Shown in pieces: positions 1 through 64,000 of a DNA stretch of 64,000 nucleotides. The DNA is from an uncultured Acidobacteriota bacterium (lineage in GTDB: Bacteria; Acidobacteriota; Vicinamibacteria; Vicinamibacterales; CAVVIG01). The position numbers and the translations under genes are program-made. The notes beneath the pieces are model-generated. The model was not told where the DNA came from. It saw nothing but the letters and a program-made list of their open reading frames with translations, and did not search any database. Positions within the stretch are counted from its first letter, which is position 1. Every line of letters begins with the position of its first letter. The stretch covers positions 1,155,238 through 1,219,237 of the forward strand of contig CAVXGU010000003.1 of NCBI GenBank assembly GCA_963761615.1, in the 5' to 3' direction.

Positions 1-96
1 AGCCGGGTGCCGCGGGTCATCCAGGAGTTGCTGAAGGCGTTCGACGAAATCAAGGGGCGGTTGCGCCTGGCGCCGCCGCCCGGCCGTGTCGCATAA
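1..96 (+). CDS. 3' end of an upstream CDS (partial, unknown function)
   Basis: Frame open from window edge to TAA 94-96 (..RVPRVIQELLKAFDEIKGRLRLAPPPGRVA*); too short for a domain call. Confidence 0.3.
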   Translation, partial: SRVPRVIQELLKAFDEIKGRLRLAPPPGRVA

Positions 97-102
97 TAGC
101 GC

Positions 103-285
103 ATGCCCGAACGGCAAGTCGTCATCCGGATACCCCGTCCGCGGGTCATCTCCATCTCGCTCTCGGAAGCCGAGTGGGTCGCGTTCCTCGAACGCCATCC
201 CGAACCCGTCGACTGGCTGCGGCAGCGGATCCAGGATGAGTTGAACCGCGAGTTCGGCGGGGGCGATCGGATCCTGGACAGCTAG
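103..285 (+). CDS. small hypothetical protein (60 aa)
   Basis: ATG ORF 7 nt after the previous stop; non-repetitive sequence; no recognisable motif. Confidence 0.35.
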   Translation: MPERQVVIRIPRPRVISISLSEAEWVAFLERHPEPVDWLRQRIQDELNREFGGGDRILDS

Positions 286-1718
286 GGCGCCGGCAGCACG
301 AGCTCGAACACCGTCCGGCCCGGACGGCTCTCCACGGAAATGCGGCCGCCGTGCCGCTCGACGATCGCCTTGACGATCGACAGCCCGAGCCCACTGCCCG
401 TCGCGGCGCCGCTGCGCGACGCGTCCACCTTGTAGAACCGGTCGAAGATGTGCGGCAGGTGCTCGGGGGCGATGCCGGGACCGTCGTCCTGCACGGTGAT
501 CGCGACGCCGTCCTCGACCGGCCTCGCGGCGAGCCGGATGGCGGTGCCCTCGGGCGCATAGCGTATCGCGTTGGCGGCCAGGTTCTGCAGCGCCTGCTCG
601 AGGCGGCTCCGGTCGCCGGTCACCGTCTCCGCACGCGGCGCGATCGAGGTCTCCAGCCGGACGCCGGCCTGCGCGCAGGCGCGCTCGTGCCGGGCGGTGA
701 CGCGGTCGAAGAGCGCCGCCACCGGCACCGGCTCGGCCGACCAGCCGCCCCCGCCGCCCTCGAGGCGTGCGAGGTCCAGCAGGTCGCCGATGATGCGCTC
801 GAGGCGCGCGGTCTCGTCCCCGATGATCGACAGGTACCGCGCCCGCGTCGCCTCGTCGAGGGGCACTTCCGGCATCGTCAGGGTTTCCAGGTATCCGCGC
901 ATCGCCGTCACCGGCGTGGTGAGCTCGTGCGAGACGTCGGCCAGGAGCTGACGGCGCGTGCGGTCGGCGACGGCAAGCGCCTCGGCGCGCTCGCCGAGGT
1001 CGGCCGCCATGGCGTTGAAGGCGCTCGCGACGGCCGCGATCTCGTCGCCGCCTTTTTCAGGGGCGCGGACGGACAGGTCGCCGGTGCCGAGCCGGCGGGC
1101 GGCGTCCTCGAGCGCGCGCAGGCGTCGCCGCGCAGGCCCGAAGACGAGCACCGACGCCACGATCGCCCCCACGATGAGCACGCCGGCGGCGACGACGGAG
1201 AGAATCGGGCCGAAGCGGCCGAGCACGACGGCGAAGGGCGCTCGCGGGAGGACGCCGACGAGCGCCGTCATCTCCCCGTCGACGACGACCGGCGCGAACC
1301 CCGGCGGGCCGCCGGGACCTCCGCCGAATCCGCCGCGGCCGAAGGGCGGGCCCTGCCGTTCCCGCCGGCGCGAGAGGCGCGCCCGCGCGGCGCGCAGCAG
1401 GGGCTCGGGGACCTCGACGCCGCCGCGCGTGATGACGTCGCCGTCGCGGAGCACCACGAAGAAGGGCTGATCCTCGTTCGCGTAGCGCTCGGCCAGATAC
1501 CGCTGGATGTCGACCTGCGGATCGCTCGCGAGCGCAATGGCCAGATCAGCCGCGACGACCTGTGCGAAGCGCTCGGGCGACTCGCCGCTGGCCGTGCGCC
1601 CCGACCGCGCGACGACCCAGAGGAAGAGCACGCCCTGCACGACGAGCATCGCCGCGAGGAACGCGACGAAGCCGATGGCGATGCGCCAGTAGAGGCTGCG
1701 GTACCAGCGGGCGTGCAT
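282..1718 (-). CDS. two-component sensor histidine kinase (2 TM, periplasmic loop, HAMP, HisKA, HATPase_c)
   Basis: H-box LLADVSHELTTPVTAMRGYLETL; N/G boxes (LQNLAANAIRYAP, DDGPGI, GSGLGLSIV). Start moved to ATG 1718 (MHARWYRSLYW..) behind AGGAGA. No cognate response regulator adjacent. Confidence 0.9.
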   Translation of the reverse strand: MHARWYRSLYWRIAIGFVAFLAAMLVVQGVLFLWVVARSGRTASGESPERFAQVVAADLAIALASDPQVDIQRYLAERYANEDQPFFVVLRDGDVITRGGVEVPEPLLRAARARLSRRRERQGPPFGRGGFGGGPGGPPGFAPVVVDGEMTALVGVLPRAPFAVVLGRFGPILSVVAAGVLIVGAIVASVLVFGPARRRLRALEDAARRLGTGDLSVRAPEKGGDEIAAVASAFNAMAADLGERAEALAVADRTRRQLLADVSHELTTPVTAMRGYLETLTMPEVPLDEATRARYLSIIGDETARLERIIGDLLDLARLEGGGGGWSAEPVPVAALFDRVTARHERACAQAGVRLETSIAPRAETVTGDRSRLEQALQNLAANAIRYAPEGTAIRLAARPVEDGVAITVQDDGPGIAPEHLPHIFDRFYKVDASRSGAATGSGLGLSIVKAIVERHGGRISVESRPGRTVFELVLPAP

Positions 1719-1887
1719 GAAGGTCGTGTCTCCTGACGAGCTCCGCGTCACTCAATGTAATCCTGAACGCCGGATCTCACGGTTCGATCACGCGCTGTCA
1801 TGCTCTTTTCATACCCGCGCGTCCGCGGCCCTCGTCGGATAATGAATGTCGGAGTTCGTGTCGTGCCTGCCGCATGCAAACTGATCC

Positions 1888-2553
1888 ATGAACGCGATCA
1901 AGACTGATCGCGCGCTCGTCATCGCCGCCGCGATCCTGATCGCGGCCGTCGCGTTCTGGAGCGCGCCGAGCGGCCGCGCGCAGTCGACCCCGTCGGCGAT
2001 CGTCGGCGTCTGGGTGCTGAATTCGTCGTTGAGCGATCGGGCGCCGGCGCCTGCCGCCGGCGACGATGGCGCCGGGCGCGGCGACGATCGCGAGAGCGGC
2101 GGCGACCGCGGCGGGCGGCGCGGCCGCGGCGGGTTCGGCGGCGGCTTCGGCGGGTTCGGCGGCTCGCGCCCCGGCGCGGACCGGGGGAGCCGCACCGCCG
2201 CGATGCAGCGACGCCAGGACGCCGTCCGCGACCTGCTCAGCCCACCCGACCGCCTCACGATCGTGCAGACCGACTCGATGGTGATCATCACGGCGGGCGA
2301 CGGCCGCACGACGCGGCTCGCCCCCGACGCCTCGAAGATCAAGGATGAGAGCACGGGCGCCTCGCGGCAGACGCACTGGGACGGCGAGAAGCTGGTGAGC
2401 GAGATCAGCGGTCTCGGTCCGGGGACGATCACCGAGACCTACGCCGAGGACGGGGACCCCCGGCGGCTGACGATCACGGTCGAGATGCCGGCAGCACGGG
2501 ACAAGAAGCAGACGGTGACCGTCCGTCACGTGTACGACGCGCAGCCCGACTAG
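1888..2553 (+). CDS. secreted hypothetical protein with Gly/Phe/Arg-rich low-complexity segment
   Basis: N-terminal hydrophobic signal (ALVIAAAILIAAVAFWSAPSGRAQ); GRRGRGGFGGGFGGFGGSRPG tract; ordered C-terminal half. Confidence 0.6.
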   Translation: MNAIKTDRALVIAAAILIAAVAFWSAPSGRAQSTPSAIVGVWVLNSSLSDRAPAPAAGDDGAGRGDDRESGGDRGGRRGRGGFGGGFGGFGGSRPGADRGSRTAAMQRRQDAVRDLLSPPDRLTIVQTDSMVIITAGDGRTTRLAPDASKIKDESTGASRQTHWDGEKLVSEISGLGPGTITETYAEDGDPRRLTITVEMPAARDKKQTVTVRHVYDAQPD

Positions 2554-2825
2554 CTCCCGAGTTCCTCGTCCTCGTCTTCATCGAATCCGGTCACGACGAA
2601 GCGGATGTCGGCGTCGGCGCGCCCGATCGCACGCATGGCCGCGTCGAGGTGTGCCTGAAAGTGTCCGGTCAGATGGCGGCGGATGGCTTCGGTGGGAACC
2701 CAGACGGTGATCTGGTCGCCGGAGTCGGCCGCGTAGTAGGTGCCGCCGAACCAGCGGCGGAAGTCCTCACTGTCGATCTCGCTGCGCAGCCGCGCGAGAA
2801 TCAGCTGCCAGGGATTGTCGGCCAC
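2550..2825 (-). CDS. stand-alone DnaA N-terminal-domain-like protein with acidic tail
   Basis: WQLILARLRSEIDSEDFRRWF..ITVWVPTEAIRRHL pattern resembles DnaA domain I; ends FDEDEDEELGS; 15 nt downstream of the RRM gene on the same strand. Confidence 0.65.
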   Translation of the reverse strand: MADNPWQLILARLRSEIDSEDFRRWFGGTYYAADSGDQITVWVPTEAIRRHLTGHFQAHLDAAMRAIGRADADIRFVVTGFDEDEDEELGS

Positions 2826-2840
2826 GAGGGGTCCAGTCCG

Positions 2841-3419
2841 CTATTCCGAGCTTTCGTCGTTACCCTCGTCGGCGGGGGGCTGGCTGGTCGCGAAATCGTC
2901 GATGTCCGGCAGCGACTCGTCCACCGGTTCGTCGTCGTCGAGCGTGAAGGAGCGCCCCGTCGCCTTCAGCGGAATGGGTCCGCGCGGCCGGTCGTTGTCG
3001 CGCTTCTTGGCCTTGTTCCCCCCGCGCGACGGCTTGGCGTCGGGGCCGAAGTTGCGGTTGCGCGGAGGCGCGGGCGCCGCGGTCGGGTCGAACCGCGGGG
3101 CGCTCGAGAAGCCGCCGGGACGCGGCGTGAAGCCCCCCGGCCTCGGGCCGCTCGGTCGCGGGCCCCGATCCTCGCGCGCGCGCGCCTCGCTGACCGCCAT
3201 CGGTCGGCCATTGAAGATCTGCCCGTTGAACTGCTGAATCGCCTGTTCGGCGTGCGCACGCTCGGCGAACTCGACGAACGCGAAGCCGCGCGGGCGGCCG
3301 GTTTCTCGGTCCACCGGCAGTACGACCTGCGACGGCGGTGCGATGGCCCCGAAGTGGGACCGCAGATCGGACTCGGTGGTTCCGTACGGCAGGTTGCCAA
3401 CGAAGAGACGGACAGCCAA
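2841..3419 (-). CDS. RRM-type RNA-binding protein with RG-rich and acidic C-terminal extension
   Basis: RNP-2 LFVGNL and RNP-1 RGFAFVEF motifs; disordered tail. Confidence 0.9.
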   Translation of the reverse strand: MAVRLFVGNLPYGTTESDLRSHFGAIAPPSQVVLPVDRETGRPRGFAFVEFAERAHAEQAIQQFNGQIFNGRPMAVSEARAREDRGPRPSGPRPGGFTPRPGGFSSAPRFDPTAAPAPPRNRNFGPDAKPSRGGNKAKKRDNDRPRGPIPLKATGRSFTLDDDEPVDESLPDIDDFATSQPPADEGNDESSE

Positions 3420-3721
3420 TCAACTCTTCTCCTGGAAGCGCCCGGTCATGGGGTCGACCGAGCGGGGGCGTGAGGGGTAGGGACTACAAACACGGCTGGC
3501 AGCCGATTCAGTCGAAAAAACCTTACCTGAAGTCCCTCCATCTGGCAAGCGCCAGCTTTATCGTTGGCGGACGCGAGGGCCCGTTGAAGAACACGGCCCG
3601 CCGCGGCAGCCTGGCCGTGACCCGCATCGCCCGGCGCATCGACGACACCCGGCGCGCGGGTCGCCGACCTGGAACACGCCGTCGTGTGCGACGACAAGGG
3701 GCCGCGCGCGGGAGGGAGCCG

Positions 3722-4909
3722 GTGAGATACAATGCCGGACCGGGTCCCAATCGCGTGACGCGTCCACTCCTCGTCATCTTTCTCACGATCTTCGTCAACC
3801 TCATCGGATTCGGGATCATCATCCCGCTCCTGCCGTTCTACGCCGAGACCTTCGGCGCTTCTCCGCTGGCCATCGGGATGCTCTTCGCCGTGTACTCGCT
3901 CTGCCAGCTCGGCGCGGCCCCGGTGCTGGGCGCCCTGTCGGACCGCTACGGCCGGCGCCCGATTCTCATCTTCAGCCTGGCCGGCACCGTCGTCAGCTTC
4001 GTGATGCTGGCCGCCGCCGGCAGCCTGTGGCTCCTGTTCGTCGCCCGCATCGTCGACGGTCTCTCGGGCGGCAACATCTCGACCGCGCGGGCCTACGTGG
4101 CGGACGTGACCGAGCCCAAGGATCGCGCGCGCGCCTACGGGCTCATCGGCGCGGCCTTCGGCCTCGGGTTCATTCTCGGGCCCGCCATCAGCGGCCTGCT
4201 TTCGACCATCAGCTACGCGACGCCGATCTGGGCCGCGGCGGGACTCACGTTCGTGGCGATGCTGATGGCGTGGTTCTGGCTGCCCGAGTCGGTGCACAAG
4301 GCGCGCGCGGGTACGGGCATGCCGTTCCGCGGCTTCGGCGAGATGTTCGCGCGGCCCATGCTGCGCCGCGTGCTCATGATGGACTTCGTGTACTGGTTCT
4401 CGTTCTCGATCTTCGAGACGACGTTCGCACTGTTCGCGGCGGCGCGCTTCGGCTTCGACGCGTCGCGAACGGGCTACTTCCTGGCCGGCTTCGGCGTGCT
4501 CGGCGCCGTGATTCAGGGCGGATTCATCCGCCCGATCGTCAAGCGGTTCGGCGACAAGCGGACGTTCGACTTCGGCCTCGCCTGCGCCGCCGTCGGCCTC
4601 GTCGGGTCCACGCTGGTGCACTCGGTGCCGATGTTCGCCGTGGCCCTCGTCCCGCTGGCGTTCGGCATGGGCTTCGGACACCCGACCATGTCGAGCCTCG
4701 TGAGCCGCGCGGCGCGCGGCGACGAACAGGGCAAGGTGCAGGGGTCGGCGAGCGCCATCGAGAGCCTCAGCCGGACCATCGGGCCCGTGTGGGGCAACGC
4801 CACGCTCGAGCGCATCGGCGAGCGTACGCCGTACGTGTCCGCGGCGGTGTTCCTGGTCCTGACGCTGCTCCTGAGCCTGGGGTATAAGATTACCGACCCG
4901 GGGGCCTAG
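3722..4909 (+). CDS. MFS transporter (TetA/drug-efflux-like)
   Basis: 12-TM pattern; GALSDRYGRRPIL motif. ORF-track start 3338 rejected because its first 128 codons are Arg-rich junk; GTG 3722 is in frame. Confidence 0.85.
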   Translation: MRYNAGPGPNRVTRPLLVIFLTIFVNLIGFGIIIPLLPFYAETFGASPLAIGMLFAVYSLCQLGAAPVLGALSDRYGRRPILIFSLAGTVVSFVMLAAAGSLWLLFVARIVDGLSGGNISTARAYVADVTEPKDRARAYGLIGAAFGLGFILGPAISGLLSTISYATPIWAAAGLTFVAMLMAWFWLPESVHKARAGTGMPFRGFGEMFARPMLRRVLMMDFVYWFSFSIFETTFALFAAARFGFDASRTGYFLAGFGVLGAVIQGGFIRPIVKRFGDKRTFDFGLACAAVGLVGSTLVHSVPMFAVALVPLAFGMGFGHPTMSSLVSRAARGDEQGKVQGSASAIESLSRTIGPVWGNATLERIGERTPYVSAAVFLVLTLLLSLGYKITDPGA

Positions 4910-6848
4910 CCCGGAGGGCGCCCGCGACCGCCAGGGGGAGGAAGATCGCGAACGCCGCCCCCTGTCCGCGCTCGCTCGTCACCGTGATGTACCCGCCGCT
5001 CTGTTTCACGATGCCATACACGATCGACAGGCCGAGTCCCGTGCCCTTGCCCGATTCCTTGGTCGTGAAGAACGGCTCGAAGAGACGCGCGCGCGTCTCC
5101 TCGTCGATCCCCGCCCCGGTGTCGGCCACCACGAGCCGGGCGTAGCGGCCCGCCCGTCCCTCGGTGGCCGCTGCGGCGGCCGCGCCGGCCAGCTCGACCT
5201 CGTCCACCGTGACCGTCAGCCGGCCGCCGTGCGGCATCGCGTCCCTGGCGTTGATCACCAGGTTCAGCACGACCTGTTCGATCTGGGCCGGCACCGCGAC
5301 GACCTGAACCGGCGACGTTTGCAGGACCTCGAACTCGATCTCGGGACCGCTCAGACGGCGAAGCATCGTGCTCATGCCGCTCAGGACGTCGCCCACCTCG
5401 AAGAGGCGGGGGCTGCCCGCCTGGCGCCGGCTGAAGGCGAGCAGCTGGCGGGTGAGGCCCGCCCCTCGCTGTACCGCGCGCTCGATCTCCCGGGCTTCCT
5501 CGGCGCCGGGGTCGCCCGGCGGCAGCTGCATGAGCAGCAGATCGGCCGAACCCATGACGCTCATCAGGATGTTGTTGAAGTCGTGGGCGACCGCCGTCGC
5601 CAGGCGGCCGATGGCCTCGAGCTTCTGGGACTGGCGGAGCTGCTCTTCGAGGGCGCGCCGGTCGGTGACGTCGCGGACGAAGCCGGTTACGGCCTGCCGG
5701 CTGTCGGAGCCAATCCGCGCCACGGTCAGCTCGGCGGGAAACTGGCTGCCGTCCGCGCGCAGCCCGCGCAGCTCGAGGCGCTCGTGGGCGATCGGTCCGC
5801 CGCCGGTGGCCATGTACTCGCCGAGCGCCCCGAGGCTCGCCGCGCGGTCCGCGTCCGGGAGCAGGAGATCGAAACGCCGGCCCAGGATGTCGGTGCGTGC
5901 GCGCTGGAACATCTTCTCCGCCGCCGGATTGAACTCCCGGATGTTGAGGTTCTGATCGACGGTGATGATGGCGTCGTGCGCCGCCTCCAGAATCGCGTCC
6001 TGGCGCGCCTCGGTTTCCACGCCTGCGCCGTACACCCGGTAGGAGAGGTACAGCGGCCCGGCAGCGAGCAGGATCGTCAGCCACACCCCCGCCGTCTGGG
6101 TCACCGCGATCGCGACCGCCGCCGCGACCGCGCCGATGACGTAGCTCGCCAGGCTCGAGGCGAAGTCGCTCTTCCAGAGCGGCCAGGCCCGCTGGCCGGT
6201 CGTCAGGGCGATCGCCACCGCGATCGGCGCCGTGTTGAGCACGTAGTACGTGAGCGCCATCCCCGCCAGCGGCACGACCGCCGTCTTCGGATCGAGCGCC
6301 GCGGTGCCGCCCAGGCGCTCGTAGGCCTGTCCCGCCGCCTGCACGGTCAGCACCAGGACGGACATGTTGAACAGCGTGCGGTAGGGTGGATTCGGCGTCG
6401 GGGACTTGAACGTCGACTGGCTCCAGCTGCTCGTGGCCCCGGCAATCATCGTGGCGTGCGGGCCGTAGAGGATCAGGCAGGCGATGTCGACCACGTACGA
6501 CACCGACATGTTCGATCCGCTGGCGATGGGGAAGTGCACCTTGAAGGCCGCGGCCAGCGACGACAGCAGGACGAGGGCGGCGAAGGGCAGGATCGGCGTG
6601 AGCCGGGCCCGGGGCACCAGGAGGACGAAGGCCAGCGTCCCCAGACCGATTACCGACAGGATGTACCAGCGTCCGCGAGGCGGGAGGGCTCGCAGCAAGG
6701 CGCCCCAGTATACTCGCGAAAGTCCATCCCGGCATTGACTTACGGCCACCCGTCGGGTACCGTGGAGCCTCTTCTCGATGTCCCGCGCCGGACACCCAGA
6801 CCGTCGCGACCGTACTACGCACTCATAACCATTTCTGATATTCGGCAA
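4890..6848 (-). CDS. membrane sensor histidine kinase (multi-TM N-domain, PAS, HisKA, HATPase_c)
   Basis: PAS (AILEAAHDAIITVDQN..); H-box AVAHDFNNILMSV; G-boxes (DTGAGI, GTGLGLSIVYGIV). True start uncertain (6848 or internal). Confidence 0.85.
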   Translation of the reverse strand: MPNIRNGYECVVRSRRSGCPARDIEKRLHGTRRVAVSQCRDGLSRVYWGALLRALPPRGRWYILSVIGLGTLAFVLLVPRARLTPILPFAALVLLSSLAAAFKVHFPIASGSNMSVSYVVDIACLILYGPHATMIAGATSSWSQSTFKSPTPNPPYRTLFNMSVLVLTVQAAGQAYERLGGTAALDPKTAVVPLAGMALTYYVLNTAPIAVAIALTTGQRAWPLWKSDFASSLASYVIGAVAAAVAIAVTQTAGVWLTILLAAGPLYLSYRVYGAGVETEARQDAILEAAHDAIITVDQNLNIREFNPAAEKMFQRARTDILGRRFDLLLPDADRAASLGALGEYMATGGGPIAHERLELRGLRADGSQFPAELTVARIGSDSRQAVTGFVRDVTDRRALEEQLRQSQKLEAIGRLATAVAHDFNNILMSVMGSADLLLMQLPPGDPGAEEAREIERAVQRGAGLTRQLLAFSRRQAGSPRLFEVGDVLSGMSTMLRRLSGPEIEFEVLQTSPVQVVAVPAQIEQVVLNLVINARDAMPHGGRLTVTVDEVELAGAAAAAATEGRAGRYARLVVADTGAGIDEETRARLFEPFFTTKESGKGTGLGLSIVYGIVKQSGGYITVTSERGQGAAFAIFLPLAVAGALRARPPGR

Positions 6849-6890
6849 GGCCCGCGACGCGGCCGCGCAGTCGGCGGCGGGCAGGAGACG

Positions 6891-7571
6891 ATGCGCATGA
6901 AGTCACTGTTTGCAGTCACGGTTGCGATGCTGACCCTCGGCGGGGTGGCCTCGGCCCAGACGACACCGGCCCAGACGACGGCGCCGGCGGGCACCCTCGG
7001 GTACGCCGAGTTCGTCGGGCAGTCAGCATGGGGAAACGTGACGAACCAGTCGTACGGCGCCGAGGGGGGCGTGCAGGTGTCGGCGAACCTGGAGGCGTTC
7101 GTCGAGATGGGTTGGACCCGCGACGTCGCCAGCGACGCCACGCGGCACGCCGCAGAGCTCATCGCCGGGTTCCTGGGCGAGACCCAGGGCGAGACGACGT
7201 TCACCGCCAGGGAATCGGCGGCTTTCTTCGCTGGCGGCGTGCGGTACCCGCTGCAGCTCGAGGGCTCCCCGCTCGGTTCGCTCAAGCCGTACGTGGAGGG
7301 TGGCGCCGGCTGGGCCCACCTCACCAAGAAATCCACCTTCTCCGTCGCGGGCACCGACGTGACCAGCACCCTCGGCGATCTCGGTGTCCAGATCGGATCC
7401 GACCTCGCCGGCACCCGCAACGCGGGCTTGATGGTCCTCGGCGCGGGCGTGGTCTGGCCGGTGTGGCGCCAGGTGATCGTCGACTTCAACTACCGCTACA
7501 GCAAGATCTTCACGAGCCCCGACCGCGTCAATCTCAACCGCGCGGGCCTCGGCATCGGCATCACGTTCTAG
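6891..7571 (+). CDS. outer-membrane beta-barrel protein (porin/OmpW-like size)
   Basis: Signal peptide MRMKSLFAVTVAMLTLGGVASAQ; alternating beta pattern; C-terminal ..GLGIGITF. Only the last 226 codons of ORF 5229..7571 are credible. Confidence 0.7.
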   Translation: MRMKSLFAVTVAMLTLGGVASAQTTPAQTTAPAGTLGYAEFVGQSAWGNVTNQSYGAEGGVQVSANLEAFVEMGWTRDVASDATRHAAELIAGFLGETQGETTFTARESAAFFAGGVRYPLQLEGSPLGSLKPYVEGGAGWAHLTKKSTFSVAGTDVTSTLGDLGVQIGSDLAGTRNAGLMVLGAGVVWPVWRQVIVDFNYRYSKIFTSPDRVNLNRAGLGIGITF

Positions 7572-7646
7572 CCGGTCCCCTTCAAGGGCGATCCCCGGAA
7601 CCCTGGATTTGGTGGACGCGGGCGACCGCGGACCGCCATTTGGCTG

Positions 7647-7683
7647 TTGACGTGGTCAAACACTTGTTTTATACATATGTTTA
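7647..7683 (+). promoter_or_regulatory. candidate sigma70-type promoter with overlapping palindrome upstream of the HlyD operon
   Basis: TTGACG (7647-7652), 17-nt spacer, TATACA (7670-7675) in a locally AT-rich patch; imperfect 14-bp palindrome TATACATATGTTTA 7670-7683; ATG at 7689. Confidence 0.35.
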
Positions 7684-7688
7684 GCGCC

Positions 7689-8732
7689 ATGAAGAAGAGA
7701 ATCCTGCTTCTGCTCGTTGTCGTCGCGGCCGTTGCCGGCGGCGCCGTCTACTACCTGCATCGCACGCCGGACGACCTCGTGCTCACCGGCGTCGTCACGA
7801 CCAACGACGTGATCGTGAGCCCCCAGATCGGCGGCCAGATCGACAAGCTCCTGGTGAAGGAGGGCGACACGGTGGAGAAGGACCAGCTGCTGGCCGTCAT
7901 CGCCCCTGACGAGCTGAAGGCCGACAGCGCCTACTACGCCCAGAGCGCCCAGGGGCTCGTGGCGCAGGTGAAGGAGTCCGAGGCGGCGCTCCGGTACCAG
8001 GAGCGCCAGACCACCGACCAGATCAACCAGGCGGAGTCGACGCTCGCCTCCGTGAAGGCGCAGCAGAAGGCCGCGGCGGCCGATCTCGAGAACGCCAAGC
8101 TCAACTACGACCGGACGAAGAACCTGGCGGCGCAGGGCGTGGTTCCGGCGCAGCAGCTCGATCAGGACCGCACGGCCTACGACGCGGCACAGGCGCGCCT
8201 CGACGCGCTGCAGCGTCAGGTCGATGCGCAGACCGCCGCCGTGGCCCTCGCGCGGTCCAACGCCGAGCAGGTCTCGGTCAAACGCAGCCAGCTCGCGGCC
8301 AATCAGTACCTCCAGGCGGCCGCCGCAGCCCAGGAGAACAAGGCCGGCGTGCGGCTGGGGTACACCGAAGTCCACGCTCCGATCGGCGGCATCGTCGATG
8401 TGCGCGCGGTCCGGGCCGGCGAGGTCGTGACGGCCGGGGAGCCGATCGTCACCCTGATCAATCCCGACGATCTCTGGGTGCGGGCCGACGTCGAGGAGAC
8501 CTACATCGACCGCGTGCGCCTCGGCGATCGCATGACGGTCCGCCTGCCGTCCGGGGACGAGCGCGAGGGCACGGTGATCTTCCGCGGCGTCGACGCCTCG
8601 TTCGCCACCCAGCGCGACGTGAGCCGCACCAAGCGCGACATCAAGACTTTCGAGATCCGGCTCCGGTGCGACAACTCGGATCGCCGGCTCGCGGTGGGCA
8701 TGACGGCGTACGTCCTGCTGCCGATCAAGTAG
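7689..8732 (+). CDS. HlyD-family periplasmic adaptor / membrane fusion protein
   Basis: N-terminal TM anchor; lipoyl-like hairpin (VSPQIGGQIDKLLVKEGDTVEKDQLLAVI); long coiled coil; beta-barrel C-terminus. Confidence 0.85.
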   Translation: MKKRILLLLVVVAAVAGGAVYYLHRTPDDLVLTGVVTTNDVIVSPQIGGQIDKLLVKEGDTVEKDQLLAVIAPDELKADSAYYAQSAQGLVAQVKESEAALRYQERQTTDQINQAESTLASVKAQQKAAAADLENAKLNYDRTKNLAAQGVVPAQQLDQDRTAYDAAQARLDALQRQVDAQTAAVALARSNAEQVSVKRSQLAANQYLQAAAAAQENKAGVRLGYTEVHAPIGGIVDVRAVRAGEVVTAGEPIVTLINPDDLWVRADVEETYIDRVRLGDRMTVRLPSGDEREGTVIFRGVDASFATQRDVSRTKRDIKTFEIRLRCDNSDRRLAVGMTAYVLLPIK

Positions 8733-8740
8733 GGGCGTCG

Positions 8741-9742
8741 ATGCCACAGGACAAGGGCTCCATCGACGTTCGGAACATCGTCAAGACGTTCGGTGACTTC
8801 ACGGCCGTGAAGGGCGTGTCGTTTTCGGTCGCGCCCGGCGAGATCTTCGGTCTGCTCGGGCCGAACGGGGCGGGCAAGTCGACGCTCATCCGGATGTTGA
8901 CCACGCTCCTGATTCCGACGTCGGGCACGGCGTTCGTCAACGGCTTCGACATCGTCAAGCAGCAGGACGACGTGCGCCGCTCGATCGGGGTCATCCCGCA
9001 GGCGATGACGAGTGATCTCGATCTGAGCGTCCGGGAGAACCTCCTCATCTTCGCGAAGCTCTACGGCGTGCCGCGCGAGAAGCGCACCGGCCACATCGAC
9101 GACCTGCTGGCCGCGGTGGAGCTGACGCAGTGGGCCGACAGCCAGGTCAAGAACCTCTCCGGCGGCATGCGGCGCCGGGTCGAGATCGCGCGGGGGCTCG
9201 TCCACGAGCCGCGCATCTTCTTTCTCGACGAGCCGACGACGGGCCTCGACCCGGTCTCGCGCGTGGCCGTGTGGGAGATGATCCAGAAGATCAAGGCCGA
9301 GCGCGACCTCACCGTCCTCATCACGACGCACTACATGGACGAAGCCGACAAGCTCTGCAACCGGATCGCGATCGTGGACCACGGGGAGATGAAGGCGCTC
9401 GACTCGCCGATGAAGCTCAAGGCCTCGATTCCGGGCAAGAACGTCCTGGAAGCGAGCTTCACGCGGACGCCGGACGGCTGGGCCGACCGGCTCCGGACCC
9501 TGCCCGGCGTCGAGAGCATCACCAGCCACGACGGCATTTTCCGGATCGCCTCCGGCAACGGACCGGCGACCACGCTGGCGCTGATGGACGCGGCCGCCCA
9601 GGAGCACATGGCGGTGCAGTCGCTCTCGATCCAGAGCACGACGCTCGACGACGTGTTCGTGCACTACACGGGCCGGCAGCTGCGGGACGCGCTGCAGGAC
9701 GCGAACCCGCTCGACCGCGGGATGATGATTCGGCGGCAGTAG
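8741..9742 (+). CDS. ABC transporter ATP-binding protein (ABC-2/DrrA-like)
   Basis: Walker A GPNGAGKST; signature LSGGMRRR; Walker B IFFLDEPTTGLD; H-loop. Confidence 0.9.
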   Translation: MPQDKGSIDVRNIVKTFGDFTAVKGVSFSVAPGEIFGLLGPNGAGKSTLIRMLTTLLIPTSGTAFVNGFDIVKQQDDVRRSIGVIPQAMTSDLDLSVRENLLIFAKLYGVPREKRTGHIDDLLAAVELTQWADSQVKNLSGGMRRRVEIARGLVHEPRIFFLDEPTTGLDPVSRVAVWEMIQKIKAERDLTVLITTHYMDEADKLCNRIAIVDHGEMKALDSPMKLKASIPGKNVLEASFTRTPDGWADRLRTLPGVESITSHDGIFRIASGNGPATTLALMDAAAQEHMAVQSLSIQSTTLDDVFVHYTGRQLRDALQDANPLDRGMMIRRQ

Positions 9743-9763
9743 GGGACGGACGAAGGAGCATCC

Positions 9764-10880
9764 ATGCAGCGCACCTGGGCCATCATCGAGCGGGATCTGC
9801 GGCGGTTCCGGCGCAGCCCCGTCCTCATCGTCATGTCGATGGTCATGCCCGTCATCCAGCTCGTCGTGCTGGGCTACGCTTTCGGGGGGAACCTGAAGCA
9901 CCTGCGGCTCGGCGTCGTCGATCAGGACGGCGGCGTGCCCGCGGTCAAGGTGCGCGAGCTGGCGAATGCGGTCTCGATGGGGGCGCACACGATCGACACG
10001 GTCCAGTACCGGAGACTCCGGACAGGCGCTCGACGACCTGCGGAACGGGCGGATCAACGGCGTGCTCACGATTCCGCCGGACTTCTCCCGGCGCGTGCTG
10101 ATGAAGGACGCGCCCAGCGTGGCGCTCATCGAGGACAACACGTCCAATTTCGTCGCGGCGTCCCTGGCGGGCACCGTCAACGGCGTGATGTCCGCCTACA
10201 ACAGCCCGGAGGTCGTCGAGAAGCGGATCGGCGGCGACGCCCGGCTCGACGTCGTCGAGATGTATCCGTACGTGCCGTACATCCAGTACCTGCTGCCGGG
10301 CTCGATCGTCATGTCGATCTTCGTGATGGTGATGATCGGCGGCGGGATCATCTTCATCGACGACAAGGCGCGCGGGCTGCACGAGGGCTACCTCGTCACA
10401 CCCATCTCGAAGTTCGAGCTGATCGCCGGGTTCAACGTGTCGGGCACGATCAAGGCGGTGCTGGCCGGACTCGTGCTGATGACGATCGGCTCGATCATCG
10501 CCGGCATCCCGAACCCGTTCGATCCCCTCCGGCTCCTGCGCATGCTCGTGGTGATCACCATCACGTCCTTCGCACTGATCAGCCTGATGTTCCTGCTGAT
10601 GGTGCGCGTCACCGATCCCCTGCTGCCGCGCGCGGTGTTCGGCGTCCTGAACACGCTGCTCTACTTCCCGAGCGGCGCCGTCTATCCGACGCAGGGCTTC
10701 CCGAAGTGGATGCAGTTCATCACGGCCATCGATCCGTTCACCTACGCGGTGCACGCATTCAACAGCCTGCTGCTCAAGAACACCGGATTCGCCGCGATCA
10801 GCTCGGACCTGATGTACCTGGGCATCTTCTGCGTGGTCGCGATGACGCTGGCCACGAGGCTCTTCAAGCGCACGCTGTGA
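9764..10880 (+). pseudogene. ABC-2 type permease interrupted by a single frameshift
   Basis: First 82 codons are in the 9764 frame (MQRTWAIIERDLRRFRRSPV..TIDTVQY). The rest is in the +1 frame (..DSGQALDDLRNGRINGVLTIPPDF.. to TGA 10878-10880). The frames meet at about 10008-10014; deleting one C near 10010 gives a 371-aa permease. Confidence 0.8.
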
Positions 10881-11509
10881 CGACCCACGATCTCGAGACC
10901 CGCGAGCGCCTGCTCGATGCCGCGGCGCGGCTCTTCGCCGACCGGGGCTTCCGGAAGGTCACGGTCCGCGAGATCTGCCGCGAGGCGCGTGCGAACGTCG
11001 CGGCCATCAACTATCACTTCGGCGACAAGCTCGGCCTCTACCGCGAGGTGCTGCAGTCGGCCATCGACACGATGCGGGCGACGACCGAGCTCGGCAGGGC
11101 CGCCGGCGAGGGGCTCGCACCCGAGGAGAAGCTGCGCCGCTTCTTCGAGGTCTTCGCGAAGCGCGTCCTGGAGGATCCCCGGCGCGCCTGGATTCACCGC
11201 CTGGTGCGCCGCGAGATCTCCGATCCCACGCCCGTGCTCGACGCGATCGTGGCCGAGGGCGTGAAGCCGCGCCTCGAGTACCTGGGGACGGTCGTGGGCG
11301 AGATGCTGGGCCGGCCCGCGGAGAGCGACGAGGTGCGGCGGTGCGTGGCGAGCATCCACGCGCTGTGGATGCTGTTCATCCCCAATCCCATCAGCTCGCG
11401 GCTCGGCGCGGCGTTTCGCGTCGGCGTCGACGAGGGCCCCCAGGTGATCGCCGACGTCGCCGAGTTCTCCATCGGCGGCATCCGGGCGCTCGCCGCCCGG
11501 GGAGCCTAG
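10877..11509 (+). CDS. TetR/AcrR-family transcriptional regulator
   Basis: HTH TVREICREARANVAAINYHFGDK; GTG start overlaps the permease stop (GTGA). Confidence 0.85.
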   Translation: MTTHDLETRERLLDAAARLFADRGFRKVTVREICREARANVAAINYHFGDKLGLYREVLQSAIDTMRATTELGRAAGEGLAPEEKLRRFFEVFAKRVLEDPRRAWIHRLVRREISDPTPVLDAIVAEGVKPRLEYLGTVVGEMLGRPAESDEVRRCVASIHALWMLFIPNPISSRLGAAFRVGVDEGPQVIADVAEFSIGGIRALAARGA

Positions 11510-11548
11510 CGCGCCCGACGGACGCCAGGCCGTCCGGACGCCCGCCGG

Positions 11549-12235
11549 CTACGAGAGGCGCGCGCGGTGGAAGGCCTCGAGCTCGACGTTGGCGCGGACG
11601 ATCGTCTCGAGCTGGGCGAGCGTGGCGTCGAGCGCCCGGCCCGGGATCGCGACGTACAGGTCGTCGTCGCCCAGACCGGTGTACACGCGGTTGCCGATGC
11701 AGGCGAAGCTGGCCACGCCCAGGCCGCTCGCCAGGGCGCGAGGAATCATCGCGCACGCCGGGCGGCCCATGATCGACGAGGCATCGAAGACGCCGGCCGC
11801 CCGCGCCGCCTCGGCGGCGATCATCAACTGACGCGGCGTCCCGCGCACGATGACCACATCCGGGGCGAAGGTCGCCTGCTCGAGCGGCGCGTACGCGAGC
11901 ACCGCGAACGGGGCCGTGCGGTGCGGAATCTGCGGGACCTCGTCGGCGCTCAGGTACCGCAGCTCGATCATCGTCCCTACCAGCCCTTCGAGGTCCTTCT
12001 GCTGATCGGCGTTCTGCGGCGCACCCTGGGTGAAGGCGCCGACGGCGCAGCCGTGGTGGTCTTCCGGCAGCGTGTAGAAACCGTGACCCTCGGCGGCGTG
12101 CTTCCAGTACGAACAGCCGGCGGGAAGGGCGTGATCGATTCGCGGCAGTCCGGCCGGCGGTTCTGCCAGGAAGGCGACGCCGATGGGCGGCGAGTCGAGA
12201 TCGAGCGCGGTGCGCAGCAAGGAGCGATCGGGCAT
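11549..12235 (-). CDS. DUF169-family protein
   Basis: Typical IGVAF...C.Y...A..G..F...........C..G pattern; start ATG 12235 (MPDRSLL) rather than ORF-track 12475. Confidence 0.75.
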   Translation of the reverse strand: MPDRSLLRTALDLDSPPIGVAFLAEPPAGLPRIDHALPAGCSYWKHAAEGHGFYTLPEDHHGCAVGAFTQGAPQNADQQKDLEGLVGTMIELRYLSADEVPQIPHRTAPFAVLAYAPLEQATFAPDVVIVRGTPRQLMIAAEAARAAGVFDASSIMGRPACAMIPRALASGLGVASFACIGNRVYTGLGDDDLYVAIPGRALDATLAQLETIVRANVELEAFHRARLS

Positions 12236-12246
12236 GATGGCGGATT

Positions 12247-12465
12247 CTACCAGCCGAGCCGCAGTACCCACCAGAGCGCCGCGCAGATGATTGTGCCGAC
12301 GCCGACGAGTCCCCAGACCGATGTCGTGAAGTAGGGATAGGCGAGGAGGGCCAGCCCGGCAACCAGCTGCGGCACCCGGCCCTGCTTCTTGCCGTACACC
12401 AGCAGCACGAACCCGATGCCGCCGGGGATGAGCGAGAGCAGCAGCCAGGTCGGGTCCAGGCTCAC
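12247..12465 (-). CDS. small membrane protein (2 TM)
   Basis: 72-aa hydrophobic ORF, 4-nt overlap with the upstream gene, 11 nt from the DUF169 gene. Confidence 0.55.
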   Translation of the reverse strand: MSLDPTWLLLSLIPGGIGFVLLVYGKKQGRVPQLVAGLALLAYPYFTTSVWGLVGVGTIICAALWWVLRLGW

Positions 12466-12833
12466 GGACGCTCACCCGGTCCCGACGGTGGGGGCGCCGC
12501 GCGGTGCGTGGCCAGCGCGAGCCGTGCGCCGACGACGAGGCCGAGGTAGACCGCGGCGATGGTCAACCCCAGAATGGCCGTGTTCAAATCCCAGTGCTTG
12601 AAGAGGCCGCCGAAGAAGGGACGCTCGAGCCACGGCAGCGCCAGGCCGTACACGAGCAGCCCGCACCACGCCCAGGTCAGGACCTGGAGCAGGAGGGACC
12701 GCGTGCGGAATTGCCACCAGAGGAACCAGCCTTGGGCGAGCGCGGCGACGAAGATGAGGACGGCGATCAGCAGCCCGGACAGGCCGACCGCGATGGCTTC
12801 GAAGAGCGTGTACTCCTGCCACGCCGGGGTCAT
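12462..12833 (-). CDS. membrane protein (about 4 TM), unknown function
   Basis: Hydrophobic Trp-rich helices; same operon as 12247..12465. Confidence 0.6.
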   Translation of the reverse strand: MTPAWQEYTLFEAIAVGLSGLLIAVLIFVAALAQGWFLWWQFRTRSLLLQVLTWAWCGLLVYGLALPWLERPFFGGLFKHWDLNTAILGLTIAAVYLGLVVGARLALATHRAAPPPSGPGERP

Positions 12834-12844
12834 GCGGCCTGCGG

Positions 12845-13075
12845 CTACTCGGTCTCTTCCGAGCTCTCGGGCTCCTCGTCAGGAAGAAAGTCCCCCCAGG
12901 GGGACGGCTGGGGTCCGGGTACGATGCCGGCCAGGTCAGGGTCTTCGCCGTCGGCGCCCACGCGGCGCTCGCCGCGCTTGGCCGTCGCCTGCGCCCGCCG
13001 CTCCGCCTTCTGCTGGCGCCTCTCGAGTTTCGCGCGCTCGCGCGATCGCTTCTGCTGCGTCACCTTGGCTCTCAT
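12845..13075 (-). CDS. small highly charged protein (basic N-half, acidic C-half)
   Basis: MRAKVTQQKRSRERAKLERRQQKAERR...DEEPESSEETE; ATG at 13075 within a longer junk ORF. Confidence 0.4.
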   Translation of the reverse strand: MRAKVTQQKRSRERAKLERRQQKAERRAQATAKRGERRVGADGEDPDLAGIVPGPQPSPWGDFLPDEEPESSEETE

Positions 13076-13165
13076 AGTGTCATTGTGCCACACCGCTCGC
13101 CGCCTCGTCTTCCGCGTCGCCCGGCACGCTGGACGCATGACGGCGCCGCGGTCAATACTCCCGCG

Positions 13166-14920
13166 ATGGCTCCTGCGGGGCGTCGGGCCGCGATCTGGAC
13201 GGTCGCCCTGGCGTCGGCCTTCGGCTTCCGGCTGGCGTACGGCCTCACGTCCATGTTCTGGACGGAGGACGAACGCCAGGTCTTCCTGATCGGCCTCCGA
13301 TCCTACGCGCGCCGCGAGTGGCCCTTCTTCGGCGCCGACGTCGTCTGGACGCACAGCCGTCTGCCGGGCGCGCTCCAGGCGATGCTGATTCGGGTGCCGC
13401 TCGCCCTGTGGCACGCACCGGAAGCGCCGTTCGTGCTGCTGAACGTGCTGTCGTTCTCCACGATCGCGCTGTTCGCCTGGTACTGTCGCAAGCGCCTGCC
13501 CGATCTGCCTGCCTGGTTCGTCTGGGGCGGACTGCTGCTCGTGCCCTGGACGCTCAACTTCTCGACGCACATCGTCAACACGTCCTACATCCTGCCGGGC
13601 GCCCTCGTGTTCTTCGTCGGGTTCTTCGAGGCGGCGCCGACGTTCCGGATCGGCGTCCTGCCGGAGGCGCTGGCCTGGGCGTCGATGGGGGCCGGGCTCG
13701 TCTTCCTGATGCAGATCCACATGTCATGGGTCCTGCTGCCCGCCTACGTCGCGTACGCGGCCTTCGACCGGCGGCGCGCTCCCCGCCGGCTGGTGCCCCT
13801 GGCGGCGTTCGTTGCCGGCGCCCTTCCGCCGGCCGGGCTCCTGGCGCCGACGCTGCTGCGCTTCGGACCGCGGGCCAGCGCGGTCGCCGCCAACGTCCAG
13901 ATCCGTCCGCAGCCCCCGCAGGAACTGGTCGCGATCGCCGCACGGTTCCTCTCCTTTCCCGCGCTCGAGATGACGCGCTTCATCGGCCTGGACACCGCCG
14001 AGCGCCTGCTCTTCGTCTGGCGGGAGCCGTGGGTGGCGCCGTTTCTCGCCGTCGTGATCGCGGCGGGGGTCGCCCAGCCGGTCGTGATGGCCGTGATCTG
14101 GGTCCGCCCCGGCGATGCCGCGTGGACCCGCATCAAGTGGCTGGCGCTCGCGACCGTCGTGGGCATCTACGTGAGCTTCTTCTTCTCGGTCCGGGATCCG
14201 CTCGCGCACGCCTTCTACGTCGTGTTTCCCGTCGCGGCGCTCTACACCTTCCACGGCTGGCGCCGGCTGGCCGGACCGCGCCTCTGGCGCGCGGCGCTCG
14301 TTGCGCTCGTCTCCTGCGTCGTCGTGCACACGGGCGTGATGATGTGGCAGGGCCCGCGCCGCTCGCTGTACCGGGACCGGCCGCTCGTCCAGGCCGCCAT
14401 CGACTTGCCGAACGACCGGCTGCTCGGCGACCGGCGCGAGACGGTCGTCGATCGCGTCGAGCATCGACCGCGGCCCGTCGACCGCGTCGATCCGGGTGCA
14501 TACGCGCGTGCGAAGGCGTCCGACGACCTGGCGCTCGTCACGATCGCCTGGACGCCGGCGGTTCGCGGAATCGTGTCGGCCTTCGCCCTGACGATCGAGA
14601 ACCGGGGCCGCGACGCCGCCTATCTCGACATCCGGTTCGTCACCACGTACCGGGACCGGGACGGACGCGTCGTGGCCCGGCGCGACGGCGTCGTCAAGGA
14701 GATACTCGAGCCTGGAGACCGGCGGTCGTGGCGGGATCTCACCGACGGACTCGTGCCCTCGGGAGCGGTGTCGGCCTCGCTCTCCCTCGTCAGCGCCGAG
14801 AAGGCGATTCCCTGGGCGCGGCTTGCCGGTCCCCCCAGCAGCCGGAATCGCGGCGGTTCCCCGGTGCCAGCGGCCGCGGCCAACGGCGCCGTGCCGTGCT
14901 GTCGTTCGACGGCCGAGTGA
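13166..14920 (+). CDS. large polytopic membrane protein, possible GT-C-type glycosyltransferase, with soluble C-terminal domain
   Basis: 10 or more TM helices; acidic motif FWTEDERQ in the first loop; about 180-aa beta-rich C-terminal domain. Start 13085 (GTG) or 13166 (ATG). Confidence 0.6.
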   Translation: MAPAGRRAAIWTVALASAFGFRLAYGLTSMFWTEDERQVFLIGLRSYARREWPFFGADVVWTHSRLPGALQAMLIRVPLALWHAPEAPFVLLNVLSFSTIALFAWYCRKRLPDLPAWFVWGGLLLVPWTLNFSTHIVNTSYILPGALVFFVGFFEAAPTFRIGVLPEALAWASMGAGLVFLMQIHMSWVLLPAYVAYAAFDRRRAPRRLVPLAAFVAGALPPAGLLAPTLLRFGPRASAVAANVQIRPQPPQELVAIAARFLSFPALEMTRFIGLDTAERLLFVWREPWVAPFLAVVIAAGVAQPVVMAVIWVRPGDAAWTRIKWLALATVVGIYVSFFFSVRDPLAHAFYVVFPVAALYTFHGWRRLAGPRLWRAALVALVSCVVVHTGVMMWQGPRRSLYRDRPLVQAAIDLPNDRLLGDRRETVVDRVEHRPRPVDRVDPGAYARAKASDDLALVTIAWTPAVRGIVSAFALTIENRGRDAAYLDIRFVTTYRDRDGRVVARRDGVVKEILEPGDRRSWRDLTDGLVPSGAVSASLSLVSAEKAIPWARLAGPPSSRNRGGSPVPAAAANGAVPCCRSTAE

Positions 14921-14968
14921 TCGCCACGACGTGGCGACGGGCTATGATCGGGCCGCTTCTCCCGGAGC

Positions 14969-16369
14969 GTGCGCGTCTCGTCCGGGGGCGGAAGGAAGGG
15001 CTTGGAACCACGTCGCGCCGGGCGGACGCTGGCGAGGTTGGCCTTCGGCGCCGTGGTGCTCGCGGCGGGCATCCTCGTCGCCAGAAACGCCATCCTGTTC
15101 TCACGGAATCTGACGACCGATCGGGACGTCCATGTGGGCGTGGAGCCGCTCTACGGCTACGAGCGGGCGCCGCAGGGCAGCCCCTTCGACAACGGCGGCA
15201 AGTGTGGCGCCGACTACGCGTGCCTGTACTTCGCAGCCCGGAACTACGCGGCGACATCGGTCATGTACGACGGGAACTCGGACCCGTGGAGACGCCCCGC
15301 CTACACGTTTCCGCCGATTCTCATCTTCCTGACCGCGCACACGCTCGCGCGGCCGGACTTTCCGGCGTCCGTCCTGGCCAGCGATCTCCTGCAGGTCCTG
15401 CTGTTCCTGGGCGTCTCGGCATACTTCATGCGGGAGCCGACCGGGTCGAGCCTCGCCGGGATAGCCGCCTGCTGGACGTTTGCGGGCGTGCTTCTCTTTT
15501 GCACGCCCGTCGGACTGACGTGGTTCGAGCGGTCGCAGACGGACCTGTACGTGGCCTCGGCCTCACTCCTGCTGGTCAAGGGCATGAGGGACGGGTCCAC
15601 ACGCGACTTCGTCGGGGCCGGCCTCGTCGGCAGCCTCAAGTGGTCCGGCTTGCCGTTCGTCGCCATGGCCGGGATGGTGTACGTCCTCTGGTCTCCGCAG
15701 GCACGGCGGCGAAAGATCGCGCTCGTCGGACTGGCTCTCGGCATTCCGCTCCTGATCGCGATCGTGTTCGGCCACGACGCGTTCGCGTACTTCCACCTGA
15801 TCATGGAACGAGAGTCGCAGGCGGACGCGGGCTCCGGCGGACTGGCACTCGCGCAACTCCTGCCGGCCGGTGAGGCCTGGATCGTGGCGTCCAAGGGCCT
15901 GCCGTTCGTTCTTCCCGCCGCGCTCCTCGCGCTGGCGCCCCGATGGGCCCGATCGGGACGCGCGGTGGCGACGTCGGTCGAGATGCTGTGGTGGGGAGCG
16001 GCGTCGTACGTGGGCGGCCAGTTCGGGACCTACGCGTTCGCGTACCGACTTGTCGCCTCGCTGTTCGTCGTCGCGCTCGTCGTCGACGGTCGGCCCATTC
16101 TGCTGCGGGATCGCCACTCGAGGTTCTCCGGCGTGGCGCGGGCCGTCGGCCTGGTCTCTCTCGCGTACACGTTCTACCTGCTGGTGCCGGGGGCGGGCTT
16201 CTTCGAGCGATGGCGTCGGAACCCGATCGTCGCGCACACGCGACTGGCCTGGGAGGCGACGGCGTTCTGGAACCGGCTGATCGGGTACCACCGCGAGGTC
16301 GTGCCCCTCGTGACGGTCCTGGCGACCCTGCTCCTGGTCTCTCTTCTCGCGAGGTTGGAACGAACTTGA
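14969..16369 (+). CDS. polytopic membrane protein, DUF2029/GT87-like
   Basis: ADYACLYFAARNY......YTFPPILIFL resembles the DxxxYYxAA...YPP signature of DUF2029 glycosyltransferases; many TM helices. Confidence 0.6.
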   Translation: MRVSSGGGRKGLEPRRAGRTLARLAFGAVVLAAGILVARNAILFSRNLTTDRDVHVGVEPLYGYERAPQGSPFDNGGKCGADYACLYFAARNYAATSVMYDGNSDPWRRPAYTFPPILIFLTAHTLARPDFPASVLASDLLQVLLFLGVSAYFMREPTGSSLAGIAACWTFAGVLLFCTPVGLTWFERSQTDLYVASASLLLVKGMRDGSTRDFVGAGLVGSLKWSGLPFVAMAGMVYVLWSPQARRRKIALVGLALGIPLLIAIVFGHDAFAYFHLIMERESQADAGSGGLALAQLLPAGEAWIVASKGLPFVLPAALLALAPRWARSGRAVATSVEMLWWGAASYVGGQFGTYAFAYRLVASLFVVALVVDGRPILLRDRHSRFSGVARAVGLVSLAYTFYLLVPGAGFFERWRRNPIVAHTRLAWEATAFWNRLIGYHREVVPLVTVLATLLLVSLLARLERT

Positions 16370-16452
16370 CCTATACGCGAACGTGGCGCTGTCGGAGCAA
16401 GGCCAACCGGTGTGACGGGGTGTCATATCTGCCACCCTGCGAACCGCCTGCG

Positions 16453-17421
16453 TCAGAAGATGTCATTGCGCCAGTACAAGACGTCGCAGTCGGAGAGCGG
16501 CTTCTCCAAGGCGGCGGATCCGAAGAAGCGCGCCATCAGGACATTCGGCGATTGCTTCGCCGAGACGATCGCAACCTGTGGAGGCACGAAGCCGGGCGGC
16601 AGCCAGCCGCGGATCGTCGCACGACGTTCCGCAGGCTCGCGGGCGATGAGCGCCTGCAATATCGCGCCGACCCGCGCACCGGCCGGGTCGCGATCGCCGC
16701 ACTCCTCAATCGACCAGGTGCTGCCGACCACGCTGATGACGACGTAGGCGGCAGCCGTGATGCCTTCCTCCGCGATGAAGAAGTGCAGCTGGCGTGCGCC
16801 GCTGACCCCGAGGCCTGCCAGCAATCGCTTCTTCGTAATCGCGTGGTGAACCAGATCGATGTCGCGATCGAGGTGGAATCGAAACGGCGCCGCGCGACGC
16901 TGACCCATTGCCACGATCGCTGCCAGATCCCGTTCCTCGCCGCCGCGCACCAGCGTCATCGGCGCACCGTGGCGGTGCGACTGCGCGACGGTGAGTTCGA
17001 CGTCCGTGGTGGGGATCCTCTCGAAGCCGTGCTGGCCCCACAATGTCGAGTCGCCGTCGGAGAAGAGCAGAGCCAGCTCATCCCCATCCTGGTGCGCGTC
17101 ATCGATGAGGTGCTGGACCAGCGCCAGCGCATGGCCGCGGCCGCGGTGGAGGGGGTCTGTGACGACCGCACCGAGGCCGCAGACGCGTACGGACCGGCCC
17201 TCGACAACACCCGCCAAGCGATACCGTTTGGCGCTCGCCAGCACCTCGGTTCCGTCAACAAGGGCGAATTGTCGCTCGTGCTTCTGGCACCAATCCATCT
17301 TCCGCACCGCGGAGTCAAGCCTGCGGAAGGCTGCCGGGGTCAGCCCGCGGTTCCAGAGCGTGTACTGCCCTTCGAGCACACGGTCCAGAATCGCTGCTTC
17401 GGCGGGGACAATGGTCAGCAT
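16453..17421 (-). CDS. GNAT-family acetyltransferase (Eis-like, with C-terminal SCP2-like region)
   Basis: Acetyl-CoA motif VVTDPLHRGRGHALALVQHL; about 320-aa multi-domain architecture. Confidence 0.8.
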   Translation of the reverse strand: MLTIVPAEAAILDRVLEGQYTLWNRGLTPAAFRRLDSAVRKMDWCQKHERQFALVDGTEVLASAKRYRLAGVVEGRSVRVCGLGAVVTDPLHRGRGHALALVQHLIDDAHQDGDELALLFSDGDSTLWGQHGFERIPTTDVELTVAQSHRHGAPMTLVRGGEERDLAAIVAMGQRRAAPFRFHLDRDIDLVHHAITKKRLLAGLGVSGARQLHFFIAEEGITAAAYVVISVVGSTWSIEECGDRDPAGARVGAILQALIAREPAERRATIRGWLPPGFVPPQVAIVSAKQSPNVLMARFFGSAALEKPLSDCDVLYWRNDIF

Positions 17422-17605
17422 CGGGAGCGAAGGCGCCGAATCTCAGTCGGCCGGAATGGCGACGGCTGCCGACACCGGGGGCGCTGTTCAGTTGAGGACA
17501 GACGCCGCCATCGTGATCGCTCTATCGTCACGCCAGTCGGACGTGCCACAACTCTCCCCGGGCGCGCGTTCGTGTACTCGTTCACGTCAGTTGGGAGTCG
17601 CCTGC

Positions 17606-18040
17606 ATGCATCTTAGACCGCTCCACGACCGCATTCTCGTTCAACGTGTCGACGAAGGCGAACAGCGCAGCCGCGGAATCGTCATTCCGGATTCCGCCAA
17701 GGAAAAGCCACAGCGGGGCAGAGTGATCGCTGCAGGCAACGGGAAGATGCGCGACGGCGGCGACCGCGTCAGGCTCGACGTCAAGGCCGGCGACACGATC
17801 CTCTTCGGCAAGTACTCCGGCCAGGAGGTCAAGCTGGACGGCGTGGAGTATCTGATCATGAAGGAAGACGACGTGCTCGCCGCGATCGGCGGGGACGGTC
17901 CTGCCGCGGCCGTCGCGGTCAAGACCCCGGCGGCGAAGGCCGTCACGGCAAAGGACAGGGCCGTCACGACGAAGGTCAGAGCCGTCACGGCGAAGGCCAG
18001 GGCCGTCGCGACGAAGACCCCAGCCAGGAAGAGGCGCTGA
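17606..18040 (+). CDS. groES: co-chaperonin GroES with 48-aa Ala/Lys/Thr-rich C-terminal extension
   Basis: [62 protein letters not shown] is canonical Cpn10; GGGAG before the ATG; extension [48 protein letters not shown]. Confidence 0.85.
17939..18022 (+). repeat. 4 tandem 21-nt (heptapeptide AVTxKxR) repeats inside the groES tail
   Basis: Units 17939-17959, 17960-17980, 17981-18001, 18002-18022: gccgtcacggcaaaggacagg / gccgtcacgacgaaggtcaga / gccgtcacggcgaaggccagg / gccgtcgcgacgaagacccca. Confidence 0.9.
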
Positions 18041-18041
18041 C

Positions 18042-18215
18042 ATGGCCAGTCTGATGACCTACGGCGACGCGTCGCGCCAGGCCATTCGCCGCGGAGTCAA
18101 TGGCCTGGCCGATGCAGTGAAGGTGACACTCGGGCCCAAAGGACGCCCCGTCATCATGGGCCGATCATTCGGTTCGCCGGCGAATCGGCTGGAAGCGGCG
18201 CCTGTGCTGTTGTGA
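18042..18215 (+). pseudogene. groEL: groEL N-terminal stub (57 codons)
   Basis: ATG 1 nt after the groES stop. [46 protein letters not shown] matches the GroEL N-terminus (..[25 protein letters not shown]), then diverges ([11 protein letters not shown]) and stops. Confidence 0.7.
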
Positions 18216-18251
18216 ACACCCCCGGTTCTGACGGCGTGCTAGCCTCAACCG

Positions 18252-18482
18252 ATGAAACCCATCTCAATCGTCGGCGTGGTGCTGATCGTGCTCGGTGTGG
18301 TGGCACTCGTCTATCAGGGCATCACCTACACGAGCCATGACACCGTCATCGACATCGGTCCGATTCATGCGACGGCGGATCATGAGAAGACGCTGTGGGT
18401 TCCGCCCGTGGTGGGGATTGCGGCCGTCGCTGGTGGCGCCGCGCTGCTCTTCGCCGGCGCGCGCGGGAAGCGCGCGGCATGA
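18252..18482 (+). CDS. small membrane protein (2 TM)
   Basis: MKPISIVGVVLIVLGVVALVY...VVGIAAVAGGAALLFAG; clean hydrophobic hairpin. Confidence 0.6.
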   Translation: MKPISIVGVVLIVLGVVALVYQGITYTSHDTVIDIGPIHATADHEKTLWVPPVVGIAAVAGGAALLFAGARGKRAA

Positions 18483-18779
18483 GTCGCTCTCGGGAAGGAC
18501 GCCGACGCCGAGGAAGGCCGTCACGCCCGCGAAAGCCCGAGCCTTCAGTCCAAGGCCTCACTCGACCTCGATAGGCACCCTCACATCGACGTCTCTCGCG
18601 AGCTTCCTGGCCCTTGGTGTCCAGGACGACCGCCGTCCCTGCACCGCCACCTCGGCTGGGCGGTCGCGACCGATGGTCTGAGGCGGACGGCCAACGACCG
18701 GCGTCGGCGACGATGGGGCCTTGCCCGCCACCTTCGCCGCCGAACAACAGGTCGCCGACCGTCCCGATGGAGCCGGCTC

Positions 18780-19481
18780 TTACTGCGTCCGCTCTTTGGG
18801 CGAGTACCGGTTCAGCAGCTCGATGAGCTTTGCTGCGGACTTGGGTGCGGCTCGACCGGTCGTGACGATGTCGCGGTTCTCCAGTTTCTTCCCATACAGG
18901 GTGGCGTTGTCGTCCAGGTCCTGACGCAGCGTGGCGCCTTCCAGAGCCACGCCCGCGAACAAGCCCTGCGAGCGCGACCACGACAGGATGTCGGCGTGCA
19001 TTTGCGCGTCGGTCTGGGCCGTCGCCGTGCGTCCCACGGGGCCTGCGGCGACCGAGCCTTCAGCGCCCAGCGTGAACTGGCTCGACAACAGCTTGTCCGC
19101 GCCCCGATCGCTCATGACCAGCATGATCAAGTCGGTGGAAGAACCGCCGATCTGGAACCCGACGCTTCCACCCTCGATGCGGACGGTCCCGGGAGCAGAC
19201 CAGCCCGGCCGGGTCTTGCGGCGGCAGGAGATGTAGCCTTTTCCGTACTTCCCGCCCACGATGAACGCAGCGGTCTTGAGGTCCGGAACAATCACGATGC
19301 AATGGGCGGCCTCGAGGAGATCCTGGGGGATGCCCTGATCGGGCGCCGCCATGATCTGCGAGAACACCGCCGCCGCGTCGTCCAGCCGCTGAGCCGCTTC
19401 GTTGTCTGCTGCCTGCACCGGCGACAACGCGATCGTCGTTGCCACGGTCGTCGCCAGAGTCGTCGCGATAATCCATCTCAC
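18780..19481 (-). CDS. secreted Ysc84/DUF500 (SH3YL1-like lipid-binding) domain protein
   Basis: CIVIVPDLKTAAFIVGGKYGKGYISCR...GGSVGFQIGG...LGAEGSVAAGPVGR pattern; GTG 19481 gives a signal peptide (RWIIATTLATTVATTIALSPVQA). Confidence 0.8.
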   Translation of the reverse strand: MRWIIATTLATTVATTIALSPVQAADNEAAQRLDDAAAVFSQIMAAPDQGIPQDLLEAAHCIVIVPDLKTAAFIVGGKYGKGYISCRRKTRPGWSAPGTVRIEGGSVGFQIGGSSTDLIMLVMSDRGADKLLSSQFTLGAEGSVAAGPVGRTATAQTDAQMHADILSWSRSQGLFAGVALEGATLRQDLDDNATLYGKKLENRDIVTTGRAAPKSAAKLIELLNRYSPKERTQ

Positions 19482-19742
19482 GTCACACCGTCCTTCTATT
19501 GGGAGTGTCCAGTCCTGCAACGTAGCGTACGAGGCGCGCACGCCGATGTTCCGTTTGAGACGCCGTGAGGCGGAGGGCTTTCTGTGGAAGCTCGCCCGGT
19601 CGGACCGGCGGCCGCCAATTCCTGCGCGTAGTCAGAAACAGCCGGGACGGCATGTAATGGATCTCCTCGGTTGGACGAGGCCGCAGGATCGCGGACCATT
19701 CCGCGATCCTGCGGCACGAGACCGCTCGGCGGCGATTCGGTG

Positions 19743-20138
19743 CTAGCGACCGCGGTCGTTGCGGTCGTGCGATGGCGCATTCCGGTTTGCGTCGCGCTGC
19801 CTGCTCCGGTCCCAGCGGTGGTCGTGGGTCAGTGTGCCTCGACTGCCTTCCCACTCGCCGTTGTAGTACTGACCGCCGACGTAGTACGGAGCCACCCAGT
19901 ACGCACCCTCATAGGGCGGCAGCGTCCAGTAGCCGTTGTGCCATCTGTAGCGCGAGCCCTGGGGATACCAGTAGCCCTCAACCCACAGGTAGTCGAGTCC
20001 GGGCTGGCGCGGCACGCGGTACGCTCGTGGAGCCGGCGGCTCGCCGATGTGAATGCCGAAGGAAATCTGCGCGTGGGCCGCAGATGCGGTGGTGAGGAGC
20101 AAGGTCGCGACGGCAAGTGTGCAAAGGAGTCTTTTCAT
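19743..20138 (-). CDS. secreted Tyr/Trp-rich repeat protein (YXWGXW-like)
   Basis: Signal peptide MKRLLCTLAVATLLLTTASAAHAQ; WVEGYWYPQGSRYRWHNGYWTLPP.. aromatic repeats; basic tail. Confidence 0.7.
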   Translation of the reverse strand: MKRLLCTLAVATLLLTTASAAHAQISFGIHIGEPPAPRAYRVPRQPGLDYLWVEGYWYPQGSRYRWHNGYWTLPPYEGAYWVAPYYVGGQYYNGEWEGSRGTLTHDHRWDRSRQRDANRNAPSHDRNDRGR

Positions 20139-20273
20139 GAAGGAACCCTACGCCCTCGGACGACGTGCCGTCTGTCGCGTTTGACACACATCGATCCTCG
20201 CCTCGACGACGAGCGTTCCTCGCACGGCGAGAACACGCGGACCGGCCGGCCTCCGGCCCGCCAGGCGACTCGA

Positions 20274-20636
20274 CTAGTTCCAGTCGGCCTTCTTGATGTT
20301 CGCCAGGTCACGGTAGATGGATCGCGCGTCCTCGACGGCCCGCATCTGTTCGAGGTTGGCCGCGAGGGTCTCGGCCGTGGCGCGCACGGACTCCACGATC
20401 GCGTGCCGCGCGTCTTCCGTCGCCCTCCGGGCCTCCTCGGCGGCGTGACGTGCCTCCTCGGCCGCCGCCCGCGCCGCTTCCGCGGCCTGACGGGCCTGCT
20501 CGCGCTCCTGGCGGATTTGATCGAGCGCCTCGCGACGCTGCTCGTGGTCTTCCCGCCCCTCCTCGGCGACCCGTCTCAGGTGTTCAGCCGCGCGCCGCGA
20601 CGCCTCGAGCACTGGTTCCGTCGTGTTATCTGCCAT
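20274..20636 (-). CDS. coiled-coil Ala/Glu/Arg-rich protein
   Basis: ATG 20636 (MADNTTEPVLE..); repetitive AAEEARxA heptads; function unknown. Confidence 0.5.
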   Translation of the reverse strand: MADNTTEPVLEASRRAAEHLRRVAEEGREDHEQRREALDQIRQEREQARQAAEAARAAAEEARHAAEEARRATEDARHAIVESVRATAETLAANLEQMRAVEDARSIYRDLANIKKADWN

Positions 20637-20940
20637 GATGCCCCTCTGAGCCAGCCGCATTTCACCGAGACGACCCCGGTCATCCGCCAGGGACACGACG
20701 GGCCGCCAGCCAGGCCGAGCACGCACACGGCGCCCGCGACGAGTCCCGGTGTTCCTGAACGTTCGCTAAGACGAAACATGCCACACCGTTCGACCTGGAA
20801 GTGTGCACAAGAGGACAGCGGCTGCGGCCGGAGCGGTGGGCGGCCGCGTCGAGCCACCCGGCCTGTGCGCTTCGGCACATCGGGCGTGTTCCTGGCCCCG
20901 CTATGCTCGGACCATCTTGAGGAGCCTGCATGAAGAAGGC

Positions 20941-21393
20941 GTGGACGTGGGTGGGCGGCGGCGTCGTGTTCGCGCGACGATTCGCGTGGCTCGTTCCCTT
21001 GTCGCGCTGGCTTGCTGCCTCGCCCTGACCTCGGTCGCAGGCGCACAGCCTCTGGCGCCGGCGCCGAATTCGTCAGGCTTCGAGCTTCCGCTGACCATCT
21101 ACTTCTCCTCGGCTGCCCTCGACGTCGCGACGACGGCGATGCAGTGGAACGGCACGCGCGAGTCGAATCCCCTCGTGGCGTGGGCGGCGCCCATGGGGCC
21201 CGGCCCGATGCTCACGATCGGCGAAGGCATGGACGTGCTGCTCGTCTGGACGCTGCACCGGTGGCTCCACGAGCGGGACCCGGCGCTGCTCCGGGGGATC
21301 CTCTATGCCGCGTCGGCTGTTCGCCTGACCATGGGCATCTCCAACTGGCGTCTGAACCAGGACACCGCCCGGCTCATGCGGTCGCCGCGGTGA
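20941..21393 (+). CDS. DUF5658-like membrane protein
   Basis: AALDVATTAMQWNGTRESNPLV matches the D..TT......E.NP motif. Start ambiguous: in-frame GTG at 20941 or 20947. An SD-preceded ATG at 20930 is in another frame. Confidence 0.55.
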   Translation: MDVGGRRRRVRATIRVARSLVALACCLALTSVAGAQPLAPAPNSSGFELPLTIYFSSAALDVATTAMQWNGTRESNPLVAWAAPMGPGPMLTIGEGMDVLLVWTLHRWLHERDPALLRGILYAASAVRLTMGISNWRLNQDTARLMRSPR

Positions 21394-21624
21394 ACCGCCA
21401 CCAGCGCCGAGCACGCCGCGCGGCGCCGCGCGGCGGCCGGGAAGACGCTCCTGCGCGATGGGACGGTCATCCTGGCGTCGTGTGCCGAACGGTACAGACG
21501 GGCATCCGTCGACCGAGCCACGATGCGGTTCCGACTCAGCCGTCCGCGGCAGGGCGTCCACACGCGGTCGGCGCCTGCTCGCGGAATCACCTCGATGACC
21601 TGTTGCGCGAAGAGGAGACGTCAG

Positions 21625-22860
21625 ATGCGACTTTCGAAACGTGTCGGCACAGCGATAGCGATGGCCGCGTGCGCGGCCCTGCTCGGAACCCTTCCGGCGG
21701 CCGCGCAGGCGCGCAGACCAGCCCCGGCGCCGGCCACGTCCCGATCTGCCGATGGATATCTGACGGCCACTCGACTCGGTGGCTCGACGTCGCTGTACCG
21801 GCCGGACCTGACTGACGCCGCCAGCGTGAAGCGGATGGCCGGCGTGCGTGGCATGGAGGCCGACATCCGGAAGGTGTTGGCCGACAGCGGTCTGTCCGAA
21901 ACGGCCGACCAGGTGGTGGCGATGCTGTCCAACGCCCCGGCCGCCGTGAGAGGCGGGGCGTGCCGCGACGCCAGACCGGAAGACGGCACGCTCGTGGACT
22001 GCGACTTCGCCCCCGGTGGAACGCTCGAGTGGATGGCCTACCGGCCGAACATCGGCCGGCGCGATCGGACGCCGGATCGCCTGGAGAAGGTTCGATGGGG
22101 CGGCCGGGCGCCGTTCAAGGCCTTTCTGTTCCGCGTGACGACCGACGGCCGAATCTACACGTTCGTCCTTCCGAAGGTGTGCAGCAACCTCTCGTTGATG
22201 TCGGTGCAGGACGTCCCCAGGGTGGCCGTCGCGGAGCCGCCGCCGCCCCCGCCGCCGCCCCCGCCGCCACCCCCGCCGCCGCCCCCGCCACCACCGCCCC
22301 CGCCGCCACCCCCGCCGCCACCCCCGCCCCCGCCCCCGCCCCCGCCTCCTGCGGCGGCGAAAGCGAGCCCGTTCTTCATCGACGCCCTGATCGGCAAGGA
22401 TCGCCGCGTCAGGCCGATTGAGGGCCGCACGACGGGCAACGGCAACCCGGTGACGGCGAACGCCGGCGCGTCCGACTTCGTGCAGTGCACACCGCTCGTC
22501 GGCGTCAAGGTGGGCGTGGCGAAGCGGTTCGCGAGCAACTGGGAGCTGGCCGGCACCGGCGGCGTCGCGTTCAGCCTGGTGCGCGCCGACCAGAAGGTGC
22601 ACCAGAACGAGGTGCTGGTCGACATCGAAGCGAACAAGTACCTGGCCGACAACGCGTTCATCGGGACGGGCCTCTCGTTGTGGGACGTCACCCACAGCGA
22701 CGCGTTCACGCCGGCGCTGCTGCTGCACTTCGGCGTGCCGCTCGGCCACCATCCGAGTCACCAGACGTACTTCCTGGCCGAAGGCCGTCTGTTCTTCGAT
22801 CACGCTGACGACCTCCGGAACAACTACCAGTTCTGGGGCGGCGTGCGGGTTCACTTCTAG
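21625..22860 (+). CDS. secreted protein: Cys-containing N-domain, 38-Pro linker, C-terminal OM beta-barrel-like domain
   Basis: GAGGAG before the ATG; signal peptide ..LLGTLPAAAQA; 38 consecutive Pro; C-terminal about 165 aa with alternating pattern ending WGGVRVHF (aromatic terminal residue typical of OMPs). Confidence 0.75.
   Translation: MRLSKRVGTAIAMAACAALLGTLPAAAQARRPAPAPATSRSADGYLTATRLGGSTSLYRPDLTDAASVKRMAGVRGMEADIRKVLADSGLSETADQVVAMLSNAPAAVRGGACRDARPEDGTLVDCDFAPGGTLEWMAYRPNIGRRDRTPDRLEKVRWGGRAPFKAFLFRVTTDGRIYTFVLPKVCSNLSLMSVQDVPRVAVAEPPPPPPPPPPPPPPPPPPPPPPPPPPPPPPPPPPPPPPAAAKASPFFIDALIGKDRRVRPIEGRTTGNGNPVTANAGASDFVQCTPLVGVKVGVAKRFASNWELAGTGGVAFSLVRADQKVHQNEVLVDIEANKYLADNAFIGTGLSLWDVTHSDAFTPALLLHFGVPLGHHPSHQTYFLAEGRLFFDHADDLRNNYQFWGGVRVHF
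22237..22350 (+). repeat. uninterrupted run of 38 proline codons (C-rich on plus strand, G-rich on minus strand)
   Basis: Counted codon by codon: 8+20+10 CCN codons. 22321-22343 is C5-G-C5-G-C5-G-C5, i.e. four G5 runs on the minus strand. Confidence 0.95.
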
Positions 22861-22902
22861 TCGTTCATGCGGACACGTGTTTCTCAGGAAGAGACGGATC
22901 AA

Positions 22903-23634
22903 ATGATGAAGCGAGCTTTGTGGATTGCGCTGGCGCTCTCGGTCGTCAGCATCGCCTCGGCGTCGACCGCGCGAGCGGACGAGTGGAATCGGAAGACGCA
23001 GATCACCTTCAGTCGGCCCGTGGAGATCTCCGGCCATGTGCTGCCGGCTGGCACCTACCGGTTCCAGATGGCGGACTCGAGCGACCGCCATATCGTGCAG
23101 ATCCTCAGCGCCGACGGATCGAAGATCATGGCGACCGTGATGACGATTCCCGACTACCGGCTCACGCGGACGGACGAGACGGTGGTCTCGTTCCGTGAAG
23201 TGCCGGCCGGCGCCCCGGAGGCCATCCGGGCGTGGTTCTATCCCGGCAGCAGCGCCGGCGAAGAGTTCATCTACCGGAAGAATCGGGCCATCGAGCTGGC
23301 CAAGGCGTCGAACGTGGTGGTGCCCGCGTTCGCCGCGGACGTCGACGACGATGACGCGTTGAAGACGGCGCCGATCGTGGCGATCACGCCTGACGCGCAG
23401 GAACGTCCGGTCGCCGACGCGATCGAGACGAATCCCGGAACGCTGAGTGCCAGCGTCGGATCGGTCTCCAGCCAGCCGTCGTCGGCCGACGCCGGAGGCC
23501 GCCAGGTCGCGCGGAACGAGCTGCCGAAGACGGCCAGCCCCCTGCCGCTGATCCTGTCCGTGGGCCTCGGGCTCCTGGCCGCCGGCCTGGGTCTCATGGC
23601 GTTCGGCAAGCGCGCGACGGCGCCCATCGCGTAA
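22903..23634 (+). CDS. secreted protein with C-terminal sortase-type sorting signal (LPKTAS + TM + KR)
   Basis: Signal peptide MMKRALWIALALSVVSIASASTARA; about 125-aa globular domain; acidic/Ser linker. The C-terminus NELPKTAS-PLPLILSVGLGLLAAGLGLMAF-GKR (23521-23634) is a cell-wall sorting signal architecture. Confidence 0.75.
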   Translation: MMKRALWIALALSVVSIASASTARADEWNRKTQITFSRPVEISGHVLPAGTYRFQMADSSDRHIVQILSADGSKIMATVMTIPDYRLTRTDETVVSFREVPAGAPEAIRAWFYPGSSAGEEFIYRKNRAIELAKASNVVVPAFAADVDDDDALKTAPIVAITPDAQERPVADAIETNPGTLSASVGSVSSQPSSADAGGRQVARNELPKTASPLPLILSVGLGLLAAGLGLMAFGKRATAPIA

Positions 23635-23646
23635 GAGCGGTTCCAC

Positions 23647-24570
23647 GTGAAGCTGTGGCTCAGCGCGCTCCTCCTGCTCCAGGCCGTCATCAGCGTCCAG
23701 ACCGAGCTGGTGACGGTGCCCGTCACGGTGACCGACAGCCAGGGCCGCCACGTGAGGGGGCTCGGTCAGGAGAGCTTTCGGGTGGTGGAAGACGGCCGGT
23801 TGCGGCCCATCGCTGCGTTTGTCGGCGGGGATGCGGACGTGACCCTGGGCCTCGTGGTCGATCGGAGCCAGAGCATGCGCTCGAAGACGCCGGCTCTCGT
23901 GACCGCGGTGTCGGCGCTCTTGCGCTCGACCCGCCCTGGCGATGAGCTGTTCGCGGTGGACGTCAACGATCGCGTGTCGCTCGTCGGGCGGCCGGACGGT
24001 CAGCCATTCACGCAGGACATCGAGGGGTTGCAGGCGGCCGTGGTCGATGTCCGCGCGGAAGGCCGGACGGCGCTCTACGACGCCGTCGCCGAGGGGCTGC
24101 AGCATCTGCAACTCGGACACGCGGAGACCCGCGCGCTCGTCGTGATCAGCGACGGCGGCGACAACGCGAGCGAGCGGACGTACGCGGAGATTCTGGCCCT
24201 GGTACGGCAGTCCAACGTGGTGATCGACGCCATCGGCCTGTTCGGCACGTCCACGGCCGAGGAGGACGAGAATCCCGGGCTCCTCAAGCGGTTGTGCCGC
24301 GATACGGGCGGCGTGGCCTACTTTCCGCGGACCGACGATGACATTGCGGCCGCCGCGACCGAGATCGCCGGCGATCTCCGGGCGCAGTATCTGCTCGGCT
24401 TCGTGCCAGCCGACCGTGCCGACGGGCCCGCGTTTCGAAAGATCGCGGTCACGGTGAGCGCGCCCGGCCGCGGCCGGCTTCACGTTCGTGCGCGGACGGG
24501 GTACCTGCTGCCGGCCAAACAGGCTGACGACGACCGGGCGCGCGAACACACGGGACCGGGGACACCATGA
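23647..24570 (+). CDS. VWA (von Willebrand factor A) domain protein with intact MIDAS
   Basis: Hydrophobic N-terminus; DxSxS (VVDRSQSM); later T and D (GRTALYDA, SDGGDN). Resembles the VWFA-related family expanded in Acidobacteria (from memory). GTG start; stop overlaps the sortase ATG. Confidence 0.85.
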   Translation: MKLWLSALLLLQAVISVQTELVTVPVTVTDSQGRHVRGLGQESFRVVEDGRLRPIAAFVGGDADVTLGLVVDRSQSMRSKTPALVTAVSALLRSTRPGDELFAVDVNDRVSLVGRPDGQPFTQDIEGLQAAVVDVRAEGRTALYDAVAEGLQHLQLGHAETRALVVISDGGDNASERTYAEILALVRQSNVVIDAIGLFGTSTAEEDENPGLLKRLCRDTGGVAYFPRTDDDIAAAATEIAGDLRAQYLLGFVPADRADGPAFRKIAVTVSAPGRGRLHVRARTGYLLPAKQADDDRAREHTGPGTP

Positions 24571-25142
24571 CCTGGACGTCCGCCCGCGGCTGGGTGGCCG
24601 GCGGGCTCCTGGCGGCCGGCCTCCTGGCGTGCGGGTACGTCGCGTACGTGGTCGTCGACGCGAGGACCTACCAGCGGGTCGAGCGGCGGCGATTCGAGCA
24701 GGCGCCCGCGCCCCCGGCCGCCGACGCGGCCTCCGCGCCGATGGCCGGAGACGCGATTGGCGAGATTCGGATTGAGCGGCTCGGCCTGCTCGCCGTGGTC
24801 GCCCAGGGGGATTCGATTCCGATTCTCCGACGAGCCGTCGGTCACCTCTCCGAGACGGCGCTGCCGGGCCAGTTGGGGAACGTCGTGCTGGCCGGCCACC
24901 GCGACACGTTCTTCCGGCCGCTGAAGCAGGTCAGGGCCGGCGACGCGATCACGCTGACCACGCGCACCGGGGTGTTCGAGTACGTCGTGGAGTCGACGGC
25001 CGTCGTGCCCCCGAGCGACGTGCAGGTCCTGGAGGCTCGCGGCGGACGGACGCTGACGCTGATCACGTGCTTTCCGTTCTCCTTCCTCGGCGCGGCGCCC
25101 GATCGCTTCATCGTGCGAGCTCGCGAGGCGGGAGGCATCTGA
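24567..25142 (+). CDS. membrane-anchored sortase-family transpeptidase
   Basis: N-terminal TM (WVAGGLLAAGLLACGYVAYVVV); catalytic His (VLAGHRDT), Cys (TLTLITCFPF, the TLxTC motif) and Arg (DRFIVRA); ATGA overlap with the VWA gene. Confidence 0.85.
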   Translation: MTWTSARGWVAGGLLAAGLLACGYVAYVVVDARTYQRVERRRFEQAPAPPAADAASAPMAGDAIGEIRIERLGLLAVVAQGDSIPILRRAVGHLSETALPGQLGNVVLAGHRDTFFRPLKQVRAGDAITLTTRTGVFEYVVESTAVVPPSDVQVLEARGGRTLTLITCFPFSFLGAAPDRFIVRAREAGGI

Positions 25143-25160
25143 CCGACGCGTGTCGGTCGA

Positions 25161-27464
25161 CTATCGAACGGTCTGGGGAGCGGCGTTCGGCACGGCCAGG
25201 GGCACGTAGCCGTCCGCGGCACCCCGAAGCAGCCACGTGGCGGCGGCGGACGACATCGGGCGGGCATCGAACGAGCTGGCGACGGCATGGCCGAGCGGGT
25301 CGGTCGCCGGGAGCGGAGCGGGCGGGAGCAGCGACGCCGCAATGCGCGCGTCCATCGCCGGCGGAAAGGCCGGCACGGCGCCGACCAGCTGGTCCCGGTA
25401 CACGGCGCGCATCAGTTCCTCGAAGATCGGCAGCGCCACCCTGGCCCCGGTTTCACTCGATCCCAGCGACCGGTCGTCGTCGAAGCCGATCCGAACGGCC
25501 ACGGTAATCCCGTCCGGGCCGTACGTGGAACCGACGAAGAGGGCGTCCCTGAAGTCATTGGTGGTGCCCGTCTTTCCCATCACCGCGATGGGGAATCCGC
25601 GACCGGCCAGGGCATGGGCCGTGCCCGTCGGCAGCAGGACCACGCCGCGCAGGCCTTCCTGGATGAGCGAGAGCGCGAGCGGATCGATGGCGGCCGGCTG
25701 CGGACTGCGTCGCGCCGACGGCACGATGCCGCCCGAACTGCGAACGATCCGCTGAATCACGTACGGGTCGGCGTCGATGCCGGACGCCATCGCGCGGTAC
25801 GCGTTGGCGAGCTCCAGGAGCGTCAGCTCCGACGCGCCGAGAGCCGTCGTGGGATAGCGCGCGAGGGGCGTCCGGATGCCGAGCGTGGTCGACGTCCGGG
25901 CGATGCGATCGATTCCGACCTGCTCTCCGATCCACATGGCCACCGCGTTTCTCGATTCGGCGAGCGCCTGGCGGATCGGAATGAGGCCTTCGAAGCGTCC
26001 GTCGTAGTTCGAGATCCACTTGAGCGGCTGTGTCTCCCCATTCGGCACGGCGATGGGCTCGTCCGGGACCGGCGTGTCGAGCGTGAACCCGCCGGTCTGG
26101 AAGGCCGCCAGGTAGACGATCGGCTTCATCGCGGATCCCGGCTGCCGCAGCGACCGCGTGGCCCGGTTGTAGTCGCTGTACGCCGCCGAGCGGCCGTGGA
26201 ACACCTGCCGCCCGCCCGTCTCGGCCAGGATCCCCGCGTCGCGGTTCCGCAGCACTACGACCGAGCCCTGGAGGAGGCCCCGGGCCTTCGGATGCCGGTG
26301 CTCGTACTGGGCGAGGCCGTGCTCCAGTGCGTCGCTGGCGAGATGCTGCACCCGCGTGCTCGCCGTCGCGTACACGTCGATCCGTCCCGCGAGGAGGTCT
26401 TCGAGACCCAGATCGGCGTGCGTGCCGAGCTCCGCGACGACGTGACCCACGACCGCGGACGCCTGGAGCTCCGGGCGGGCGGCGTGCGGTGCGACCCGCA
26501 GGGCGCGCCCCCGGGCCTGCGCGGCCGCCTGCGGCGACAGGAACCCGTCTGCCTGCATGAGCGCCAGGGTCTGGTTCCGCCGTCGCACGACCCGGTCTCC
26601 GTTCGCCGCGCCCGGCGCGTACTCGCGAGGGGATTTGGGGATGCCGGCGAGCACCGCCGCCTTGTCGGCGTCGGCGACGGTGAAGGTGGCCAGCGGCCGG
26701 CCGAAGTAGTACTCCGCCGCCCGTGCAAACCCGTACTGGCCATTGCCCATGTACACGAGGCTCGCGTACCGGGCCAGGATTTCTTCCTTCGCGCGGCGCT
26801 TCGACCCGAACTGCTCCCGCATCTGCTGTTCGAGCCACACGGAGAGCCGGATCTCCTCACGCTTGCGGGCGAGCATGTTGACGGCGCGGGCGCCCATCGC
26901 CCACGACAGGAGACTCGCGGCCGGGCCGGCGTGGTGGAGGCGGTTGCTGTTCTCGGCGGCCGTCACGTCCCGGAGAAACGTGCCGCGCACGAGCTGCTGG
27001 GTAATCGTCGACCCGCCCTGCGGAAACGGCGCGGCGCCGGCGGGGCCGTTGCCGCGGCCGCCCCTCGCGAGCCGGCCAACCAGCGTGCCGACCCTGGCCT
27101 TCCCGAGGACGCGAGGCAGGCTGAAGTAGTCGACCCCGTTGTGGGAGAAGAAGCGCTTGTCCTCGGCGGCCAGGATGGCGTCCTGCACGACGGGGGGCAG
27201 ATCCTCGTAGCGCGTGATCGCACGCGGCTCGCGGGCCAGCTCGACGATCGGCCGTCCGTCGGCGTCGTACACGTGACCGCCCGTCGGCAGCTCGAACCGG
27301 ACGAAGGCCCCCAGGTCGGGCAGGTCGCGCCGGTCGAAGTACACGTGGTCCACCTCGGCCGCCACCAGTGCGGCGGCGAGCAGGGCGACCGCGGTCCCGA
27401 CGGCCCCGAGCCCGAGCAGGAGCGTGACGCGTCTGTTCGTGCGCCACGTAAGATGGAGGGTCAC
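25161..27464 (-). CDS. mrcA: class A penicillin-binding protein (PBP1A; glycosyltransferase GT51 + transpeptidase)
   Basis: GT51 motifs AAEDKRFFSHNGVD, GGSTITQQL, RKREE; transpeptidase SAMKP (SxxK), SRN, KTGTT. Confidence 0.9.
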   Translation of the reverse strand: MTLHLTWRTNRRVTLLLGLGAVGTAVALLAAALVAAEVDHVYFDRRDLPDLGAFVRFELPTGGHVYDADGRPIVELAREPRAITRYEDLPPVVQDAILAAEDKRFFSHNGVDYFSLPRVLGKARVGTLVGRLARGGRGNGPAGAAPFPQGGSTITQQLVRGTFLRDVTAAENSNRLHHAGPAASLLSWAMGARAVNMLARKREEIRLSVWLEQQMREQFGSKRRAKEEILARYASLVYMGNGQYGFARAAEYYFGRPLATFTVADADKAAVLAGIPKSPREYAPGAANGDRVVRRRNQTLALMQADGFLSPQAAAQARGRALRVAPHAARPELQASAVVGHVVAELGTHADLGLEDLLAGRIDVYATASTRVQHLASDALEHGLAQYEHRHPKARGLLQGSVVVLRNRDAGILAETGGRQVFHGRSAAYSDYNRATRSLRQPGSAMKPIVYLAAFQTGGFTLDTPVPDEPIAVPNGETQPLKWISNYDGRFEGLIPIRQALAESRNAVAMWIGEQVGIDRIARTSTTLGIRTPLARYPTTALGASELTLLELANAYRAMASGIDADPYVIQRIVRSSGGIVPSARRSPQPAAIDPLALSLIQEGLRGVVLLPTGTAHALAGRGFPIAVMGKTGTTNDFRDALFVGSTYGPDGITVAVRIGFDDDRSLGSSETGARVALPIFEELMRAVYRDQLVGAVPAFPPAMDARIAASLLPPAPLPATDPLGHAVASSFDARPMSSAAATWLLRGAADGYVPLAVPNAAPQTVR

Positions 27465-27878
27465 GCGTCAGGGCCGTCCGGGCCGCATCGACACGAGCCG
27501 ACGGACGGTGCCGTCGAGCGGGGCATCCAGGCGGCAGGCGTCCGATGCGCCCGTCGTGGTGTCCTCGCCGTCGTGCGGTCCATGTGTCGGTACTCTAGGC
27601 GAAGCACACCAGGAAGAATGTCCACAACGGAACGTACGTCCCGTCCGCGCCCAGTTCGCTTTTGAACAGTCTTCCGTGAATGGTGTCTGGACAATACGTG
27701 GTGCTTCCAATGACGACCACGCCGGACGTCGTCGTTTCGCGCATGGCGTCTGACCGTGACAATCGCGCTGACCACGATGAACCCGACGGATGGCGCAGGT
27801 CCAGCGGTTATGCCGGCTCGCGCGCCACGCGACGCCGGGTGGGCCATCGGCTGAAGACGAGCCAGGGGGCCGGTCGGC

Positions 27879-29540
27879 TCATCGGTGGGTCGCGCCCGAC
27901 TTCCTTCGGCGATAGCGTTGGATCAGCGCGTTCGTCGAGCTGTCGTGCGCGAGCGGCGTCTCGTCCGAGCGTGTCAGCTCTGGCACGACCCGCGACGCCA
28001 ACACCTTGCCCAGTTCCACGCCCCATTGGTCAAACGAGTCGACGCGCCAGATTGTCCCCTGCGTGAACACACTGTGCTCGTAGAGCGCGACCAGCGCGCC
28101 GAGCGTCTCCGGCGTGAGTCGTTCGGCCAGGATGGTGTTGGTGGGCCGGTTGCCTTCGAAGGTGCGGTGAGCCACCAGTCGTTCCGGTATGCCCTCCGCG
28201 CGGACCTCCTCCGCGGTCTTTCCGAACGCCAGTGCCTGGGTCTGCGCGAAGACGTTCGCCATCAGCAGGTCGTGGTGATGCCCCAGCGGGTTCAGGGTCT
28301 CGCAGAAGCCGATGAAATCGCACGGAATCAACCGCGTGCCCTGGTGGATCAGCTGGTAAAAGGAGTGTTGCCCGTTGGTCCCTGGCTCGCCCCAATAGAT
28401 CGGCCCGGTCTGATAGTCAACAGACATGCCGTCCCGCGTCACGTGCTTGCCGTTGCTCTCCATCGTGAGCTGCTGCAGGTACGCGGGCAGGCGCTTCAGG
28501 TAGTGGTCGTAGGGGAGAACGGCCACGGTTGAGGCGCCGAAGAAGTCGGTGTACCAGATCGTGAGTAGCCCCATGAGGACCGGCAGGTTGCGTTCGAAAG
28601 GGGCGGTTCGAAAATGCTGGTCCATGGCGTGGAAACCCGCCAGCATCGCGCGAAATTGCTCCGGGCCAATCGCGATCATGGTCGACAACCCGATCGCCGA
28701 GTCCATCGAGTACCGGCCGCCGACCCAGTCCCAGAAGCCGAACATGTGGCTGGTGTCGATGCCGAACGCCGCGACTTGTTCGGCGTTGGTGGAGACCGCG
28801 ACGAAGTGTCGGCCGATGGCTCGCTCGTCTCCGAGCGCAGCCAGCGCCCACTCGCGTGCCGTTCGCGCGTTCGTCATCGTCTCGAGCGTGGTGAATGTCT
28901 TGGACGAGACGACGAACAGCGTCTCGGCGGGCTCGAGATCGCGCGTTGCCTCGGCGAAGTCGGTGCCGTCCACGTTCGACACGAAACGGAAACTCAGGTC
29001 CCGCTGGCTGTAGTGCTTCAGCGCTTCGTAGGCCATGACCGGGCCGAGATCGGAGCCCCCGATCCCGATGTTGACGATGGTGCGCACGCGCCGGCCCGTG
29101 TGGCCGCGCCAGCGGCCGTCCCGGACCTGGTCGGCGAAGGTGGCCATCCGATCCAGGACCTCGTGCACGTGGGGTACCACGTTGTCGCCGTCGAGGACGA
29201 TCGACTCGCTGCGTGGCGATCGAAGCGCCACGTGGAGCACGGCGCGATCCTCCGTCGTGTTGATCTTCTCGCCGCGGAACATCGCTTCGATGCGGTCGCG
29301 CAGCCCGCACGCCTCGGCCAGACCCACGAGGAGACGAAGCGTCTCGTCCGTGATGCGGTTCTTCGAATAATCGAGGTACAGGCCGGCGGCTTCAGCGGCG
29401 AGGCGTTCGCCGCGCGAGGGGTCGCTGGCGAACAGCTCGCGGAGATGGACGTCGCGCATCTGCTCGACATGCCGCGCGAGCGCTCGCCAGGCCGGGAGCC
29501 CCTTCAGAGGAGCTCGCTCGGTCGATGCCTTCGTCCTCAC
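27879..29540 (-). CDS. pgi: glucose-6-phosphate isomerase
   Basis: Full-length 553 aa with conserved PGI blocks ([37 protein letters not shown]). Confidence 0.95.
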
Positions 29541-30213
29541 GACGACACTCCTGTGGAGCGGCCTGCCTGGGTGGGCGTGCCACTCTTCGACGCCAGGCTG
29601 CGCATCAACTTGTTCCAGGACTGGTCGAACGACCGGGCGCCCTCCCGTTGGAGCTGGTCGCCCAGCGCCGCCACGTCCACGCCAGCTTGTGTGAATTGGC
29701 CGAGCACCTCTTCCGCGTCGCCGCCATCCGTCGGCATCGTCCCTGTGACACGGCCGTGATCCACAAAGGTGCAGAGTGTTTCCTCGGGGATGGTGTTGAT
29801 GGTGTCTGGCGCGGCGTGCGCTTCGCTGTAGAGCACGTCCGACTTGTCCCAGCGACTGATGAACATCGACGCGACGGACCCGACTTTCGGGTCGAGACCG
29901 GCCGCAATGCGCCGTTCGAGTCCACGCATGTACGCGTTCGCCGCCGCCAGATACTGCTCCCTGGAGAACAACAGGGTGACGTTCACCGGCACCTGCCGTC
30001 GCCGCTCTGCTGGCGAATCGACTCGTCGAAGAAGTAGCTGTTTTCGATGGCGTGATCGAAGATCGTCGGGTTCGACGTCAGTCCCGTCACGGACCACGCC
30101 TCGATGTACCGGCGAACCGTGCCGCTGGTCAGCAGGCCCCGCGTGATATTGTCGAGCCACAGGCTCTGTCCGAGCGCGTGAAGGCGGGCGGTGGTCCCTG
30201 TTGCTGTTGGCAT
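29537..30213 (-). pseudogene. tal: transaldolase, eroded by two internal deletions, one out of frame
   Basis: The N-terminal 70 aa ([31 protein letters not shown]..) are in one frame. At about 29990-30000 it jumps to another frame resuming at [23 protein letters not shown]. At 29839/29840 it jumps in frame to [25 protein letters not shown]... About 95 and 70 codons are missing relative to roughly 370-aa transaldolases, including the Schiff-base Lys region. Confidence 0.75.
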
Positions 30214-30312
30214 GTCATCCAAGCTCCCCGATTGAGCATGATACCGGCGGCCGGCTCGACGGCTGTGCAGAAGTAGACAGCTGCTCCTCATGCCAGGCTC
30301 TACGATTTCCTG

Positions 30313-30420
30313 ATGGCTCTCTCCCGTTCGGGCGCGCTGGTGCTCCTCGGCGTCACGGGCGATCTCGCGCACAAGATGAACAGTCCCTTTCTGAACACCT
30401 CGGGCCTGCGGCGTTCATAT
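30313..30420 (+). pseudogene. zwf: possible glucose-6-phosphate dehydrogenase N-terminal stub
   Basis: ALVLLGVTGDLAHK matches the Zwf NADP-binding N-terminus (LVIFG.TGDLA.RK); similarity is lost within about 35 codons; divergent from tal. Confidence 0.3.
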
Positions 30421-30495
30421 AGAGTCGATCTGGAAGCTCGGGCGCCGTGTCGGCGTGCGTCGGCGCCACTCATCTTCCGTGCGTCTGGAGGTTCC

Positions 30496-30690
30496 ATGCG
30501 GATTTCGATCCACATGCTGTCGGGTCACGTCCGGCTCAATGCGTCCGGGCGCACCTTCGATCTGCGCGACGACAGTCTGATCGCACTCGATCATGGGGCC
30601 GCTCACGATATCGAAGCTCTCGAGGACAGTGCGCTCCTGCTCACGATCGCGTGGCCCGGCAGAACGGGCAAGGTCGCCGGCAGCGCGTAA
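30496..30690 (+). CDS. small cupin-like protein, possibly only the C-terminal half of a cupin
   Basis: GGAGG 5 nt before ATG 30496; [38 protein letters not shown] resembles the last strands of about 110-aa cupins; in frame with the zwf-like stub ORF (30313..30690). Confidence 0.4.
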
Positions 30691-30749
30691 GGCAGGGCGC
30701 TGTCCGCTCAGTGGACACGGGACGTGACCGGCGTCGTGAGGTATCGAGC

Positions 30750-32840
30750 ATGGAGGAGCAGGAACAGCTCTGCGTCAACGCGATCCGGATGCTGTCGATC
30801 GATACGGTTCAGAAGGCGAATTCCGGACATCCGGGTATGCCGATGGGCGCGGCCGCGATGGCCTATGTCCTCTGGACGCGCCACCTGCGGCACAACCCGA
30901 TGAACCCCGCGTGGCCCGACCGCGACCGGTTCGTGCTCTCGGCCGGGCACGCCAGTGCGCTGCTGTACAGTCTGCTGTTTCTGACTGGCTACGACCTCGC
31001 GATCGAGGATCTCGAACAGTTCCGCCAGTGGAAGAGTCGAACCCCAGGCCATCCTGAACACGGATGCACGCCTGGTGTCGAGGTCACCACTGGGCCCCTC
31101 GGCCAAGGATTTGGCAACGGCGTCGGGCTGGCGATCGCGGAGCGGTGGCTCGCGGCGACCTTCAATCGTCACGGCGACGATGTCGTGGACCACTGCACTT
31201 ACGTCCTCGCCAGCGATGGCGACATCATGGAAGGGGTGGCGTCGGAGGCGGCCTCGCTCGCCGGCACGCTTGGGCTCGGTCATCTGATCGTGCTCTACGA
31301 CGCGAATCTGATCACCCTCTCCGCGACGACGAACGTCACGTTCTCGGAGGACGTGGGCGCGCGCTTCGACGCCTACGGCTGGCACGTGCAGCGGATCGAC
31401 GGTCAGGACGTGGCGGCCGTCGATGCGGCGCTGACTGCGGCACGAGCCGCCGAGGATCGGCCGTCCCTCATCATCGGGCGCACGCACATCGGCTACGGCA
31501 GCCCGCACAAGCAGGACACGTGGCACGCGCACGGCGAACCGCTCGGGGTCGAGGAAGTGCGCCTGACGAAGCGCGCGCTCGGGTGGCCGGACGATCGCTC
31601 GTTCTATGTGCCGGACGAGGCGCTGCGGGAGTTTCGCGCGTGTGTCGATCGGGGCGTAGAACTCGAGGCGGCGTGGCAGCGCCGCGTGGACGCGTACGCG
31701 ATCGCGCACCCCGACGTCTCGCCACAATTTGCGCGAGCGCTCGCGGGTGAGCTGCCCGAGGGCTGGGAGACGCATCTGCCGACGTTCACGCCGGCCGACG
31801 GCGAGATGGCGACGCGCGACGCGGGTGGCGCGGTCATCGCGGCGCTGGCGGGCGCGGTGACGAATCTGGTCGGCGGCTCGGCGGATCTCAATCCATCGAC
31901 GCGTACCGCGATGCCAGGATGCGGCGACTTCGAACACGCGCCTCGACCCCAGTCCGATGAAAGCCTGCCGACGCAGGGTACGGCCGGCGGCGTCTGGGGG
32001 TTCGCGGGACGCAATATACATTTCGGCCTGCGCGAGCACGCCATGGCTGCTGCGCTGACCGGAATGGCGCTGCATGGCGGGGTGCGCCCGTTTGGCGCGA
32101 CGTTCTTCTCGTTCTCGGACTATATGCGGCCGAGCATCCGGCTCGCGGCCCTGAGCAGGGCGCACGTCATCTATGTCTGGACGCACGACAGCATCGCGCT
32201 GGGGGAGGACGGTCCAACCCATCAGCCCGTGGAACAGCTGGCCGGTCTGCGCGCGATGCCCAACATGCTGGTCCTGCGACCGGGCGACGCCACAGAGACC
32301 GTGGAGGCGTGGCGCATCGCGCTCCGGCACAAGGACGGACCGGTCGGGCTCGTGCTCACGCGGCAGAAGCTGCCCGTGCTGGACCGCGCGGTGCTGGCCC
32401 CGGCATCTGGTCTCGCCCAGGGCGCGTACGTTCTTGCTGAGGCTGGCGCGTTGCCGCCGGAGGTGATCCTGATTGCGACGGGATCGGAGGTGTCGCTCGC
32501 CCTGGCGTCGCACGCGCGGCTCGCCGCCGACGGGATCCGGAGCCGCGTCGTGTCGATGCCCTGCTGGGAGCTGTTCGACGCCCAGCCGCAGGCATACCGT
32601 GACGCGGTGCTGCCACCGAGCGTTCGCGCGCGGGTCAGCATCGAGGCGGCCGCGCCGTTCGGATGGGAGCGCTACGTCGGTTCAGGCGGCGCCATCATCG
32701 CCGTCGACGGCTTCGGCGCGTCCGCGCCTGGCCCCATCCTGATGCGCGCGTTCGGTTTCACGACGGAACATGTTGTCGCGACGGCCCAGGCTGTCCTGCG
32801 ACGCAGCCAAGGAGGTTCGCATGGAGAGACGGCCGGGTAA
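30750..32840 (+). CDS. tkt: transketolase
   Basis: 696 aa; [43 protein letters not shown] motifs; start ATG 30750 ([13 protein letters not shown]). Confidence 0.95.
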
Positions 32841-33072
32841 CGAGACGCGGATGGACGAGGTCGGTGATGACCCCGGTCAGGTCGGACCGGACAGCGGCGG
32901 CCAGTCGGGTGACACGCAGGGACTCTCGGAGGCCGCCGACGCGGCCGATGAGAGCGTCGAAGAGCTGGCCGACACGGGTCAGGCCTACGAGGCCGAGGTG
33001 ATCGAGGGCGTCGAAGATGCGGCGGATCATCCCGAGAGGCCCGTGCACTCCCACGAAGAGACGGGTCACTGA
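32821..33072 (+). CDS. small acidic protein (83 aa)
   Basis: AAGGAGG 5 nt upstream of ATG 32821; overlaps the tkt end by 20 nt; Asp/Glu-rich, no known domain. Confidence 0.55.
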
Positions 33073-33182
33073 TTTCCGAGTTTCCCGGCAGGCCCGGCGA
33101 CGGCCGCTGTGCACTTGTGAACAGTCAGATGCAGTCGATGCGCGTACCGTCGCAAGAGGGAGACAATGCGAGGAGAAACACG

Positions 33183-33338
33183 ATGACCAACCCCGACAAG
33201 TGCGCGCATCCGGCCTGCAAGTGTGTCGTCTCAAAAGCCAAAGATGGCCCGTACGGCAAGTACTGCAGTGAACACTGCAAAGAGGCCGCGGACGAGATCG
33301 AGTTGCGCTGCGGCTGCCAGCATCCATCGTGCCGGTAA
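33183..33338 (+). CDS. bacterial metallothionein-like Cys-rich protein (51 aa)
   Basis: KCAHPACKC..GKYCSEHC......CGCQHPSC: 9 Cys and 3 His in a SmtA/BmtA-like spacing. Confidence 0.6.
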   Translation: MTNPDKCAHPACKCVVSKAKDGPYGKYCSEHCKEAADEIELRCGCQHPSCR

Positions 33339-33403
33339 GCTGAAGCCCCGTCCACGACAAGGACTCTTGCCGCCGTGCACCTCGCGTCAGAGCCGCTCGG
33401 CGG

Positions 33404-33616
33404 CTATCGGGTGACGGCTCTCGACGCCTGCGGCGGCTGGTGGATCCGCGGCACCCGCGACAGGTTCTGGGTCATGACGTAGGTGCCGATTGCCACCAGC
33501 ATCAACACCAGGCCGACCCAGAAATACCAGTGGTGATGCACATGCCGCCAGTCGGGGACGCGCCGGCGCTCTTCGTGATGGTGGCCGCCGTTGTGCCGGT
33601 GATGGTGCTCGCTCAT
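33404..33616 (-). CDS. His-rich small membrane protein (70 aa, 1 TM)
   Basis: MSEHHHRHNGGHHHEERRRVPDWRHVHHHWYFWVGLVLMLVAIGTYV..; 12 His in the first 38 residues. Confidence 0.55.
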   Translation of the reverse strand: MSEHHHRHNGGHHHEERRRVPDWRHVHHHWYFWVGLVLMLVAIGTYVMTQNLSRVPRIHQPPQASRAVTR

Positions 33617-33718
33617 GTGTCCTGGATTCTTCGCCTCTTGAAGCCGTGCCTCGAGTCCGGTCGTGGACCCGCCCGGACGGTCTCGTGGAACAGGCACTCG
33701 TCTCGCGTCGCACCGAGA

Positions 33719-34288
33719 CTACGCGCAGCAAGACTGCTTCTTGCCGTCGTGGAGTTCTGCGCCCGGCAGCATCGCCTTGCTCCCGGCCACCTCGTTGCGC
33801 GTGCCGTGGGCGATCACCACGAACTTACCGGCCTTGATCAACGTCTCGTATTTCAGCACGCTGTCTTTGGGAATGCCGATCCCGTACAGACCGGCGCCCA
33901 AGGCGCTCATTCCCCCGACCACCGTCGCCCCCTCCAGCGCCCCGACGACCCAGGCCACGAGCGGCCCTGCCGCGAAGAGCGGTCCGATCCCCGGAATGAC
34001 GAACAGCGCCGACCCGAAGAGCATCCCCCAGAGTCCGCCCCAGAACGCGCCCGTCTTGCCCCACGCCATCATGCGATCACCGGTGTTGTAGTACCCGACC
34101 ACGCCTTCCTCGGTGGAGTAGTCTCTGCCCACGATGGAGAGCTTGTGCAGGTCGAAGCCAGATTTCGCGAGCGCGCGGACCGCCTCTTCGGCGGCGCGGT
34201 GGCTCTCGTAGACGGCGACGGCGCTCCCATGTGCCGATGTCTCTGAGCGGGCCGGTGTTTCTGGTGCGAGCGTCGCGTGTCCTGCCAT
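33719..34288 (-). CDS. stress-associated membrane protein (YflT/GSP17M-like N-domain + Gly-zipper TM region)
   Basis: VAVYESHRAAEEAVRALAKSGFD..LSIVG, then GAFWGGLWGMLFG..GIGPLFAAGPL..GALEGA; paralogous architecture to 47244..47927. Confidence 0.7.
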   Translation of the reverse strand: MAGHATLAPETPARSETSAHGSAVAVYESHRAAEEAVRALAKSGFDLHKLSIVGRDYSTEEGVVGYYNTGDRMMAWGKTGAFWGGLWGMLFGSALFVIPGIGPLFAAGPLVAWVVGALEGATVVGGMSALGAGLYGIGIPKDSVLKYETLIKAGKFVVIAHGTRNEVAGSKAMLPGAELHDGKKQSCCA

Positions 34289-34719
34289 GGTAGAGCCCCT
34301 CCGTTGTGAATGATCCCGAAAGCCGATTCGACGATCCCAGCGACCACGATGCGCTGAACCCACGAAAACCGATGTTCAAAAGTGGACTGACGTGACCCGC
34401 GCCGGCGCCCGCTGCACCGGCTTCCGCCCGGATCCCGGAATAGTTCCCATCCGCCGCCCCGGAGCTGCGGTGGCCGCCGCGAGGCGTGCGTGTTCACGAG
34501 CGGGATGTCCCCCCTCCTCCTCAGACGAGCCGCGAGCGTCGTAATGACGATCGACAGGCCGTCTTCCGACTCACCAGTCCGGTGGCGGACGGCGTCCAGA
34601 TCGATCGCCAACCGGGTCCGGCTGGAGGGTTCCCAGTGGCAAAGGAGCGCCCGCCCGCACGTCCGTGCGCTCGGAGATGGCCGCCCTGTAGTGGTGCAAC
34701 TCGCGTTCGGGCGTCGCCA

Positions 34720-37266
34720 TCATCGTTGCCAGAGGATGCGAGCGAATTCCAGGGGAATCGCGACTCCGGAGCGCCGAGGAATCACGCGCGCCGTGTAGTC
34801 GTTCGCCGGACGCGTCGTGGGCACTGTCGCGTGATAGACCCAGGGGCTGGCTGGGTCAGGTTGCGGCCGCGCGCACGTCATGTCCGCGCGGACGGGGTCG
34901 CCGCCATCCGGTCCGTCCGCACACAGTTCGACGCGCACCGCGTGCGGGTCGAGACCGTTCAGAAAGAGCTCAACCTCGAACCTGTGGTGCTCCGCACGTG
35001 TGTCGACCCGCACCTCCCCGAAGCGCAGCGCGCTCCACTTCCGGTCCACTTGGTGCTGCCAGTCGAGCAACTGACTCGCCACGGCGCCCTTGTTCGCCGC
35101 ACGCTCACGGTAGGCGGCGGCCGCCGGGAGGTAGTGGCGCTCGGTGTATTCGCACACCGTCCGGGTGGTGGAGAAGCGCGGTGTCAACCGCGCCAGACTT
35201 TCCCGCATTCGCGCGACCCAGGCGGTCGGAATGCCATGCTCGTCACGGGCGTAGAACTCCGGAATCACCGTCCGCTCGAGCAGGTCGTAGAGGGCCTCGG
35301 CTTCAACCGCGTCCCAGGCCGGATCGTCGCCATGCTCCTGGCCATCCCCCAGCGCCCAGCCCACGTCAGGCGTGTAGGCTTCCGCCCACCAGCCGTCCAA
35401 TTCCGACAGATTGAGGCCGCCATTGACGAGCACCTTCATACCGCTCGTGCCGGACGCCTCCCAGGGGCGGCGCGGCGTGTTGAGCCAGACATCCACGCCC
35501 TGTACCAGGTGCTCCGTCAGCTGCATGTCATCGTCGCTGAGGAAGATGGCGTGCGGACGGACCGCGGGCTGGCGAATGAAGTGAATCCATTGCTGGATGA
35601 GCGCTTGTCCGGCCGCGTCTGCGGGATGGGCCTTGCCGGCCAAGACAAGCTGCACCGGGCGCCGCGCGTCGGTCAACAGTCGAAGCAGCCGCTCCGGACT
35701 GTGGAGCAGCAGGTTCGGTCGCTTGTACGTCGCGAAGCGGCGCGCAAAGCCCAATGTCAAGGCGTGGGGATCGAATAGATGCGTCGCCCCATCCACCGCC
35801 TCCGGCGACGCCCCGGCGATGGCCAGTTGTCCGGAAAGTCGCTCGCGCACGTAGCCCACGAGCGCCGTGCTGGCGGCCGTGCGAAATTGCCAGACTCTGG
35901 AGTCGGAGATGCGGCGGATGTCCTGCTCCAGGTTGTCCGTCGGCGTCTGCCAGCGGTCCTTTCCACAGGCTTCCGTCCAGAGATCATCGGCTGGTGCCGA
36001 GTCCCAGGTCGGCATGTGGACGCCGTTCGTCACATGTCCGACGGGCACATCGTGCTCTGGCCAGTGCGGAAACAGAGGCTCGAACAGGTGTCGGCTGACC
36101 TGCCCATGCAAGCGACTCACCCCGTTCACCGCCCCGCTCCCGCGGATGGCCAGATAGGCCATGTTGAACGGCTCCGACGCGTCGTCCGCATTCTGACGGC
36201 CCAGGGCCAGCAGATCGTGGAGGGTCACGCCGAGTATCTTCTCGGCATAGGCTCCAAGGTATTGCTCGATGAGCGCCGGAGCGAACCGATCGAATCCCGC
36301 GGCGACGGGAGTGTGCGTGGTGAAGAGGTTCCCCGCACGCGTGGCAGCCAGCGCGACGTCGAAGGGTTGCCCCGCGTCTTCCATGAAGCTTCGGGCGCGA
36401 TCCAACACCGCGAAGGCCGCATGCCCTTCGTTCAAGTGACAGACGTCCGGTGTGATGCCCAGCGCGCCGAGCAACCGCCAGCCACCAATCCCGAGCAGCA
36501 GTTCTTGCTTCAGTCGCACCTCCGGCCCGCCCCCGTACAGCTCGCTGGTAATCGTTCGATGAGCCGGGACGTTCGCTGCGTCATTGCTATCGAGCAGATA
36601 GAGCTTGATCCGGCCCGCCTGGACCTGCCAGGCACGCAGCCAGACCGAGGAACCGGGCAGAGCGATCTCCAATCGGACCCACTCGCCGTTCGGACGCCGA
36701 ACGGGCATGATCGGCAACTGTCCAGGGTCGTTGTATGGGTAGAGCGCTTGTTGCGCGCCGTCGTTGTCAATCACCTGGCGAAAATAGCCTTGCTGGTAGA
36801 GCAGTCCGACACCGACCACCGGGACGCCCAGATCGCTGGCCGCCTTGAGCTGATCGCCCGCCACGTTGCCCAGTCCGCCTGAGTAGATCGGAAGCGCTTC
36901 GCTCAGCATGAATTCCATGCTGAAATACGCGACCGACGTCAAGGGGGCGCGCGGATGTTCTCGTTGAAACCACGCCGGCGCCGCCGCCGCGTGACGCGTG
37001 GCGTTCAGCAGATCGTCAACGCTCTTGCGAAAGCCAGGCTCGTTCAGCTGTTGCTCGAGGGTATCTCGCGACACGGTCTGCAGGACGACCCAGGGATTGT
37101 GCGTCAGGTCCCACAGGACGGGATCGAGCGTGCGCCAGACGCCGTCGGTCGCATGGTTCCAGGACCAGCGCATATCCAGTGCCAGCGCCGCGAGGGAATC
37201 GAACCCCTCGATCTCGGTGGGCAGGAGGTTGTAGATCGGATGGCTGACACGGGGGTGTGTGCTCAT
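34720..37266 (-). CDS. glgP: alpha-glucan (glycogen/maltodextrin) phosphorylase, GlgP-type of the 850-aa class
   Basis: 848 aa; AYFSMEF..LPIYSGGLGNVAGD, NEGHAAF, PLP-Lys region GTSGMKVLVNGG. Confidence 0.9.
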   Translation of the reverse strand: MSTHPRVSHPIYNLLPTEIEGFDSLAALALDMRWSWNHATDGVWRTLDPVLWDLTHNPWVVLQTVSRDTLEQQLNEPGFRKSVDDLLNATRHAAAAPAWFQREHPRAPLTSVAYFSMEFMLSEALPIYSGGLGNVAGDQLKAASDLGVPVVGVGLLYQQGYFRQVIDNDGAQQALYPYNDPGQLPIMPVRRPNGEWVRLEIALPGSSVWLRAWQVQAGRIKLYLLDSNDAANVPAHRTITSELYGGGPEVRLKQELLLGIGGWRLLGALGITPDVCHLNEGHAAFAVLDRARSFMEDAGQPFDVALAATRAGNLFTTHTPVAAGFDRFAPALIEQYLGAYAEKILGVTLHDLLALGRQNADDASEPFNMAYLAIRGSGAVNGVSRLHGQVSRHLFEPLFPHWPEHDVPVGHVTNGVHMPTWDSAPADDLWTEACGKDRWQTPTDNLEQDIRRISDSRVWQFRTAASTALVGYVRERLSGQLAIAGASPEAVDGATHLFDPHALTLGFARRFATYKRPNLLLHSPERLLRLLTDARRPVQLVLAGKAHPADAAGQALIQQWIHFIRQPAVRPHAIFLSDDDMQLTEHLVQGVDVWLNTPRRPWEASGTSGMKVLVNGGLNLSELDGWWAEAYTPDVGWALGDGQEHGDDPAWDAVEAEALYDLLERTVIPEFYARDEHGIPTAWVARMRESLARLTPRFSTTRTVCEYTERHYLPAAAAYRERAANKGAVASQLLDWQHQVDRKWSALRFGEVRVDTRAEHHRFEVELFLNGLDPHAVRVELCADGPDGGDPVRADMTCARPQPDPASPWVYHATVPTTRPANDYTARVIPRRSGVAIPLEFARILWQR

Positions 37267-37439
37267 GCGGTAAGGCCTTTGTGCTTCCCAGACGGCGCCG
37301 CCAGCGTCTCGCTGACGATCGTCTGCGCTTCGTCGACGATGCGGCGCAGATGATCCGCGCCCTTGACCGTCGCGCCTCGAATGACGTCCATCGGGTTCCT
37401 TCCGCGTCGGGCGAGGTGCCGGAAGCTCCGCGGTCCGGC

Positions 37440-40046
37440 CTACCGTTTGCGGATCTCGCGTTCCGCCTGGAGCCAGTCCCGCTCGGCCGGGCTTCGCCCC
37501 TGGAGGCGCTGCTCGTAGATCTCATAGGCGCGTCTTGCGATCTCTGGCGTCAGGTCGGGCGTGCCTCTGGCCAGGAGCGGCGCGGCGGTTGGGTCGAACA
37601 CCCGATACGCAAGCAGTTTCACGCGGTCGTTCACGAGGAACCACGCCAGCGCATAGCCCCACACGAACAGCGCCCAGCCCCAGCCGATGGGCGTCATGAA
37701 CAACCCATAGACGGCAATGAGCGTGGCCGCCGTCTGCGTCCCGAGCACCGCCACCCACAGGATCCGCGCCGGGCGGATGGACCAGAACGAGCGGCGCGTG
37801 CGTGTCAAGAAGATCGTCAGGTGTCCGGCCACTGACAGCTTCAAGTACATCAGGGTCTGGATGTGCGCGCGGTCGAGGTGAAAGACGCGCTCGCCGAGAT
37901 AGAACAGGCCAAAGGCCGCGACGACCCCGATGACGCCGAGCACCGTGGAGATCCCCAGCACGAGGCGCATGTTCCAGGCTTCCGGCGTGTCCTTGTAATG
38001 GACGTTGTCATAGGCGATCGACAGGATGGCGCCGTCGTTGAGCAGCGCCAGTATGACGATCATCACCGCGGTGACGGGATAGAAATTGAAGACGAGGATG
38101 GCCAGCGTCATGAACAGGAGCACGCGCAGCGTTTCAGCGATCCGGTACATGGCGTAGCTGTTCATCCGCTGGAAGATCTTCCGGCTCTCCTTGATCGCGT
38201 CGATAATCACCGACAGGCCGGGCGCCAGCAGCACGATGGACGCCGCGGCGCGCGCGGCGTCGGTCGCGCCAGACACGGCGATGCCGCAGTCGGCCTTCTT
38301 CAGCGCAGGGGCGTCGTTCACCCCGTCGCCGGTCATGCCGACGATGTGGCCGCGTCGCTGCAGCACGTCCACGATGTGGAACTTGTGCTCGGGAAACACC
38401 TGTGCGAATCCGTCCGCCTGCTCGATCGACGCCGCCTGTGCCGCCGTCGCGTCCTGCTTGGTGTCGCCCAGGCTGCTGGCGTCGAGGATGTTCGTGCCCA
38501 ACCCCAGCTGTCGCGCCGTTTCTCTCGCGATGGCGACCTGATCGCCCGTCACCATCTTGACCGTCACGCCCATCTGGCGAGCGCTGGCGATCGTGGCTTT
38601 GGCCTGCTCGCGCGGCGGATCGAACAACGGCAGCACGCCGACGAACTTCCACTGGTCTGGCTGATCGGCCCGGGCCACGCCCAATGAACGGAAACCGCGG
38701 GCCGCGAACGCATTGACGGCCTCTTCGACGGCCGGCGTCACCGCGCCCACGTTCTTCGATATCTCGAGAAGGACCTGTGGCGCCCCCTTGGCCACGAAGA
38801 ACTGTCGTCCGTCCCTGCCCTTGACCGTGGCTTCGGTGCGCTTGTGCACGGGGTCGAACGGCTGGAAATGCAGAACCTGGTAGTCTTTCAGCGCCTGATC
38901 GTCCTTCACGCCGCCGATCACCGCGAGGTCGATCGTGTCCTTGTCTTCCGCGCGTGACGCGAGGGCAGCCCAGAGAATGACCTGCGCGGCCGGGATCCCG
39001 TCGACGCTGAATGGCTCGCCCAGCGTCAGCGTGTTCTGGGTCAGGGTGCCGGTCTTGTCCGAGCACAGCACATCCACGCCGGCGAGCTCTTCGATTGCCG
39101 ACAGCCGGGTCACGATCGCTTGCTTCTTCGCCAGGAGCCGCGCGCCGACGGCCATGGTCACGGACAGCACGGTGGGCATGGCCACGGGGATCGCGGCGAC
39201 GAGCAGCACCAGGGCGAACTCCAAGGTGTCGAGCATCGGGTCGCCACGGAAGAGGGCGACGGTCACGATCAACACGACCAGCGCCACGGCGAGGATGATC
39301 AGGTAATCGCCGATCTTCAGCACGGCACGTTGGAAATGGCTGACGGTATGAGCCTCCTGGACCAGTTGCGCCGTCTTGCCAAAGTACGTATTCGCGCCGG
39401 TGGCGTAGACCATGGCGTCGATCTCGCCCTGGCGGATGATCGACCCGGAATAGACAGCCTCGCCGGTCTTACGTGTGGCGGGCAACGATTCGCCGGTCAG
39501 CGCGGACTGGTCCACCTCCAGGGGATCGCCTGCCAGCAGTCGCGCATCGGCTGGCACGATGTCGCCCAGTCGTAGCCGGATGACGTCACCGGGTACGAGT
39601 TCACGCGCGGCCGGCGTCGTCCACTTCCCATCACGCTTCACCCTGGCTTTGACCGCCAGCTTGGCCTTCAGAGCCGCGATGGCGTTGCCCGCCTGGTGTT
39701 CTTCCCAGAATCCGACGACGGCGTTGGACGCGAGTAACAGAAGGATGATGAAGAAATCCAGCCAGTGCCGGACGACGCCAGACAGGATCACCGCACTTTC
39801 GATCATCCACGGGATGGGTCCCCAGAAGTACGTGAGGAACTTCAGGAACGCATTGGTCTTCTGTTCGGCAATCTCGTTCGGCCCATACTGGGTCAGGCGC
39901 TTCTGCGCTTCGGCGCCGGTGAGGCCATCCGGCGACGACCCCAGCTTCTTTTCCACGTCTGCCAGCGGCAGCGTCTTCAGATCGTCCTTCGTGCCGGGCG
40001 TGGGCCCCGGCTTCGATTCAGGAGGCGTCGATGTGTCTCTCGCCAT
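37440..40046 (-). CDS. P-type ATPase, plasma-membrane H+-ATPase-like (P3A-like)
   Basis: TGES, CSDKTGTLT, MVTGD, GMTGDGVNDAPALKKADCGIAV; 10-TM layout; C-terminal tail IARRAYEIYEQRLQGRSPAERDWLQAEREI is DUF2934-like; start ATG 40046. Confidence 0.9.
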   Translation of the reverse strand: MARDTSTPPESKPGPTPGTKDDLKTLPLADVEKKLGSSPDGLTGAEAQKRLTQYGPNEIAEQKTNAFLKFLTYFWGPIPWMIESAVILSGVVRHWLDFFIILLLLASNAVVGFWEEHQAGNAIAALKAKLAVKARVKRDGKWTTPAARELVPGDVIRLRLGDIVPADARLLAGDPLEVDQSALTGESLPATRKTGEAVYSGSIIRQGEIDAMVYATGANTYFGKTAQLVQEAHTVSHFQRAVLKIGDYLIILAVALVVLIVTVALFRGDPMLDTLEFALVLLVAAIPVAMPTVLSVTMAVGARLLAKKQAIVTRLSAIEELAGVDVLCSDKTGTLTQNTLTLGEPFSVDGIPAAQVILWAALASRAEDKDTIDLAVIGGVKDDQALKDYQVLHFQPFDPVHKRTEATVKGRDGRQFFVAKGAPQVLLEISKNVGAVTPAVEEAVNAFAARGFRSLGVARADQPDQWKFVGVLPLFDPPREQAKATIASARQMGVTVKMVTGDQVAIARETARQLGLGTNILDASSLGDTKQDATAAQAASIEQADGFAQVFPEHKFHIVDVLQRRGHIVGMTGDGVNDAPALKKADCGIAVSGATDAARAAASIVLLAPGLSVIIDAIKESRKIFQRMNSYAMYRIAETLRVLLFMTLAILVFNFYPVTAVMIVILALLNDGAILSIAYDNVHYKDTPEAWNMRLVLGISTVLGVIGVVAAFGLFYLGERVFHLDRAHIQTLMYLKLSVAGHLTIFLTRTRRSFWSIRPARILWVAVLGTQTAATLIAVYGLFMTPIGWGWALFVWGYALAWFLVNDRVKLLAYRVFDPTAAPLLARGTPDLTPEIARRAYEIYEQRLQGRSPAERDWLQAEREIRKR

Positions 40047-40048
40047 CG

Positions 40049-40180
40049 TCAGCCCTTTCGTAGCAGAACAATGATGCTGACCAACCCGGCCAACAGCGCA
40101 ATCCACAGCCCGATCGCGGCGCGCGTGGCCTTACGGGCGCCCTTCTCCTCCCACCAGCTCGCTGAATGAGTGCCCTGCAC
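40049..40180 (-). CDS. candidate 43-aa single-TM micro-protein immediately upstream of the P-type ATPase
   Basis: GTG 40180 .. TGA 40049-40051, 2 nt before the ATPase ATG; (M)QGTHSASWWEEKGARKATRAAIGLWIALLAGLVSIIVLLRKG; about 79 percent G/C at codon position 3; no clear SD. Confidence 0.3.
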   Translation of the reverse strand: MQGTHSASWWEEKGARKATRAAIGLWIALLAGLVSIIVLLRKG

Positions 40181-40249
40181 CGAAAACGTGAGAACGCCGA
40201 CCAGGTTGAGCCCGCGTGCGCTCCGTCCGGCTCCATTCTCGCGTCCGTG

Positions 40250-40852
40250 TCATCGCAGTCCCGGCTGCGCCCAACGCGCGGCCGGGCCGGCGTTCCACAG
40301 CGTAATGACTGGCACCCTTGGGTGGTCGGGTTCGTGGCCGAGAACACTGAGCGACGCCGGGCCGAGCGCAAAATGCTGCCCTTCGATCGTCGGCATGCCG
40401 ATCCAGCGCGCGGCCAGGACGCACCCGAACTGGCCGTGCGAGAACAGCGCGACGTTGCCGCTCAGGCTCAGCAGATGTGCGATGAGCCGATCGGCGCGCT
40501 CGGACACCTGCGCGGCCGTTTCGCCGCCAGGACAGCCATCCCGAAACACATTCCAGTCCGGTCGTCCCTGGCGGATGTCCACCGTGCGCCGGCCTTCGTA
40601 CTCGCCGTAGTCCCATTCCTCCAGGTCCGGTTCGACCTCGGCCGCCGATCCCAGCCCGGCCAATTCGCATGTTCGCCGCGCGCGTTGCCGGGGGCTGGTC
40701 AGCACGCGTGCAAAGTCGACCTCTCGGAGGACCGGCGCAAGGGTGCGCGCCTCGTCCTCGCCGCGCGCGGTCAACGGAATATCCGTGCGACCGGTATGCT
40801 GACCGGAGCGCGTCCACTCGGTGTCGCCGTGGCGAATCAGGTAGAGCTGCAC
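40250..40852 (-). CDS. histidine phosphatase superfamily protein (phosphoglycerate-mutase-like)
   Basis: LIRHGDTEW (RHG motif), second catalytic His in FSHG; 200 aa. Confidence 0.85.
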   Translation of the reverse strand: MQLYLIRHGDTEWTRSGQHTGRTDIPLTARGEDEARTLAPVLREVDFARVLTSPRQRARRTCELAGLGSAAEVEPDLEEWDYGEYEGRRTVDIRQGRPDWNVFRDGCPGGETAAQVSERADRLIAHLLSLSGNVALFSHGQFGCVLAARWIGMPTIEGQHFALGPASLSVLGHEPDHPRVPVITLWNAGPAARWAQPGLR

Positions 40853-41892
40853 GAGCCTGCCAGGCGCCCTTCCATAGCGGCATCGTATTCGCCGCGAAGC
40901 GCAGCGCGATTACACTCGGCCCGGTGGAGCAGCGCGTGCTGCGCCGCCACTCGACGCGCCTCCGTGCCTCCCCAGATTCCCAGTGCCGGTCGCTGGATGG
41001 CGCGACCGAAGGAAAACGTCAACGCCCAGGGCAGTGGCGACGCCGGTGCTCTGAACCTGACATGCATGGCATTCAAGCGAGCCGAGGCCAGTTCGCCGGA
41101 TTGGCCGCCGGACAGGAACGCAATCCCGGGAACGGCGGCGGGGACGACTCGCAGGAGACAGCGCACCGTCGCGTCCGCTACTTCGTCGACAGTCGCTTGC
41201 GTGCCGCAGGTCAATCCCGGCAGCACCATGTTGGGCTTCAGGATCATCGCCTCCAGCATCACCCGCTGGATCGCGAGCTCATCGAACACTCTTCGCAGCA
41301 CCTCCTCCGTGACCGCGCGGCACCGCTCCAGTGTATGCCCGCCTGCCATGAGCACTTCGGGCTCGACGATCGGGACCAGTCCGGCTTCCTGGCACAACGC
41401 GGCATAGCGAGCCAGCGCCTGCGCGTTGGCCTCGAGGCAAGCGCGGCTGGGCAAGCTGTCGCCCACCGCGATCACCGCGCGCCACTTGGCGAAACGGGCG
41501 CCCATCTGTCCGTACTTCTGGAGGCGGACCCGCAACCCGTCCAGGCCTTCGGTGATCCGTTCACCGGGATGGCCGGCGAGGGGCTTGGCGCCGATGTCCA
41601 CTTTGATGCCGGGCATGATGCCGGCATCGACGAGGACCTTGACGAAGGGGGTGCCGTCCGTCGTCGTCTGGCGGATCGTCTCGTCATAGAGGATCGCGCC
41701 GCTGATGCACGCGGCCAGATCCGGCGTGGTCACCATCAATTCCCGATAGGCGCGGCGGGCCTCCTCGGTCTGGGGAATCCCCGCCTTGGCAAAGCGCTTG
41801 TCGCAGGTGCCCTTGCTCTCGTCCATCGCGAGCAGGCCCTTGCCGCCGGCGACGAGCGCCGTGGCGGCGGCTCGAAGCCCCTGCCCGTTCAT
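40837..41892 (-). CDS. fba: class I fructose-bisphosphate aldolase
   Basis: [41 protein letters not shown] blocks; ATG 41892 overlaps the xfp stop by 4 nt. Confidence 0.9.
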
Positions 41893-44270
41893 TGCGCCGC
41901 ACTCCATTTCCAGTTGCGGATTTCGGGCAGGTCCTGGCCGTGCTGGTCGATGTACTGCTTGTGTGCGATGAGCTTGTCCGCCATCGTCTGCTTCAGATAG
42001 GCGCCCTTGGCGCCCAGATGGGGCAGGCGATCGACCACGTCCTGCACCAGGTGGAACCGATCGAGATCGTTCTGGACTCGCATGTCGAACGCCGTCGTAA
42101 TCGTGCCCTCCTCCTTGTAGCCGCGCACGTGCAGGTGGCGATTGGTCCGGCGGTAGGTGAGCCGATGGACGAGCCAGGGGTAGCCGTGAAAGCCGAAGAT
42201 GATGTGCTTGTCCGTCGTGAAGAGCGAGTCGTAATCCCTGTCGGTCAGCCCGTGCGGGTGCTCCGTGCTCGGCTGCAGTTTCATCAGATCGACGACGTTG
42301 ACCACGCGAATCTTCAGATCCGGCAGATGTGCGCGCAGGATCGACACGGCGGCCAGAATCTCCAGCGTCGGCGTGTCTCCGCAACAGGCCATCACCACGT
42401 CGGGATCGCCGCCCTGATCATTGCTGGCCCAGGGCCAGATCCCGATTCCTTCCGTGCAGTGCACCACCGCTTCGTCCATGGTGAGCCATTGCGGAAGGGC
42501 GTGTTTACCCGCCACCACCACGTTGACGTAGTGCCGGCTGCGCAGGCAGTGGTCGAACACCGACAGCAAACAGTTCGCGTCCGGTGGCAGATACACCCGC
42601 ACGATATCGGCCTTCTTGTTGATCACGTGGTCGAGGAAGCCGGGATCCTGGTGCGTGAAGCCGTTGTGGTCCTGCTGCCAGACGTGGGAGGCGAGCAGGT
42701 AGTTCAGGGAGGCGATGTTCCGGCGCCAGGGCAGTTCCCGGGTGACCTTGAGCCACTTGGCGTGCTGGCTGAACATCGAGTCCACGATCCGAACGAAGGC
42801 TTCGTAGCAGTTGAAGAGCCCATGCCGCCCGGTGAGCAGATAGCCCTCCAGCCACCCCTCGCACTGGTGCTCGCTGAGCATCGAGTCCAGCACGCGTCCA
42901 GCGGGCGCGAGGAACTCGTCGTTCTCGACGGTTCGCGCGTCCCACTGCCGGTTGGTGACGTCGAAGACGGCGCCCAGCAGATTCGAGACGGTTTCGTCCG
43001 GCCCGAAGACCCGGAAATTGCGCTGATCCTGATTCAGCTTCTCGACGTCACGCAGGAACGTGCCGAGGACGAGCGTGTCCTGGCCATCGACGGCGCCGGG
43101 CGACGGGACCTTCACCGCGTGGTCGTGGAAGTCCGGCATGCGCAGGTCGCGCAGCAGCACGCCGCCGTTGGTGTGCGGATTGGCGCCCATCCGGCGGTTG
43201 CCCTTCGGCGCCAGCTCGGCCAACTCGGGCCGCAGTCGGCCGTTCGCATCGAAGAGCTCGTCGGCCTTGTAGCTCTTCATCCAGCTCTCGAGCTGCGCGA
43301 CATGATCGGGGTGTGCGGCATCGACGAGCAGCGGGACCTGGTGCGCCCGGAAGGTCCCCTCGATGGGCAGGCCGTCTACGAACTTGGGTCCAGTCCAGCC
43401 CTTGGGTGTCTTGAGGACGATCATCGGCCAGCGCGGTCGAGTGGTGTCCTTCGTTTGCCGCGCGTGCTCGTGAATGCGTCGGATGTCCTCGATGACGTGG
43501 TCCAGGGTGGCGGCCATACGCTGGTGCATCCCGTCCGGCTCGTCGCCTTCCACGAAGTACGGCGTCCAGCCGCAGCCTCGGAGGAACTGCTCCAGTTCCT
43601 CGTGTTCGATGCGGGCCAGCACGGTCGGGTTGCTGATCTTGTAGCCGTTGAGGTGCAGGATGGGCAGCACGGCTCCGTCCGTGATCGGGTCGAGCAGCTT
43701 GTTGGACTGCCAGGCGGTCGCGAGGGGGCCGGTTTCTGCTTCGCCGTCGCCGATGACGCACGCCACAATCAGATCGGGATTGTCGAACGCGGCCCCGAAC
43801 GCATGGCTCAATGAGTACCCCAGCTCGCCCCCCTCGTGAATCGAGCCCGGCGTCGTCGGCGCCACGTGGCTGGAAATCCCGCCGGGAAACGAGAACTGCT
43901 TGAAGAGCTTCTTCAGGCCGGCTTCGTCCTGGCTGACGTTCGGATAGATCTCGCTCCAGGTGCCCTCGAGGTACACGTTGCCCACAATCGCCGGGCCGCC
44001 GTGACCGGGGCCGGCGATGTAGAACATGTCCAGGTCGTATTGCGTGATGACCCGGTTCAAATGGACGTAGATGAAGTTCTGGCCCGGCGTCGTGCCCCAG
44101 TGTCCGACGACCAGCGGTTTCACGTGCGCGAGTGTCAGCGGCTCTTTCAGCAGCGGATTGTCGTACAGGTAGATTTGGCCGACCGACACGTAGTTGGCAG
44201 CCCGCCAGTACGCGTCCATCCTGTGGAGGAGGTCAGGCGTCAGGGGAGTCGGCGGCAGGTGATCTCTCAT
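41889..44270 (-). CDS. xfp: xylulose-5-phosphate/fructose-6-phosphate phosphoketolase
   Basis: 793 aa; [54 protein letters not shown]-like blocks; start ATG 44270. Confidence 0.95.
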
Positions 44271-44623
44271 TCGGACCTCAAGGTTTCGATCGGATCGAGG
44301 AAGGCCGCTTTTCTCGCCGGGTAGTAGCCAAAGCCGATCCCGACGAGGGCGCGTAAGCTTCCCCGTCAAGTAGACAGCGCGAAAGTGGACTTTCCGGGCG
44401 ATGTGGGCCTCGGCAGAAAGGTGAGGGGCGGCACCCGGCCGAGGCTGTCGTGAGTCGGGGGCGCTTGGGAGTCGGTACGACCGGGACCGGGCGGAATGCA
44501 GGAGTCGGATTTGCAGCTCGAACGGGCGTGTCGGTCGTTCGATCCTGCTGGTCGAGTATGCCGGACGACGCCCGTCGGCGGCTGTGTCGTTGTGCACACC
44601 GGCACGACCGATTCGGGCCCACG

Positions 44624-44830
44624 TCACCGCTTCACGGCCTTGCGGACGCGGGACATCGCGTCGCTGGCCTTGTGCCCGATCCGGCCGACAGCGGCCTCGA
44701 CCTTGCCCGCGGTCACGTCCGCCCGGCCCTCGGCCTTGAGGTGGTTGTCACGGGTCACCGCGGCGACCGCCTGCTTGACCTTGCCCTTCGCCTGATCGAC
44801 GTTCCCTCGACGCTCCTTGCTGTTCCACAT
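44624..44830 (-). CDS. CsbD-family stress protein
   Basis: [25 protein letters not shown]...GKVE..VG; 68 aa. Confidence 0.8.
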
Positions 44831-45031
44831 GTGAGGCCTCCATGCGCAGCGATGCGTCGCACCCTGCGTCGGGGCCAGCATGGCATCCGGCCGGGGATCG
44901 CGGTGTACACAAGCGCACAGCCGCGCGTGCCGGTCGAACGGCCGTGCCCGGTGTGCCGTTCGGGACAGTCCGCCGATCGGCGGTCGCCGTACGCTGACAC
45001 TCGAAGATCGTCCACGAAGGGGAGGCAGCTG

Positions 45032-45913
45032 ATGCATCGTCGATTCACGTCCGGAAGTGTGCTCGTCCTGATGGTCGCGCTGGTCGCATCGGTCGCGGTG
45101 TCGGTGCGGGCCGCCAGCGAGCGAGCGACGTTCATCCTCACCAACGGTGACCGGATCAGCGGGCCCGTCGTGTTTCATGGCCGGTCGCGCGAGAACCTGG
45201 TCGACGGCTACATGAGCCTGGGTGCCGAGAACGGCAGGGAGCGATCCGTTCCGGTCGACCAGGTCGCCGTCATCGACTTCGTCGGCGGCCGCCCTCAGCG
45301 CGCGGAACTCCAGGCGCTGCCCTTCGACAGCAGGACGCAGGTCCTGGCCCTGAGAAACGGCTCGATGCAGCCGGGGACGTTCGTCAACATGCTCGGCGGC
45401 GACACCCTCGTCTGGCAGAGTCCGAGAGGGCAGCGCCGGCGGTACGCGATTCGCGATGTCAGCCGCGTGTACTTGAACCTGGAGAGCGCCCGCGCCGTGT
45501 GGGACGTCCGAGGAGGACGTGATCGGAACGGGCCGCCAGTCGCGTTCCGTGGGACGTCGGACGCTGACGCGATCCGCGTCGAGGCGAGTCAGCCCTGGAC
45601 CGAGACCGGAGTCATCGTGAGGCGGGGGGATCGCCTCGCCTTCTTCGCGACGGGCGAGATCAGGTTTTCACGGGATTCCGGGGCCGCCGCCGGACCCGAC
45701 GGGAACGGGAGGACGAGGAGCGCCGGCTATCCGGTGTCCGCGATGTCGCTCGGCGGTTTGATCGGACAGGTCGGTAACAGTGCGCCGTTTCCTATCGGAT
45801 CGAACACGCGGCCGATCGCGATGCCGGCCGACGGGCGCCTCAGGCTCGGCGTCAACGACAACGAGCGGAACGACAACAGCGGGTACTTTGCGGTGGTCAT
45901 TACGAGGCCGTAG
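45032..45913 (+). CDS. secreted protein with C-terminal PA-IL/LecA-like beta-sandwich domain
   Basis: GGGGAGG before the ATG; signal peptide; W.ETGV.V..GD.L.F.A.GEI....GPDG......GGLIG.VG....F.IG......A.G.L.LGVND..NDNSG.F.V.I pattern. Confidence 0.65.
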   Translation: MHRRFTSGSVLVLMVALVASVAVSVRAASERATFILTNGDRISGPVVFHGRSRENLVDGYMSLGAENGRERSVPVDQVAVIDFVGGRPQRAELQALPFDSRTQVLALRNGSMQPGTFVNMLGGDTLVWQSPRGQRRRYAIRDVSRVYLNLESARAVWDVRGGRDRNGPPVAFRGTSDADAIRVEASQPWTETGVIVRRGDRLAFFATGEIRFSRDSGAAAGPDGNGRTRSAGYPVSAMSLGGLIGQVGNSAPFPIGSNTRPIAMPADGRLRLGVNDNERNDNSGYFAVVITRP

Positions 45914-45953
45914 CGGACGGGATCCGCCAGCGGTTCACCTGGAGTACGGACAC

Positions 45954-46286
45954 ATGGAGCGCACGCAGATGGACGAATCACCGCAGGAGCGTCGAACGCA
46001 CGGATTCACGATCGGATTCCTGGCCGGGACGGCCGTTGGCGCCGGCCTGACCCTCTGGCTGGCCCCGCGGGTCGCGGCGGAAGTGTGCGACAGCATGACC
46101 GATGCAGCGCGACGCTTGGGGAAGCGCGCGTCCGACCGGTATCAGCGGGCCAGCAGGCAGGCCGGCGAAGCTGCCAATGAGCTCACCCGGAAGGGCTTGG
46201 GCGTCCGGGACGACGTCGCCGGGGCCGTGGCGCGAGGCGCCCACGAGGTGGAGCGTTACGCCACGTCCGTCAGGACCTCGCCCTGA
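45954..46286 (+). CDS. YtxH-domain protein
   Basis: GFTIGFLAGTAVGAGLTLWLAP TM helix followed by a helical region, as in YtxH proteins. Confidence 0.7.
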   Translation: MERTQMDESPQERRTHGFTIGFLAGTAVGAGLTLWLAPRVAAEVCDSMTDAARRLGKRASDRYQRASRQAGEAANELTRKGLGVRDDVAGAVARGAHEVERYATSVRTSP

Positions 46287-46340
46287 CGGCAGACGGGGAG
46301 GCAGTTCGCGCCGGCTGCCGTCCCCGTCCCGTGGAACGCG

Positions 46341-46538
46341 CTACTCGGACTCCTCGCGATCGAGGAGGCGCCGCTGCAGCCACGCCATGTGGATCGGCTG
46401 CAGGCGGGTGGTCCGGCGGTTTGGATCGCCGTCACAACGGAACACGTGCGCGCGCCGGGGCAAATCTGCCGGATCGGGTTCCGCCAAGAGCTTGACGAAC
46501 GCGTCCAGACAGGCCGAGTCGAGTGGTTGCAGCATCAT
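46341..46538 (-). CDS. hypothetical protein (65 aa)
   Basis: AAGGAGA 5 nt upstream of ATG 46538; no known motif. Confidence 0.45.
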   Translation of the reverse strand: MMLQPLDSACLDAFVKLLAEPDPADLPRRAHVFRCDGDPNRRTTRLQPIHMAWLQRRLLDREESE

Positions 46539-46758
46539 GAGTTCTCCTTGCCGTCCGAGTGCCTCACCTCGCGCCAGTGAGGTACGGCGAGTGCGCGTCT
46601 CGCACTCGAGAGGACTGTACGCAGGCGGCCCGGAAGAGGCTGTTCCGGATTGCACAACTCCTTTGTTTCAAGGCAGAAGGCGTTGGAGGGCGTGTGCTGA
46701 ATGGCACAGATGCGGGCGGCAGGCCTGGGGCATGCTGCTTTACACCAAGGAGTCGACG

Positions 46759-47181
46759 ATGACGGAGATCGCCACGAGGAAGGCCTGCTTGCGCGACATT
46801 CTGCTCGGCCGCCGACGTGAGTTGCAGGCAGACGTCACGCACCGCGTCCGCCAGGCTCGAACCGACCGGCCGAACGATGTACGGGACGAAGTCGACGACT
46901 CGGAGGCGTACCTCTCGGACGACGTCGAGTTCGCGCTGCTTCAGATGAAAGCGGAAACCATGAGCCGCATCGATGAGGCGCTTGGCCGACTCGCGGCGGG
47001 CGACTATGGCCGCTGCTCCGGGTGCGCTGGCGAGATCGCGGAGTCGCGGCTCCGGGCACTGCCGTTCGCGGTGCGGTGCACGAAATGTGAACAGGGACGC
47101 GAGCAGGGGCTCGCGCGCGCGCGGCGGATCTCCCAACAGAACGCCGGCCTCTCGCTCCTCTCGAACCTGCTGACGCCCTGA
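46759..47181 (+). CDS. DksA/TraR-family C4 zinc-finger protein
   Basis: Coiled-coil N-half; CSGCAGEI...RCTKCE (CxxC-17-CxxC). Confidence 0.8.
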   Translation: MTEIATRKACLRDILLGRRRELQADVTHRVRQARTDRPNDVRDEVDDSEAYLSDDVEFALLQMKAETMSRIDEALGRLAAGDYGRCSGCAGEIAESRLRALPFAVRCTKCEQGREQGLARARRISQQNAGLSLLSNLLTP

Positions 47182-47243
47182 CGGGCGGTCGCGACACGCC
47201 CACATGAGGGGGCCGCCACAGCGGTCCCCTCATGCCTGCGGCC

Positions 47244-47927
47244 TCAGCGCTCGACGGTCTCCGGCAGGGGTTCGGCGACGTCGACGACCTGGGGTACGAC
47301 GGCGCGCTTGGTCGCCGCCGCGTTCGCGACCTCCACGACCTTCACGACCTCCGCGGGCTCGCCGTGCACGACGCGCTCGGTCGGCCAATCCGTATTGGCA
47401 AAGTCGCCCTTGGTCTCACCAGTCGACGAAATGTCCTCGGCGCCCGTCTGCTCGAGAACCTGCTTGGCCTTGGTCCGCCACTCCGCGTCATCCGCGTGGA
47501 CCGAGAGCAGGATCCCGCCCTTTCTGAGCCGGCCCTCGTAGCGCTTCGCCTGATACTCCGGAATGCCCAGTCCGATGAGCGCCCCGGCCGTGCCGCCAAT
47601 GGCGCCGCCGGCGCCGATCCCGGCAAGCGCGGCTACGATGGGCCCTGCGGCGATGAACGGCCCCATGCCGGGGATCGCGAGCATCCCGATGCCCGCCAGC
47701 CATCCGAGCGCGCCGCCGATGGCCGCGCCGGTCCCGCCTCCCGCGACGGCGCCCTCCGCCGACTTCGAGCCCTTCGTGTGGGCGAACTCCTTCGAGCCGA
47801 CGTTCTGCGGAAACAGGACGGAGATGTCGGTGTTCCGAAACCCCTTCATGCGCAACGTGTCGACGGCGGCGTCCGCGCTTTCGTGACTGGGGTACACGCC
47901 GAATACTGCGGTGTTCTTGCCAGACAT
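47244..47927 (-). CDS. stress-associated membrane protein (YflT-like N-domain + Gly-zipper region), paralogous architecture to 33719..34288
   Basis: AVFGVYPSHESADAAVDTLRMKGF..ISVLFP, then GGTGAAIGGALGWLAGIGMLAIPGMGPFIAAGPIVAALAGIGAGGAIGG; start ATG 47927. Confidence 0.7.
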   Translation of the reverse strand: MSGKNTAVFGVYPSHESADAAVDTLRMKGFRNTDISVLFPQNVGSKEFAHTKGSKSAEGAVAGGGTGAAIGGALGWLAGIGMLAIPGMGPFIAAGPIVAALAGIGAGGAIGGTAGALIGLGIPEYQAKRYEGRLRKGGILLSVHADDAEWRTKAKQVLEQTGAEDISSTGETKGDFANTDWPTERVVHGEPAEVVKVVEVANAAATKRAVVPQVVDVAEPLPETVER

Positions 47928-48265
47928 ATCGCCTCCTCTGATCAACGACCAACCCACCCGGATCCGCCGGCGTGAGGTCCACGACGCTACCCGCACGGAC
48001 CGGGTCGTGCTGTCCACAAGTGGACACCGAAAGGCCCAAGGCTGGCGCGAAGGGGTGATGGCAGATCGGTCCTGGGCCGACCCGGGATGACGTCAGCTCT
48101 CACGCTCCAAAGGCGTCATCAAGGGCGGGTCCCGGATTGAACAGCGTCGGCGCCGCCGAGCTGTCAGACTGGCATCACGATCAGTTCTGCAAACAACCAC
48201 CGGGCGCCGGTATCCCGGCAAGTCGGTGTGAAGCGGTCGAGCTGAGCGGATGGAAAGACGGGCTC

Positions 48266-48919
48266 ATGACAGCCAAGCGACGCAAATCCTTCGACATCCA
48301 CGCCTTCCTGTCCTCGTCGGGGATTGCGAGAAAGATCGTCCACTACCGGCGGTCCGAGACCATCTTCTCGCAGGGTGAGCCCTGCGAGCACGTCCTCTAC
48401 ATCCAGCAAGGCAGCGTCAAGCTGTCGGTCGTCTCGAAGTCCGGTCGGGAGGCGGTCGTGGCGATGTTGGGCCCCGGAGAGTTCTTCGGCGAAGGGGGCC
48501 TCGCGGGACAGTCCCTTCGCTTGGCCAGCGCGACCGCAGCGGTGGACAGCACGATTCTCCTCGTCGACAAGGACGAGATGATCAAGCTTCTGCACCAGGA
48601 GCGCGCCTTGTCCGACCGGTTCATCACCCACATGCTGTCGCGGAACATCCGGGTCGAGGAGGACTTGATCGACCAGCTGTTCAACTCGAGCGAGAAACGG
48701 CTGGCCCGCACCCTCCTCCTGCTGGCGCGATACGGCAAGCACGACAACCCGGTCCGGCCGGTTCCGTCGATCTCGCAGGAGACGCTGGCGGAAATGATCG
48801 GCACGACGAGATCGCGCGTCAACTTCTTCATGAAGAAGTTCGAGCGGCTCGGATTCATCGAGTACAAGAACGGGCTCAAGGTCAACAGCTCGCTGCTCAC
48901 CGTCGTCCTGCACGACTAG
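48266..48919 (+). CDS. Crp/Fnr-family transcriptional regulator
   Basis: cNMP-binding barrel (LYIQQGSVKLSVVS.SGREAVVAMLGPGEFFGE); C-terminal HTH (SQETLAEMIGTTRSRVNFFMKKF). Confidence 0.9.
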   Translation: MTAKRRKSFDIHAFLSSSGIARKIVHYRRSETIFSQGEPCEHVLYIQQGSVKLSVVSKSGREAVVAMLGPGEFFGEGGLAGQSLRLASATAAVDSTILLVDKDEMIKLLHQERALSDRFITHMLSRNIRVEEDLIDQLFNSSEKRLARTLLLLARYGKHDNPVRPVPSISQETLAEMIGTTRSRVNFFMKKFERLGFIEYKNGLKVNSSLLTVVLHD

Positions 48920-48980
48920 CGCAGCCTCGCGTGTGCAATTCGGAACAGTTCGGACCCGACACTTCTGTTAGAAGAAGGAA

Positions 48981-49157
48981 ATGGCCTCCAATACCGATCA
49001 CACAGAGTTCGAACGGCTCGTCCTTCAAATCGAGCGCGACCTCGTTGCACAGGCGCGGCTCAGAACCTTGCTGACGAGCGCCGATGCCACCGTCGCCGGC
49101 CACCGGCTGGAACTGAAGAGCGTCAAGGCCCGCATCAGCCGCTCCAAGCGCCCGTAA
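48981..49157 (+). CDS. small helical hypothetical protein (58 aa; below the ORF-track cutoff)
   Basis: GAAGGAA before ATG 48981; MASNTDHTEFERLVLQIERDLVAQARLRTLL..; TAA 49155-49157. Confidence 0.4.
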   Translation: MASNTDHTEFERLVLQIERDLVAQARLRTLLTSADATVAGHRLELKSVKARISRSKRP

Positions 49158-49234
49158 GCCATCCCCATCGGCCGAGGATCGCAGGATCGAACGTGGGAGA
49201 TGCGGAGCTCCTCCTGTCGGGCTACGCCGTTACA

Positions 49235-49341
49235 GCGTTTTCGAGATCGATGTCGCCCCGAGATCGGTGTAGCCGCGGACCGTCAGGTCCGCCAATGCGA
49301 AGCCGACCTGAAGGTCGGCCGCTACAGCGAAACGAAAACCG
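49235..49341 (+). repeat. REP/MITE-like intergenic repeat, copy A
   Basis: About 90 percent identical by eye to the reverse complement of 60996-61120. Contains 2 units of GAGATCGNTGTCNCCCC and two hairpins: GCGGACC-gtca-GGTCCGC and GCCGACC-tgaa-GGTCGGC. Confidence 0.8.
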
Positions 49342-49448
49342 CTCGGGGGCCCGGCCCCCGAGCAGTCCGACCACGAACAGCACGACCGCCACGACCGACG
49401 CCTCCGGCTTGCGGCGGCGCCACCGTGAGCGCGATCTGAGAAAAGCAC

Positions 49449-51395
49449 ATGAGCATGAGTATGAAGGCCAGATCGACAACGAGCCGCCACGTGATGAGTG
49501 CCGTGTGCCTCGTGGCACTGGTCAGCGTCACCGCCCCACAGCGTGCGTCCGCCGCCGGTGATGACGACCCGCCGGATCGGGTCGCGCGCCTGAACTACCT
49601 GCGGGGCCCGGTGTCCTTCCAGCCGGCCGGTGAGGTCGACTGGGTGTCGGCGGCGGTCAATCAGCCCGCAACGACGGGCGACCGCCTGTGGACGGACGAT
49701 AGCGGCCGCGCCGAAATGCACACCGGGTCGGCCACGATTCGGATGGGCGCCCGTACCGGCATGTCGTTCCTCAATCTGGACGACCGCACCACGCAGGTCG
49801 AGCTCTGGGAGGGCACGCTCAATATCCGCGTCGTGCGGCTCGACCCGGACGAGGTCTTCGAGGTCGACGCCCCGAATCAGGCTTTTTCCATTCTTCGCCC
49901 CGGCCAGTACCGCATCGAGGCGAGCGAGGACGGAGCGTCGACGATGGTGACCGTGCGGGCGGGCGAGGGCGAAGTGACCGGCGATGGCCAGATCTACCGC
50001 CTGGAGGCCGGCCTGACCGGAACGTTCTCGGGTACCCGGCCGCTCAGGGCGAGCATCGTCAGGTCGGGCGGCGACGACGAGTTCGACTCGTGGAGTCAGA
50101 GCCGGGACCGTCGCGACGACGCCTCGGCGTCGGCGCGGTACGTGTCGCCGTACGTCGTCGGCTACCAGGATCTCGACGATTACGGCTCCTGGCGTACGGA
50201 TGCGACTTACGGCAACGTGTGGACCCCGCGAGTGGCCGCCGGCTGGGCCCCCTATCGTGACGGCCACTGGGCGTGGGTGTCGCCGTGGGGCTGGACCTGG
50301 GTTGACGACGCCCCGTGGGGCTACGCGCCGTTTCACTACGGCCGCTGGGTGCATACCGGGAGCGCCTGGGGCTGGATCCCTGGACCGGTCGCGGTCCGAG
50401 CGGTGTATGCGCCCGCGCTCGTGGTCTTCTTCGGCGGCGCGAAGTTCGGGGTGTCGCTGTCCGCAGGTGCTGGCAACGTCGGGTGGTTTCCGCTCGGCCC
50501 GGGCGAGGTCTATGTGCCCGCCTATCCGAGCAGCCGCGCCTACGTCGAGCGCGTCAACGTCAGCGAGACCAGGGTCAGCGGTGCGGCCATCGCGCAGGTG
50601 TCCGGCAACGGTACCGGCGCGAACCTGCGCTTCGCGAACCGGGACGTACGGGGCGGCGTGACGGTGGTGTCGCGGGGCACGTTTACCGGCGCCCAGCCGG
50701 TGGGCAGAGCCGTCGTTTCGGTCAGCCAACAGGAGATCGCCTCGGGTCCCATCAGTCGGCGGGCGCAGGTGGCTCCGACGAGGGACAGCGTGTTCGGACG
50801 CACGGTCCAGGCGGGCACCCGCGTGGCTCAGCCCCCGGCTGCGGCGGCCAGCCGGGTCGTGGTCGCCCGGACCGCACCGCCCGCCGCGCCGGTGCCATTC
50901 TCGCGACAGCAGCAGAGGCTCGCCGCGCAGCCGGGCCAGCCACTCGCAAGGGGTGACGTCGAGAGCCTGCGGTCCACGAGCGCCACGACGGAGTCACCCC
51001 GCGTGAGGTTGGCTCCGCCCGGGAGGGTCGTGACGCCGGCATCCGGCCAGCGCGGAGTCCGGCCGGCCGACGCGCCGGTAGTGGAGAAGCCTGCCCGGGG
51101 AAATGGAAACGCGCATCAGGCGGCGCCGAACGCACCCGAGACGCGTTCCGATCGACCGGCCAGGGCGAATCGCCCGCAGCCGGCCGGCGCGCCGGCGGAG
51201 AAGCCCGCCCGTGCCGATGCCAGCCCGAACGAACCGGCGACGCCTGCCAGGTCGAACGCCCACCCGCCGCAGGGTCCGGGCGACAAGAAGGCCGAGACGT
51301 CGGCGAAGGACAAGAAGGCCCCGGGGAAGAAGGTCCCGGGGAAGAAGGTTCCGGCAAAGAAGGACGCGAAGGACCAGGGGGATGACAAGAAGTAG
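49449..51395 (+). CDS. secreted FecR-like/DUF6600-like protein with Trp-rich repeats and Pro/Lys-rich tail
   Basis: Signal peptide; FecR-like beta region (GSATIRMGARTGMSFLNLDD..); WAWVSPWGWTWVDDAPWGYAPFHYGRWV repeats; tail ..KKAPGKKVPGKKVPAKKDAKD. Confidence 0.7.
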   Translation: MSMSMKARSTTSRHVMSAVCLVALVSVTAPQRASAAGDDDPPDRVARLNYLRGPVSFQPAGEVDWVSAAVNQPATTGDRLWTDDSGRAEMHTGSATIRMGARTGMSFLNLDDRTTQVELWEGTLNIRVVRLDPDEVFEVDAPNQAFSILRPGQYRIEASEDGASTMVTVRAGEGEVTGDGQIYRLEAGLTGTFSGTRPLRASIVRSGGDDEFDSWSQSRDRRDDASASARYVSPYVVGYQDLDDYGSWRTDATYGNVWTPRVAAGWAPYRDGHWAWVSPWGWTWVDDAPWGYAPFHYGRWVHTGSAWGWIPGPVAVRAVYAPALVVFFGGAKFGVSLSAGAGNVGWFPLGPGEVYVPAYPSSRAYVERVNVSETRVSGAAIAQVSGNGTGANLRFANRDVRGGVTVVSRGTFTGAQPVGRAVVSVSQQEIASGPISRRAQVAPTRDSVFGRTVQAGTRVAQPPAAAASRVVVARTAPPAAPVPFSRQQQRLAAQPGQPLARGDVESLRSTSATTESPRVRLAPPGRVVTPASGQRGVRPADAPVVEKPARGNGNAHQAAPNAPETRSDRPARANRPQPAGAPAEKPARADASPNEPATPARSNAHPPQGPGDKKAETSAKDKKAPGKKVPGKKVPAKKDAKDQGDDKK

Positions 51396-51418
51396 ACCGA
51401 CCGGCGCCGCGTCAGGGC

Positions 51419-52306
51419 ATGGCATTCCGACTTAGGCCCGGGGAGCCGGTCGCCCGGGAATTGTCCCGTGTGGTGGCCGAGGAGTTCGCGGAGGCGATCG
51501 AGGGGCTCGTCCGGCAGGAGGGCGCGGATCGCGCCGAAGCGGTTCACGGCGTCCGCACGTGCGTCAAGAAGACTCGAGCCGTTCTGCACCTGCTCGAGAA
51601 GAACCTGGGGGACGACTACGGCGCGCTCGACGGGCGCCTGAGGCGCATCGCGCACCGATTGTCGCCGCTGCGCGACCTCGACGCCGGCGCGGAGACCGTG
51701 ATCGCGCTTCGCGATCGCTATCCTGGCCTCGTCACGGGCCCCGTCCTTCGCGCGGCCCAGCAGGGGCTGCGCGCCGGCGTCCGCCGCGCCGAGCCCCGGC
51801 TCGATCCCGAGCGGCTGTTCGGGCAACTCGCCCGCGCGCTCGAGCGATCACGCGAGCCGGTGCGACGGGGAATCCGCGGTGCGGCACGCTCGAGCGCCGT
51901 GCGCGTCGGCGTCGCCCGGGGCTATCGACGCGCGCGCCACGCGATGGCCTCCGTCTGCGCGCATCCGGACGATGCGCAGTTCCACAGGTGGCGCCGGCGC
52001 GTCAAGGACCACTGGTACCGGGTACGGCTGATCGAGGGGCTCGCCGATCAGATGCCGCGCCGGATTGGGCGTCTGAAGCAGCTGGAGACCTGCCTTGGCA
52101 CCGACCACGACCTCGTCGTGCTCCGCGAGACCCTGGTGAAGTCGTCCGCGAGATTCGGAGATCCTCGAATGACGGCCGTCGTCCTGGGCTGCATGGCCAC
52201 GTATCAGACGGCGCTGCGGCGGCACGCGCTGAAGCGCGGCCGACGGCTGTTTGCACGCACGGCGCGGGACTTCCGTGCCCGGATGGACGGAAGACCGACT
52301 ACCTAG
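51419..52306 (+). CDS. CHAD domain protein
   Basis: Helical; AVHGVRTCVKKTRAVLHLL, RL.PLRDLD, FHRWRRRVKDHWY: conserved His/Arg pattern of CHAD. Confidence 0.8.
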   Translation: MAFRLRPGEPVARELSRVVAEEFAEAIEGLVRQEGADRAEAVHGVRTCVKKTRAVLHLLEKNLGDDYGALDGRLRRIAHRLSPLRDLDAGAETVIALRDRYPGLVTGPVLRAAQQGLRAGVRRAEPRLDPERLFGQLARALERSREPVRRGIRGAARSSAVRVGVARGYRRARHAMASVCAHPDDAQFHRWRRRVKDHWYRVRLIEGLADQMPRRIGRLKQLETCLGTDHDLVVLRETLVKSSARFGDPRMTAVVLGCMATYQTALRRHALKRGRRLFARTARDFRARMDGRPTT

Positions 52307-53466
52307 AAGACAGGCTGCTTCGAGAGCGGAGCCGCGTGGAATCGACCCACTCCGAGCAGCCACGCCGCGAGGAACGCGAGACCCGCGCCGGCCAGGGTCA
52401 GCAGGGCGCCGGTCTTGAGCTGGAGACGGAGCGGTCCAAGCCCGAACGACGAGGCGGCGAAGAACAGTCCCACGGTGAGTCCGACCGACGCCGCCAACCC
52501 GATGATCAGCAGCTCCTTCCGGCCCACGCGAGGCGTCCGGTGCAGTCCGACGGCAACGGCGACCTCGGCGCCCGCCAGGATGCCGATGGGCCGCCCGATG
52601 ACCGTCGCGATGGGCACCGCCCACATCCCGGGCTCGAGGCCGTGCAGGGGAACCCCGGCGTTGACCAGCCCGAAGAGGAACAGCACGACCTGAACGAGCG
52701 GTGCTGCCCAGCGCTCGAACCGTGACAGCGCATCGCGTGCCTCGGGTGTCGTGTCGATGAACAGTCCGGCGTGACGTCTGGCATGCGGTACGAACGGCAC
52801 GATGAGCACCAGGGCGAGCGCCGGATGCACGCCGCCGAGGAACAGGCCATACCAGGAGAGGCACCCTGGCAGGACGAGATACGGCCAGAAGGAGGCGACG
52901 CCCCGTCGGCGCATGGCGAGCGCCAGTCCCATCGCCAGACCCACAAGCGCCGTTCCCATCGCGAGACGGACGGGGGTGGCCGGATCGAGGGCTGCCAGGA
53001 TCAACAGCCCGATGGCATCCGAGGCGATCGCCAGTACCAGGAGAAACGGCACGGCCGGGTGGCGTCCGAAGATCAGGCGGCCGACCAGGTAGCACGCCGC
53101 CACGTCGATCGCGGAGGTCACGACCCATGCCTGGACGAGCATCGGCTCGGCCAGTTCATGCAGCAACCCGACATAGAGGAGCGCCGGAACGACGACGCCG
53201 CCGACGGCCGCCGCGACGGGCAGCGCCGCCCGCCGCCAGGGATGCAGGTCGCCGCCAGGCAGGGTGGCTTCCACGACCTCCTTCGTCATGATCGCGAAGA
53301 AGAACGCGATGCCGATCTCGTTCACGGGGAAGTCGAGCGCGTGGGAGAAGCGGTAGTAGCTCGCCGCGAAGGTATTGGCCCAGACGAGTGCCCCCGCGCA
53401 GCCGAGCGGCAGCACCAGGAGCGAATCGACGATGAACAGCGGGATGCGAAAGCGCGTGCGATCCAC
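52303..53466 (-). CDS. nhaA: NhaA-fold cation/proton antiporter (variant active-site residues)
   Basis: Aligns by eye along its length with E. coli NhaA (AALPVAAAVGGVVVPALLY, SAIDVA, LVLAIASDAIGLL, IGRPIGIL); the canonical DD is SD here and Lys300 is Arg. Confidence 0.8.
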   Translation of the reverse strand: MDRTRFRIPLFIVDSLLVLPLGCAGALVWANTFAASYYRFSHALDFPVNEIGIAFFFAIMTKEVVEATLPGGDLHPWRRAALPVAAAVGGVVVPALLYVGLLHELAEPMLVQAWVVTSAIDVAACYLVGRLIFGRHPAVPFLLVLAIASDAIGLLILAALDPATPVRLAMGTALVGLAMGLALAMRRRGVASFWPYLVLPGCLSWYGLFLGGVHPALALVLIVPFVPHARRHAGLFIDTTPEARDALSRFERWAAPLVQVVLFLFGLVNAGVPLHGLEPGMWAVPIATVIGRPIGILAGAEVAVAVGLHRTPRVGRKELLIIGLAASVGLTVGLFFAASSFGLGPLRLQLKTGALLTLAGAGLAFLAAWLLGVGRFHAAPLSKQPVF

Positions 53467-53477
53467 GTGCGGTCCTG

Positions 53478-54386
53478 CTACCGTCCCGCGGGCCCGACCA
53501 GGGTCTCGCCCGTGCCCGGTCGCGCCGGGAGGTGAATGGTCCCCGAATCGACGACGAGGCCGGTGCGGCTCACCGCCTGGAACCAGAGCTCGTCGCCGAG
53601 AATTTCCACCAGCATGAAGCTGTTGTCCCGATCGAACCCCGCCGCGGTCATGGCCGACCGCCTGAGGTCGCCCTTCCGCAGTTCCCCCGCGGAACCGGAG
53701 ACGAAGTAGGAGATCCCTTTCTGTGGTCTCAGCCGCTCATAGATGTGGTCGTGACCGGAGAACACGACGTCCACGCCGTAGGTCACAAAGAGCGGCTCCA
53801 GGACGACGCGCAGGTTCAGATCCGATCCATGGGTGGCGCCGTCGGAGTAGAGGGGATGATGGAAATAGACGATCTTCCACGCGTCGGACGAGGCCTTCAA
53901 GGCCCCTTGCAGCCAGGCCTGCTGCTTCGGGTCCAGGTCGTCGCTGTCGAGGACGAAGAACCGGACGTTCCGCTCCGCGAAGGTGTAGTAGCGTTCCCCG
54001 CCCATGTGGAATCCGGGGTAGTTCCGATTGTCCGGGCTGTCGTGATTGCCGAGCGCGGCATAGAAGGTCACGCCGGCATCGAGCAGCCCCCTGTAGGGCT
54101 GCGCGAACTTCTGGTCGAGATCCTTCGCCGTCTGGCCCCCGTAGATGTTGTCGCCCAGCATGATCACCCGGTCGAAGGGGAACGTCACGTGGGAACGCAA
54201 CATCTGGGCGGCGACGTCGAACTGGGAGCGGGCGCCGTCACCCGAGTCGCCGATGACGGCGAACTTCACCGAATCGGCCGCATCGGGCAGCCGCACGTCC
54301 TGTGCCACGGCGATCTGGCCGGTGCTGACAACGGCCAGCACCGCCAGAAGCCGCACGAACGCCCGATAGCTCGCCCGACTGCTCAC
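53478..54386 (-). CDS. secreted calcineurin-like metallophosphoesterase (purple-acid-phosphatase-like)
   Basis: Signal peptide; GDSGDG, GDNIY, GNHD, HHP, SGHDH motifs in canonical order. Confidence 0.85.
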   Translation of the reverse strand: MSSRASYRAFVRLLAVLAVVSTGQIAVAQDVRLPDAADSVKFAVIGDSGDGARSQFDVAAQMLRSHVTFPFDRVIMLGDNIYGGQTAKDLDQKFAQPYRGLLDAGVTFYAALGNHDSPDNRNYPGFHMGGERYYTFAERNVRFFVLDSDDLDPKQQAWLQGALKASSDAWKIVYFHHPLYSDGATHGSDLNLRVVLEPLFVTYGVDVVFSGHDHIYERLRPQKGISYFVSGSAGELRKGDLRRSAMTAAGFDRDNSFMLVEILGDELWFQAVSRTGLVVDSGTIHLPARPGTGETLVGPAGR

Positions 54387-54418
54387 GGTTCAGCGAGCGG
54401 GCTGAAGCCAGCCTGACA

Positions 54419-54841
54419 TTACCGGCAGACTCCCGCGATTCTCTTCATGTGGGTCACGCCCAGGTAGGCAGCGCTCCCCTCGGTCTCGGCGTGCGTGTCG
54501 CCGGTCGGGCCGTCGACCTTCGTGTCGGTCTTCATCTCGACGCTGCCGTTGCCGCGATCGCCGAGCTTTCCGTCGATCTGCACGCGGCGGCCGACGACCT
54601 TGGAAAAGTCTTCCTTGCTCGAGACCAGCGTGTAGGCGTGCATGGGATGGGTCTTGTTGGCGACCTCGGTCAGGACATAGTCGCCGTCCGACCGGGTGGT
54701 CACGCAGCCGGTGACCCTCATGGCCTTCCCGTTCTCGACCGTGATCTTCGTCGTCGTGGTCGTCTGGTTCGCCTGGGCGACGAGCGCCACGGCTCCGGCA
54801 ACTGCAAAGCAACACGTGAGCGTCACACTGGTTTTTGTCAT
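54419..54841 (-). CDS. small secreted protein, unknown function
   Basis: ATG 54841; signal peptide MTKTSVTLTCCFAVAGAVALVAQA; beta-rich 115-aa mature part. Confidence 0.55.
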   Translation of the reverse strand: MTKTSVTLTCCFAVAGAVALVAQANQTTTTTKITVENGKAMRVTGCVTTRSDGDYVLTEVANKTHPMHAYTLVSSKEDFSKVVGRRVQIDGKLGDRGNGSVEMKTDTKVDGPTGDTHAETEGSAAYLGVTHMKRIAGVCR

Positions 54842-54935
54842 GTCGACCAGCCTAGCTGCCCTGTCCCAGATCCCCCTGTCTCCAATTGCACAGCCCGCCT
54901 TCGGCGCGCTCCCTAGAGTGGGATAGACCCAGGAC

Positions 54936-56777
54936 ATGTCTGAAGTCGCGACGCCGCGCTCACGCTCGCCCTCCGGTCGCACGCTGAGGGTCATGGACCT
55001 GGTGCGGCCCTACTGGAAGGCGTTGACGATCGCGCTGGTGGCGGTGCTCGGCGAAACGCTCACGGACATCCTCGAGCCGTGGCCCATCAAGGTCGTCGTC
55101 GACAACATCCTGCAGGGGAAGGCGCTGCCCGCGCGCCTCGGGGCCGCCGTCTCTGGCCTCTTCGGCCGGAACACGTACGCCACCGTCAACTTCGCGGTGG
55201 CGGCCGTGGCGGCGATCGCCGTGGTCGGCGCCCTCAGCGCCTACCTCGAGACGTACCTGACGACGAACGTGAGCCAGTGGGTGGGACACGACCTGAGGCG
55301 GACGCTCTATCACCACATTCAACGCCTGTCCCTCGCGGAACACGACCAGTCGCGAAGCGGCGATTTCATCACGCGGGTGACGAGCGACATCGAGGCGGTG
55401 CAGGACTTCATCAGCTCGGCGCTCCTCGGGATGCTCGTCGACGTGATGACGCTGGTCGGCATGATCGGCGTCATGTTCTATCTCAACTGGCGCTTCACGC
55501 TGATTGCCCTCTCGGTCTCGCCGGTGCTGTTCGTGGTGGTCTACTCCTTCACACGCCGCATCAAGCGGGCATCGCGCGCGGTCCGCCGGAGGGAGGGCGA
55601 CCTCCTGTCCATCGTCTCGGAAGTACTGTCCTCGATTCGCGTCGTGCAGGCCTTTGCCCGGGAAGACTACGAGCAGGCGCGGTTCGAGTCCGAGAGCCTG
55701 GCGAATGTCGAAGCCGGGCTCGAAGCACGCAACATCAAGGCGACCCTGGCGCCTGTGGTCGAGGTGATCGTCGCGATCGGGACCTGCCTCGTGCTCTGGT
55801 TCGGCGCGCGTCTTGCGCTCGCCGGAGAGCTGAGCGCCGGCGTCCTCATCGTCTTTCTGCTGTATCTCGGGAAGATGTACAAGCCCATGCGGGACCTGTC
55901 GAAGATGACCGACACCGTGTCCAAGGCGGCCGTGGGCTACGAGCGCATCCAGGAAGTGCTGGACATCGAGAGCCGCGTGCGGGATCTGCCGGGCGCCAGA
56001 AAGGCTCCCCGACTCGCCGGGCGCATCAGCCTCGACCGTGTGAGCTTCAGCTACGACGCCGGCGGGGAAGTGCTGAAGGACGTCAGCCTCACCATCGAGG
56101 CCGGGCAGGTGGCGGCGATCGTCGGTCCGTCGGGAACCGGAAAGACCACCCTCGCGAGCCTGATCCCCCGCTTCTACGATCCCACGTCCGGATCCGTCTG
56201 CATCGACGGCACGGACGTGCGCCGGTATCGCCTCAAGTCCGTGCGGGACCAGATCAGCTTCGTGCTGCAGGACACGCTCCTGTTCCGCGCCACGATCTGG
56301 GAAAACATCGCCTACGGCAGGCCCGATGCCTCACCCAGGGCCATCAGGCACGCGGCCGAGCTGGCCAACGCGTGCGAGTTCATCGAGGCGATGCCCGACG
56401 GGTACGACACGATGGTCGGCGAGCGTGGCGTCACGCTGTCGGGCGGTCAGCGCCAGCGCATTGCCATCGCCCGCGCGATCATTCGCGAGACGCCCATCCT
56501 GATTCTCGACGAGCCGACCGCGGGCCTGGACGCGGCGGCCGAGCAGTCGGTGATCGCCGCCCTGGACACCCTGATGAAGGGGCGCACCTCGGTCGTCATC
56601 GCCCATCATCTCGGCACGATCCGCCACGCCGACGTCATCTTCGTCATCAAGGGCGCGGTGCTCGTCGAGCGGGGCACCCACGAGGAGCTGCTGGCTCAGA
56701 ACGGGGTGTATGCCGAATTGCACAGAATCCAGACCTCCGAGGGGTCCACAATCGCTCTCCCGCAGCCAGCTGCCTGA
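54936..56777 (+). CDS. ABC exporter, fused permease-ATPase (MsbA/ABCB-like)
   Basis: 6-TM N-half; Walker A GPSGTGKTT; LSGGQRQRIAIARA; ILILDEPTAGLD; H-loop. Confidence 0.9.
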   Translation: MSEVATPRSRSPSGRTLRVMDLVRPYWKALTIALVAVLGETLTDILEPWPIKVVVDNILQGKALPARLGAAVSGLFGRNTYATVNFAVAAVAAIAVVGALSAYLETYLTTNVSQWVGHDLRRTLYHHIQRLSLAEHDQSRSGDFITRVTSDIEAVQDFISSALLGMLVDVMTLVGMIGVMFYLNWRFTLIALSVSPVLFVVVYSFTRRIKRASRAVRRREGDLLSIVSEVLSSIRVVQAFAREDYEQARFESESLANVEAGLEARNIKATLAPVVEVIVAIGTCLVLWFGARLALAGELSAGVLIVFLLYLGKMYKPMRDLSKMTDTVSKAAVGYERIQEVLDIESRVRDLPGARKAPRLAGRISLDRVSFSYDAGGEVLKDVSLTIEAGQVAAIVGPSGTGKTTLASLIPRFYDPTSGSVCIDGTDVRRYRLKSVRDQISFVLQDTLLFRATIWENIAYGRPDASPRAIRHAAELANACEFIEAMPDGYDTMVGERGVTLSGGQRQRIAIARAIIRETPILILDEPTAGLDAAAEQSVIAALDTLMKGRTSVVIAHHLGTIRHADVIFVIKGAVLVERGTHEELLAQNGVYAELHRIQTSEGSTIALPQPAA

Positions 56778-56813
56778 TTCAAGGCCGTCGCTGCCGAAGA
56801 AGGGTGCAGAGCC

Positions 56814-57824
56814 ATGTTCCGACTAGCCAGGCGCCTGTCCGTCGCCCTGATCGTGGTGGTGGCCCTGTCCATGCCCTTCAGTGCGCAGAAGAAGGGCCGT
56901 ACGGGTACACGCGAGGCGGACGCCAAGGCATCGGCCGCGATCTGGAGCGACCCGGGCAGCGTCGCTTCCCTCGATCTGATTTACGGTGTCGGCGGGAAGA
57001 CGCATGCGCCCGATCCAGGCGGCACGTACACCTTCGTCAAGGAGGACATGGCCGGCACCAGTCCCAAGTTCGAGATTCGGGACGCGCAGGGCGTTCGGTG
57101 GAAGGTGAAGCTCGGCGCGGAGCCCGGGTCGGAGACCGCGGCCACGCGCTTTCTGTGGGCGGCCGGCTACTTCGTGGACGAAGACTATTACCTGGCGTCG
57201 CTCAAGGTGACGGGGATGCCGACCCTGCAACGGGGCGGGAAGTTCGTCCTCGCGGACGGGACTGTCCGCCGGGCCCGGCTGGAGCGCGACCTGCCCGGCC
57301 TGAAAAAGGAAGGCGGGTGGAACTGGTTCGCCAATCCGTTCACCGGCACGCGCGAGCTGAACGGCCTGCGGATCATGATGTCGCTGGTGAACGACTGGGA
57401 CCTGAGCGAGGCGAACAACTCGATCGACCAGACGGACGGCCAGCGCCGCTACGTCGTGTCCGACCTGGGCGCCAGCTTCGGCAACACCGGAAACAGCCTC
57501 ACGCGATCCAAGGGCGAGCCGAGGGACTATGCGGGCTCGACCTTCATCGATGACGCGTCCGGTCCGGCGATCGACTTCGTGATGCACAGCCGGCCGTTCT
57601 TCCTGGGCGTCGTCAACGTCAACAACTATCGCGACCGGACGCGGATGGAGCGGGTGGCCAAGCACATTCCGCGCGCCGACGCGCAGTGGCTCGGGCGGCG
57701 GCTCTCGCAGCTGTCCGACGAGCAGATCCGCGACGGGTTCCGCGCGGGGGGCTACGCGGGCGGTGACCTCGAGACGTACACGCAGACCATGCGGAAGCGG
57801 ATCGCCGAACTGGGTGCGCTGTGA
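56814..57824 (+). CDS. signal-peptide-bearing protein with protein-kinase-like motif order (function unknown)
   Basis: Signal peptide MFRLARRLSVALIVVVALSMPFSAQ. Then GVRWKVKLG (beta3-Lys-like), SETAATR (alphaC-Glu-like), LVNDWDLSEANN (catalytic-loop-like D....N), VVSDLGASFG (DFG-like). 4-nt overlap with the PLD gene. Confidence 0.6.
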   Translation: MFRLARRLSVALIVVVALSMPFSAQKKGRTGTREADAKASAAIWSDPGSVASLDLIYGVGGKTHAPDPGGTYTFVKEDMAGTSPKFEIRDAQGVRWKVKLGAEPGSETAATRFLWAAGYFVDEDYYLASLKVTGMPTLQRGGKFVLADGTVRRARLERDLPGLKKEGGWNWFANPFTGTRELNGLRIMMSLVNDWDLSEANNSIDQTDGQRRYVVSDLGASFGNTGNSLTRSKGEPRDYAGSTFIDDASGPAIDFVMHSRPFFLGVVNVNNYRDRTRMERVAKHIPRADAQWLGRRLSQLSDEQIRDGFRAGGYAGGDLETYTQTMRKRIAELGAL

Positions 57825-58969
57825 AGCTGATCGTCGCGCCAGAGGCCGGCGTCGGGCCGCTGCTGGCCGGGATCAGGAGCGCAAAGAAGAGCGTGGAGAT
57901 TGCCATCTTCCGCTTCGATCGGCGCGACATCGAAATGGCGCTGAAGGCGTCGGCGGCCGCCAAGCGCGTCGGGGTGACCGCCGTCATCGCGTTCGCCAAC
58001 CGGGGCGGCGAACAGAATCTCCGCCGGCTCGAGCAGCGCTTCCTCGATGCGGGCATCATCGTGGCCCGCAGCGCCAGCGATCTGAGCCGCTATCACGGGA
58101 AGTACGTCCTGATCGATCGCCGCGTGCTCTACGTCCTGTCGTTCAACTTCACGCACCTGGACATCGACCACAGCCGGGGCTTCGGCCTGGTGACCACCAA
58201 CCCGAACTGGATCCGCGAAGCCGCGAGGCTGTTCGAGGCGGACTGCACGCATACCGCGTACGTCCCGGCGAGGCGAACGGACACGTTTGTCGTGAGCCCC
58301 ACGAACTCGCGGCGAGTGCTGGGGGCCTTCCTGCGGGGGGCGCGATCCCAGCTGCTGATCTACGACCCGAAGATCTCGGATACGGAGATGCTGCGCCTGC
58401 TGCACGAACGGGCGAAGGCGGGCGTCGAAGTCAAGGTCATCGGCTCCATCGCCGGACTCACCGACCTCGACGTGCAGAAGCTGAGCGGCACGCGGCTGCA
58501 CACCCGCACCATCATCCGGGACCGGCGTCAAGCCTTCATTGGCAGCCAGAGTCTTCGCAAGGCGGAGCTGGATGCGCGTCGAGAGGTGGGGCTGATCGTC
58601 CGGGACGCGAAGGTCGTGAGGCGGCTGCTGGAGACGTTCGAGGCCGACTGGACGTCGACGGCCAGCAGAAGGGCCGTGGCGGCACCGAAGGAACGAAGCA
58701 AGGCCGAGCCGAACGCGGAAGCGGAGAAGACAGGCGTGTCCGACCGAGATGCCGAGAAGGCCGTCCAGATCCTCACGAAGGAGCTGGACCCGCTCGTCGT
58801 GAGCGTGAAGAAGGCCGTGAGGATCGCCGTGGCCAAGATCGGCGACGACGTCCTCAGCGACAGCGACGTCAAGGACACGATGAAGGACGTCGTCAAGCGG
58901 GCCGTCAAGGACGCGGTGAAAGAAGCCGTGCACGACGCCCACGACGCCAGGGTCAGGGAGGCGTCCTAG
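57821..58969 (+). CDS. phospholipase D-superfamily protein (two HKD-type motifs) with amphipathic Lys/Asp/Val-rich tail
   Basis: Motif 1 YHGKYVLIDRRVLYVLSFNF (58094-); motif 2 LHTRTIIRDRRQAFIGSQSL (58499-) with K to R and N to S; tail KKAVRIAVAKIGDDVLSDSDVKDTMKDVVKRAVKDAVKEAV. Confidence 0.8.
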   Translation: MKLIVAPEAGVGPLLAGIRSAKKSVEIAIFRFDRRDIEMALKASAAAKRVGVTAVIAFANRGGEQNLRRLEQRFLDAGIIVARSASDLSRYHGKYVLIDRRVLYVLSFNFTHLDIDHSRGFGLVTTNPNWIREAARLFEADCTHTAYVPARRTDTFVVSPTNSRRVLGAFLRGARSQLLIYDPKISDTEMLRLLHERAKAGVEVKVIGSIAGLTDLDVQKLSGTRLHTRTIIRDRRQAFIGSQSLRKAELDARREVGLIVRDAKVVRRLLETFEADWTSTASRRAVAAPKERSKAEPNAEAEKTGVSDRDAEKAVQILTKELDPLVVSVKKAVRIAVAKIGDDVLSDSDVKDTMKDVVKRAVKDAVKEAVHDAHDARVREAS

Positions 58970-59118
58970 AGGCGGCCGGCGAGAAGCAGGACCACCAGGA
59001 TGACGACGATCAGGCCAAGTCCACCACTGGGACCATAGCCCCAGCTGCGGCTATGCGGCCACACGGGAAGGACTCCGAGCAGCATCAACACCGCGAGAAC
59101 GACCAGAATGGTGACCAT
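58966..59118 (-). CDS. DUF3309-family small membrane protein (50 aa; below the ORF-track cutoff)
   Basis: GGAGGAG 6 nt before the ATG; MVTILVVLAVLMLLGVLPVWPHSRSWGYGPSGGLGLIVVILVVLLLAGRL matches the P.WP.SR.WGYGPSGGLG signature. Confidence 0.7.
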   Translation of the reverse strand: MVTILVVLAVLMLLGVLPVWPHSRSWGYGPSGGLGLIVVILVVLLLAGRL

Positions 59119-59135
59119 GTGTACTCCTCCGTTGA

Positions 59136-59480
59136 TCGGCAGTTGACGTCGAAGGGCAGGATACCGCTGACACGCCGGTCGATCTGTTCACTAACGCACG
59201 TCGGTGTGACATCGCTCCGGCGCGCGAGGTCCCGGTGATCGGCGTCGCGTTGCCGACGTGGAGTGTGGAGCGGCTGCACGCGCGCGTGACCGACAGCATC
59301 CGGCGAGCGGGCGGCGTCGATAGCCCGCGCGGGCCTCGCGATCTGCTCGCCCCGCTCACCTATGTCAGTGGGGACTATCGAGATCCGGGCAGGCTCGTGG
59401 CCATCAAGGAGGCGTCGGGACGCCTGCCATCCACCTCCGGCACGTGTCGAGCCGGGATGCGGCCGGACCCCCCACTGTAG
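59136..59480 (+). pseudogene. zwf: glucose-6-phosphate dehydrogenase fragment (residues about 20-115 only)
   Basis: LFTNARRCDIAPAREVPVIGVALPTWSVERLHARVTDSIRR....LLAPLTYVSGDYRDPGRLVAIKE parallels Zwf (L..L...G.LP..F.+IG.AR.DWS.E.F...V...+......L..R+.YV.GDY.D). No proper start, stop at 59478-59480; the catalytic two thirds are absent. Confidence 0.5.
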
Positions 59481-59758
59481 GTGTTGGCACGCAAGGCCCT
59501 CAGCGTCTCGTCGCGCCGGGCGGCGAGCTCGCGCGCGAGAAGACGATCCGTGTGAGCCATCGTGGCCTTGGTCGCCTGGGCTTCAGCCAGGAGGCGGTTG
59601 ACGCGGGTCAGAAATCGGGCCCGGCTGTCGTGGTCGAGCGGCATCAGACTGTTCTCACCTTTTCGGCGATCATAAACGGCGCGTGACGGGGCGGCTATCC
59701 TGTTTTGAACGCGGACGCTGGTTCGGCGAGGGGGACCGGTCGTCTGTCTGCGCGTCGG

Positions 59759-60292
59759 TCACTTCAGCGGCACGACGGTGCCGGTGAGATTCTCTGTCCC
59801 AATCGACACGGATAACTCGCCGTCGGTGACTGAGATGCTGAAGGCGATCCGGCGCTCGAGGCGCGCGACCAGCGCGGCGACGAGTGCGCGATCGATCGCG
59901 TACAACTCCAGCGCCTCGGCCCGGTGGATTCTTTCGCCCGCAATCTGGCTCAGGTACTGCCGCGGAGCCTTGTGTGTGTAGACGACCACGCGCCGCGCGA
60001 TCTTCGACGCCTTGTGCAGCCGGCCGGCATCGGGTGTGCCGACGTCGATCCAGCTCGTGATGGCGCCGGTTGGATCGCGAACCGCGATGGCCGGCTGATC
60101 GGGCTCCGACACACCCTGCGAGAACGCGATCCCGGTTCTGAATTCGAGCAGGTACGCCAGCACGCGCGCGACGAGGTGTGGCTCGGATTCCGACGGGTGA
60201 CGGGCGACACGCAACGCGAGAGACTCGTACACGGCGCGATCGTGGTGGGCGAGCTCGACGTCGAAGTTGTAGAGGGTGGCTTGAAGCGCCAT
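59759..60292 (-). CDS. yaeQ: YaeQ-family protein
   Basis: MALQATLYNFDVELAHHDRAVYESLALRVARHPSES..L.ARVLAY is the typical YaeQ N-terminus. Confidence 0.85.
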   Translation of the reverse strand: MALQATLYNFDVELAHHDRAVYESLALRVARHPSESEPHLVARVLAYLLEFRTGIAFSQGVSEPDQPAIAVRDPTGAITSWIDVGTPDAGRLHKASKIARRVVVYTHKAPRQYLSQIAGERIHRAEALELYAIDRALVAALVARLERRIAFSISVTDGELSVSIGTENLTGTVVPLK

Positions 60293-60973
60293 CTACGAAT
60301 CGGACGGCAGCGCCGAGGGCGAGCCGATCAGCAGCCTGTTCTTCGGCGTGATGTCCGCAGGGATGACCTGGGTCCAGATGCGATAACCCGCACCGGCCAG
60401 CGAGCGCGCCCGCATCACGTCGATGGCGAGCGATTCGTCCATCCAGCCGGAGAGCCCTCCGGCATCACAGGCATCGACGTCGTGGCAACAGGCGAGGACC
60501 GCCACGCGTGCCCGCGCCGCGATCGCGCGCTCGAGGACGACATCCGTGAGCCGGCCGCACGCGTGGATCGACACGACGATGTCTGTCGGCAGAAGGACGA
60601 CCGACTCCAACGGGCCTTCATGGAAATGGACCCGTCCATCCAGCCGTGGCCATCCGTCGACCAGCGCCCGGTGCAATGTCGCGGCCGAAGGCGGGACGAC
60701 CTTGTCGACGGCGAGTGCGTGTGGTGACGTGTCGTCGAGGATGAGCATCAACTGGGCGAGCAGTCCGTGGCCGGCGCCGAGGTCCACGACGCGGCCGCCC
60801 CGAACGAGACGTCGGACGCGCCGGGCGGTCTCCCACGCTTCGTACAGCTCCTTGCGCGGCAAACAGGCGGCGTGACAGACCACCCGGGCGACGCGATCCA
60901 GTAGCGTGTCGCCTGGAAAGCGGGCGAGGTCATGTGCGGTGAGCCGGCCGCGCGACGAGGGCGAGAAGGCCAC
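60293..60973 (-). CDS. SAM-dependent methyltransferase-like protein
   Basis: VVDLGAGHGLLAQ (motif I); abuts the yaeQ start with no gap. Confidence 0.7.
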   Translation of the reverse strand: MAFSPSSRGRLTAHDLARFPGDTLLDRVARVVCHAACLPRKELYEAWETARRVRRLVRGGRVVDLGAGHGLLAQLMLILDDTSPHALAVDKVVPPSAATLHRALVDGWPRLDGRVHFHEGPLESVVLLPTDIVVSIHACGRLTDVVLERAIAARARVAVLACCHDVDACDAGGLSGWMDESLAIDVMRARSLAGAGYRIWTQVIPADITPKNRLLIGSPSALPSDS

Positions 60974-60995
60974 AGAAGAGGATACATGGTCTCAA

Positions 60996-61120
60996 CGGTT
61001 TGCGTTTCGCTGTGGCGGCCGAGCTTCAGGTCGGCTTCGCATTGGCGGACCTGAAGGTCCGCGGCTACAGCGATCTCGGGGTGACACCGATCTCGGGGCG
61101 ACACCGAACTCGAAAACGCC
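60996..61120 (-). repeat. REP/MITE-like intergenic repeat, copy B (inverted relative to copy A)
   Basis: The reverse complement aligns with 49235-49341. It has 3 instead of 2 units of the 17-nt GAGATCGNTGTCNCCCC module and the same two hairpins. Lies 16 nt from the tRNA-Leu 3' end. Confidence 0.8.
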
Positions 61121-61135
61121 GTAGAACGAGATAGA

Positions 61136-61224
61136 TGGTGCCGGAGGAGGGAGTCGAACCCTCACGGGCCGTAAAGCCCACGGGATTTTGAGTCCCGCGC
61201 GTCTGCCAGTTTCACCACTCCGGC
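61136..61224 (-). tRNA. tRNA-Leu (anticodon CAA), with encoded CCA
   Basis: Folded by hand: acceptor GCCGGAG/CTCCGGC, D-arm, anticodon stem CGGGA/TCCCG with loop CTCAAAA, long variable arm (GGGC..GCCC), T-arm GAGGG-TTCGACT-CCCTC, ACCA. Confidence 0.9.
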
Positions 61225-61377
61225 GGCAGGATTGGGCCCAGCGTAGCACAGCGCTTCGTGGGCCCGCGGGACCGCCGTCCGGCGCAAAACTCGTGTGTCA
61301 CCGAGTGTCTTCGGCTATCATGGAACGGTCACTCGTCGGCGATCCCCCTTGCCAATCCAACTTGAGGAGAGTCACTC

Positions 61378-61908
61378 ATGCATGTCTGCCACTCGATGAG
61401 GTCTGCCCGCGTCCGCGGCGCCGCACCTTTCGCCGCTCTGACGCTGGCGGTCTTCGTCAGCGCCTGCGGCGGCGGGAGCGAAACTCCGGCCCAGTCGAAG
61501 CCTGCCGAGGCGCCGGCCCCCGCGCCGGCGGCCGCGTCCGCCGCGTCCGCGATGCCCGCCGGTCCTCACGTGATGTTCGTCGAGCCCACCGACGGTGCTA
61601 CGGTCAAGAGCCCCGTTCACATCAAGCTCGAGATGGCGAACTACGAGCTCGCGGCCGTGCCGAAGGGCACCGTCGAGACCGCGCGCACCGGCATGGCGCA
61701 CCACCACCTGGGCGTGGACACGCAGTGCCTGCCGGCGGGCGAGGCCATTCCCAAGGCCAGCCCCTGGGTGCACTTCGGCGACGGCTCGACCGAAATGGAC
61801 CTCCAGCTCCCTCCGGGCGATCACACGATCACCGCGGAAGCCGGCGACGACCTGCACCACGCCGTCGAAGGGATGTGCTCGACGATCACGGTCCACGTCA
61901 GCGAGTAA
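61378..61908 (+). CDS. DUF4399-like lipoprotein
   Basis: GAGGAGA before the ATG; lipobox LAVFVSAC; Pro/Ala linker; HHHLGVD / HFGDG motifs typical of DUF4399. Confidence 0.7.
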   Translation: MHVCHSMRSARVRGAAPFAALTLAVFVSACGGGSETPAQSKPAEAPAPAPAAASAASAMPAGPHVMFVEPTDGATVKSPVHIKLEMANYELAAVPKGTVETARTGMAHHHLGVDTQCLPAGEAIPKASPWVHFGDGSTEMDLQLPPGDHTITAEAGDDLHHAVEGMCSTITVHVSE

Positions 61909-62053
61909 CCCCTGCGGTGCCGGCAGATTGGGGGCGTCCGCCTCCGGTCTGCCGGTGCCCGTTTTGGCCCGGATCCGCACACCACGAGCGACTCGGGCGT
62001 GCGCCAGAAGCCCGGGTCTCTGCCAGAAAACCCCCGTTTTGGGCCGTTTCTCG

Positions 62054-62083
62054 TTGATTTTCGGCCAGTTGGCAGGCTATACT
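62054..62083 (+). promoter_or_regulatory. candidate sigma70-type promoter for carD
   Basis: TTGATT (62054-62059), 18 nt, TATACT (62078-62083) in a locally AT-richer stretch about 70 nt upstream of the carD GTG. Confidence 0.3.
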
Positions 62084-62154
62084 TAAAGGACTGCCGTCAC
62101 CGTTTCGGCCTTCCATACTGCTCGCGTCATACGCAGAGGCTTACAGGGGGAATC

Positions 62155-62739
62155 GTGACATTCCAAGTCGGCGACAAGGTCATTTACCCGAATCATGGGC
62201 TCGGTATTGTCGAGCGGATCGAAGACAAGACGATCCTCGGCACGACGTGCGGCTTCTACCATCTGCGAATCGTGGCCAACGAGACCACCGTGCTCGTCCC
62301 GGTGGCCAATGTCGACGGCGTCGGCCTGCGACGCGCGATCAGCGACGAGGAGGTCGATCGGCTGTTCACCCTGCTCGGCGACGGCAAGATCGACAACCAC
62401 CAGAACTGGAAGGGTCGCTTCAAGGACAACTCCGACAAGATGCGCAGCGGCTCGATCTACGACGTGGCCGACGTTCTCAAAAGCCTGACGTTCCTCGCCA
62501 AGTCGAAGAGCCTCTCGTTCCGTGAGAAGCGGATGCTCGACCGCGCCAAGTTCCTGATCGTCTCGGAGGTCTCCGAGGTGGTGCGCGAGGCCGCCGCCGA
62601 CATCGAGGTGCGGGTCGACAGCGCCCTCGAGCGCTGCTTCACGACCAAGGCCCGTACGGCCGCCCGCGCCAAGGTCGTCAAGGCCGCTCCCCGGGCGGCT
62701 GCCGCCGCCTCCGGCCGCCGTACCGCGCGGGCCTCGTAA
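62155..62739 (+). CDS. carD: CarD-family transcriptional regulator (RNAP-binding)
   Basis: FQVGDKVIYPNHGLGIVERIE (Tudor-like RID); NWKGRFKDN..K..SG; Ala/Arg-rich tail; GTG 62155 behind AGGGGG. Confidence 0.9.
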   Translation: MTFQVGDKVIYPNHGLGIVERIEDKTILGTTCGFYHLRIVANETTVLVPVANVDGVGLRRAISDEEVDRLFTLLGDGKIDNHQNWKGRFKDNSDKMRSGSIYDVADVLKSLTFLAKSKSLSFREKRMLDRAKFLIVSEVSEVVREAAADIEVRVDSALERCFTTKARTAARAKVVKAAPRAAAAASGRRTARAS

Positions 62740-62750
62740 GGGCGGTGGCC

Positions 62751-62831
62751 CAGGGGTAGGGCTCAGGGATTGGCGAGATCGCGCGCCGTGACGCGCGGAA
62801 CAGCGGGAATCTCGCCAATCCCTGACCCCTG
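62751..62831 (+). terminator. large nested hairpin between carD and plsC (terminator or structured RNA/REP)
   Basis: Perfect 17-bp stem TCAGGGATTGGCGAGAT (62763-62779) / ATCTCGCCAATCCCTGA (62809-62825); outer CAGGGG/CCCCTG; inner CGCGCG-ccgtga-CGCGCG hairpin; no U-tract. Confidence 0.4.
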
Positions 62832-62852
62832 TCCACCGGCCACTGATTCCGA

Positions 62853-63569
62853 GTGATCGCCCTCCGCTCGATCCTCACCTATCTCGGCGTTTCGTTGTAC
62901 GTCCTGGTCGCCGCACCGGTCGGCATGCTGCTGGCCATCGTGCTGCGCTCGAAGCAGATCCTCTATACGCTCGGTCACGCGGGCGTCCGGCTGGGGCTCG
63001 CCCTGTCGGGCATCTCGTACCGCGTGGCCGGGGACGAGCACCTGCCCGTCGATCGCGCCGCCGTCTACTGCTGCAACCACCAGAGCAACGTGGACCCGCC
63101 GGTGCTCTTCGAGGCGCTCCACCCGCGGATGCACATTCTCTACAAGGCCGAGATCGACCGCATTCCGCTGCTCGCCCGCGCGTTCCGCGCCGGCGGCTTC
63201 ATCCCGATCGACCGCGCCCACAAGGAAGCGGCGCTGCGGGCCATCGAGCGCGGGGCCGCCTCGCTGCGCGCGGGCAACTCGTTCCTCATCTTCCCCGAGG
63301 GCACGCGCAGCCGCACCGGCGAGCTGCTCCCCTTCAAGAAGGGGGGCTTCACCATGGCCATGAAGGCCGGTGCGCCCATCGTCCCGGTCGCCATCCAGGG
63401 GGGGCGGGACGCCATGCGCCGGGGCAGCCCGTTCGTTCGGCCGGTCACGCTGAGCATCCGCGTCGGCGCGCCGATCGAGACGCAGGGCCTGCCGCCCGCG
63501 GAGCGCGCCGCGCTCATCGACCGCGTGCGCGCCTCGATCGACGCCATGCTCGCGGAAGGACCGATCTAA
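62853..63569 (+). CDS. plsC: 1-acyl-sn-glycerol-3-phosphate acyltransferase
   Basis: NHQSNVDP (HX4D) and FPEGTRS motifs; N-terminal TM. Confidence 0.9.
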   Translation: MIALRSILTYLGVSLYVLVAAPVGMLLAIVLRSKQILYTLGHAGVRLGLALSGISYRVAGDEHLPVDRAAVYCCNHQSNVDPPVLFEALHPRMHILYKAEIDRIPLLARAFRAGGFIPIDRAHKEAALRAIERGAASLRAGNSFLIFPEGTRSRTGELLPFKKGGFTMAMKAGAPIVPVAIQGGRDAMRRGSPFVRPVTLSIRVGAPIETQGLPPAERAALIDRVRASIDAMLAEGPI

Positions 63570-64000
63570 CCGCCCAGGTCGAACGTCACGCGCCAGGGCT
63601 TGAGCGGCTGGCCGTCGGTCCCCGTGATCCCCGCGTCGAGCGCGAGGGCGAGCGTCTGGAAGGACGCGAGCGGCGCGGCGAACGTGACTTCCAGCACCCG
63701 GCTGGCCGGTCGATAGGCGGTCGTGAAGGCGGGAACAGGCGGCGCCTCGCCGGCCGGGCGGCCGGTCGCCTGGACGTAGCCCGCCGTGATGTGCCCCTTG
63801 ACGGTCTTGGGGTCGATGTCGCGCGAGAACTGGATGCGCACGGTGGTGTCGAGCGCGACGCCGGTCTCACCCTGCGTCGGAGCGCTGAAGATCACTTCCG
63901 GCGGCGGCGCCGCCGGCACGCGCACCGGCGACTCCTCCCGCGTCGGCATGGCCGCCGGCGGCGTGCCGAGCGAGACGTCGCCCTCCTTCGCCTCGATCCA
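63566..64000 (-). CDS. C-terminal part of a protein with bacterial Ig-like (SbsA/Big_5-like) domain; partial, continues past the window edge
   Basis: Frame open to position 64000; ..VALDTTVRIQFSRDIDPKTV....VLEVTFAAPL....TLALALDAGITGTDGQPL pattern. Confidence 0.5.
   Translation of the reverse strand, partial: WIEAKEGDVSLGTPPAAMPTREESPVRVPAAPPPEVIFSAPTQGETGVALDTTVRIQFSRDIDPKTVKGHITAGYVQATGRPAGEAPPVPAFTTAYRPASRVLEVTFAAPLASFQTLALALDAGITGTDGQPLKPWRVTFDLGG

Follow-up and report, generated by a model that had tools for sequence, protein, structure and literature searches.

A 38-proline tract as the probable core of a length-constrained spacer in a putative outer-membrane-anchored periplasmic protein of Vicinamibacteria

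Proteins that span the bacterial envelope must fit the distances between outer membrane, cell wall, and inner membrane, a distance-matching principle that so far comes from a few model cases, namely Lpp, OmpA, TonB, the Lpo proteins, and OmpM. In Escherichia coli OmpA and Pseudomonas OprF, an 8-stranded anchor is connected by a Pro/Ala-rich hinge to a periplasmic globular domain, the hinge of OmpA comprising roughly 15–20 mixed residues. TonB, which extends outward from an inner-membrane anchor, bridges envelope layers with a proline-rich rod of polyproline-II type made of Glu-Pro/Lys-Pro repeats, and single alpha-helices of the ER/K type serve as rigid spacers in myosins and other eukaryotic proteins. 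The OmpM/SlpA tethers of Negativicutes and Deinococcus combine an N-terminal SLH domain, a coiled-coil stalk, and a C-terminal barrel, and the stalk of OmpM sets the distance between outer membrane and peptidoglycan (PMC10628300). Finally, the Lpo-type activators of penicillin-binding proteins (PBPs) consist of an outer-membrane anchor, a long nonglobular linker, and a small globular domain: in LpoP, residues 20–146 are disordered and precede the globular domain, which in Lpo proteins must pass the cell wall to reach an inner-membrane synthase (PMC7267771).

Here, we analyzed a 64-kb stretch of DNA from an uncultured Acidobacteriota bacterium (hereafter the window), in which a plus-strand gene at positions 21625..22860, delineated from the open reading frame list and its translation, is predicted to encode a secreted outer-membrane protein of 411 aa. 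The start codon is likely the ATG at 21625 (MRLSKR...) rather than the in-frame upstream ATG at 21523. The protein is composed, in this order, of a putative signal peptide (MRLSKRVGTAIAMAACAALLGTLPAAAQA, 21625..21711, +), an N-terminal domain, a spacer of 58 residues, and an 8-stranded barrel at the C-terminus. Our analyses make it probable that this protein is periplasmic and anchored in the outer membrane, with a spacer under length constraint whose pure-proline core is the 38-proline tract found in its middle. As the first-pass annotation of this DNA had proposed, the tract does join an N-terminal to a C-terminal domain: the AlphaFold2 model of the whole protein (mean pLDDT 87.5), examined along with Foldseek, contains two confident domains with a nonglobular linker between them, the pLDDT being about 54 or below over residues 1–40. 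An apparent signal peptidase I site follows AQA in the translation, and a hydrophobic stretch ending in A-x-A-Q is retained in the family consensus. The 260 homologues that we found are all unannotated, with a top identity of 63% among the matches listed, and the named members of the family almost all belong to the Vicinamibacteria (Acidobacteriota). Searched as a whole, the window protein matched no Pfam family at E ≤ 1, and nothing in NCBIfam beyond a compositional match to BimA on the proline run.

The C-terminal domain (residues 250–411; 22372..22857, +) had been suspected to form a beta-barrel, and it is indeed modeled as one by AlphaFold2, with eight strands in the DSSP assignment (residues 250–264, 284–301, 306–317, 329–339, 345–353, 362–372, 380–390, and 401–410), loops of 8–19 residues alternating with turns of 4–7 residues, and a pLDDT mostly above 90. 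Foldseek matched it in the PDB to the transmembrane domain of OmpA, NspA, OprF, OmpX, Ail, and OmpW (E 7e-4 to 3e-2, probability 0.93–1.0), the entries for OmpA (9fzc_A, E 6.8e-4; 1bxw, 1.0e-3), NspA (1p4t, 1.2e-3), OprF (4rlc, 3.6e-3), and OmpX (2m06, 2.7e-2) reaching a probability of 0.99–1.0 and a target TM-score of 0.46–0.60. The protein ends in ...YQFWGGVRVHF, of which the terminal F, the aromatic residue of the beta-signal, is nearly invariant in the family. The Pfam model OMP_b-brl (PF13505) is not matched by the window protein at E ≤ 1, and distant proteins that share the N-terminal domain do match it (P0188, 2.4e-23; P0214, 1.9e-11). Strand count, fold likeness, and the signal peptide together with the C-terminal aromatic residue are those of the 8-stranded OmpA/OmpX/NspA-like class.

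The N-terminal alpha/beta domain (residues 36–200 of the AlphaFold2 model; 21730..22224, +) is also confidently modeled when isolated (pLDDT 93.7, pTM 0.88) and harbors the conserved motifs WMAYRP and YTFxVPKxCxNLSL as well as three invariant cysteines (Cys113, Cys126, and Cys186). It has no match in Pfam or NCBIfam, its fold has none in the PDB according to Foldseek (best E 0.55), and a sequence-profile search against the PDB returned no significant match. A profile search with this domain gathered 532 clusters, of which the 150 listed have it close to the N-terminus; the clusters of its distant relatives bear hardly any taxonomic names. We place it in the periplasm because even-stranded barrels in general have that topology. 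The invariant Cys186 stands at the end of this domain and another invariant cysteine, Cys288, in the barrel, close to where strand 2 is predicted to end on the outer side; a disulfide between the two, if present, would contradict an extended spacer.

The tract itself could be confirmed as 38 uninterrupted CCN codons at 22237..22350 (+), encoding residues 205–242 in the frame of the open reading frame 21523–22860 (+) and bordered by GAG (Glu) and GCG (Ala). CCG accounts for 21 of these codons, CCC for 10, CCA for 5, and CCT for 2. Such a run would be expected by chance with a probability of about 1e-13, assuming a proline fraction in the spacer of 0.42, the family average, and a six-frame scan of the window for runs of at least 6 prolines returned this tract alone. 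Tandem Repeats Finder and the codon list resolve most of it (22237..22346, +) into a tandem array of 8.9 copies of the 12-nt unit CCGCCGCCGCCC with 87% matches, the 3′ end of which consists of 6-nt CCGCCC units, and a second periodicity of 51 nt (2.1 copies, 92% matches) is superimposed, which together point to duplication or slippage. Long open reading frames antisense to the tract, namely a polyglycine frame and a minus-strand frame of 1,158 aa, were dismissed as artefacts of high GC content since it is the plus-strand frame that homologues keep. A scan for promoters and terminators yielded no signal above chance.

From a family-wide perspective, the relevant unit is the whole spacer (residues 192–249, 58 aa; 22198..22371, +), which we delimited with the anchors CxNLSL and FFxDxxxGKDRR and which is modeled by AlphaFold2 without regular secondary structure, at a pLDDT of about 70–79. 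The expectation that orthologues would carry a proline-rich linker was borne out, as all the inspected homologues of about 400 aa have a Pro/Ala/Val-rich spacer at this site. Among 98 nonredundant spacers of this proline type, the median length is 60 aa (59–60 aa for the family), with an interquartile range of 58–62 aa within which the window spacer falls. In a sister subfamily, the site is occupied by a Glu/Arg/Lys-rich (ER/K-like) repeat of the EEARKAEEARK type, unrelated in sequence to the proline spacers (n = 18, median 94.5 aa, interquartile range 93–97), and in a third subfamily by a spacer of about 200–230 aa with weak matches to Ig-like domains. Worm-like-chain estimates, which rest on an assumed rise per residue and assumed persistence lengths, give an end-to-end distance of 11–14 nm for the proline type and of about 12 nm for the ER/K type, and all three types come to roughly 11–14 nm; provided that they are helical, the ER/K-like spacers would thus have roughly the same physical length as the proline spacers. 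This convergence, along with the narrow length distribution within the proline, ER/K-like, and Ig-like subfamilies, strengthens the idea of a molecular ruler that had been put forward for the tract. The accompanying estimate of about 12 nm for the 38 prolines holds as a contour length, but its description as periplasm-spanning was an overstatement, since, by the dimensions of E. coli, 11–14 nm leads from the outer membrane about as far as the cell-wall layer and not across the full periplasm.

Pure proline runs of 20–45 residues recur in independent assemblies from different projects, the long runs of relatives counting 45, 44, 42, 37 (five loci), 36, 35, 34, 32, and 28 prolines, although run lengths derived from short-read assemblies are uncertain, with nine related contigs starting partway through the tract. 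In the protein database, the longest pure run among homologues is of 11 prolines, versus up to 45 in loci retrieved at the DNA level, and the protein collection evidently under-represents genes with long runs. Variation in multiples of 3 nt, anticipated from the repetitive nature of the tract, was observed between close relatives (34 vs. 37, 37 vs. 42, and 36 vs. 37 prolines), the DNA downstream of the 34/37 pair being 100% identical. While run length thus varies among close relatives, the total spacer length stays in a narrow range, a longer run being offset by the loss of other spacer segments (58 aa in the window, 56–57 aa at locus L001). Given that the two end domains are kept while three chemically unrelated spacers are each narrow in length, the spacer appears to be under selection for its physical length rather than for its sequence.

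One may instead consider that the spacer is a flexible low-complexity linker devoid of any length function and that the run is a repeat that has expanded neutrally because the genome is rich in GC. The great variability of the spacer sequence among relatives, the clear signatures of slippage, and the differences in run length between close relatives would all fit such a scenario; however, drift should widen the total length, which is at odds with the interquartile ranges just given for the 98 proline-type and the 18 ER/K-like spacers, and the growth of a run should not be matched by losses elsewhere in the spacer that preserve the total. We therefore regard neutral expansion as rather unlikely, even if it is the strongest competitor of a length-constrained spacer.

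Ribosomes stall on consecutive prolines and require EF-P to translate them, so that the polyproline could also act as a translational throttle, tying synthesis of the protein to EF-P activity and coupling its level to translation capacity. The codon composition of the family tracts does bear the mark of selection at the translation level: CCC represents only 1.3% of proline codons in the 24 other long tracts versus 17.3% elsewhere in the same genes (Fisher p = 5e-29), and CCA rises to 32% in these tracts versus 11% elsewhere. This scarcity of CCC and excess of CCA agree with the published selection against frameshift-prone CCC/U-C and the enrichment of CCA in proline pairs (PMC8129111). Nevertheless, dependence on EF-P already sets in with three or four prolines, which makes 38–45 of them superfluous, and the ER/K-like or Ig-like spacers of the sister subfamilies are free of this dependence, yet length-constrained; a throttle is accordingly an improbable main explanation of the tract. 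Throttling is compatible with the spacer explanation. A tblastn search of the 64-kb window with an E. coli EF-P query did not find efp. With regard to codon choice, the window tract, with its ten CCC codons, is an outlier among the 25 tracts (p = 2e-9), and this richness is consistent with the expansion of the 12-nt unit.

The CCC codons also underlie the feature that had initially drawn attention to the tract at the DNA level. As reported, positions 22321..22343 read C5GC5GC5GC5 on the coding strand (CCCCCGCCCCCGCCCCCGCCCCC), a C-rich sequence of i-motif type, and G5-C-G5-C-G5-C-G5 on the minus (template) strand, a canonical G-quadruplex (G4) motif with four G5 runs and 1-nt loops. The prediction of a G4 was upheld, with a best 25-nt G4Hunter-style score of 3.16 in the tract against 2.0 for the next-best region of the window, and ViennaRNA, when allowed to form G-quadruplexes, folded the G5 runs into one, albeit with an implausible energy. 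On this basis, the tract could be viewed as chiefly a nucleic-acid element, in which a template G-quadruplex or coding-strand i-motif regulates transcription or replication, or makes the locus fragile. Besides the strength of the motif, such a view may invoke its rarity, since the window, at 68% GC, contains just two motifs of the canonical G4 type (four runs of at least 3 separated by loops of 1–7 nt), both of them in the tract. However, a G4 motif was present in 92% of random codings of 38 prolines drawn with the proline codon usage of the window (and the exact C5GC5GC5GC5 pattern in 4.5% of draws), so that its presence needs no special explanation. Moreover, none of the 24 other nonredundant pure proline runs of 20–45 codons contains one, most of these tracts lacking any C run longer than 2, and only 5 of the 88 complete spacers of relatives do (L005, L104, L105, L018, and L019), with motifs that extend partly outside the pure run. 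The depletion of CCC is also far beyond what the avoidance of G4s would need, a lone CCC being harmless in this respect. The proposal of a functional or regulated G4/i-motif is thus not sustained by the comparison with relatives, in which the motif is unconserved and CCC avoided; a nucleic-acid role strikes us as very improbable, and the motif looks like an unconserved and incidental side-effect of codon choice.

Just as doubtful is the possibility that the N-terminal domain is a surface passenger or adhesin borne on an extracellular polyproline stalk, the barrel acting as an autotransporter-like translocator. The succession of an N-terminal soluble domain, a linker, and a C-terminal barrel does resemble that of autotransporters, some distant relatives are called "opacity protein-like surface antigen" by JGI/IMG, and the weak NCBIfam match is to the trimeric autotransporter BimA; yet this match covers the proline run alone and is compositional (24 bits vs. 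a cut-off of 600). The window protein differs from type Va autotransporters in having 8 rather than 12 strands and no match to the Pfam Autotransporter family (PF03797), and its barrel aligns better with those of OmpA, NspA, and OmpX (target TM-score of about 0.5–0.6) than with the 12-stranded autotransporter barrel of BrkA (0.27–0.28, Foldseek-PDB). Moreover, 8-stranded barrels are not known to have a lumen wide enough for the passage of a polypeptide. Lastly, an assembly or base-calling artefact could have created the tract or altered its exact length and CCC content. This is suggested by the difficulty of assembling low-complexity (CCN)n, by the contigs that begin inside it, and by the outlying CCC content of the window, but hardly credible in view of the runs of 28–45 prolines found in many independent assemblies of different projects, the intact reading frame, the conserved flanks, and a 58-aa spacer at the family median, which makes a collapse or expansion of the repeat unlikely.

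If the tract is indeed the core of a length-constrained spacer, the protein would be exported through its Sec-type signal peptide and its C-terminal 162 residues would form an OmpA-like barrel of eight strands inserted in the outer membrane. Since both chain ends of such barrels are on the periplasmic side, the 58-residue proline-rich segment would hang into the periplasm, presumably as an extended and stiff polyproline-II rod, and, taking the distances of E. coli, would keep the N-terminal domain about 11–14 nm below the membrane, roughly at or just through the peptidoglycan. With length under selection, the spacer sequence would be free to drift, and slippage and small tandem duplications could, in this GC-rich lineage, repeatedly homogenize it into (CCG/CCA)n. 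In the window, the 12-nt unit that was amplified would have happened to hold CCC, generating the G-quadruplex-capable sequence as a by-product, which, with ten CCC-C sites at which ribosomes tend to shift to the +1 frame, may if anything be a liability.

Regarding the role of the N-terminal domain, we examined the genomic context of the family. In the window, three tightly packed genes follow on the same strand (22867..25142, +; Pfam, NCBIfam, and open reading frame list), starting 6 nt after the stop of the barrel gene: the first encodes a 255-aa protein ending with LPKTAS, a hydrophobic stretch, and KR; the second a vWA protein (Pfam VWA; NCBIfam TIGR03436 acidobact_VWFA); and the third, which overlaps the vWA gene by 4 nt, a sortase (Pfam Sortase, with a class-D-like NCBIfam match just below cut-off). 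A functional tie to this sortase operon was set aside because its genes adjoin a homologue in only 3–4 of 79 related loci, in varying orientation. Elsewhere in the window, positions 18780..19541 encode a SYLF-domain protein. A gene for a class A PBP, with transglycosylase and transpeptidase domains according to Pfam and NCBIfam, lies on the opposite strand (25161..27464, −), 2.3 kb away; at 13 of 79 genome loci, no more than 6 kb separates a homologue of this gene from a family member, and at locus L162 the two are divergent and adjacent. This neighborhood may provide only a lead on the role of the N-terminal domain, and the proximity could simply be due to a gene order that is conserved across one class of bacteria. 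Following this lead, the family could tentatively be viewed as an acidobacterial counterpart of LpoA, LpoB, and LpoP, that is, an outer-membrane-anchored probe reaching a class A PBP or another partner in the inner periplasm, an unlikely scenario in which a spacer of ruler length may let the N-terminal domain contact its partner only across the cell-wall layer. If this were true, the family would constitute a new class of cell-wall-synthesis regulator with three interchangeable rulers of equal physical length (a polyproline, a charged single helix, and tandem Ig-like domains), and thereby a natural experiment on the way cells gauge envelope geometry.

More generally, this uncharacterized family of abundant and mostly uncultured soil bacteria brings comparative evidence for length selection and offers a system in which it can be tested directly. 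To our knowledge, its proline runs, with up to 45 residues, are among the longest known in bacterial proteins, and the near-total avoidance of CCC within them makes an extreme natural case of the rule against CCC-C, useful to research on EF-P and on reading-frame maintenance. For the window, the practical point is that the G-quadruplex can be treated as incidental.

Compared with described systems, the window protein resembles OmpA and OprF in its anchor, hinge, and globular domain, but in inverted order, its soluble domain preceding the barrel; neither Pfam nor NCBIfam detected the peptidoglycan-binding OmpA_C domain in it, and the hinge of the family, of about 58 aa with up to 45 straight prolines, is far longer than that of OmpA. 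With the Lpo proteins it shares a general plan of anchor, nonglobular linker, and small globular domain, with no sequence or detected fold similarity: the Lpo anchor is a lipid when the window protein would be held by a barrel (its signal peptide ends with AQA and the family consensus has no conserved lipobox cysteine), and the Lpo linker is disordered when that of the family is length-conserved and presumably stiff. TonB offers a precedent for the proposed proline-rich rod bridging envelope layers, except that it is anchored in the other membrane, that its repeat spacer is not homopolymeric, and that its terminal domains are unrelated. The EEARKAEEARK-type repeats of the sister subfamily resemble in sequence the ER/K single helices and have no counterpart in the window protein. 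As for OmpM/SlpA, their 16-stranded barrel and trimeric coiled-coil stalk differ from the 8 strands and polyproline of the window protein, in which Pfam matches no SLH domain, and the sister subfamilies depart from them too, with a putative charged helix or Ig-like domains as stalk; nevertheless, and as a resemblance of design only, the window protein would run, as they do, from a periplasmic domain at the N-terminus through a rigid stalk to a barrel at the C-terminus.

An uninterrupted run of 38 CCN codons (21 CCG, 10 CCC, 5 CCA, and 2 CCT) lies at 22237-22350, flanked by a Glu codon and an Ala codon and read in the frame of the plus-strand ORF 21523-22860, so that the 38 consecutive prolines reported by the first-pass annotation are borne out by the codon read-out. 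The gene likely starts at the ATG at 21625, and the translation of the resulting 411-aa product opens with a signal-peptide-like sequence ending in AQA. No other run of at least six prolines is found in any frame of the 64-kb window, and the chance of such a run given the spacer composition of the family is ~1e-13. Tandem Repeats Finder resolves the tract into 8.9 copies of a 12-nt unit, CCGCCGCCGCCC, and 2.1 copies of a 51-nt unit, so that it is internally organised like a recent tandem expansion. A 1158-aa ORF running across the locus on the minus strand (21073-24549) and a polyglycine ORF opposite the tract were judged to be high-GC artefacts, since it is the plus-strand frame that is conserved in homologues.

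The window protein has no Pfam match, and its sole NCBIfam match is a compositional one on the proline run. A search with both flanking domains recovered 260 homologues, all labelled "hypothetical" (63% identity for the best among the matches listed), the named ones being Acidobacteriota/Vicinamibacterales; species-representative genomes yielded 79 loci, which with few exceptions bear the label Acidobacteriota, Vicinamibacteria, or Vicinamibacterales, with more than one paralogue in several genomes. AlphaFold2 (97-sequence alignment, mean pLDDT 87.5) predicts an alpha/beta N-domain (residues ~36-200), a spacer devoid of regular structure (pLDDT 70-79), and, from residue 250 to the C-terminus (...GGVRVHF), a barrel of eight strands in which long loops alternate with short turns. 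The barrel proposed by the first-pass annotation thus gains support from this model and from the PDB matches of the C-domain in Foldseek, namely the OmpA transmembrane domain, NspA, the OprF barrel, OmpX, Ail, and OmpW. As both chain ends of such barrels face the periplasm, the spacer and the N-domain are presumably periplasmic. The N-domain, confidently modelled alone (pLDDT 93.7, pTM 0.88), matched nothing in the PDB by Foldseek (best E 0.55) or by sequence. Four cysteines are invariant across the 97 aligned homologues: Cys113 (codon 21961-21963), Cys126 (22000-22002), and Cys186 (22180-22182) in the N-domain, and Cys288 (22486-22488) close to what is predicted to be the outer end of the second barrel strand.

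What appears to be conserved between these two domains is a length. Proline-type spacers have a median of 60 aa (IQR 58-62, n = 98 non-redundant), the window spacer measuring 58. A more distant subfamily (~30-37% identity) keeps both the N-domain and the barrel, joined instead by an 88-103-aa Glu/Ala/Arg/Lys-rich repeat of the EEARKAEEARK, EKERLEKERL, or AARDQAARDQ type (median 94.5, IQR 93-97, n = 18), which looks like a single alpha-helix spacer; members include loci L047, L050, L051, L066, L068, L069, L071, and L076-L078 and, among others, proteins P0162, P0167, P0185, P0191, and P0203. In a third subfamily (~550 aa), the anchors lie roughly 200-230 aa apart, and the stretch between them weakly matches bacterial Ig-like domains in Pfam. 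An N-domain profile search returned 532 clusters, with the domain near the N-terminus in the 150 hits listed; in inspected members it is followed by one of the three spacer types and then mostly by a barrel-type C-terminus, two inspected relatives matching Pfam OMP_b-brl. Some proteins (P0130, P0132, P0138, and P0219) have this N-domain and a spacer rich in proline but, in place of the barrel, a CarboxypepD_reg/SpaA-like beta-sandwich, and share a C-terminus, ...(D/E)ASPSR, which is possibly a sorting signal.

Assuming a rise per residue of 0.31 nm in polyproline-II and of 0.15 nm in an alpha-helix, and persistence lengths in the literature range, the computed end-to-end reach is ~11-14 nm for the proline spacer and ~12 nm for the charged one; by rough estimate, a pair of Ig-like domains together with short stretches of proline comes to the same range. 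That three unrelated chemistries display narrow lengths and similar predicted reach is the strongest evidence for a ruler or spacer function, a proposal of the first-pass annotation that these sequence comparisons support and sharpen. With E. coli distances as a yardstick, such a reach would span the gap between the outer membrane and the cell wall, and not the whole periplasm as had been suggested.

The proline content itself is widely shared, every inspected ~400-aa homologue bearing a Pro/Ala/Val-rich segment between the anchors CxNLSL and FFxDxxxGKDRR. The longest pure run among protein database homologues is 11 prolines, but DNA-level loci show far longer ones: 37 in L001, the nearest of the representative genomes (64% identity), and, on metagenome contigs, 45 (L090), 44 (L092), 42 (L093), 37 (L081, L097, L118, L132), 36 (L085, L091), 35 (L121), 34 (L006, L134, L145), 32 (L123), and 28 (L010, L080, L130), among others. 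A run like that of the window is thus genuine in kind and usual for its clade, and an assembly artefact is unlikely. Run lengths also differ between close relatives, in line with the variation that had been anticipated: 37 versus 34 in L118 and L006, whose next 480 nt are 100% identical, 42 versus 37 in L093 and L097 (93.6% identity), and 37 versus 36 in L001 and L085 (93.5%). Nine contigs (L023, L133, L135, L136, L137, L142, L145, L147, L149) start within the tract, indicating that short-read assemblies break there and that exact lengths drawn from them call for caution; for the same reason, family genes may be under-represented in protein databases.

The idea that the tract acts through a regulatory G-quadruplex is not supported. 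The 68%-GC window contains only two canonical G4-type motifs, both inside the tract, where 22321-22343 reads C5GC5GC5GC5, and the G4Hunter-style score is 3.16 in the tract and 2.0 in the runner-up region (33906-33953, about -2.0, C-rich on the plus strand). However, none of 24 further non-redundant runs with 20 or more prolines carries a G4 motif, most having no C run longer than two, and among the complete spacers of relatives only five have any such motif. This absence from pure runs follows from a depletion of CCC, which makes up 10 of 779 codons (1.3%) in these runs versus 17.3% elsewhere in the genes that contain them (Fisher p = 5e-29), CCA rising from 11% to 32%. Since even single CCC codons are depleted, which avoidance of G4 motifs would not require, a cause in translation or in homopolymer runs is favoured, and the ~ten-fold depletion of CCC relative to CCT, compared with their ratio elsewhere, argues against a purely mutational one. 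The pattern agrees with published evidence of strong selection against the +1 frameshift-prone CCC/U-C, and of CCA enrichment in proline pairs (Krafczyk et al. 2021, PMC8129111). The window tract is an outlier (CCC at 10 of 38 codons, p = 2e-9 versus other tracts), its CCC codons recurring at one position of the repeated 12-nt and 6-nt units, as expected if a single unit with CCC in it had been amplified. Because 92% of random 38-proline codings with its codon usage contain a G4 motif, the motif looks like a by-product of codon choice and is probably a cost. A +1 slip within the tract (+1 frame, 22237-22388) would lead into an Arg/Pro-rich tail with a stop at 22388, leaving an N-domain product without its barrel anchor; each of the ten CCC-C sites, which the genome tolerates, could give rise to it, and we regard it as a curiosity rather than a mechanism.

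A class A penicillin-binding protein (PBP) gene (25161-27464, minus strand) lies 2.3 kb from the window gene. Of the 79 loci, 13 have one within 6 kb of a family member, in the proline-type as well as the Ig-type subfamily, sometimes directly adjacent, divergent or on the same strand; the loci named for this neighbour are L015, L025, L026, L033-L038, L042, L044, L045, L059, and L063. A SYLF/Ysc84-domain protein, weakly BPSL1445-like, is encoded in the window at 18780-19541 (minus strand), and such proteins neighbour family members in 7 of 79 loci. In locus L160 the corresponding gene (7291-8004) runs 4 nt into the start of the homologue, overlapping its start codon, and this suggests that the two are transcribed together in that locus. 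The product of 19743-20138 (minus strand) is small, secreted, and matched by a WXXGXW repeat, and a homologue of it is likewise located near family members in L004 and L023. Six nucleotides after the window gene's stop codon begin three plus-strand genes (within 22867-25142) encoding a 255-aa secreted protein that ends in LPKTAS, a hydrophobic stretch, and KR, a TIGR03436 "acidobact_VWFA" vWA protein, and a class-D-like sortase (133.7 bits, the cut-off being 140). The bacterium that carries this sortase cluster has an outer membrane, and the cluster adjoins homologues in only 3-4 of 79 loci, in varying orientation. These PBP, SYLF, and sortase-cluster neighbourhoods may stem from gene order being conserved in a single bacterial class. 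The recurrent PBP neighbour motivates, and does not establish, a role like that of Lpo proteins, whose LpoP/LpoB architecture (PMC7267771) is the basis of the comparison.

With regard to known systems, the window protein failed the defining domain tests for the OmpA_C, SLH, autotransporter, and lipoprotein families, and its assignment thus goes no further than the structural class of 8-stranded barrels. It nevertheless recalls OmpA in its barrel, hinge, and periplasmic domain, OmpM in its N-terminal domain, stalk, and C-terminal barrel (PMC10628300), TonB in its proline-rich rod, and Lpo proteins in its long reach from the outer membrane. On this basis, it is best described as a putative outer-membrane-anchored periplasmic-spacer protein, of the barrel class by predicted fold, whose kinship to these systems would be one of design only.

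Follow-up and report, generated by a model that had tools for sequence, protein, structure and literature searches.

A reduced phosphoketolase gene cassette in an uncultured Acidobacteriota bacterium may encode a natural cycle of the non-oxidative-glycolysis type

An intact run of minus-strand genes in the window (the whole 64,000-nucleotide stretch that was analyzed) comprises xfp, class I fba, a histidine-phosphatase gene, a 43-amino-acid micro-ORF, a gene for a type IIIA P-type H+-ATPase, and glgP. Gene identities were assigned by using Pfam and NCBIfam, and the junctions were taken from the sequence itself. The xfp gene (41889..44270) encodes a phosphoketolase of 793 amino acids with XFP_N, XFP, and XFP_C domains (NF003619, 1424 bits against a cut-off of 962), and is 92% identical in nucleotide sequence to its counterpart in the closest relative, locus L085. 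The protein has eight of eight ATP-regulatory motif residues (PMC10365998), with the spacer YR-X6-HxR and not X7. The fba gene (40837..41892) encodes a class I fructose/sedoheptulose-bisphosphate aldolase of 351 amino acids (PF00274, E = 5e-126; equivalog NF033379, 494 bits against a cut-off of 250). The ATPase (37440..40046; 868 amino acids) matches equivalog TIGR01647 with 1055 bits (cut-off 615) and carries a C-terminal DUF2934. Among solved structures, it matches Arabidopsis AHA2 best (5ksd, E = 4e-216); the protein has DKTGT and retains residues equivalent to AHA2 Asp684 (LNDG) and Arg655. The glgP gene (34720..37266) encodes an alpha-glucan phosphorylase of 848 amino acids with DUF3417 and Phosphorylase domains (TIGR02094, 782 bits against a cut-off of 192), and is 85% identical in nucleotide sequence to that of L085.

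The initial annotation placed all genes on the minus strand, with overlaps of 4 nt between xfp and fba and 16 nt between fba and the phosphatase gene, and the sequence confirms this. The xfp stop and fba start share ATGA, and the phosphatase start is a GTG at 40852. Because the overlaps are tight, the sequence suggests translational coupling within the run. Neither a terminator nor a promoter consensus turned up between the genes of the run, and plus-strand antisense ORFs have no Pfam match. The micro-ORF (40049..40180, minus strand) has one predicted transmembrane helix and ends 2 nt before the ATPase ATG. It shares 79% amino acid identity with L085, and the differences at codon positions 1, 2, and 3 number 5, 3, and 11. 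It has no Pfam match, and no counterpart was found upstream of orthologous ATPases in seven other loci.

The earlier description of a micro-ORF, the ATPase, a 173-nt gap (37267-37439), and then glgP holds for order and length, but the gap is not empty. It contains the remnant of a phosphoglucomutase C-terminus (37263..37391, minus strand), a 42-codon ORF that overlaps the glgP start by ATGA. In tblastn, this remnant aligns with the C-terminal part of the PGM encoded immediately before glgP in L085 (64% over 36 amino acids, E = 9e-11) and also matches two cyanobacterial loci (L035 and L038). L085 carries PGM_PMM genes at the corresponding place.

The phosphatase gene (40250..40852, minus strand) encodes a 200-amino-acid member of the histidine-phosphatase superfamily (PF00300, His_Phos_1, E = 1.7e-46), a GPM2/Shb17-like putative fructose/sedoheptulose bisphosphatase. 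The family alignment shows no variation at the catalytic histidines of RHG and SHG. The closest characterized relatives are Mycobacterium tuberculosis GPM2/Rv3214 (42% identity) and yeast Shb17 (38%), which are the only two characterized sugar-bisphosphatases in the superfamily (PMC4535450). A profile search of the PDB ranks Rv3214 first (2a6p, E = 6e-50) and Shb17 second (3f3k/3oi7, E = 6e-33), with CobC, PhoE, and PGMs below them. Foldseek, applied to an AF2 model of moderate confidence (pLDDT 69), again returns GPM2 and then Shb17, including the Shb17-SBP complex 3oi7. The protein thus belongs, as judged from sequence, to the sugar-bisphosphatase branch with GPM2 and Shb17. It scores under the NCBIfam cut-offs for CobC, GpmB, dPGM, SixA, and PspA.

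Sequence is compatible with either SBP or FBP as the preferred substrate and cannot decide between them. GPM2 acts as an FBPase in vivo, and Shb17 has SBPase and FBPase activity (PMC4535450). The Km of GPM2 for FBP is very high (5.5 mM) and its phosphatase activity is broad, so members of the family could act on many substrates. One reading, which we regard as possible but hold tentatively, is that the phosphatase is a dedicated SBPase and that the trio replaces transaldolase by converting E4P and DHAP to SBP and then S7P. The window protein is closer to Shb17 than GPM2 is (38% versus 31% identity; PMC4535450), and it shares with Shb17 the motifs EW[DE]YG[DE]YEG and WN[VI][FW]RDGC..GET. The SBP variant also needs the fewest enzymes and has worked as a synthetic construct. 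However, the nearest homologue is a proven FBPase, and SBP has never been among the substrates tested on GPM2.

The arrangement of these genes was compared in 80 phosphatase-anchored loci, 72 of them informative. The 80 loci were the top matches to a query linked to xfp and so represent a single orthologous subfamily. Adjacent same-strand xfp-fba-phosphatase trios occur in 30 of the 72 informative loci, and xfp pairs with the phosphatase gene without an intervening fba in 14 more; fba-phosphatase pairs occur in 11 loci of the 80. In another 14 of the 72, neither xfp nor fba lies within 10 kb. The loci range over roughly eight phyla and include one actinobacterial plasmid that carries the set. 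Trios are found in Alpha- and Betaproteobacteria, Desulfocapsa, Bryobacter, Anaerolineales, and Polyangiales, and near-trios in Cyanobacteria and Verrucomicrobiota. The adjacency of xfp and fba to the phosphatase gene is nearly fixed, and the surrounding gene order is shuffled. On these data, the trio is a conserved functional unit and not a chance adjacency, a point in favor of the initial proposal.

Other neighbors recur as well. Among the 80 loci, the module is accompanied by ack in 17, tpi in seven, tkt in four, pgi in nine, and tal in eight, and by genes for GlgP in four, GH65 phosphorylase in 10, beta-PGM in nine, PPK2 in 10, and P-type ATPases in 18. Intact zwf lies beside the module in six loci, and rpiB directly follows the phosphatase gene in one (L086). 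The order in L085 is ack-xfp-fba-phosphatase-tpi-...-PPK2-pgm-glgP, and a Desulfocapsa locus (L020) carries glgP-ATPase-xfp-fba-phosphatase-tkt on a single strand. A single promoter-like motif stands upstream of xfp, tpi, PPK2, fba, an ATPase gene, and a beta-PGM gene in the alphaproteobacterial relatives. Because the adjacent ATPases differ in subtype (IIIA H+, IIIB-like, and type II-like), their association with the module is argued to be functional rather than inherited. The recurrent phosphorylases and P-type ATPases also fit the initial proposal, in that the trio would draw on a carbohydrate store and be linked to an ion pump. The run in the window is a reduced copy of a widespread, horizontally spread phosphoketolase cassette that has lost ack, tpi, PPK2, and pgm relative to L085.

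It had also been noted that the window holds a destroyed tal and only stubs of zwf beside intact pgi and tkt, and this is confirmed. The tal pseudogene (29537..30213, minus strand) has two internal deletions and is split between two frames, with the N-terminal piece at 30192-29989 and the C-terminal piece at 29992-29567. Two stretches are missing, one of about 86 amino acids that contains the FIKIPGT segment with the catalytic lysine and another of about 55. The zwf stubs, both on the plus strand, lie 28.8 kb apart, one on either side of the cluster. With Zwf from L008 as the tblastn query, stub A (30313..30393, codons 1-27) shows 74% identity (E = 1e-5) and stub B (59220..59420, codons 35-101) shows 54% (E = 1e-16). 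Five Zwf queries give the same match at stub B; E. coli Zwf is too distant as a query and missed both stubs. The pgi gene (27879..29540, minus strand) encodes glucose-6-phosphate isomerase (PF00342 covering 1-486 of 486; NF001211, 857 bits against a cut-off of 492), and tkt (30750..32840, plus strand) encodes transketolase (TIGR00232, 833 bits against a cut-off of 682), its true start at 30750 taken from alignment to Tkt of L006.

Dead tal and zwf in the window might seem to favor replacement of transaldolase. However, intact tal adjoins the module in eight related loci (for example, L008, L036, L037, and L072), and relatives with the module beside intact tal or zwf include L008, L036, L037, and L050. 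The decayed genes are therefore weak evidence for a transaldolase-free route. They look like debris of accessory, module-linked paralogues, with the dead tal probably an extra copy of this kind, and housekeeping tal and zwf may lie elsewhere in the genome. Because of these relatives, the proposed replacement of transaldolase is supported only in part.

The same neighborhoods bear on a further, somewhat doubtful reading, in which the phosphatase is mainly an FBPase, like its top match GPM2. The aldolase and FBPase would then recycle triose phosphates to F6P, with Tal supplied from elsewhere, and would serve gluconeogenesis, a cyclic pentose-phosphate pathway, or a form of non-oxidative glycolysis that depends on FBP. 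In support, the phosphatase gene is part of a zwf-tal-phosphatase-pgi run in L036 and has zwf-gnd as neighbors in L008 and L050. Yet it leaves unexplained the 14 loci that pair the phosphatase directly with xfp, and the Km of GPM2 suggests that this clade prefers a substrate other than FBP.

The dead tal, zwf stubs, and pgm remnant, together with a cupin remnant at 30498-30660, are signs of decay that we counted against a cycle. Along with the genes lost relative to L085, they might indicate that the window copy is a decaying cassette remnant whose working pathway is gone. We consider this quite unlikely: none of the five large ORFs is truncated relative to its family model, they are 85-92% identical in nucleotide sequence to L085 with no frame disruption, and the enzymes that are missing normally come from housekeeping genes at other sites.

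On balance, we favor a natural cycle of the non-oxidative-glycolysis type, which runs through phosphoketolase, is closed by the aldolase and a fructose/sedoheptulose bisphosphatase, and is carried on a reduced mobile cassette. GlgP, whose enzyme family is well matched, would release glucose-1-P from stored alpha-glucan, and PGM (gone from the locus) and Pgi would supply F6P. Xfp, by the known activity of its family, would split F6P or Xu5P to acetyl-P and E4P or GAP. Homology and gene linkage suggest that the aldolase would condense DHAP with E4P to SBP, or with GAP to FBP, and that the GPM2/Shb17-type phosphatase would irreversibly remove the 1-phosphate to give S7P or F6P. Tkt, with Rpi, Rpe, and Tpi from outside the window, would return carbon to Xfp substrates, so that each hexose phosphate would yield up to three acetyl-P and no NAD(P)H. 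The recurrent neighbors are the remaining enzymes such a cycle needs.

As the initial annotation stated, the window has no acetate kinase gene; tblastn with E. coli proteins and with acetate kinases of 16 related loci found neither ack nor pta, the E. coli Pta query ending at about residue 584 of 714. Because rpe, rpi, tpi, and intact pgm are also absent from this copy, the pathway would depend on genes outside the window. Acetate kinase encoded elsewhere would convert acetyl-P to ATP, which the H+-ATPase would spend on maintaining proton-motive force and pH when respiration is unavailable. The surrounding genes form a stress or dormancy neighborhood. The cassette would probably yield acetyl-phosphate (ATP) from stored glucan with no oxygen needed and no redox cost. 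The same enzyme set works as a synthetic cycle (PMC10468489). The proposed cycle would correspond, in nature, to synthetic non-oxidative glycolysis and to the SBPase-phosphoketolase cycle.

Finally, there might be no cycle but a linear phosphoketolase pathway, with a broad-specificity sugar-phosphate or phosphate-scavenging phosphatase and with the ATPase and glgP as co-resident genes of a stress island. GPM2, which phosphate starvation induces, was originally characterized as a broad acid phosphatase, the best NCBIfam match of the window protein is 'acid phosphatase' PRK13462 (183 bits, below the cut-off of 226), and the neighborhood is a mosaic of stress genes. Nevertheless, this reading is unlikely: neither the strong conservation of the family (60-86% identity across phyla) nor its near-fixed adjacency to xfp and fba amid shuffled gene order is expected of a non-specific scavenger.

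The mosaic around the cluster includes genes for CsbD, YflT, YtxH, a DksA-like protein, CHAD, and NhaA. A CsbD-like general stress protein (44624..44830, minus strand; PF05532, E = 9e-10, 38.7 bits, slightly below the cut-off of 40) is encoded immediately upstream of xfp, across a spacer of 353 nt. A Crp/FNR-family regulator (48137..48919, plus strand) has cNMP_binding and HTH_Crp_2 domains and falls under all NCBIfam equivalog cut-offs; its gene is 74% identical in nucleotide sequence to a Crp gene of L085, in which Crp-family genes lie near the module. Downstream of glgP is a gene for a YflT-domain stress protein (33719..34363, minus strand; PF11181, E = 8e-8), homologues of which occur near the module in five loci.

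The window has a G+C content of about 68%, at which long spurious ORFs are common, so gene calls were based on family models. The cluster lies on the minus strand and begins with a phosphoketolase gene, xfp (41889-44270; NF003619, 1424 bits against a cut-off of 962). This is followed by the class I aldolase gene fba (40837-41892; NF033379, 494 bits), a gene for a His_Phos_1 protein (40250-40852; PF00300, E = 1.7e-46), a 43-codon micro-ORF with a single hydrophobic helix (40180-40049), a gene for a predicted type IIIA P-type H+-ATPase with a DUF2934 domain at its C-terminus (37440-40046; TIGR01647, 1055 bits against a cut-off of 615), and the alpha-glucan phosphorylase gene glgP (34720-37266; TIGR02094, 782 bits). 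Reading of the sequence bears out the junctions given in the initial annotation: xfp and fba share an ATGA, and fba and the phosphatase gene overlap by 16 nt. The ATPase ATG stands 2 nt past the micro-ORF stop codon. None of the large plus-strand ORFs of the cluster has a family match, and a 250-aa ORF in another frame (40131-40883) has none in Pfam or NCBIfam. No terminator-like sites or recognizable promoter were found in the intergenic gaps, and a scan of 33-46 kb for sigma-70 promoters and terminators did not exceed shuffled controls.

The phosphatase belongs to the histidine-phosphatase superfamily, with R7, H8, G9, R57, E79 and H139 invariant across 16 aligned homologues. It has at least 8000 homologues at E <= 1e-10, and its family is unusually conserved (60-86% identity across phyla). 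Source records name the family only as 'PhoE' or 'probable phosphoglycerate mutase'. When the PDB was searched with a profile, GPM2 (Rv3214), the fructose-bisphosphate (FBP) phosphatase of M. tuberculosis, came first (E 6e-50, 173 bits) and Shb17 (YKR043C), the sedoheptulose-1,7-bisphosphate (SBP) phosphatase of yeast, second (E 6e-33, 117 bits), including its complexes with FBP and SBP. CobC (1e-26, 95 bits) was next, and other proteins (PhoE, PspA, PGMs) reached at most 66 bits. Foldseek with an AlphaFold model (pLDDT 69) also placed GPM2 first and Shb17 second, and pairwise identities are 42% to GPM2 (188 aa) and 38% to Shb17.

A cofactor-dependent phosphoglycerate mutase (dPGM, GpmA or GpmB) is ruled out by scores under the cut-offs (TIGR01258 for dPGM, 40 bits against 82; GpmB, 62 against 261) and by a length of 200 aa, whereas about 250 aa and a C-terminal tail would be expected. 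Scores for CobC, SixA and PspA likewise fall well below the NCBIfam cut-offs. The nearest NCBIfam model is PRK13462, the Rv3214-type 'acid phosphatase', and the score of 183.3 bits, short of the cut-off of 226, excludes that equivalog and distinguishes the window protein from GPM2. Judged by these comparisons, the phosphatase appears to be a sister family of the Rv3214 type inside the GPM2/Shb17 branch, which is the only sugar-bisphosphatase branch so far in the superfamily. The sequence gives no choice between SBP and FBP as the main substrate.

GPM2 (2a6p) is the closest solved and characterized homologue; it shares the length of about 200 aa, the catalytic residues and metal independence. 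It is a lithium-resistant FBPase with a Km of 5.5 mM and a kcat of 187 per second that supports gluconeogenesis in vivo, and its substrate assay covered FBP, with SBP not among the substrates (PMC4535450). The same paper reports 31% identity between GPM2 and Shb17, ascribes both SBPase and FBPase activity to Shb17, and describes no link of GPM2 to xfp or fba. Shb17 (3f3k, 3ll4, 3oi7), the second-closest solved homologue, has the signature motifs in common with the window protein and acts together with an aldolase that condenses E4P and DHAP to SBP. However, it is about 270 aa long with insertions, acts in eukaryotic ribose synthesis ('riboneogenesis') and has no link to phosphoketolase.

Related loci were collected by scanning one genome per GTDB species with the family alignment, which gave at least 595 loci. 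The best 80 were examined with 10-kb flanks, and two plasmid and two metagenome loci were added, among them L085, an ENA metagenome contig that is the closest relative of the window. The best phosphatase matches are in uncultured Alphaproteobacteria. Among the best 80 of the 595 or more loci, xfp, fba and the phosphatase gene are adjacent and on the same strand in 30. The xfp and phosphatase genes occur without fba between them in 14, fba is paired with the phosphatase gene in 11, xfp or fba is near but non-adjacent in 6, and the phosphatase gene stands alone in 14; the remaining 5 are too short to judge. The full trio is found in Acetobacteraceae, Rhodopila, Acidocella, Roseiarcus, Rhodoblastus, Methylobacterium, Novosphingobium and Caulobacteraceae, and also in a betaproteobacterium, Desulfocapsa, Bryobacter, Anaerolineales and Polyangiales. 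Cyanobacteria (Phormidesmis) and Verrucomicrobiota have near-trios. Culturable carriers include Methylobacterium sp. BTF04 (L054), Novosphingobium sp. Fuku2-ISO-50 (L060), Hyphomicrobium sp. 2TAF46 (L056), Lichenicola cladoniae PAMC 26569 (L002) and Pseudomonas sp. TH41 (L048).

All ORFs of the 80 loci were clustered, and recurrent clusters were annotated. Besides Xfp (49 of the 80 loci) and FBA (45), the neighbors most often encode a P-type ATPase (18) or acetate kinase (17, directly upstream of xfp). Less frequent are a GH65 disaccharide phosphorylase (10), PPK2 (10), a beta-PGM-like HAD protein (9), pgi (9), tal (8), tpi (7), zwf (6), gnd (6), tkt (4) and glgP (4). In the added locus L086, rpiB follows the phosphatase gene. 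A Desulfocapsa locus (L020) carries glgP-ATPase-xfp-fba-phosphatase-tkt on a single strand. This gene set matches that of the window, but the order and the ATPase subtype differ. Beside the module, ATPases of the IIIA H+, IIIB Mg-like and type II-like kinds occur, so the recurrent element is 'an ATP-driven cation pump' and not a single inherited gene.

In two lichen-associated bacteria from Antarctica, Lichenicola cladoniae (L002) and Frondihabitans sp. PAMC 28766 (L001; NZ_CP014514.1), the module lies on a plasmid. The Frondihabitans copy has the order ATPase-phosphatase-fba-xfp, is about 76% identical to the window at the nucleotide level, and is flanked by genes for GH65, beta-PGM, universal stress proteins and alcohol dehydrogenase. 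Its fba and ATPase genes are missing from the plasmid gene table, the ATPase aligns in two pieces, and both may be pseudogenes. The presence of this copy in a member of the Actinomycetota fits horizontal transfer between phyla. Polyphosphate-related genes also accompany the module, in the window as a CHAD-domain protein and a PLD/PP_kinase_C-like protein (51419-52306, 57821-58969), and in relatives as PPK2 (for example, in L029, L041, L047, L056, L069, L075 and L085). This hints at a link between acetyl-P/ATP production and polyphosphate.

Phosphoketolase leaves E4P when its substrate is F6P and GAP when it is Xu5P. Returning this carbon to Xfp substrates requires an aldolase and an irreversible bisphosphatase. 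In one route, E4P and DHAP give SBP and then S7P, and no transaldolase is needed, whereas in the other, GAP and DHAP give FBP and then F6P, and transaldolase is needed. Synthetic versions of both routes have been built. One is non-oxidative glycolysis (NOG), reportedly described by Bogorad in 2013. The other is an SBPase cycle with a trifunctional phosphoketolase (SCTPK), with Shb17 among the candidate SBPases tested, and that paper cites a study in yeast by Hellgren in 2020 (PMC10468489).

A unit of xfp, fba and a bisphosphatase gene, ringed in other loci by ack, tpi, rpiB, tkt, pgi, PGMs and phosphorylases, is how a natural version of such a cycle would be expected to look. The aldolase/bisphosphatase pair attached to xfp would recycle triose-P and E4P. 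The output would be at most 3 acetyl-P per hexose-P with zero NAD(P)H, which would suit ATP supply when respiration is unavailable, and the adjoining H+-ATPase would use this ATP to hold the proton-motive force and pH. The window itself encodes Xfp, FBA, the putative F/SBPase and Tkt, and no Tpi, Ack or Pta was detected within it; the initial annotation had already remarked on the missing acetate kinase, and pta was likewise undetected by tblastn. Relatives cluster ack (17 loci), tpi (7) and rpiB (L086) with the module. The synthetic cycles share Xfp, an FBP/SBP aldolase, a bisphosphatase as second irreversible step, Tkt, Tpi, Rpi and Rpe with the proposed pathway, and they likewise turn hexose-P into as many as 3 acetyl-P in a redox-neutral way. 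In contrast to them, the present unit is natural, is a probably translationally coupled set of three genes conserved across phyla, and is linked to storage-glucan phosphorylases and ion pumps. Because of this last link, its role is likely to be maintenance energy rather than product yield.

The bifid shunt of bifidobacteria is another related system; it also uses Xfp, Tkt and acetate kinase and draws ATP from acetyl-P. However, that shunt needs transaldolase, and its GAP goes on to lactate or pyruvate, whereas here the aldolase/bisphosphatase pair is joined to xfp, and the sole tal of the window is dead, lacking the segment with the catalytic lysine.

Tentatively, and with somewhat less than an even chance of being right in full, we propose that the cassette (ack)-xfp-fba-F/SBPase-(tpi/rpiB/tkt), together with a glucan or trehalose phosphorylase, a P-type pump and PPK2, constitutes a complete, natural and mobile non-oxidative glycolysis in which the phosphatase represents a new and widespread class of bacterial SBPase/FBPase. 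Without an electron acceptor, each stored hexose would yield about 3 ATP, which would keep the membrane energized during anoxia, desiccation or dormancy in aerobic bacteria of soil, peat and lichens across many phyla. The enzyme kinds and the pathway logic (from engineering) are already known, and GPM2 and Shb17 have been characterized. Our literature search turned up only papers on synthetic cycles and on GPM2, and no description of a natural conserved cassette of xfp, fba and a GPM2/Shb17-like gene or of its link to phosphorylases or P-type pumps. The central functional claims are offered as proposals made from sequence. If they are true, the carbon-conserving 'non-oxidative glycolysis' that is seen as an invention of synthetic biology has a widespread natural counterpart with its own metal-independent bisphosphatase, and thousands of genes labeled 'phosphoglycerate mutase family' or 'PhoE' acquire a specific role. 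They would also provide a concrete, testable mechanism by which obligate respirers of soil and lichens draw on glycogen or trehalose for maintenance ATP and proton-motive force when oxygen is absent, with redox balance kept, and natural, co-evolved enzyme sets for engineered routes to acetyl-CoA.

The initial annotation proposed that the trio could replace transaldolase by carrying E4P through SBP to S7P. An SBPase role is a reasonable proposal and one of two variants still in play, but the supporting argument from dead tal and zwf genes is weak, because in relatives the module adjoins intact copies. One such locus (L008) has pgi-tal, xfp-fba-phosphatase and zwf-gnd, with tal and zwf intact, and two others have tal-pgi-xfp-fba-phosphatase (L037) and zwf-tal-phosphatase-pgi (L036). 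Thus, tal and zwf often travel with the module, and their decay in the window says little about housekeeping copies elsewhere in the genome.

The decay itself is as had been described. The N- and C-terminal parts of tal (~30213-29537) are in different frames, and two internal deletions remove about 86 residues, including the 'FIKIPGT' segment with the Schiff-base lysine, and about 55 more. Only two stubs of zwf are present, found by tblastn on the plus strand at 30313-30393 (codons 1-27) and 59220-59420 (codons 35-101); an E. coli Zwf query did not detect them, and closer Zwf sequences were needed. Family models show pgi (27879-29540) and tkt (true start 30750 by alignment, end 32840) to be intact. 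The zwf stubs, which share a strand and lie 28.8 kb from each other, are consecutive pieces of a single gene, and codons from about 102 onward are missing from the window. Between them lie tkt, the whole cluster, and genes for CsbD, two YflT proteins, YtxH, a DksA-like protein, a Crp-family regulator, CHAD, NhaA, an ABC transporter and the PLD-like protein. GC3 is somewhat lower at 27.9-47 kb than in the flanks. This arrangement suggests that one or more insertions split zwf; no clean insertion boundaries or integrase were found for the split.

An inverted repeat pair of 100-130 nt, 93% complementary, lies in intergenic sequence 11.7 kb apart (49231-49341 and 60996-61123). The latter copy abuts a tRNA gene (61139-61224, minus strand), and the pair may be a repeated mobile or REP-like element. 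The repeats were rejected as the cause of the zwf split, since the stubs are on the same strand and an inversion would not rejoin them.

Comparison with the closest relative, L085, indicates how the operon may have been shaped. The 173-nt spacer noted ahead of glgP has that length, but it holds an open frame of 42 codons (37263-37391, minus strand) whose stop overlaps the glgP ATG. The frame matches the PGM C-terminus encoded upstream of glgP in L085 and in cyanobacterial loci, and this match identifies it as the remaining 3' end, about 40 codons, of a phosphoglucomutase gene (pgm) that has been deleted. DNA identity between the window and L085 is 92% over xfp-fba-phosphatase, 85% over the micro-ORF and first 28 ATPase codons, and 85% over the pgm remnant and glgP. 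The order in L085 is ack-xfp-fba-phosphatase-tpi-...-microORF-[ATPase N-terminal/C-terminal stub]-PPK2-pgm-glgP, and its ATPase stub (L085:11380-11530), right after the micro-ORF, consists of the first 28 or so codons fused to the last 10 or so. The two gene orders imply that the common ancestor probably had a longer operon. On this view, the window copy has lost ack, tpi, PPK2 and pgm, and L085 has lost the pump, such that the two lineages kept different halves. A further gene remnant in this mosaic region lies between the first zwf stub and tkt (30498-30660), where the window is 81% identical at the nucleotide level to a cupin-domain gene of L085.

The Xfp protein has the full architecture (XFP_N, XFP and XFP_C) and scores above the curated cut-off. 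An ATP-inhibition motif of phosphoketolases, PW-X2-H-X3-YR-X7-H-X-R-X31-R, has been reported (Lu 2023, PMC10365998). All eight motif residues are present in the window protein (residues 698-748), with the spacing YR-X6-HxR rather than X7 (vs 'RTNHDNIHVRG'). With all eight residues kept and one spacer a residue shorter, ATP sensing by the window Xfp is possible. Of 20 related Xfp sequences, 7 share the X6 variant, one of them cyanobacterial, and the other 13 have the strict motif.

The ATPase is a TIGR01647 equivalog, for which proton transport is predicted, and its best structural match is AHA2. Relative to AHA2 (5ksd), it conserves DKTGT, LNDG (Asp684) and the equivalent of Arg655. It differs from the plant and fungal type IIIA pumps AHA2 and Pma1 in that it is bacterial, a DUF2934 tail replaces the plant autoinhibitory C-terminal domain, and the 43-aa membrane micro-ORF precedes it. 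The micro-ORF is 79% identical in L085, with 5, 3 and 11 differences at the three codon positions, a third-position bias. None of the orthologous ATPase genes in 7 other loci is preceded by a detected counterpart, which rules out a general ATPase partner. Kept in L085 only, the micro-ORF may encode a real, lineage-specific small membrane protein.

Neither EcfG nor FNR/FixK sites are enriched. EcfG promoters (GGAAC-N15-18-CGTT) give one match in the window, inside the phosphatase gene, against 1.9 expected, and occur in 1 of 46 xfp upstream regions. FNR/FixK boxes (TTGA-N6-TCAA) are unenriched in the window and occur in 2 of 46 such regions at two or fewer mismatches. An Rfam search identified no family for the cluster or for six related loci; its sole match was the tRNA at 61139-61224. 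Copies of an 8-mer, GTCCACTT, precede xfp and both YflT-domain genes (44390, 34387 and 48025, all minus strand), and the copy at 48025 forms a perfect palindrome, GTCCACTTGTGGAC. The 8-mer is too weak to be taken as a regulatory site, with three of its six window copies in coding sequence.

The exact 11-mer GTAGTTTCCGA is found in 44 copies in 23 alphaproteobacterial loci and is absent from the window and L085. It extends to GTAGTTTCCGA-N2-CT(G/A)CC-N18-(C/G)TA, with a fixed spacing of 25 nt, or occasionally 26 nt. Examples are L007:3257, L024:6376, L037:6377, L063:6393 and L002:13371 (minus strand). The motif has no Rfam match and is of neither the EcfG nor the FNR type. It is always directed at a downstream gene, which is xfp in 11 loci, at a distance of 115-270 nt, and elsewhere tpi, a P-type ATPase gene, beta-PGM, PPK2, fba or one of 26 further or unidentified genes. 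Judged by its position and orientation, the motif looks like the promoter or operator of a dedicated stress regulon that would join these functions.

Follow-up and report, generated by a model that had tools for sequence, protein, structure and literature searches.

An ABC exporter, a protein with kinase-like motifs behind a Sec-type signal peptide, and a PLD-superfamily enzyme are encoded side by side in an uncultured member of the Acidobacteriota, which raises the question of what the three might do together. A first-pass annotation had proposed a module for lipid or phospho-headgroup remodeling and export, in which the middle protein (here MID) would be an extracytoplasmic kinase-fold component, possibly a pseudokinase, a binding protein or a user of another phosphoryl donor. 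We analyzed the locus within a 64,000-nucleotide stretch of DNA (the window) and compared it with related loci in other genomes.

Extent and conservation of the cluster

The ORF list agrees with the earlier description of 54936-58969 as three co-directional genes, with a 36-nt gap between the ABC and MID genes and a 4-nt overlap (GTGA) between the MID and PLD genes (Table 1). Although these ORFs are real, the functional unit is larger than that range, and the minus-strand gene at 53478-54386 also belongs to it; this gene encodes a secreted purple acid phosphatase (PAP), which did not figure in the first-pass account of the module. The intergenic region upstream of the ABC gene contained no match to the sigma-70 consensus, no terminator and no Rfam match. 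Within the window, the cluster lies in a central-metabolism context.

Table 1. Features of the cluster and of the proteins that it encodes, in window coordinates
Feature	Position	Strand	Remarks
Secreted purple acid phosphatase (PAP-type metallophosphoesterase) gene	53478..54386	-	Divergently transcribed; fourth conserved module member
Small secreted protein	54419..54841	-	140 aa from internal ATG, two Cys; between phosphatase and ABC gene
Divergent intergenic region	54842..54935	.	94 bp, common to both transcription units; from sequence
ABC exporter gene	54936..56777	+	613-aa ORF
MID gene (kinase-fold protein)	56814..57824	+	336-aa ORF
Predicted MID signal peptide, residues 1-25, ending ...SAQ	56814..56888	+	n-h-c architecture; K/E-rich linker after
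MID N-lobe elements: T82-S-P-K85-F (G-loop position), W96-K-V-K99 (beta3 lysine), E107 (alphaC glutamate)	57066..57134	+	
MID catalytic loop D196...N201 and DFG-like D217-x-G219	57399..57464	+	
PLD-superfamily gene	57821..58969	+	382-aa ORF
PLD motif 1, H92-x-K94-x4-D99 ... S107-x-N109, canonical HKD	58094..58147	+	Invariant in 66/67 orthologues
PLD motif 2, H227-x-R229-x4-D234 ... G241-S-x-S244	58499..58552	+	Invariant in 66-67/67 orthologues
Conserved C-terminal helical repeat tail of PLD (…VKKAVRIAVAK…VKRAVKDAVKEAV)	58754..58930	+	From ortholog alignment; variable acidic linker before

When we checked the co-conservation of the trio across genomes, both the ABC and the PLD gene lay beside MID in 51 of 60 well-flanked loci, 41 of which also held the phosphatase gene. 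Counted singly, the ABC gene adjoined MID in 52 of the 60 (median identity, 73%), the PLD gene was co-located with it in 53 and the phosphatase gene was present in 42, usually downstream of the PLD gene. At five loci (L068, L074, L075, L080 and L084) the genes are rearranged yet still adjacent, and linkage is kept with lipoprotein-type MIDs that are 31 to 36% identical to that of the window (L090, L092, L115, L121 and L125). About 10 of 80 MID genes are separated from the ABC and PLD genes, and several of these belong to the same clade as that of the window. Single-copy and chromosomal, the cluster shows high conservation across classes of Acidobacteriota, and its hosts are oligotrophic soil members of that phylum.

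These features bear on the idea that the kinase, PLD and phosphatase are a secreted effector or toxin set, aimed at other cells and served by a dedicated ABC exporter. CtkA and many other bacterial atypical kinases are effectors, PLD toxins exist, and the PLD protein here has no Sec signal and ends in a conserved tail with the potential, in principle, to direct secretion. However, a single-copy chromosomal cluster with that degree of ABC identity over Acidobacteriota classes looks like housekeeping rather than an arms race, the cluster lacks a membrane-fusion or TolC partner as well as an immunity gene, its context is central metabolism, and MID gives no PADLOC or PHROG signal; we hold this explanation to be extremely improbable.

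MID, a predicted exported kinase-fold protein

Searches with MID returned no match in Pfam, NCBIfam, PADLOC or PHROG, and sequence-profile searches detected no solved relative and no kinase. Homologues of MID number over 3,600, with 1,821 representatives of clusters at 50% identity, and MID is, in the window, the founding member of an unnamed family. Its predicted fold is protein-kinase-like: all 50 of the 50 best Foldseek matches of the AlphaFold (AF2) model (pLDDT, 88.2; pTM, 0.84) in the PDB are kinases, the best being Fam20C (E, 9e-5; probability, 1.0), CtkA, HipA, PI3K and CotH, with PI4KIIa also among them, and an earlier, weaker model likewise matched kinases. The comparison of 56814-57824 with kinase folds that the first-pass annotation had suggested thus yielded kinase folds only and no non-kinase fold. 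The TM-scores of these matches are 0.35 to 0.45 at 8 to 12% identity, and therefore MID is not assignable to any characterized kinase family and no substrate class can be transferred to it.

The best structural match, Fam20C (Golgi casein kinase; 4kqa, 4kqb and 5yh0), combines an atypical kinase fold with a signal peptide and acts outside the cytosol, as MID is predicted to do. The two nevertheless share 8 to 10% identity, a TM-score of 0.36 to 0.44 and no Pfam match, and MID, a much smaller protein, contains no Cys, hence no disulfides. HipA, HipT and CtkA (Pfam HipA_C; 3dnt, 3tpv, 8ezr and 3akk) recur among the fold matches, and their motifs are, by eye, like those of MID (G-x-x-P-K-F, W-K-V-K, a helix with E, N-x-W-D-x4-N-N and then an Asp); the HipA_C model did not match the MID of the window and gave E 0.11 in 2 of 52 family members. 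HipA and HipT act as toxins in the cytoplasm and are paired with antitoxins, whereas the MID locus has no antitoxin-like gene, and CtkA activity relies on a type IV secretion system rather than on Sec (PMC5536186). The CotH spore-coat kinases (5jda and 5jd9), which match the fold at E 2e-3, are likewise bacterial, with an atypical kinase fold and an extracellular-layer target. They differ in that they lack a Sec signal, do not resemble MID in sequence and work from the cytoplasm of the mother cell, which contains ATP.

The motifs that had been listed for MID in kinase order (WKVK, an SE helix, NDWDLSEANN and SDLG) are real and conserved family-wide. Their central residues (K99 in WKVK, E107 in SETAATR, D196 and N201 in NDWDLSEANN and D217 in SDLG) are invariant in 57 family sequences of 41 to 69% identity and invariant or at least 90% conserved among relatives at 30 to 50% identity. 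T82-S-P-K85-F, WKVK and E107 are invariant in alignment A3, K99 and E107 show at least 90% conservation in A2 and no variation in A4 or A5, and D196 is invariant at every alignment depth. Judged from these alignments, the conservation, which spans hundreds of clusters, is far beyond chance. The model places alphaE, the loop, two strands and the Asp in kinase-fold order, with the strand and helix positions of the N lobe likewise modeled, and hhalign paired D196 and N201 with HipA D309 and N314 at an E-value (0.52) that is not significant.

Because all five residues are conserved to about 30% identity, a pseudokinase is unlikely, and we predict that MID is catalytically competent, with a full Lys/Glu/Asp/Asn/Asp set. 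The kinase fold proposed in the first-pass annotation therefore stands, but its options of a pseudokinase or a mere binding protein lose ground. A noncatalytic MID, serving as an envelope pseudokinase, a ligand-binding protein or a scaffold, would suit a family too divergent for profile detection of a kinase and a periplasm that is not known to contain available ATP. Pseudokinases, however, typically lose some catalytic residues, whereas the Lys, Glu, Asp, Asn and metal-binding Asp are here near-invariant, and we rate this alternative as quite improbable.

The N-terminal n-h-c segment of MID (MFRLARRLSVALIVVVALSMPFSAQ; 12-mer Kyte-Doolittle hydropathy, 2.9) has low pLDDT in the AF2 model, and we infer that it is cleaved as a signal peptide. 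A segment of this type is present in 265 of 279 full-length family members (95%), and lipoboxes are present in 5. Two members (P0123 and P0213) carry a fused outer-membrane barrel of the Omp85 type, a stand-alone homologue of which is encoded immediately upstream of the MID gene at 14 metagenome loci, and MID paralogues have PBP1A, BON, DD-carboxypeptidase and secreted-protease genes as neighbors. Because of the family-wide signal peptides, the lipobox variants, the Omp85 fusions and the adjoining barrel gene, MID is very probably extracytoplasmic, as had been proposed.

As far as computation allows, we did not find the reverse arrangement, an uncleaved anchor with a cytoplasmic catalytic domain. 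In such a scheme a cytoplasm-facing kinase would use ATP on the ABC substrate prior to its export, in the manner of WaaP and KdkA on LPS, and the Lys-rich stretch after the segment in the window's subfamily (QKKGRTG; consensus, QKKDKxKEK), an unusual feature right behind a Sec cleavage site, would be accounted for. Yet the hydrophobic core spans only some 15 residues, classical AxA sites or lipoboxes occur in distant members, and the fused or adjoining Omp85 barrels and the periplasmic enzymes beside MID paralogues also argue against it; we consider an anchor very unlikely. WaaP and KdkA offer a working analogy only, that of a kinase-fold enzyme acting on what an MsbA-type exporter transports: unlike MID, they act at the cytoplasmic face and have no signal peptides, and they were absent from the Foldseek matches of both models.

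The exporter, the PLD enzyme and the phosphatase

The ABC protein (Pfam ABC_membrane, 6e-56; ABC_tran, 5e-35) is a TMD-NBD half-transporter of the type IV/ABCB fold with intact ATPase motifs (Walker A, signature, Walker B/E and H-loop). Its earlier description as an MsbA-like half-transporter fusion is apt as to architecture, which it has in common with MsbA and other type IV half-transporters; PDB matches are strong, the nearest bacterial ones being Sav1866 and MsbA, and the best NCBIfam model is TIGR02203 MsbA (4e-153). It is not an MsbA orthologue, however: its 510.9 bits fall below the equivalog cutoff of 602, and at 33% identity to E. coli MsbA it has R78 replaced by G, R148 by V and K299 by R, so that the lipid-A-binding ring of the MsbA-LPS structures has lost two of its three basic residues, R78 and R148. 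Unlike msbA, its gene does not adjoin lpxK.

The PLD protein contains PLDc_2 twice (7.5e-26) and, as previously noted, no signal peptide or N-terminal hydrophobic segment, whereas ClsA has an N-terminal TM helix. Of the two HKD motifs reported, motif 1 is canonical, but motif 2 reads HxR...GSxS, with Arg for Lys and Ser for Asn. Nuc/NucT, Serratia PLD, ClsB/ClsC and PPK1 C1-C2 likewise carry two PLDc_2 domains as a pseudo-dimer with a canonical motif 1; the family-fixed motif 2 and the helical repeat tail distinguish the present enzyme from them. Among solved structures the nearest relatives are Serratia PLD (7e0m), Nuc, NucT and MitoPLD, the N-terminal domain is similar to the nucleases Nuc and NucT, and only PPK1 C-terminal domains match across both domains. 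All specific PLD family models score far below cutoff (cardiolipin synthase, 20 bits versus 290), and the label "cardiolipin synthase" comes from automatic annotation only. The substrate could be a lipid, a nucleic acid or a polyphosphate-like molecule, and the tail, noncationic in distant orthologues (that of L090, for example), may be a membrane or partner-docking element.

A lipid-remodeling reading of the module is plausible. The exported kinase fold and the co-conserved trio bear out the first-pass proposal in part, and a lipid or phospho-headgroup would be one possible substrate. In its full form, an inner-leaflet PLD would be a cardiolipin or phospholipid synthase or hydrolase, the ABC protein would flip the product, MID would be a PI4K-like periplasmic headgroup kinase and the phosphatase would edit the headgroup. 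Consistent with this are the MsbA model, the lipid flippases MsbA and ABCB4 among the PDB relatives of the exporter, the hydrolysis of phospholipid by 7e0m, the PI3K and PI4KIIa matches of MID and a PLD tail that could bind membrane. Against it stand the subthreshold MsbA and cardiolipin synthase scores, the loss of lipid-A-contacting residues, the noncationic tails of distant orthologues, the lack of any demonstrated lipid-binding feature in MID and, at some loci, dTMP-kinase-like partners that misfit a pure lipid pathway; in this form we regard it as possible but doubtful.

The phosphatase (Metallophos, 3.6e-18; human and rat PAP/TRAP structures, 1.9e-13) holds all five PAP metal-ligand motifs (GDSG, GDNIY, GNHD, HH and GHDH), including the GDxxY tyrosine, as do mammalian TRAP/ACP5 and plant PAPs, from which it differs as a bacterial minimal form of about 300 aa. 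Its predicted signal peptide ends ...AVAQD. Genetic coupling of a PAP to an exported kinase fold has not been described. At one MID locus (L083) there is a PF04185 phosphoesterase. Elsewhere the module also includes a small secreted protein (X), the stand-alone barrel and two dTMP-kinase-like genes, found as pairs at L085, L090, L091, L094 and L095; the window has no homologue of X and no dTMP-kinase-like genes. Because dTMP-kinase-like genes occur in related loci, nucleotide or phosphoryl-donor chemistry is at least as likely as lipids.

Such partners would also suit the scavenging or import of extracellular nucleotides or organophosphate, with MID, periplasmic or surface located, capturing nucleotides in its ATP pocket, PAP freeing phosphate, the ABC protein acting as an exporter-fold importer and the cytoplasmic Nuc-like PLD and dTMP-kinase-like enzymes performing salvage. 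The recurrence of a secreted PAP or, in L083, of the phosphoesterase fits this scheme, as do the dTMP-kinase-like pairs, the Nuc- and NucT-like domain, the oligotrophic hosts and the barrel beside lipoprotein-type MIDs, an arrangement seen with surface-lipoprotein foragers. But the close relatives of the ABC protein are all exporters, the invariant catalytic-base Asp D196 would be needless for binding alone and no phosphate-regulation signal was detectable, and scavenging seems to us unlikely.

A candidate envelope phosphoryl-transfer module

We favor, with a probability of roughly 0.5, the reading that the locus encodes a conserved module for phosphoryl transfer in the cell envelope, centered on a catalytically competent MID exported by Sec. 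The PLD enzyme, on the cytoplasmic side, would make or trim a phosphodiester-containing molecule through a phospho-histidine intermediate, in some lineages with a contribution from the two dTMP-kinase-like P-loop kinases; most simply, the molecule would be membrane associated and lipid-like. The ABC exporter would carry it over the inner membrane, and MID, located in the periplasm or on the outer membrane, would modify an envelope target by transfer of a phosphoryl group or, like certain kinase folds, of a nucleotidyl group. The secreted phosphatase would then take the group off, giving an extracytoplasmic kinase/phosphatase pair by analogy with Fam20C and ACP5. In animals, the action of Fam20C is opposed by the secreted purple acid phosphatase ACP5, and the MID cluster likewise holds a PAP gene. 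Fam20C obtains ATP via Golgi transporters, of which no periplasmic equivalent is known; the donor for MID might be scavenged ATP or one brought by the ABC exporter. The conjunction of an undescribed exported kinase-fold enzyme with an exporter, a PLD and a phosphatase points to an envelope phosphate-handling system not yet known.

In the window, the place that protein X occupies elsewhere is taken by a small secreted protein that is not homologous to it and gave a weak DUF4131 match only; one homologue of this protein, with 60% identity, is encoded divergently from the MID gene in L002.

The locus and the fold of MID

An operon of three genes had been proposed in the first-pass annotation, and we confirmed three same-strand ORFs, encoding an ABC exporter, MID (the middle protein) and a PLD-superfamily enzyme, with a 36-nt gap after the first and then a 4-nt GTGA overlap. 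The trio is present as described, but the conserved module is larger, and a secreted phosphatase also belongs to it. No riboswitch, promoter or terminator signals were found at the locus.

Positions of the genes, related loci and MID model elements discussed in the text. Plain numbers are window coordinates; L-numbers denote genome or metagenome loci.
Feature	Position	Strand	Length or remark
ABC exporter ORF	54936-56777	+	613 aa
MID ORF	56814-57824	+	336 aa
PLD-superfamily ORF	57821-58969	+	382 aa
Secreted purple-acid-phosphatase-type gene	53478-54386	-	divergent, upstream of ABC gene
Small secreted protein gene	54419-54841	-	140 aa
NhaA antiporter gene	52303-53466	-
CHAD-domain gene	51419-52306	+
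DUF6600 protein gene	49449-51395	+	648 aa
Metabolic and transport genes	27879-47181
Long ORFs without Pfam match	15943-17616; 21073-24549; 25287-27665
MID model, beta1	residues 72-78
MID model, loop after beta1	T82-S-P-K85-F		then beta2
MID model, beta3	ends at K99
MID model, helix	residues 104-116		bears E107
MID model, helix	residues 180-191
MID model, catalytic loop	D196 and N201		two strands next
MID model, DFG-type element	D217-x-G219
MID-Omp85 fusions P0123, P0213	L085:406-2598
dTMP-kinase-like pairs	L085:2615-4002; L090:3562-4892; L091; L094; L095
Out-of-cluster MID paralogue neighborhoods	L008:4665-7987; L020:6201-7888; L076; L002
Protein X gene	L004:9260-9859
PF04185 phosphoesterase gene	L083:2815-3675

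Scans of MID against Pfam (E ≤ 1), NCBIfam, PADLOC and PHROG gave no match, and no solved structure was matched when all PDB sequences were searched with phmmer or with a 52-sequence profile. We modeled the protein twice with AlphaFold, from 40 close homologues (pLDDT 74) and, with AF2, from 57 sequences of 41-69% identity (alignment A3; pLDDT 88.2, pTM 0.84), the low confidence in the second model being confined to the signal peptide and linker. Comparison with the PDB by Foldseek, in which the 50 best matches were examined per model, returned kinases as 50 of 50 for both models, 11 of them at E ≤ 1e-3 with the second model. The top match was Fam20C/Golgi casein kinase (E 9e-5, probability 1.0), and the others included Helicobacter pylori CtkA, PI3Ks, HipA, HipT, CotH, PI4KIIa and actin-fragmin kinase, at modest TM-scores (0.35-0.45) and identities of 8-12%. 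On the strength of these exclusively kinase matches we are certain, as far as a predicted model allows, that MID has a protein-kinase-like (PKL) fold, as had been suspected, and the low scores and identities place it in no characterized kinase family.

In the model, the secondary-structure elements follow one another as in a canonical kinase, with an N-lobe beta-sheet and alphaC followed by a C-lobe catalytic loop, two strands and a metal-binding Asp. The beta3 Lys (K99), alphaC Glu (E107), catalytic Asp (D196), N201 and DFG-type D217 are invariant in the 57 sequences of A3. Among family members at 30-50% identity (alignment A2), D196 remained invariant and K99, E103, E107, R112, N201, D217 and G219 were at least 90% conserved, and two further alignments, built from distant members of lipoprotein type (A4 and A5), likewise showed the catalytic residues as invariant. 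Thus, the motifs read earlier in kinase order (WKVK, an SE helix, NDWDLSEANN and SDLG) correspond to conserved positions. A non-catalytic MID is one alternative reading; a pseudokinase is disfavored by the retention of every residue of the catalytic set.

Neither HipA nor Fam20 provides a close relative. The HipA_C model (PF07804) did not match the window MID and reached E 0.11 in 2 of 52 family members, and when the MID family profile was aligned with Escherichia coli HipA by hhalign, the catalytic loop alone was aligned (D196 to D309, N201 to N314); because the E-value was 0.52, we treat this suggestive alignment as a lead and not as a test. Nor does MID show the toxin-antitoxin context and cytoplasmic location expected of the HipA/CtkA family: it has an N-terminal signal peptide and ABC, PLD and phosphatase genes, rather than a hipB/hipS-type partner, as its neighbors. 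Fam20 gave no Pfam match with MID (E ≤ 1), and its structural alignments ran at 8-10% identity with TM-scores of 0.36-0.44. A weak match to the Pfam model Permuted_GreAB-C in 8 of 52 family members (best E 4e-4) did not recur when the ten longest were scanned, and we set it aside as probably spurious. The NCBI MAG record of one MID homologue (P0443; 322 aa, 59% identity) calls it a “DUF493 domain-containing protein,” probably a misannotation.

We scored more than 3,600 MID homologues, almost all annotated “hypothetical,” and clustering at 50% identity gave 1,821 representatives (E ≤ 1e-3). These more than 1,800 clusters, abundant in soil Acidobacteriota, appear to retain an intact kinase active site and are predicted to be systematically exported. 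No model in Pfam (2025) or NCBIfam (2026) covers MID or protein X, a small secreted protein of related loci, and full-text searching turned up no relevant account of exported bacterial kinases resembling HipA or Fam20, or of the present gene cluster. MID is, as judged from its sequence, a new family in a known superfamily, with an unusual predicted localization and a multigene context without prior description.

Predicted export of MID

The N terminus of MID has a basic n-region, a hydrophobic core of about 15 residues and an end in ...SAQ. A signal-type segment of this kind opens 265 of 279 full-length family proteins, with classical AxA sites in many and lipoboxes in five. Two cluster representatives, P0123 and P0213, are fusions of MID with a C-terminal Omp85-superfamily barrel. 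A stand-alone barrel is homologous to the fused one (BLASTP 1e-7 across its whole length), and at 14 metagenome loci (range L099-L163) such a barrel, of 446 aa and without a Pfam match, is encoded immediately upstream of a lipoprotein-type MID, an arrangement resembling pairs of surface lipoproteins and their translocators. Fam20 kinases have a signal peptide and act outside the cytosol, and the export signals, lipoboxes and Omp85 fusions of the family favor a similar predicted location for MID.

We consider export of MID to be strongly supported by these sequence features, with signal-peptide cleavage as a prediction only. In the window's own subfamily, a Lys-rich stretch follows the signal segment, which is unusual past a cleavage site; the unlikely alternative here is that MID is an anchored kinase facing the cytoplasm, to be set against the AxA sites and lipoboxes of other family members and the two barrel fusions. 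Export by the Tat route was rejected, since orthologues do not share the RR of the window protein.

Away from the cluster, MID paralogues adjoin envelope genes encoding a class A penicillin-binding protein (PBP), a BON-domain protein, an S13 DD-carboxypeptidase and S8 and trypsin-like proteases, and 4-nt overlaps indicative of translational coupling join such paralogues to the class A PBP gene and to the BON-domain gene. This hints that part of the family is connected with the cell wall.

The conserved gene neighborhood

We searched with the window proteins (tblastn) in 80 species-representative loci, nearly all from Acidobacteriota, and found the order ABC-MID-PLD in most of them. Carriers of the cluster include Granulicella- and Terracidiphilus-type genomes (L080 and L007). 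Linkage was counted in the 60 loci having at least 4 kb on both sides of MID. The ABC gene accompanied MID in 52 of these, the PLD gene in 53 and both in 51, so that the co-conservation expected of the trio was borne out; ABC, PLD and phosphatase genes were all present in 41 and protein X in 34, and 5 had none of the four. Median identities to the window proteins were 73% (ABC), 60% (PLD), 57% (MID) and 55% (phosphatase). About ten MID genes, several in the window's own clade, lie apart from ABC and PLD genes.

The genes also stay together when rearranged. Four loci (L068, L074, L075 and L080) have the arrangement PLD(-) MID(+) ABC(-), and in L084 a phosphatase<-X<-PLD group diverges from ABC->MID. 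A metagenome scan seeded with six lipoprotein-type MIDs, 31-36% identical to the window MID, recovered further versions: MID, two dTMP-kinase-like genes, ABC and PLD (L090); phosphatase(-) and X(-), then MID, ABC and PLD (L115); a barrel, MID, PLD, X and phosphatase with ABC on the other strand (L121); and X, phosphatase, PLD(-) and MID (L125). Downstream of the Omp85 fusion P0123, too, come a pair of dTMP-kinase-like genes and an ABC gene of this type. Linkage thus survives both rearrangement and deep divergence of MID, and we therefore take MID, ABC, PLD and phosphatase to be the core of the network, with X, the dTMP-kinase-like pair and the outer membrane barrel as lineage-specific additions.

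Protein X (about 200 aa) carries a signal peptide and is matched by no model in Pfam or NCBIfam. Its gene sits between the PLD and phosphatase genes in most genomes and is always paired with a purple acid phosphatase gene (L004 and 45 other loci). The window has no X homologue; an unrelated small secreted protein, with a TTTTT stretch and two Cys, fills its place, its gene and the ABC gene diverging from a shared 94-bp region. The sole clear homologue of this protein (60% identity) is encoded in L002, divergent from a MID gene at a locus without ABC and PLD genes. An effector set is an unlikely alternative reading of the cluster. The MID family is tightly linked, at the level of its genes, with an ABC exporter, a secreted phosphatase and a putative phospho-histidine-type transferase.

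Several distant versions of the cluster carry, between MID and the ABC gene, a tandem pair of dTMP-kinase-like genes (PF02223) that the window lacks. Their products, about 37% identical to each other, score 82 bits against TIGR00041 (cutoff, 83) and look like cytoplasmic P-loop proteins without a signal peptide. These partners suggest nucleotide or donor chemistry, in which the exporter may supply a phosphoryl donor.

Partner proteins and a proposed pathway

The cluster phosphatase has a Metallophos domain, matches human purple acid phosphatase (PAP) at E 1.9e-13 and carries all five PAP metal-ligand motifs (GDSG, GDNIY, GNHD, FHHP and GHDH; pattern GDxG, GDxxY, GNH(D/E), VxxH and GHxH), which identifies it as a probable secreted PAP-type metallophosphoesterase and the fourth gene of the module. 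In the 17-kb locus L083, a 46%-identity version of the cluster, no PAP gene was called and a PF04185 phosphoesterase (phospholipase C/acid phosphatase family) adjoins the PLD gene; therefore, a secreted phosphoesterase, whatever its family, may be the required function.

The ABC ORF encodes a fusion of a TMD (ABC_membrane, 6e-56) to an NBD (ABC_tran, 5e-35) with intact Walker A, signature, Walker B/Glu and H-loop motifs, as in type IV ABC exporters (ABCB-like half-transporters). An MsbA-like half-transporter is what had been described, and the likeness holds, but the protein is not an MsbA orthologue: it shares 33% identity with E. coli MsbA and scores 510.9 bits against its best model, the MsbA equivalog TIGR02203 (cutoff, 602). 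In MsbA-LPS structures, E. coli R78, R148 and K299 form a basic ring contacting the lipid A phosphates; the window protein has G, V and R at these positions, as do 59 to 61 of 62 orthologues (59-60 for the G and V). With a score under the cutoff and R78 and R148 replaced, we rejected a housekeeping MsbA; the sequence is that of an ABCB/MsbA-like exporter.

The PLD protein contains two PLDc_2 stretches (7.5e-26) and, as the first-pass annotation had it, no signal peptide, an N-terminal hydrophobic segment being absent. The two HKD-type motifs also noted there stand in part: motif 1 is canonical (H92-x-K-x4-D...S-x-N), but motif 2 departs from the HxK(x)4D(x)6GSxN pattern (H227-x-R-x4-D...G-S-x-S; HxR(x)4D(x)6GSxS) and is a fixed variant, shared by 66 of 67 orthologues. 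The nearest solved relatives are the Serratia PLD 7e0m for the C-terminal domain, Nuc and NucT for the N-terminal domain, and MitoPLD; matches spanning both domains were weak and confined to the C1-C2 pair of PPK1. The structure 7e0m is that of a Serratia phospholipid PLD (PMC8004604). Neither a cardiolipin synthase (TIGR04265, 20 bits; cutoff, 290) nor PPK1 (NF003917, 35 bits; cutoff, 470) was indicated, both scores being far under the cutoffs and ClsA-type N-terminal TM helices absent, and the “cardiolipin synthase” names on orthologues are JGI automatic labels. A DISARM DrmC-like defense system was likewise rejected, the similarity being that of generic PLD domains, with no other defense genes. 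We regard the protein as a putative cytoplasmic phospho-histidine-type transferase or hydrolase. Its C-terminal tail, with conserved helical (V/M)K(K/E)AV repeats after a variable acidic linker, may serve in membrane binding or partner docking.

All functional statements on the cluster are computational. The most likely mechanism, we infer, is that cytoplasmic enzymes would make ready a phosphate-containing molecule, the exporter would carry it outward, MID would transfer a phosphoryl or nucleotidyl group within the envelope and the PAP would take that group off again. The alternative in which the ABC protein is an exporter-fold importer would turn the cluster, secreted phosphatase included, to nucleotide or organophosphate scavenging. 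The operon had been read as a lipid or phospho-headgroup module with an extracytoplasmic kinase-fold component; the kinase fold and the export signals stand, and the lipid version is a plausible, though hypothetical, special case of the proposed mechanism.

Phosphorylation outside the bacterial cytoplasm is generally held to be marginal or impossible, since ATP is not known to be supplied to that space. A working kinase/phosphatase analogue is the Fam20C and ACP5 pair of animal secretory pathways. A far-reaching version of the mechanism, which we think unlikely (about one chance in seven), is a dedicated extracytoplasmic phosphorylation machinery: PLD, with the dTMP-kinase-like pair where present, would produce a high-energy donor of phosphoryl or nucleotide type, which the ABC protein would deliver across the inner membrane to the Sec-exported kinase; certain lineages would pass this kinase on to an outer membrane barrel or have the two fused, and the PAP would reset the mark. 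If true, bacteria would thereby possess a counterpart of the Fam20C/ATP-transporter/ACP5 system, and a kinase working where ATP is absent would be explained. If MID is active, the donor and substrate of an extracytoplasmic kinase become directly testable, and the enzyme could reveal an envelope modification of a new kind in a soil phylum that is dominant yet poorly studied. Most conservatively, the analysis adds a kinase-like family and an HKD/HRD PLD subfamily, both new, and a conserved 4- to 7-gene module, all of which are currently annotated “hypothetical” or mislabeled “cardiolipin synthase.”

CHAD proteins are usually associated with polyphosphate granules, and a CHAD-domain gene (match, 6e-28) is located some 2.6 kb away from the cluster, adjoined by an NhaA antiporter gene; a polyphosphate link was rejected, as the CHAD gene is not kept beside the cluster in other genomes. 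The wider window (G+C, ~68%), part of a 3.07-Mb contig, holds central carbon metabolism and transporters, with genes for PGI, transketolase, phosphoketolase (XFP), a glycogen-phosphorylase-like protein, a P-type ATPase and a DksA/TraR zinc-finger protein, and gives no hint of what the cluster does. Three long ORFs without a Pfam match may be spurious at this G+C content. The secreted DUF6600 protein ends in a long Pro/Ala/Lys-rich low-complexity C-terminal tail (…KKAPGKKVPGKKVPAKKDAKDQGDDKK).
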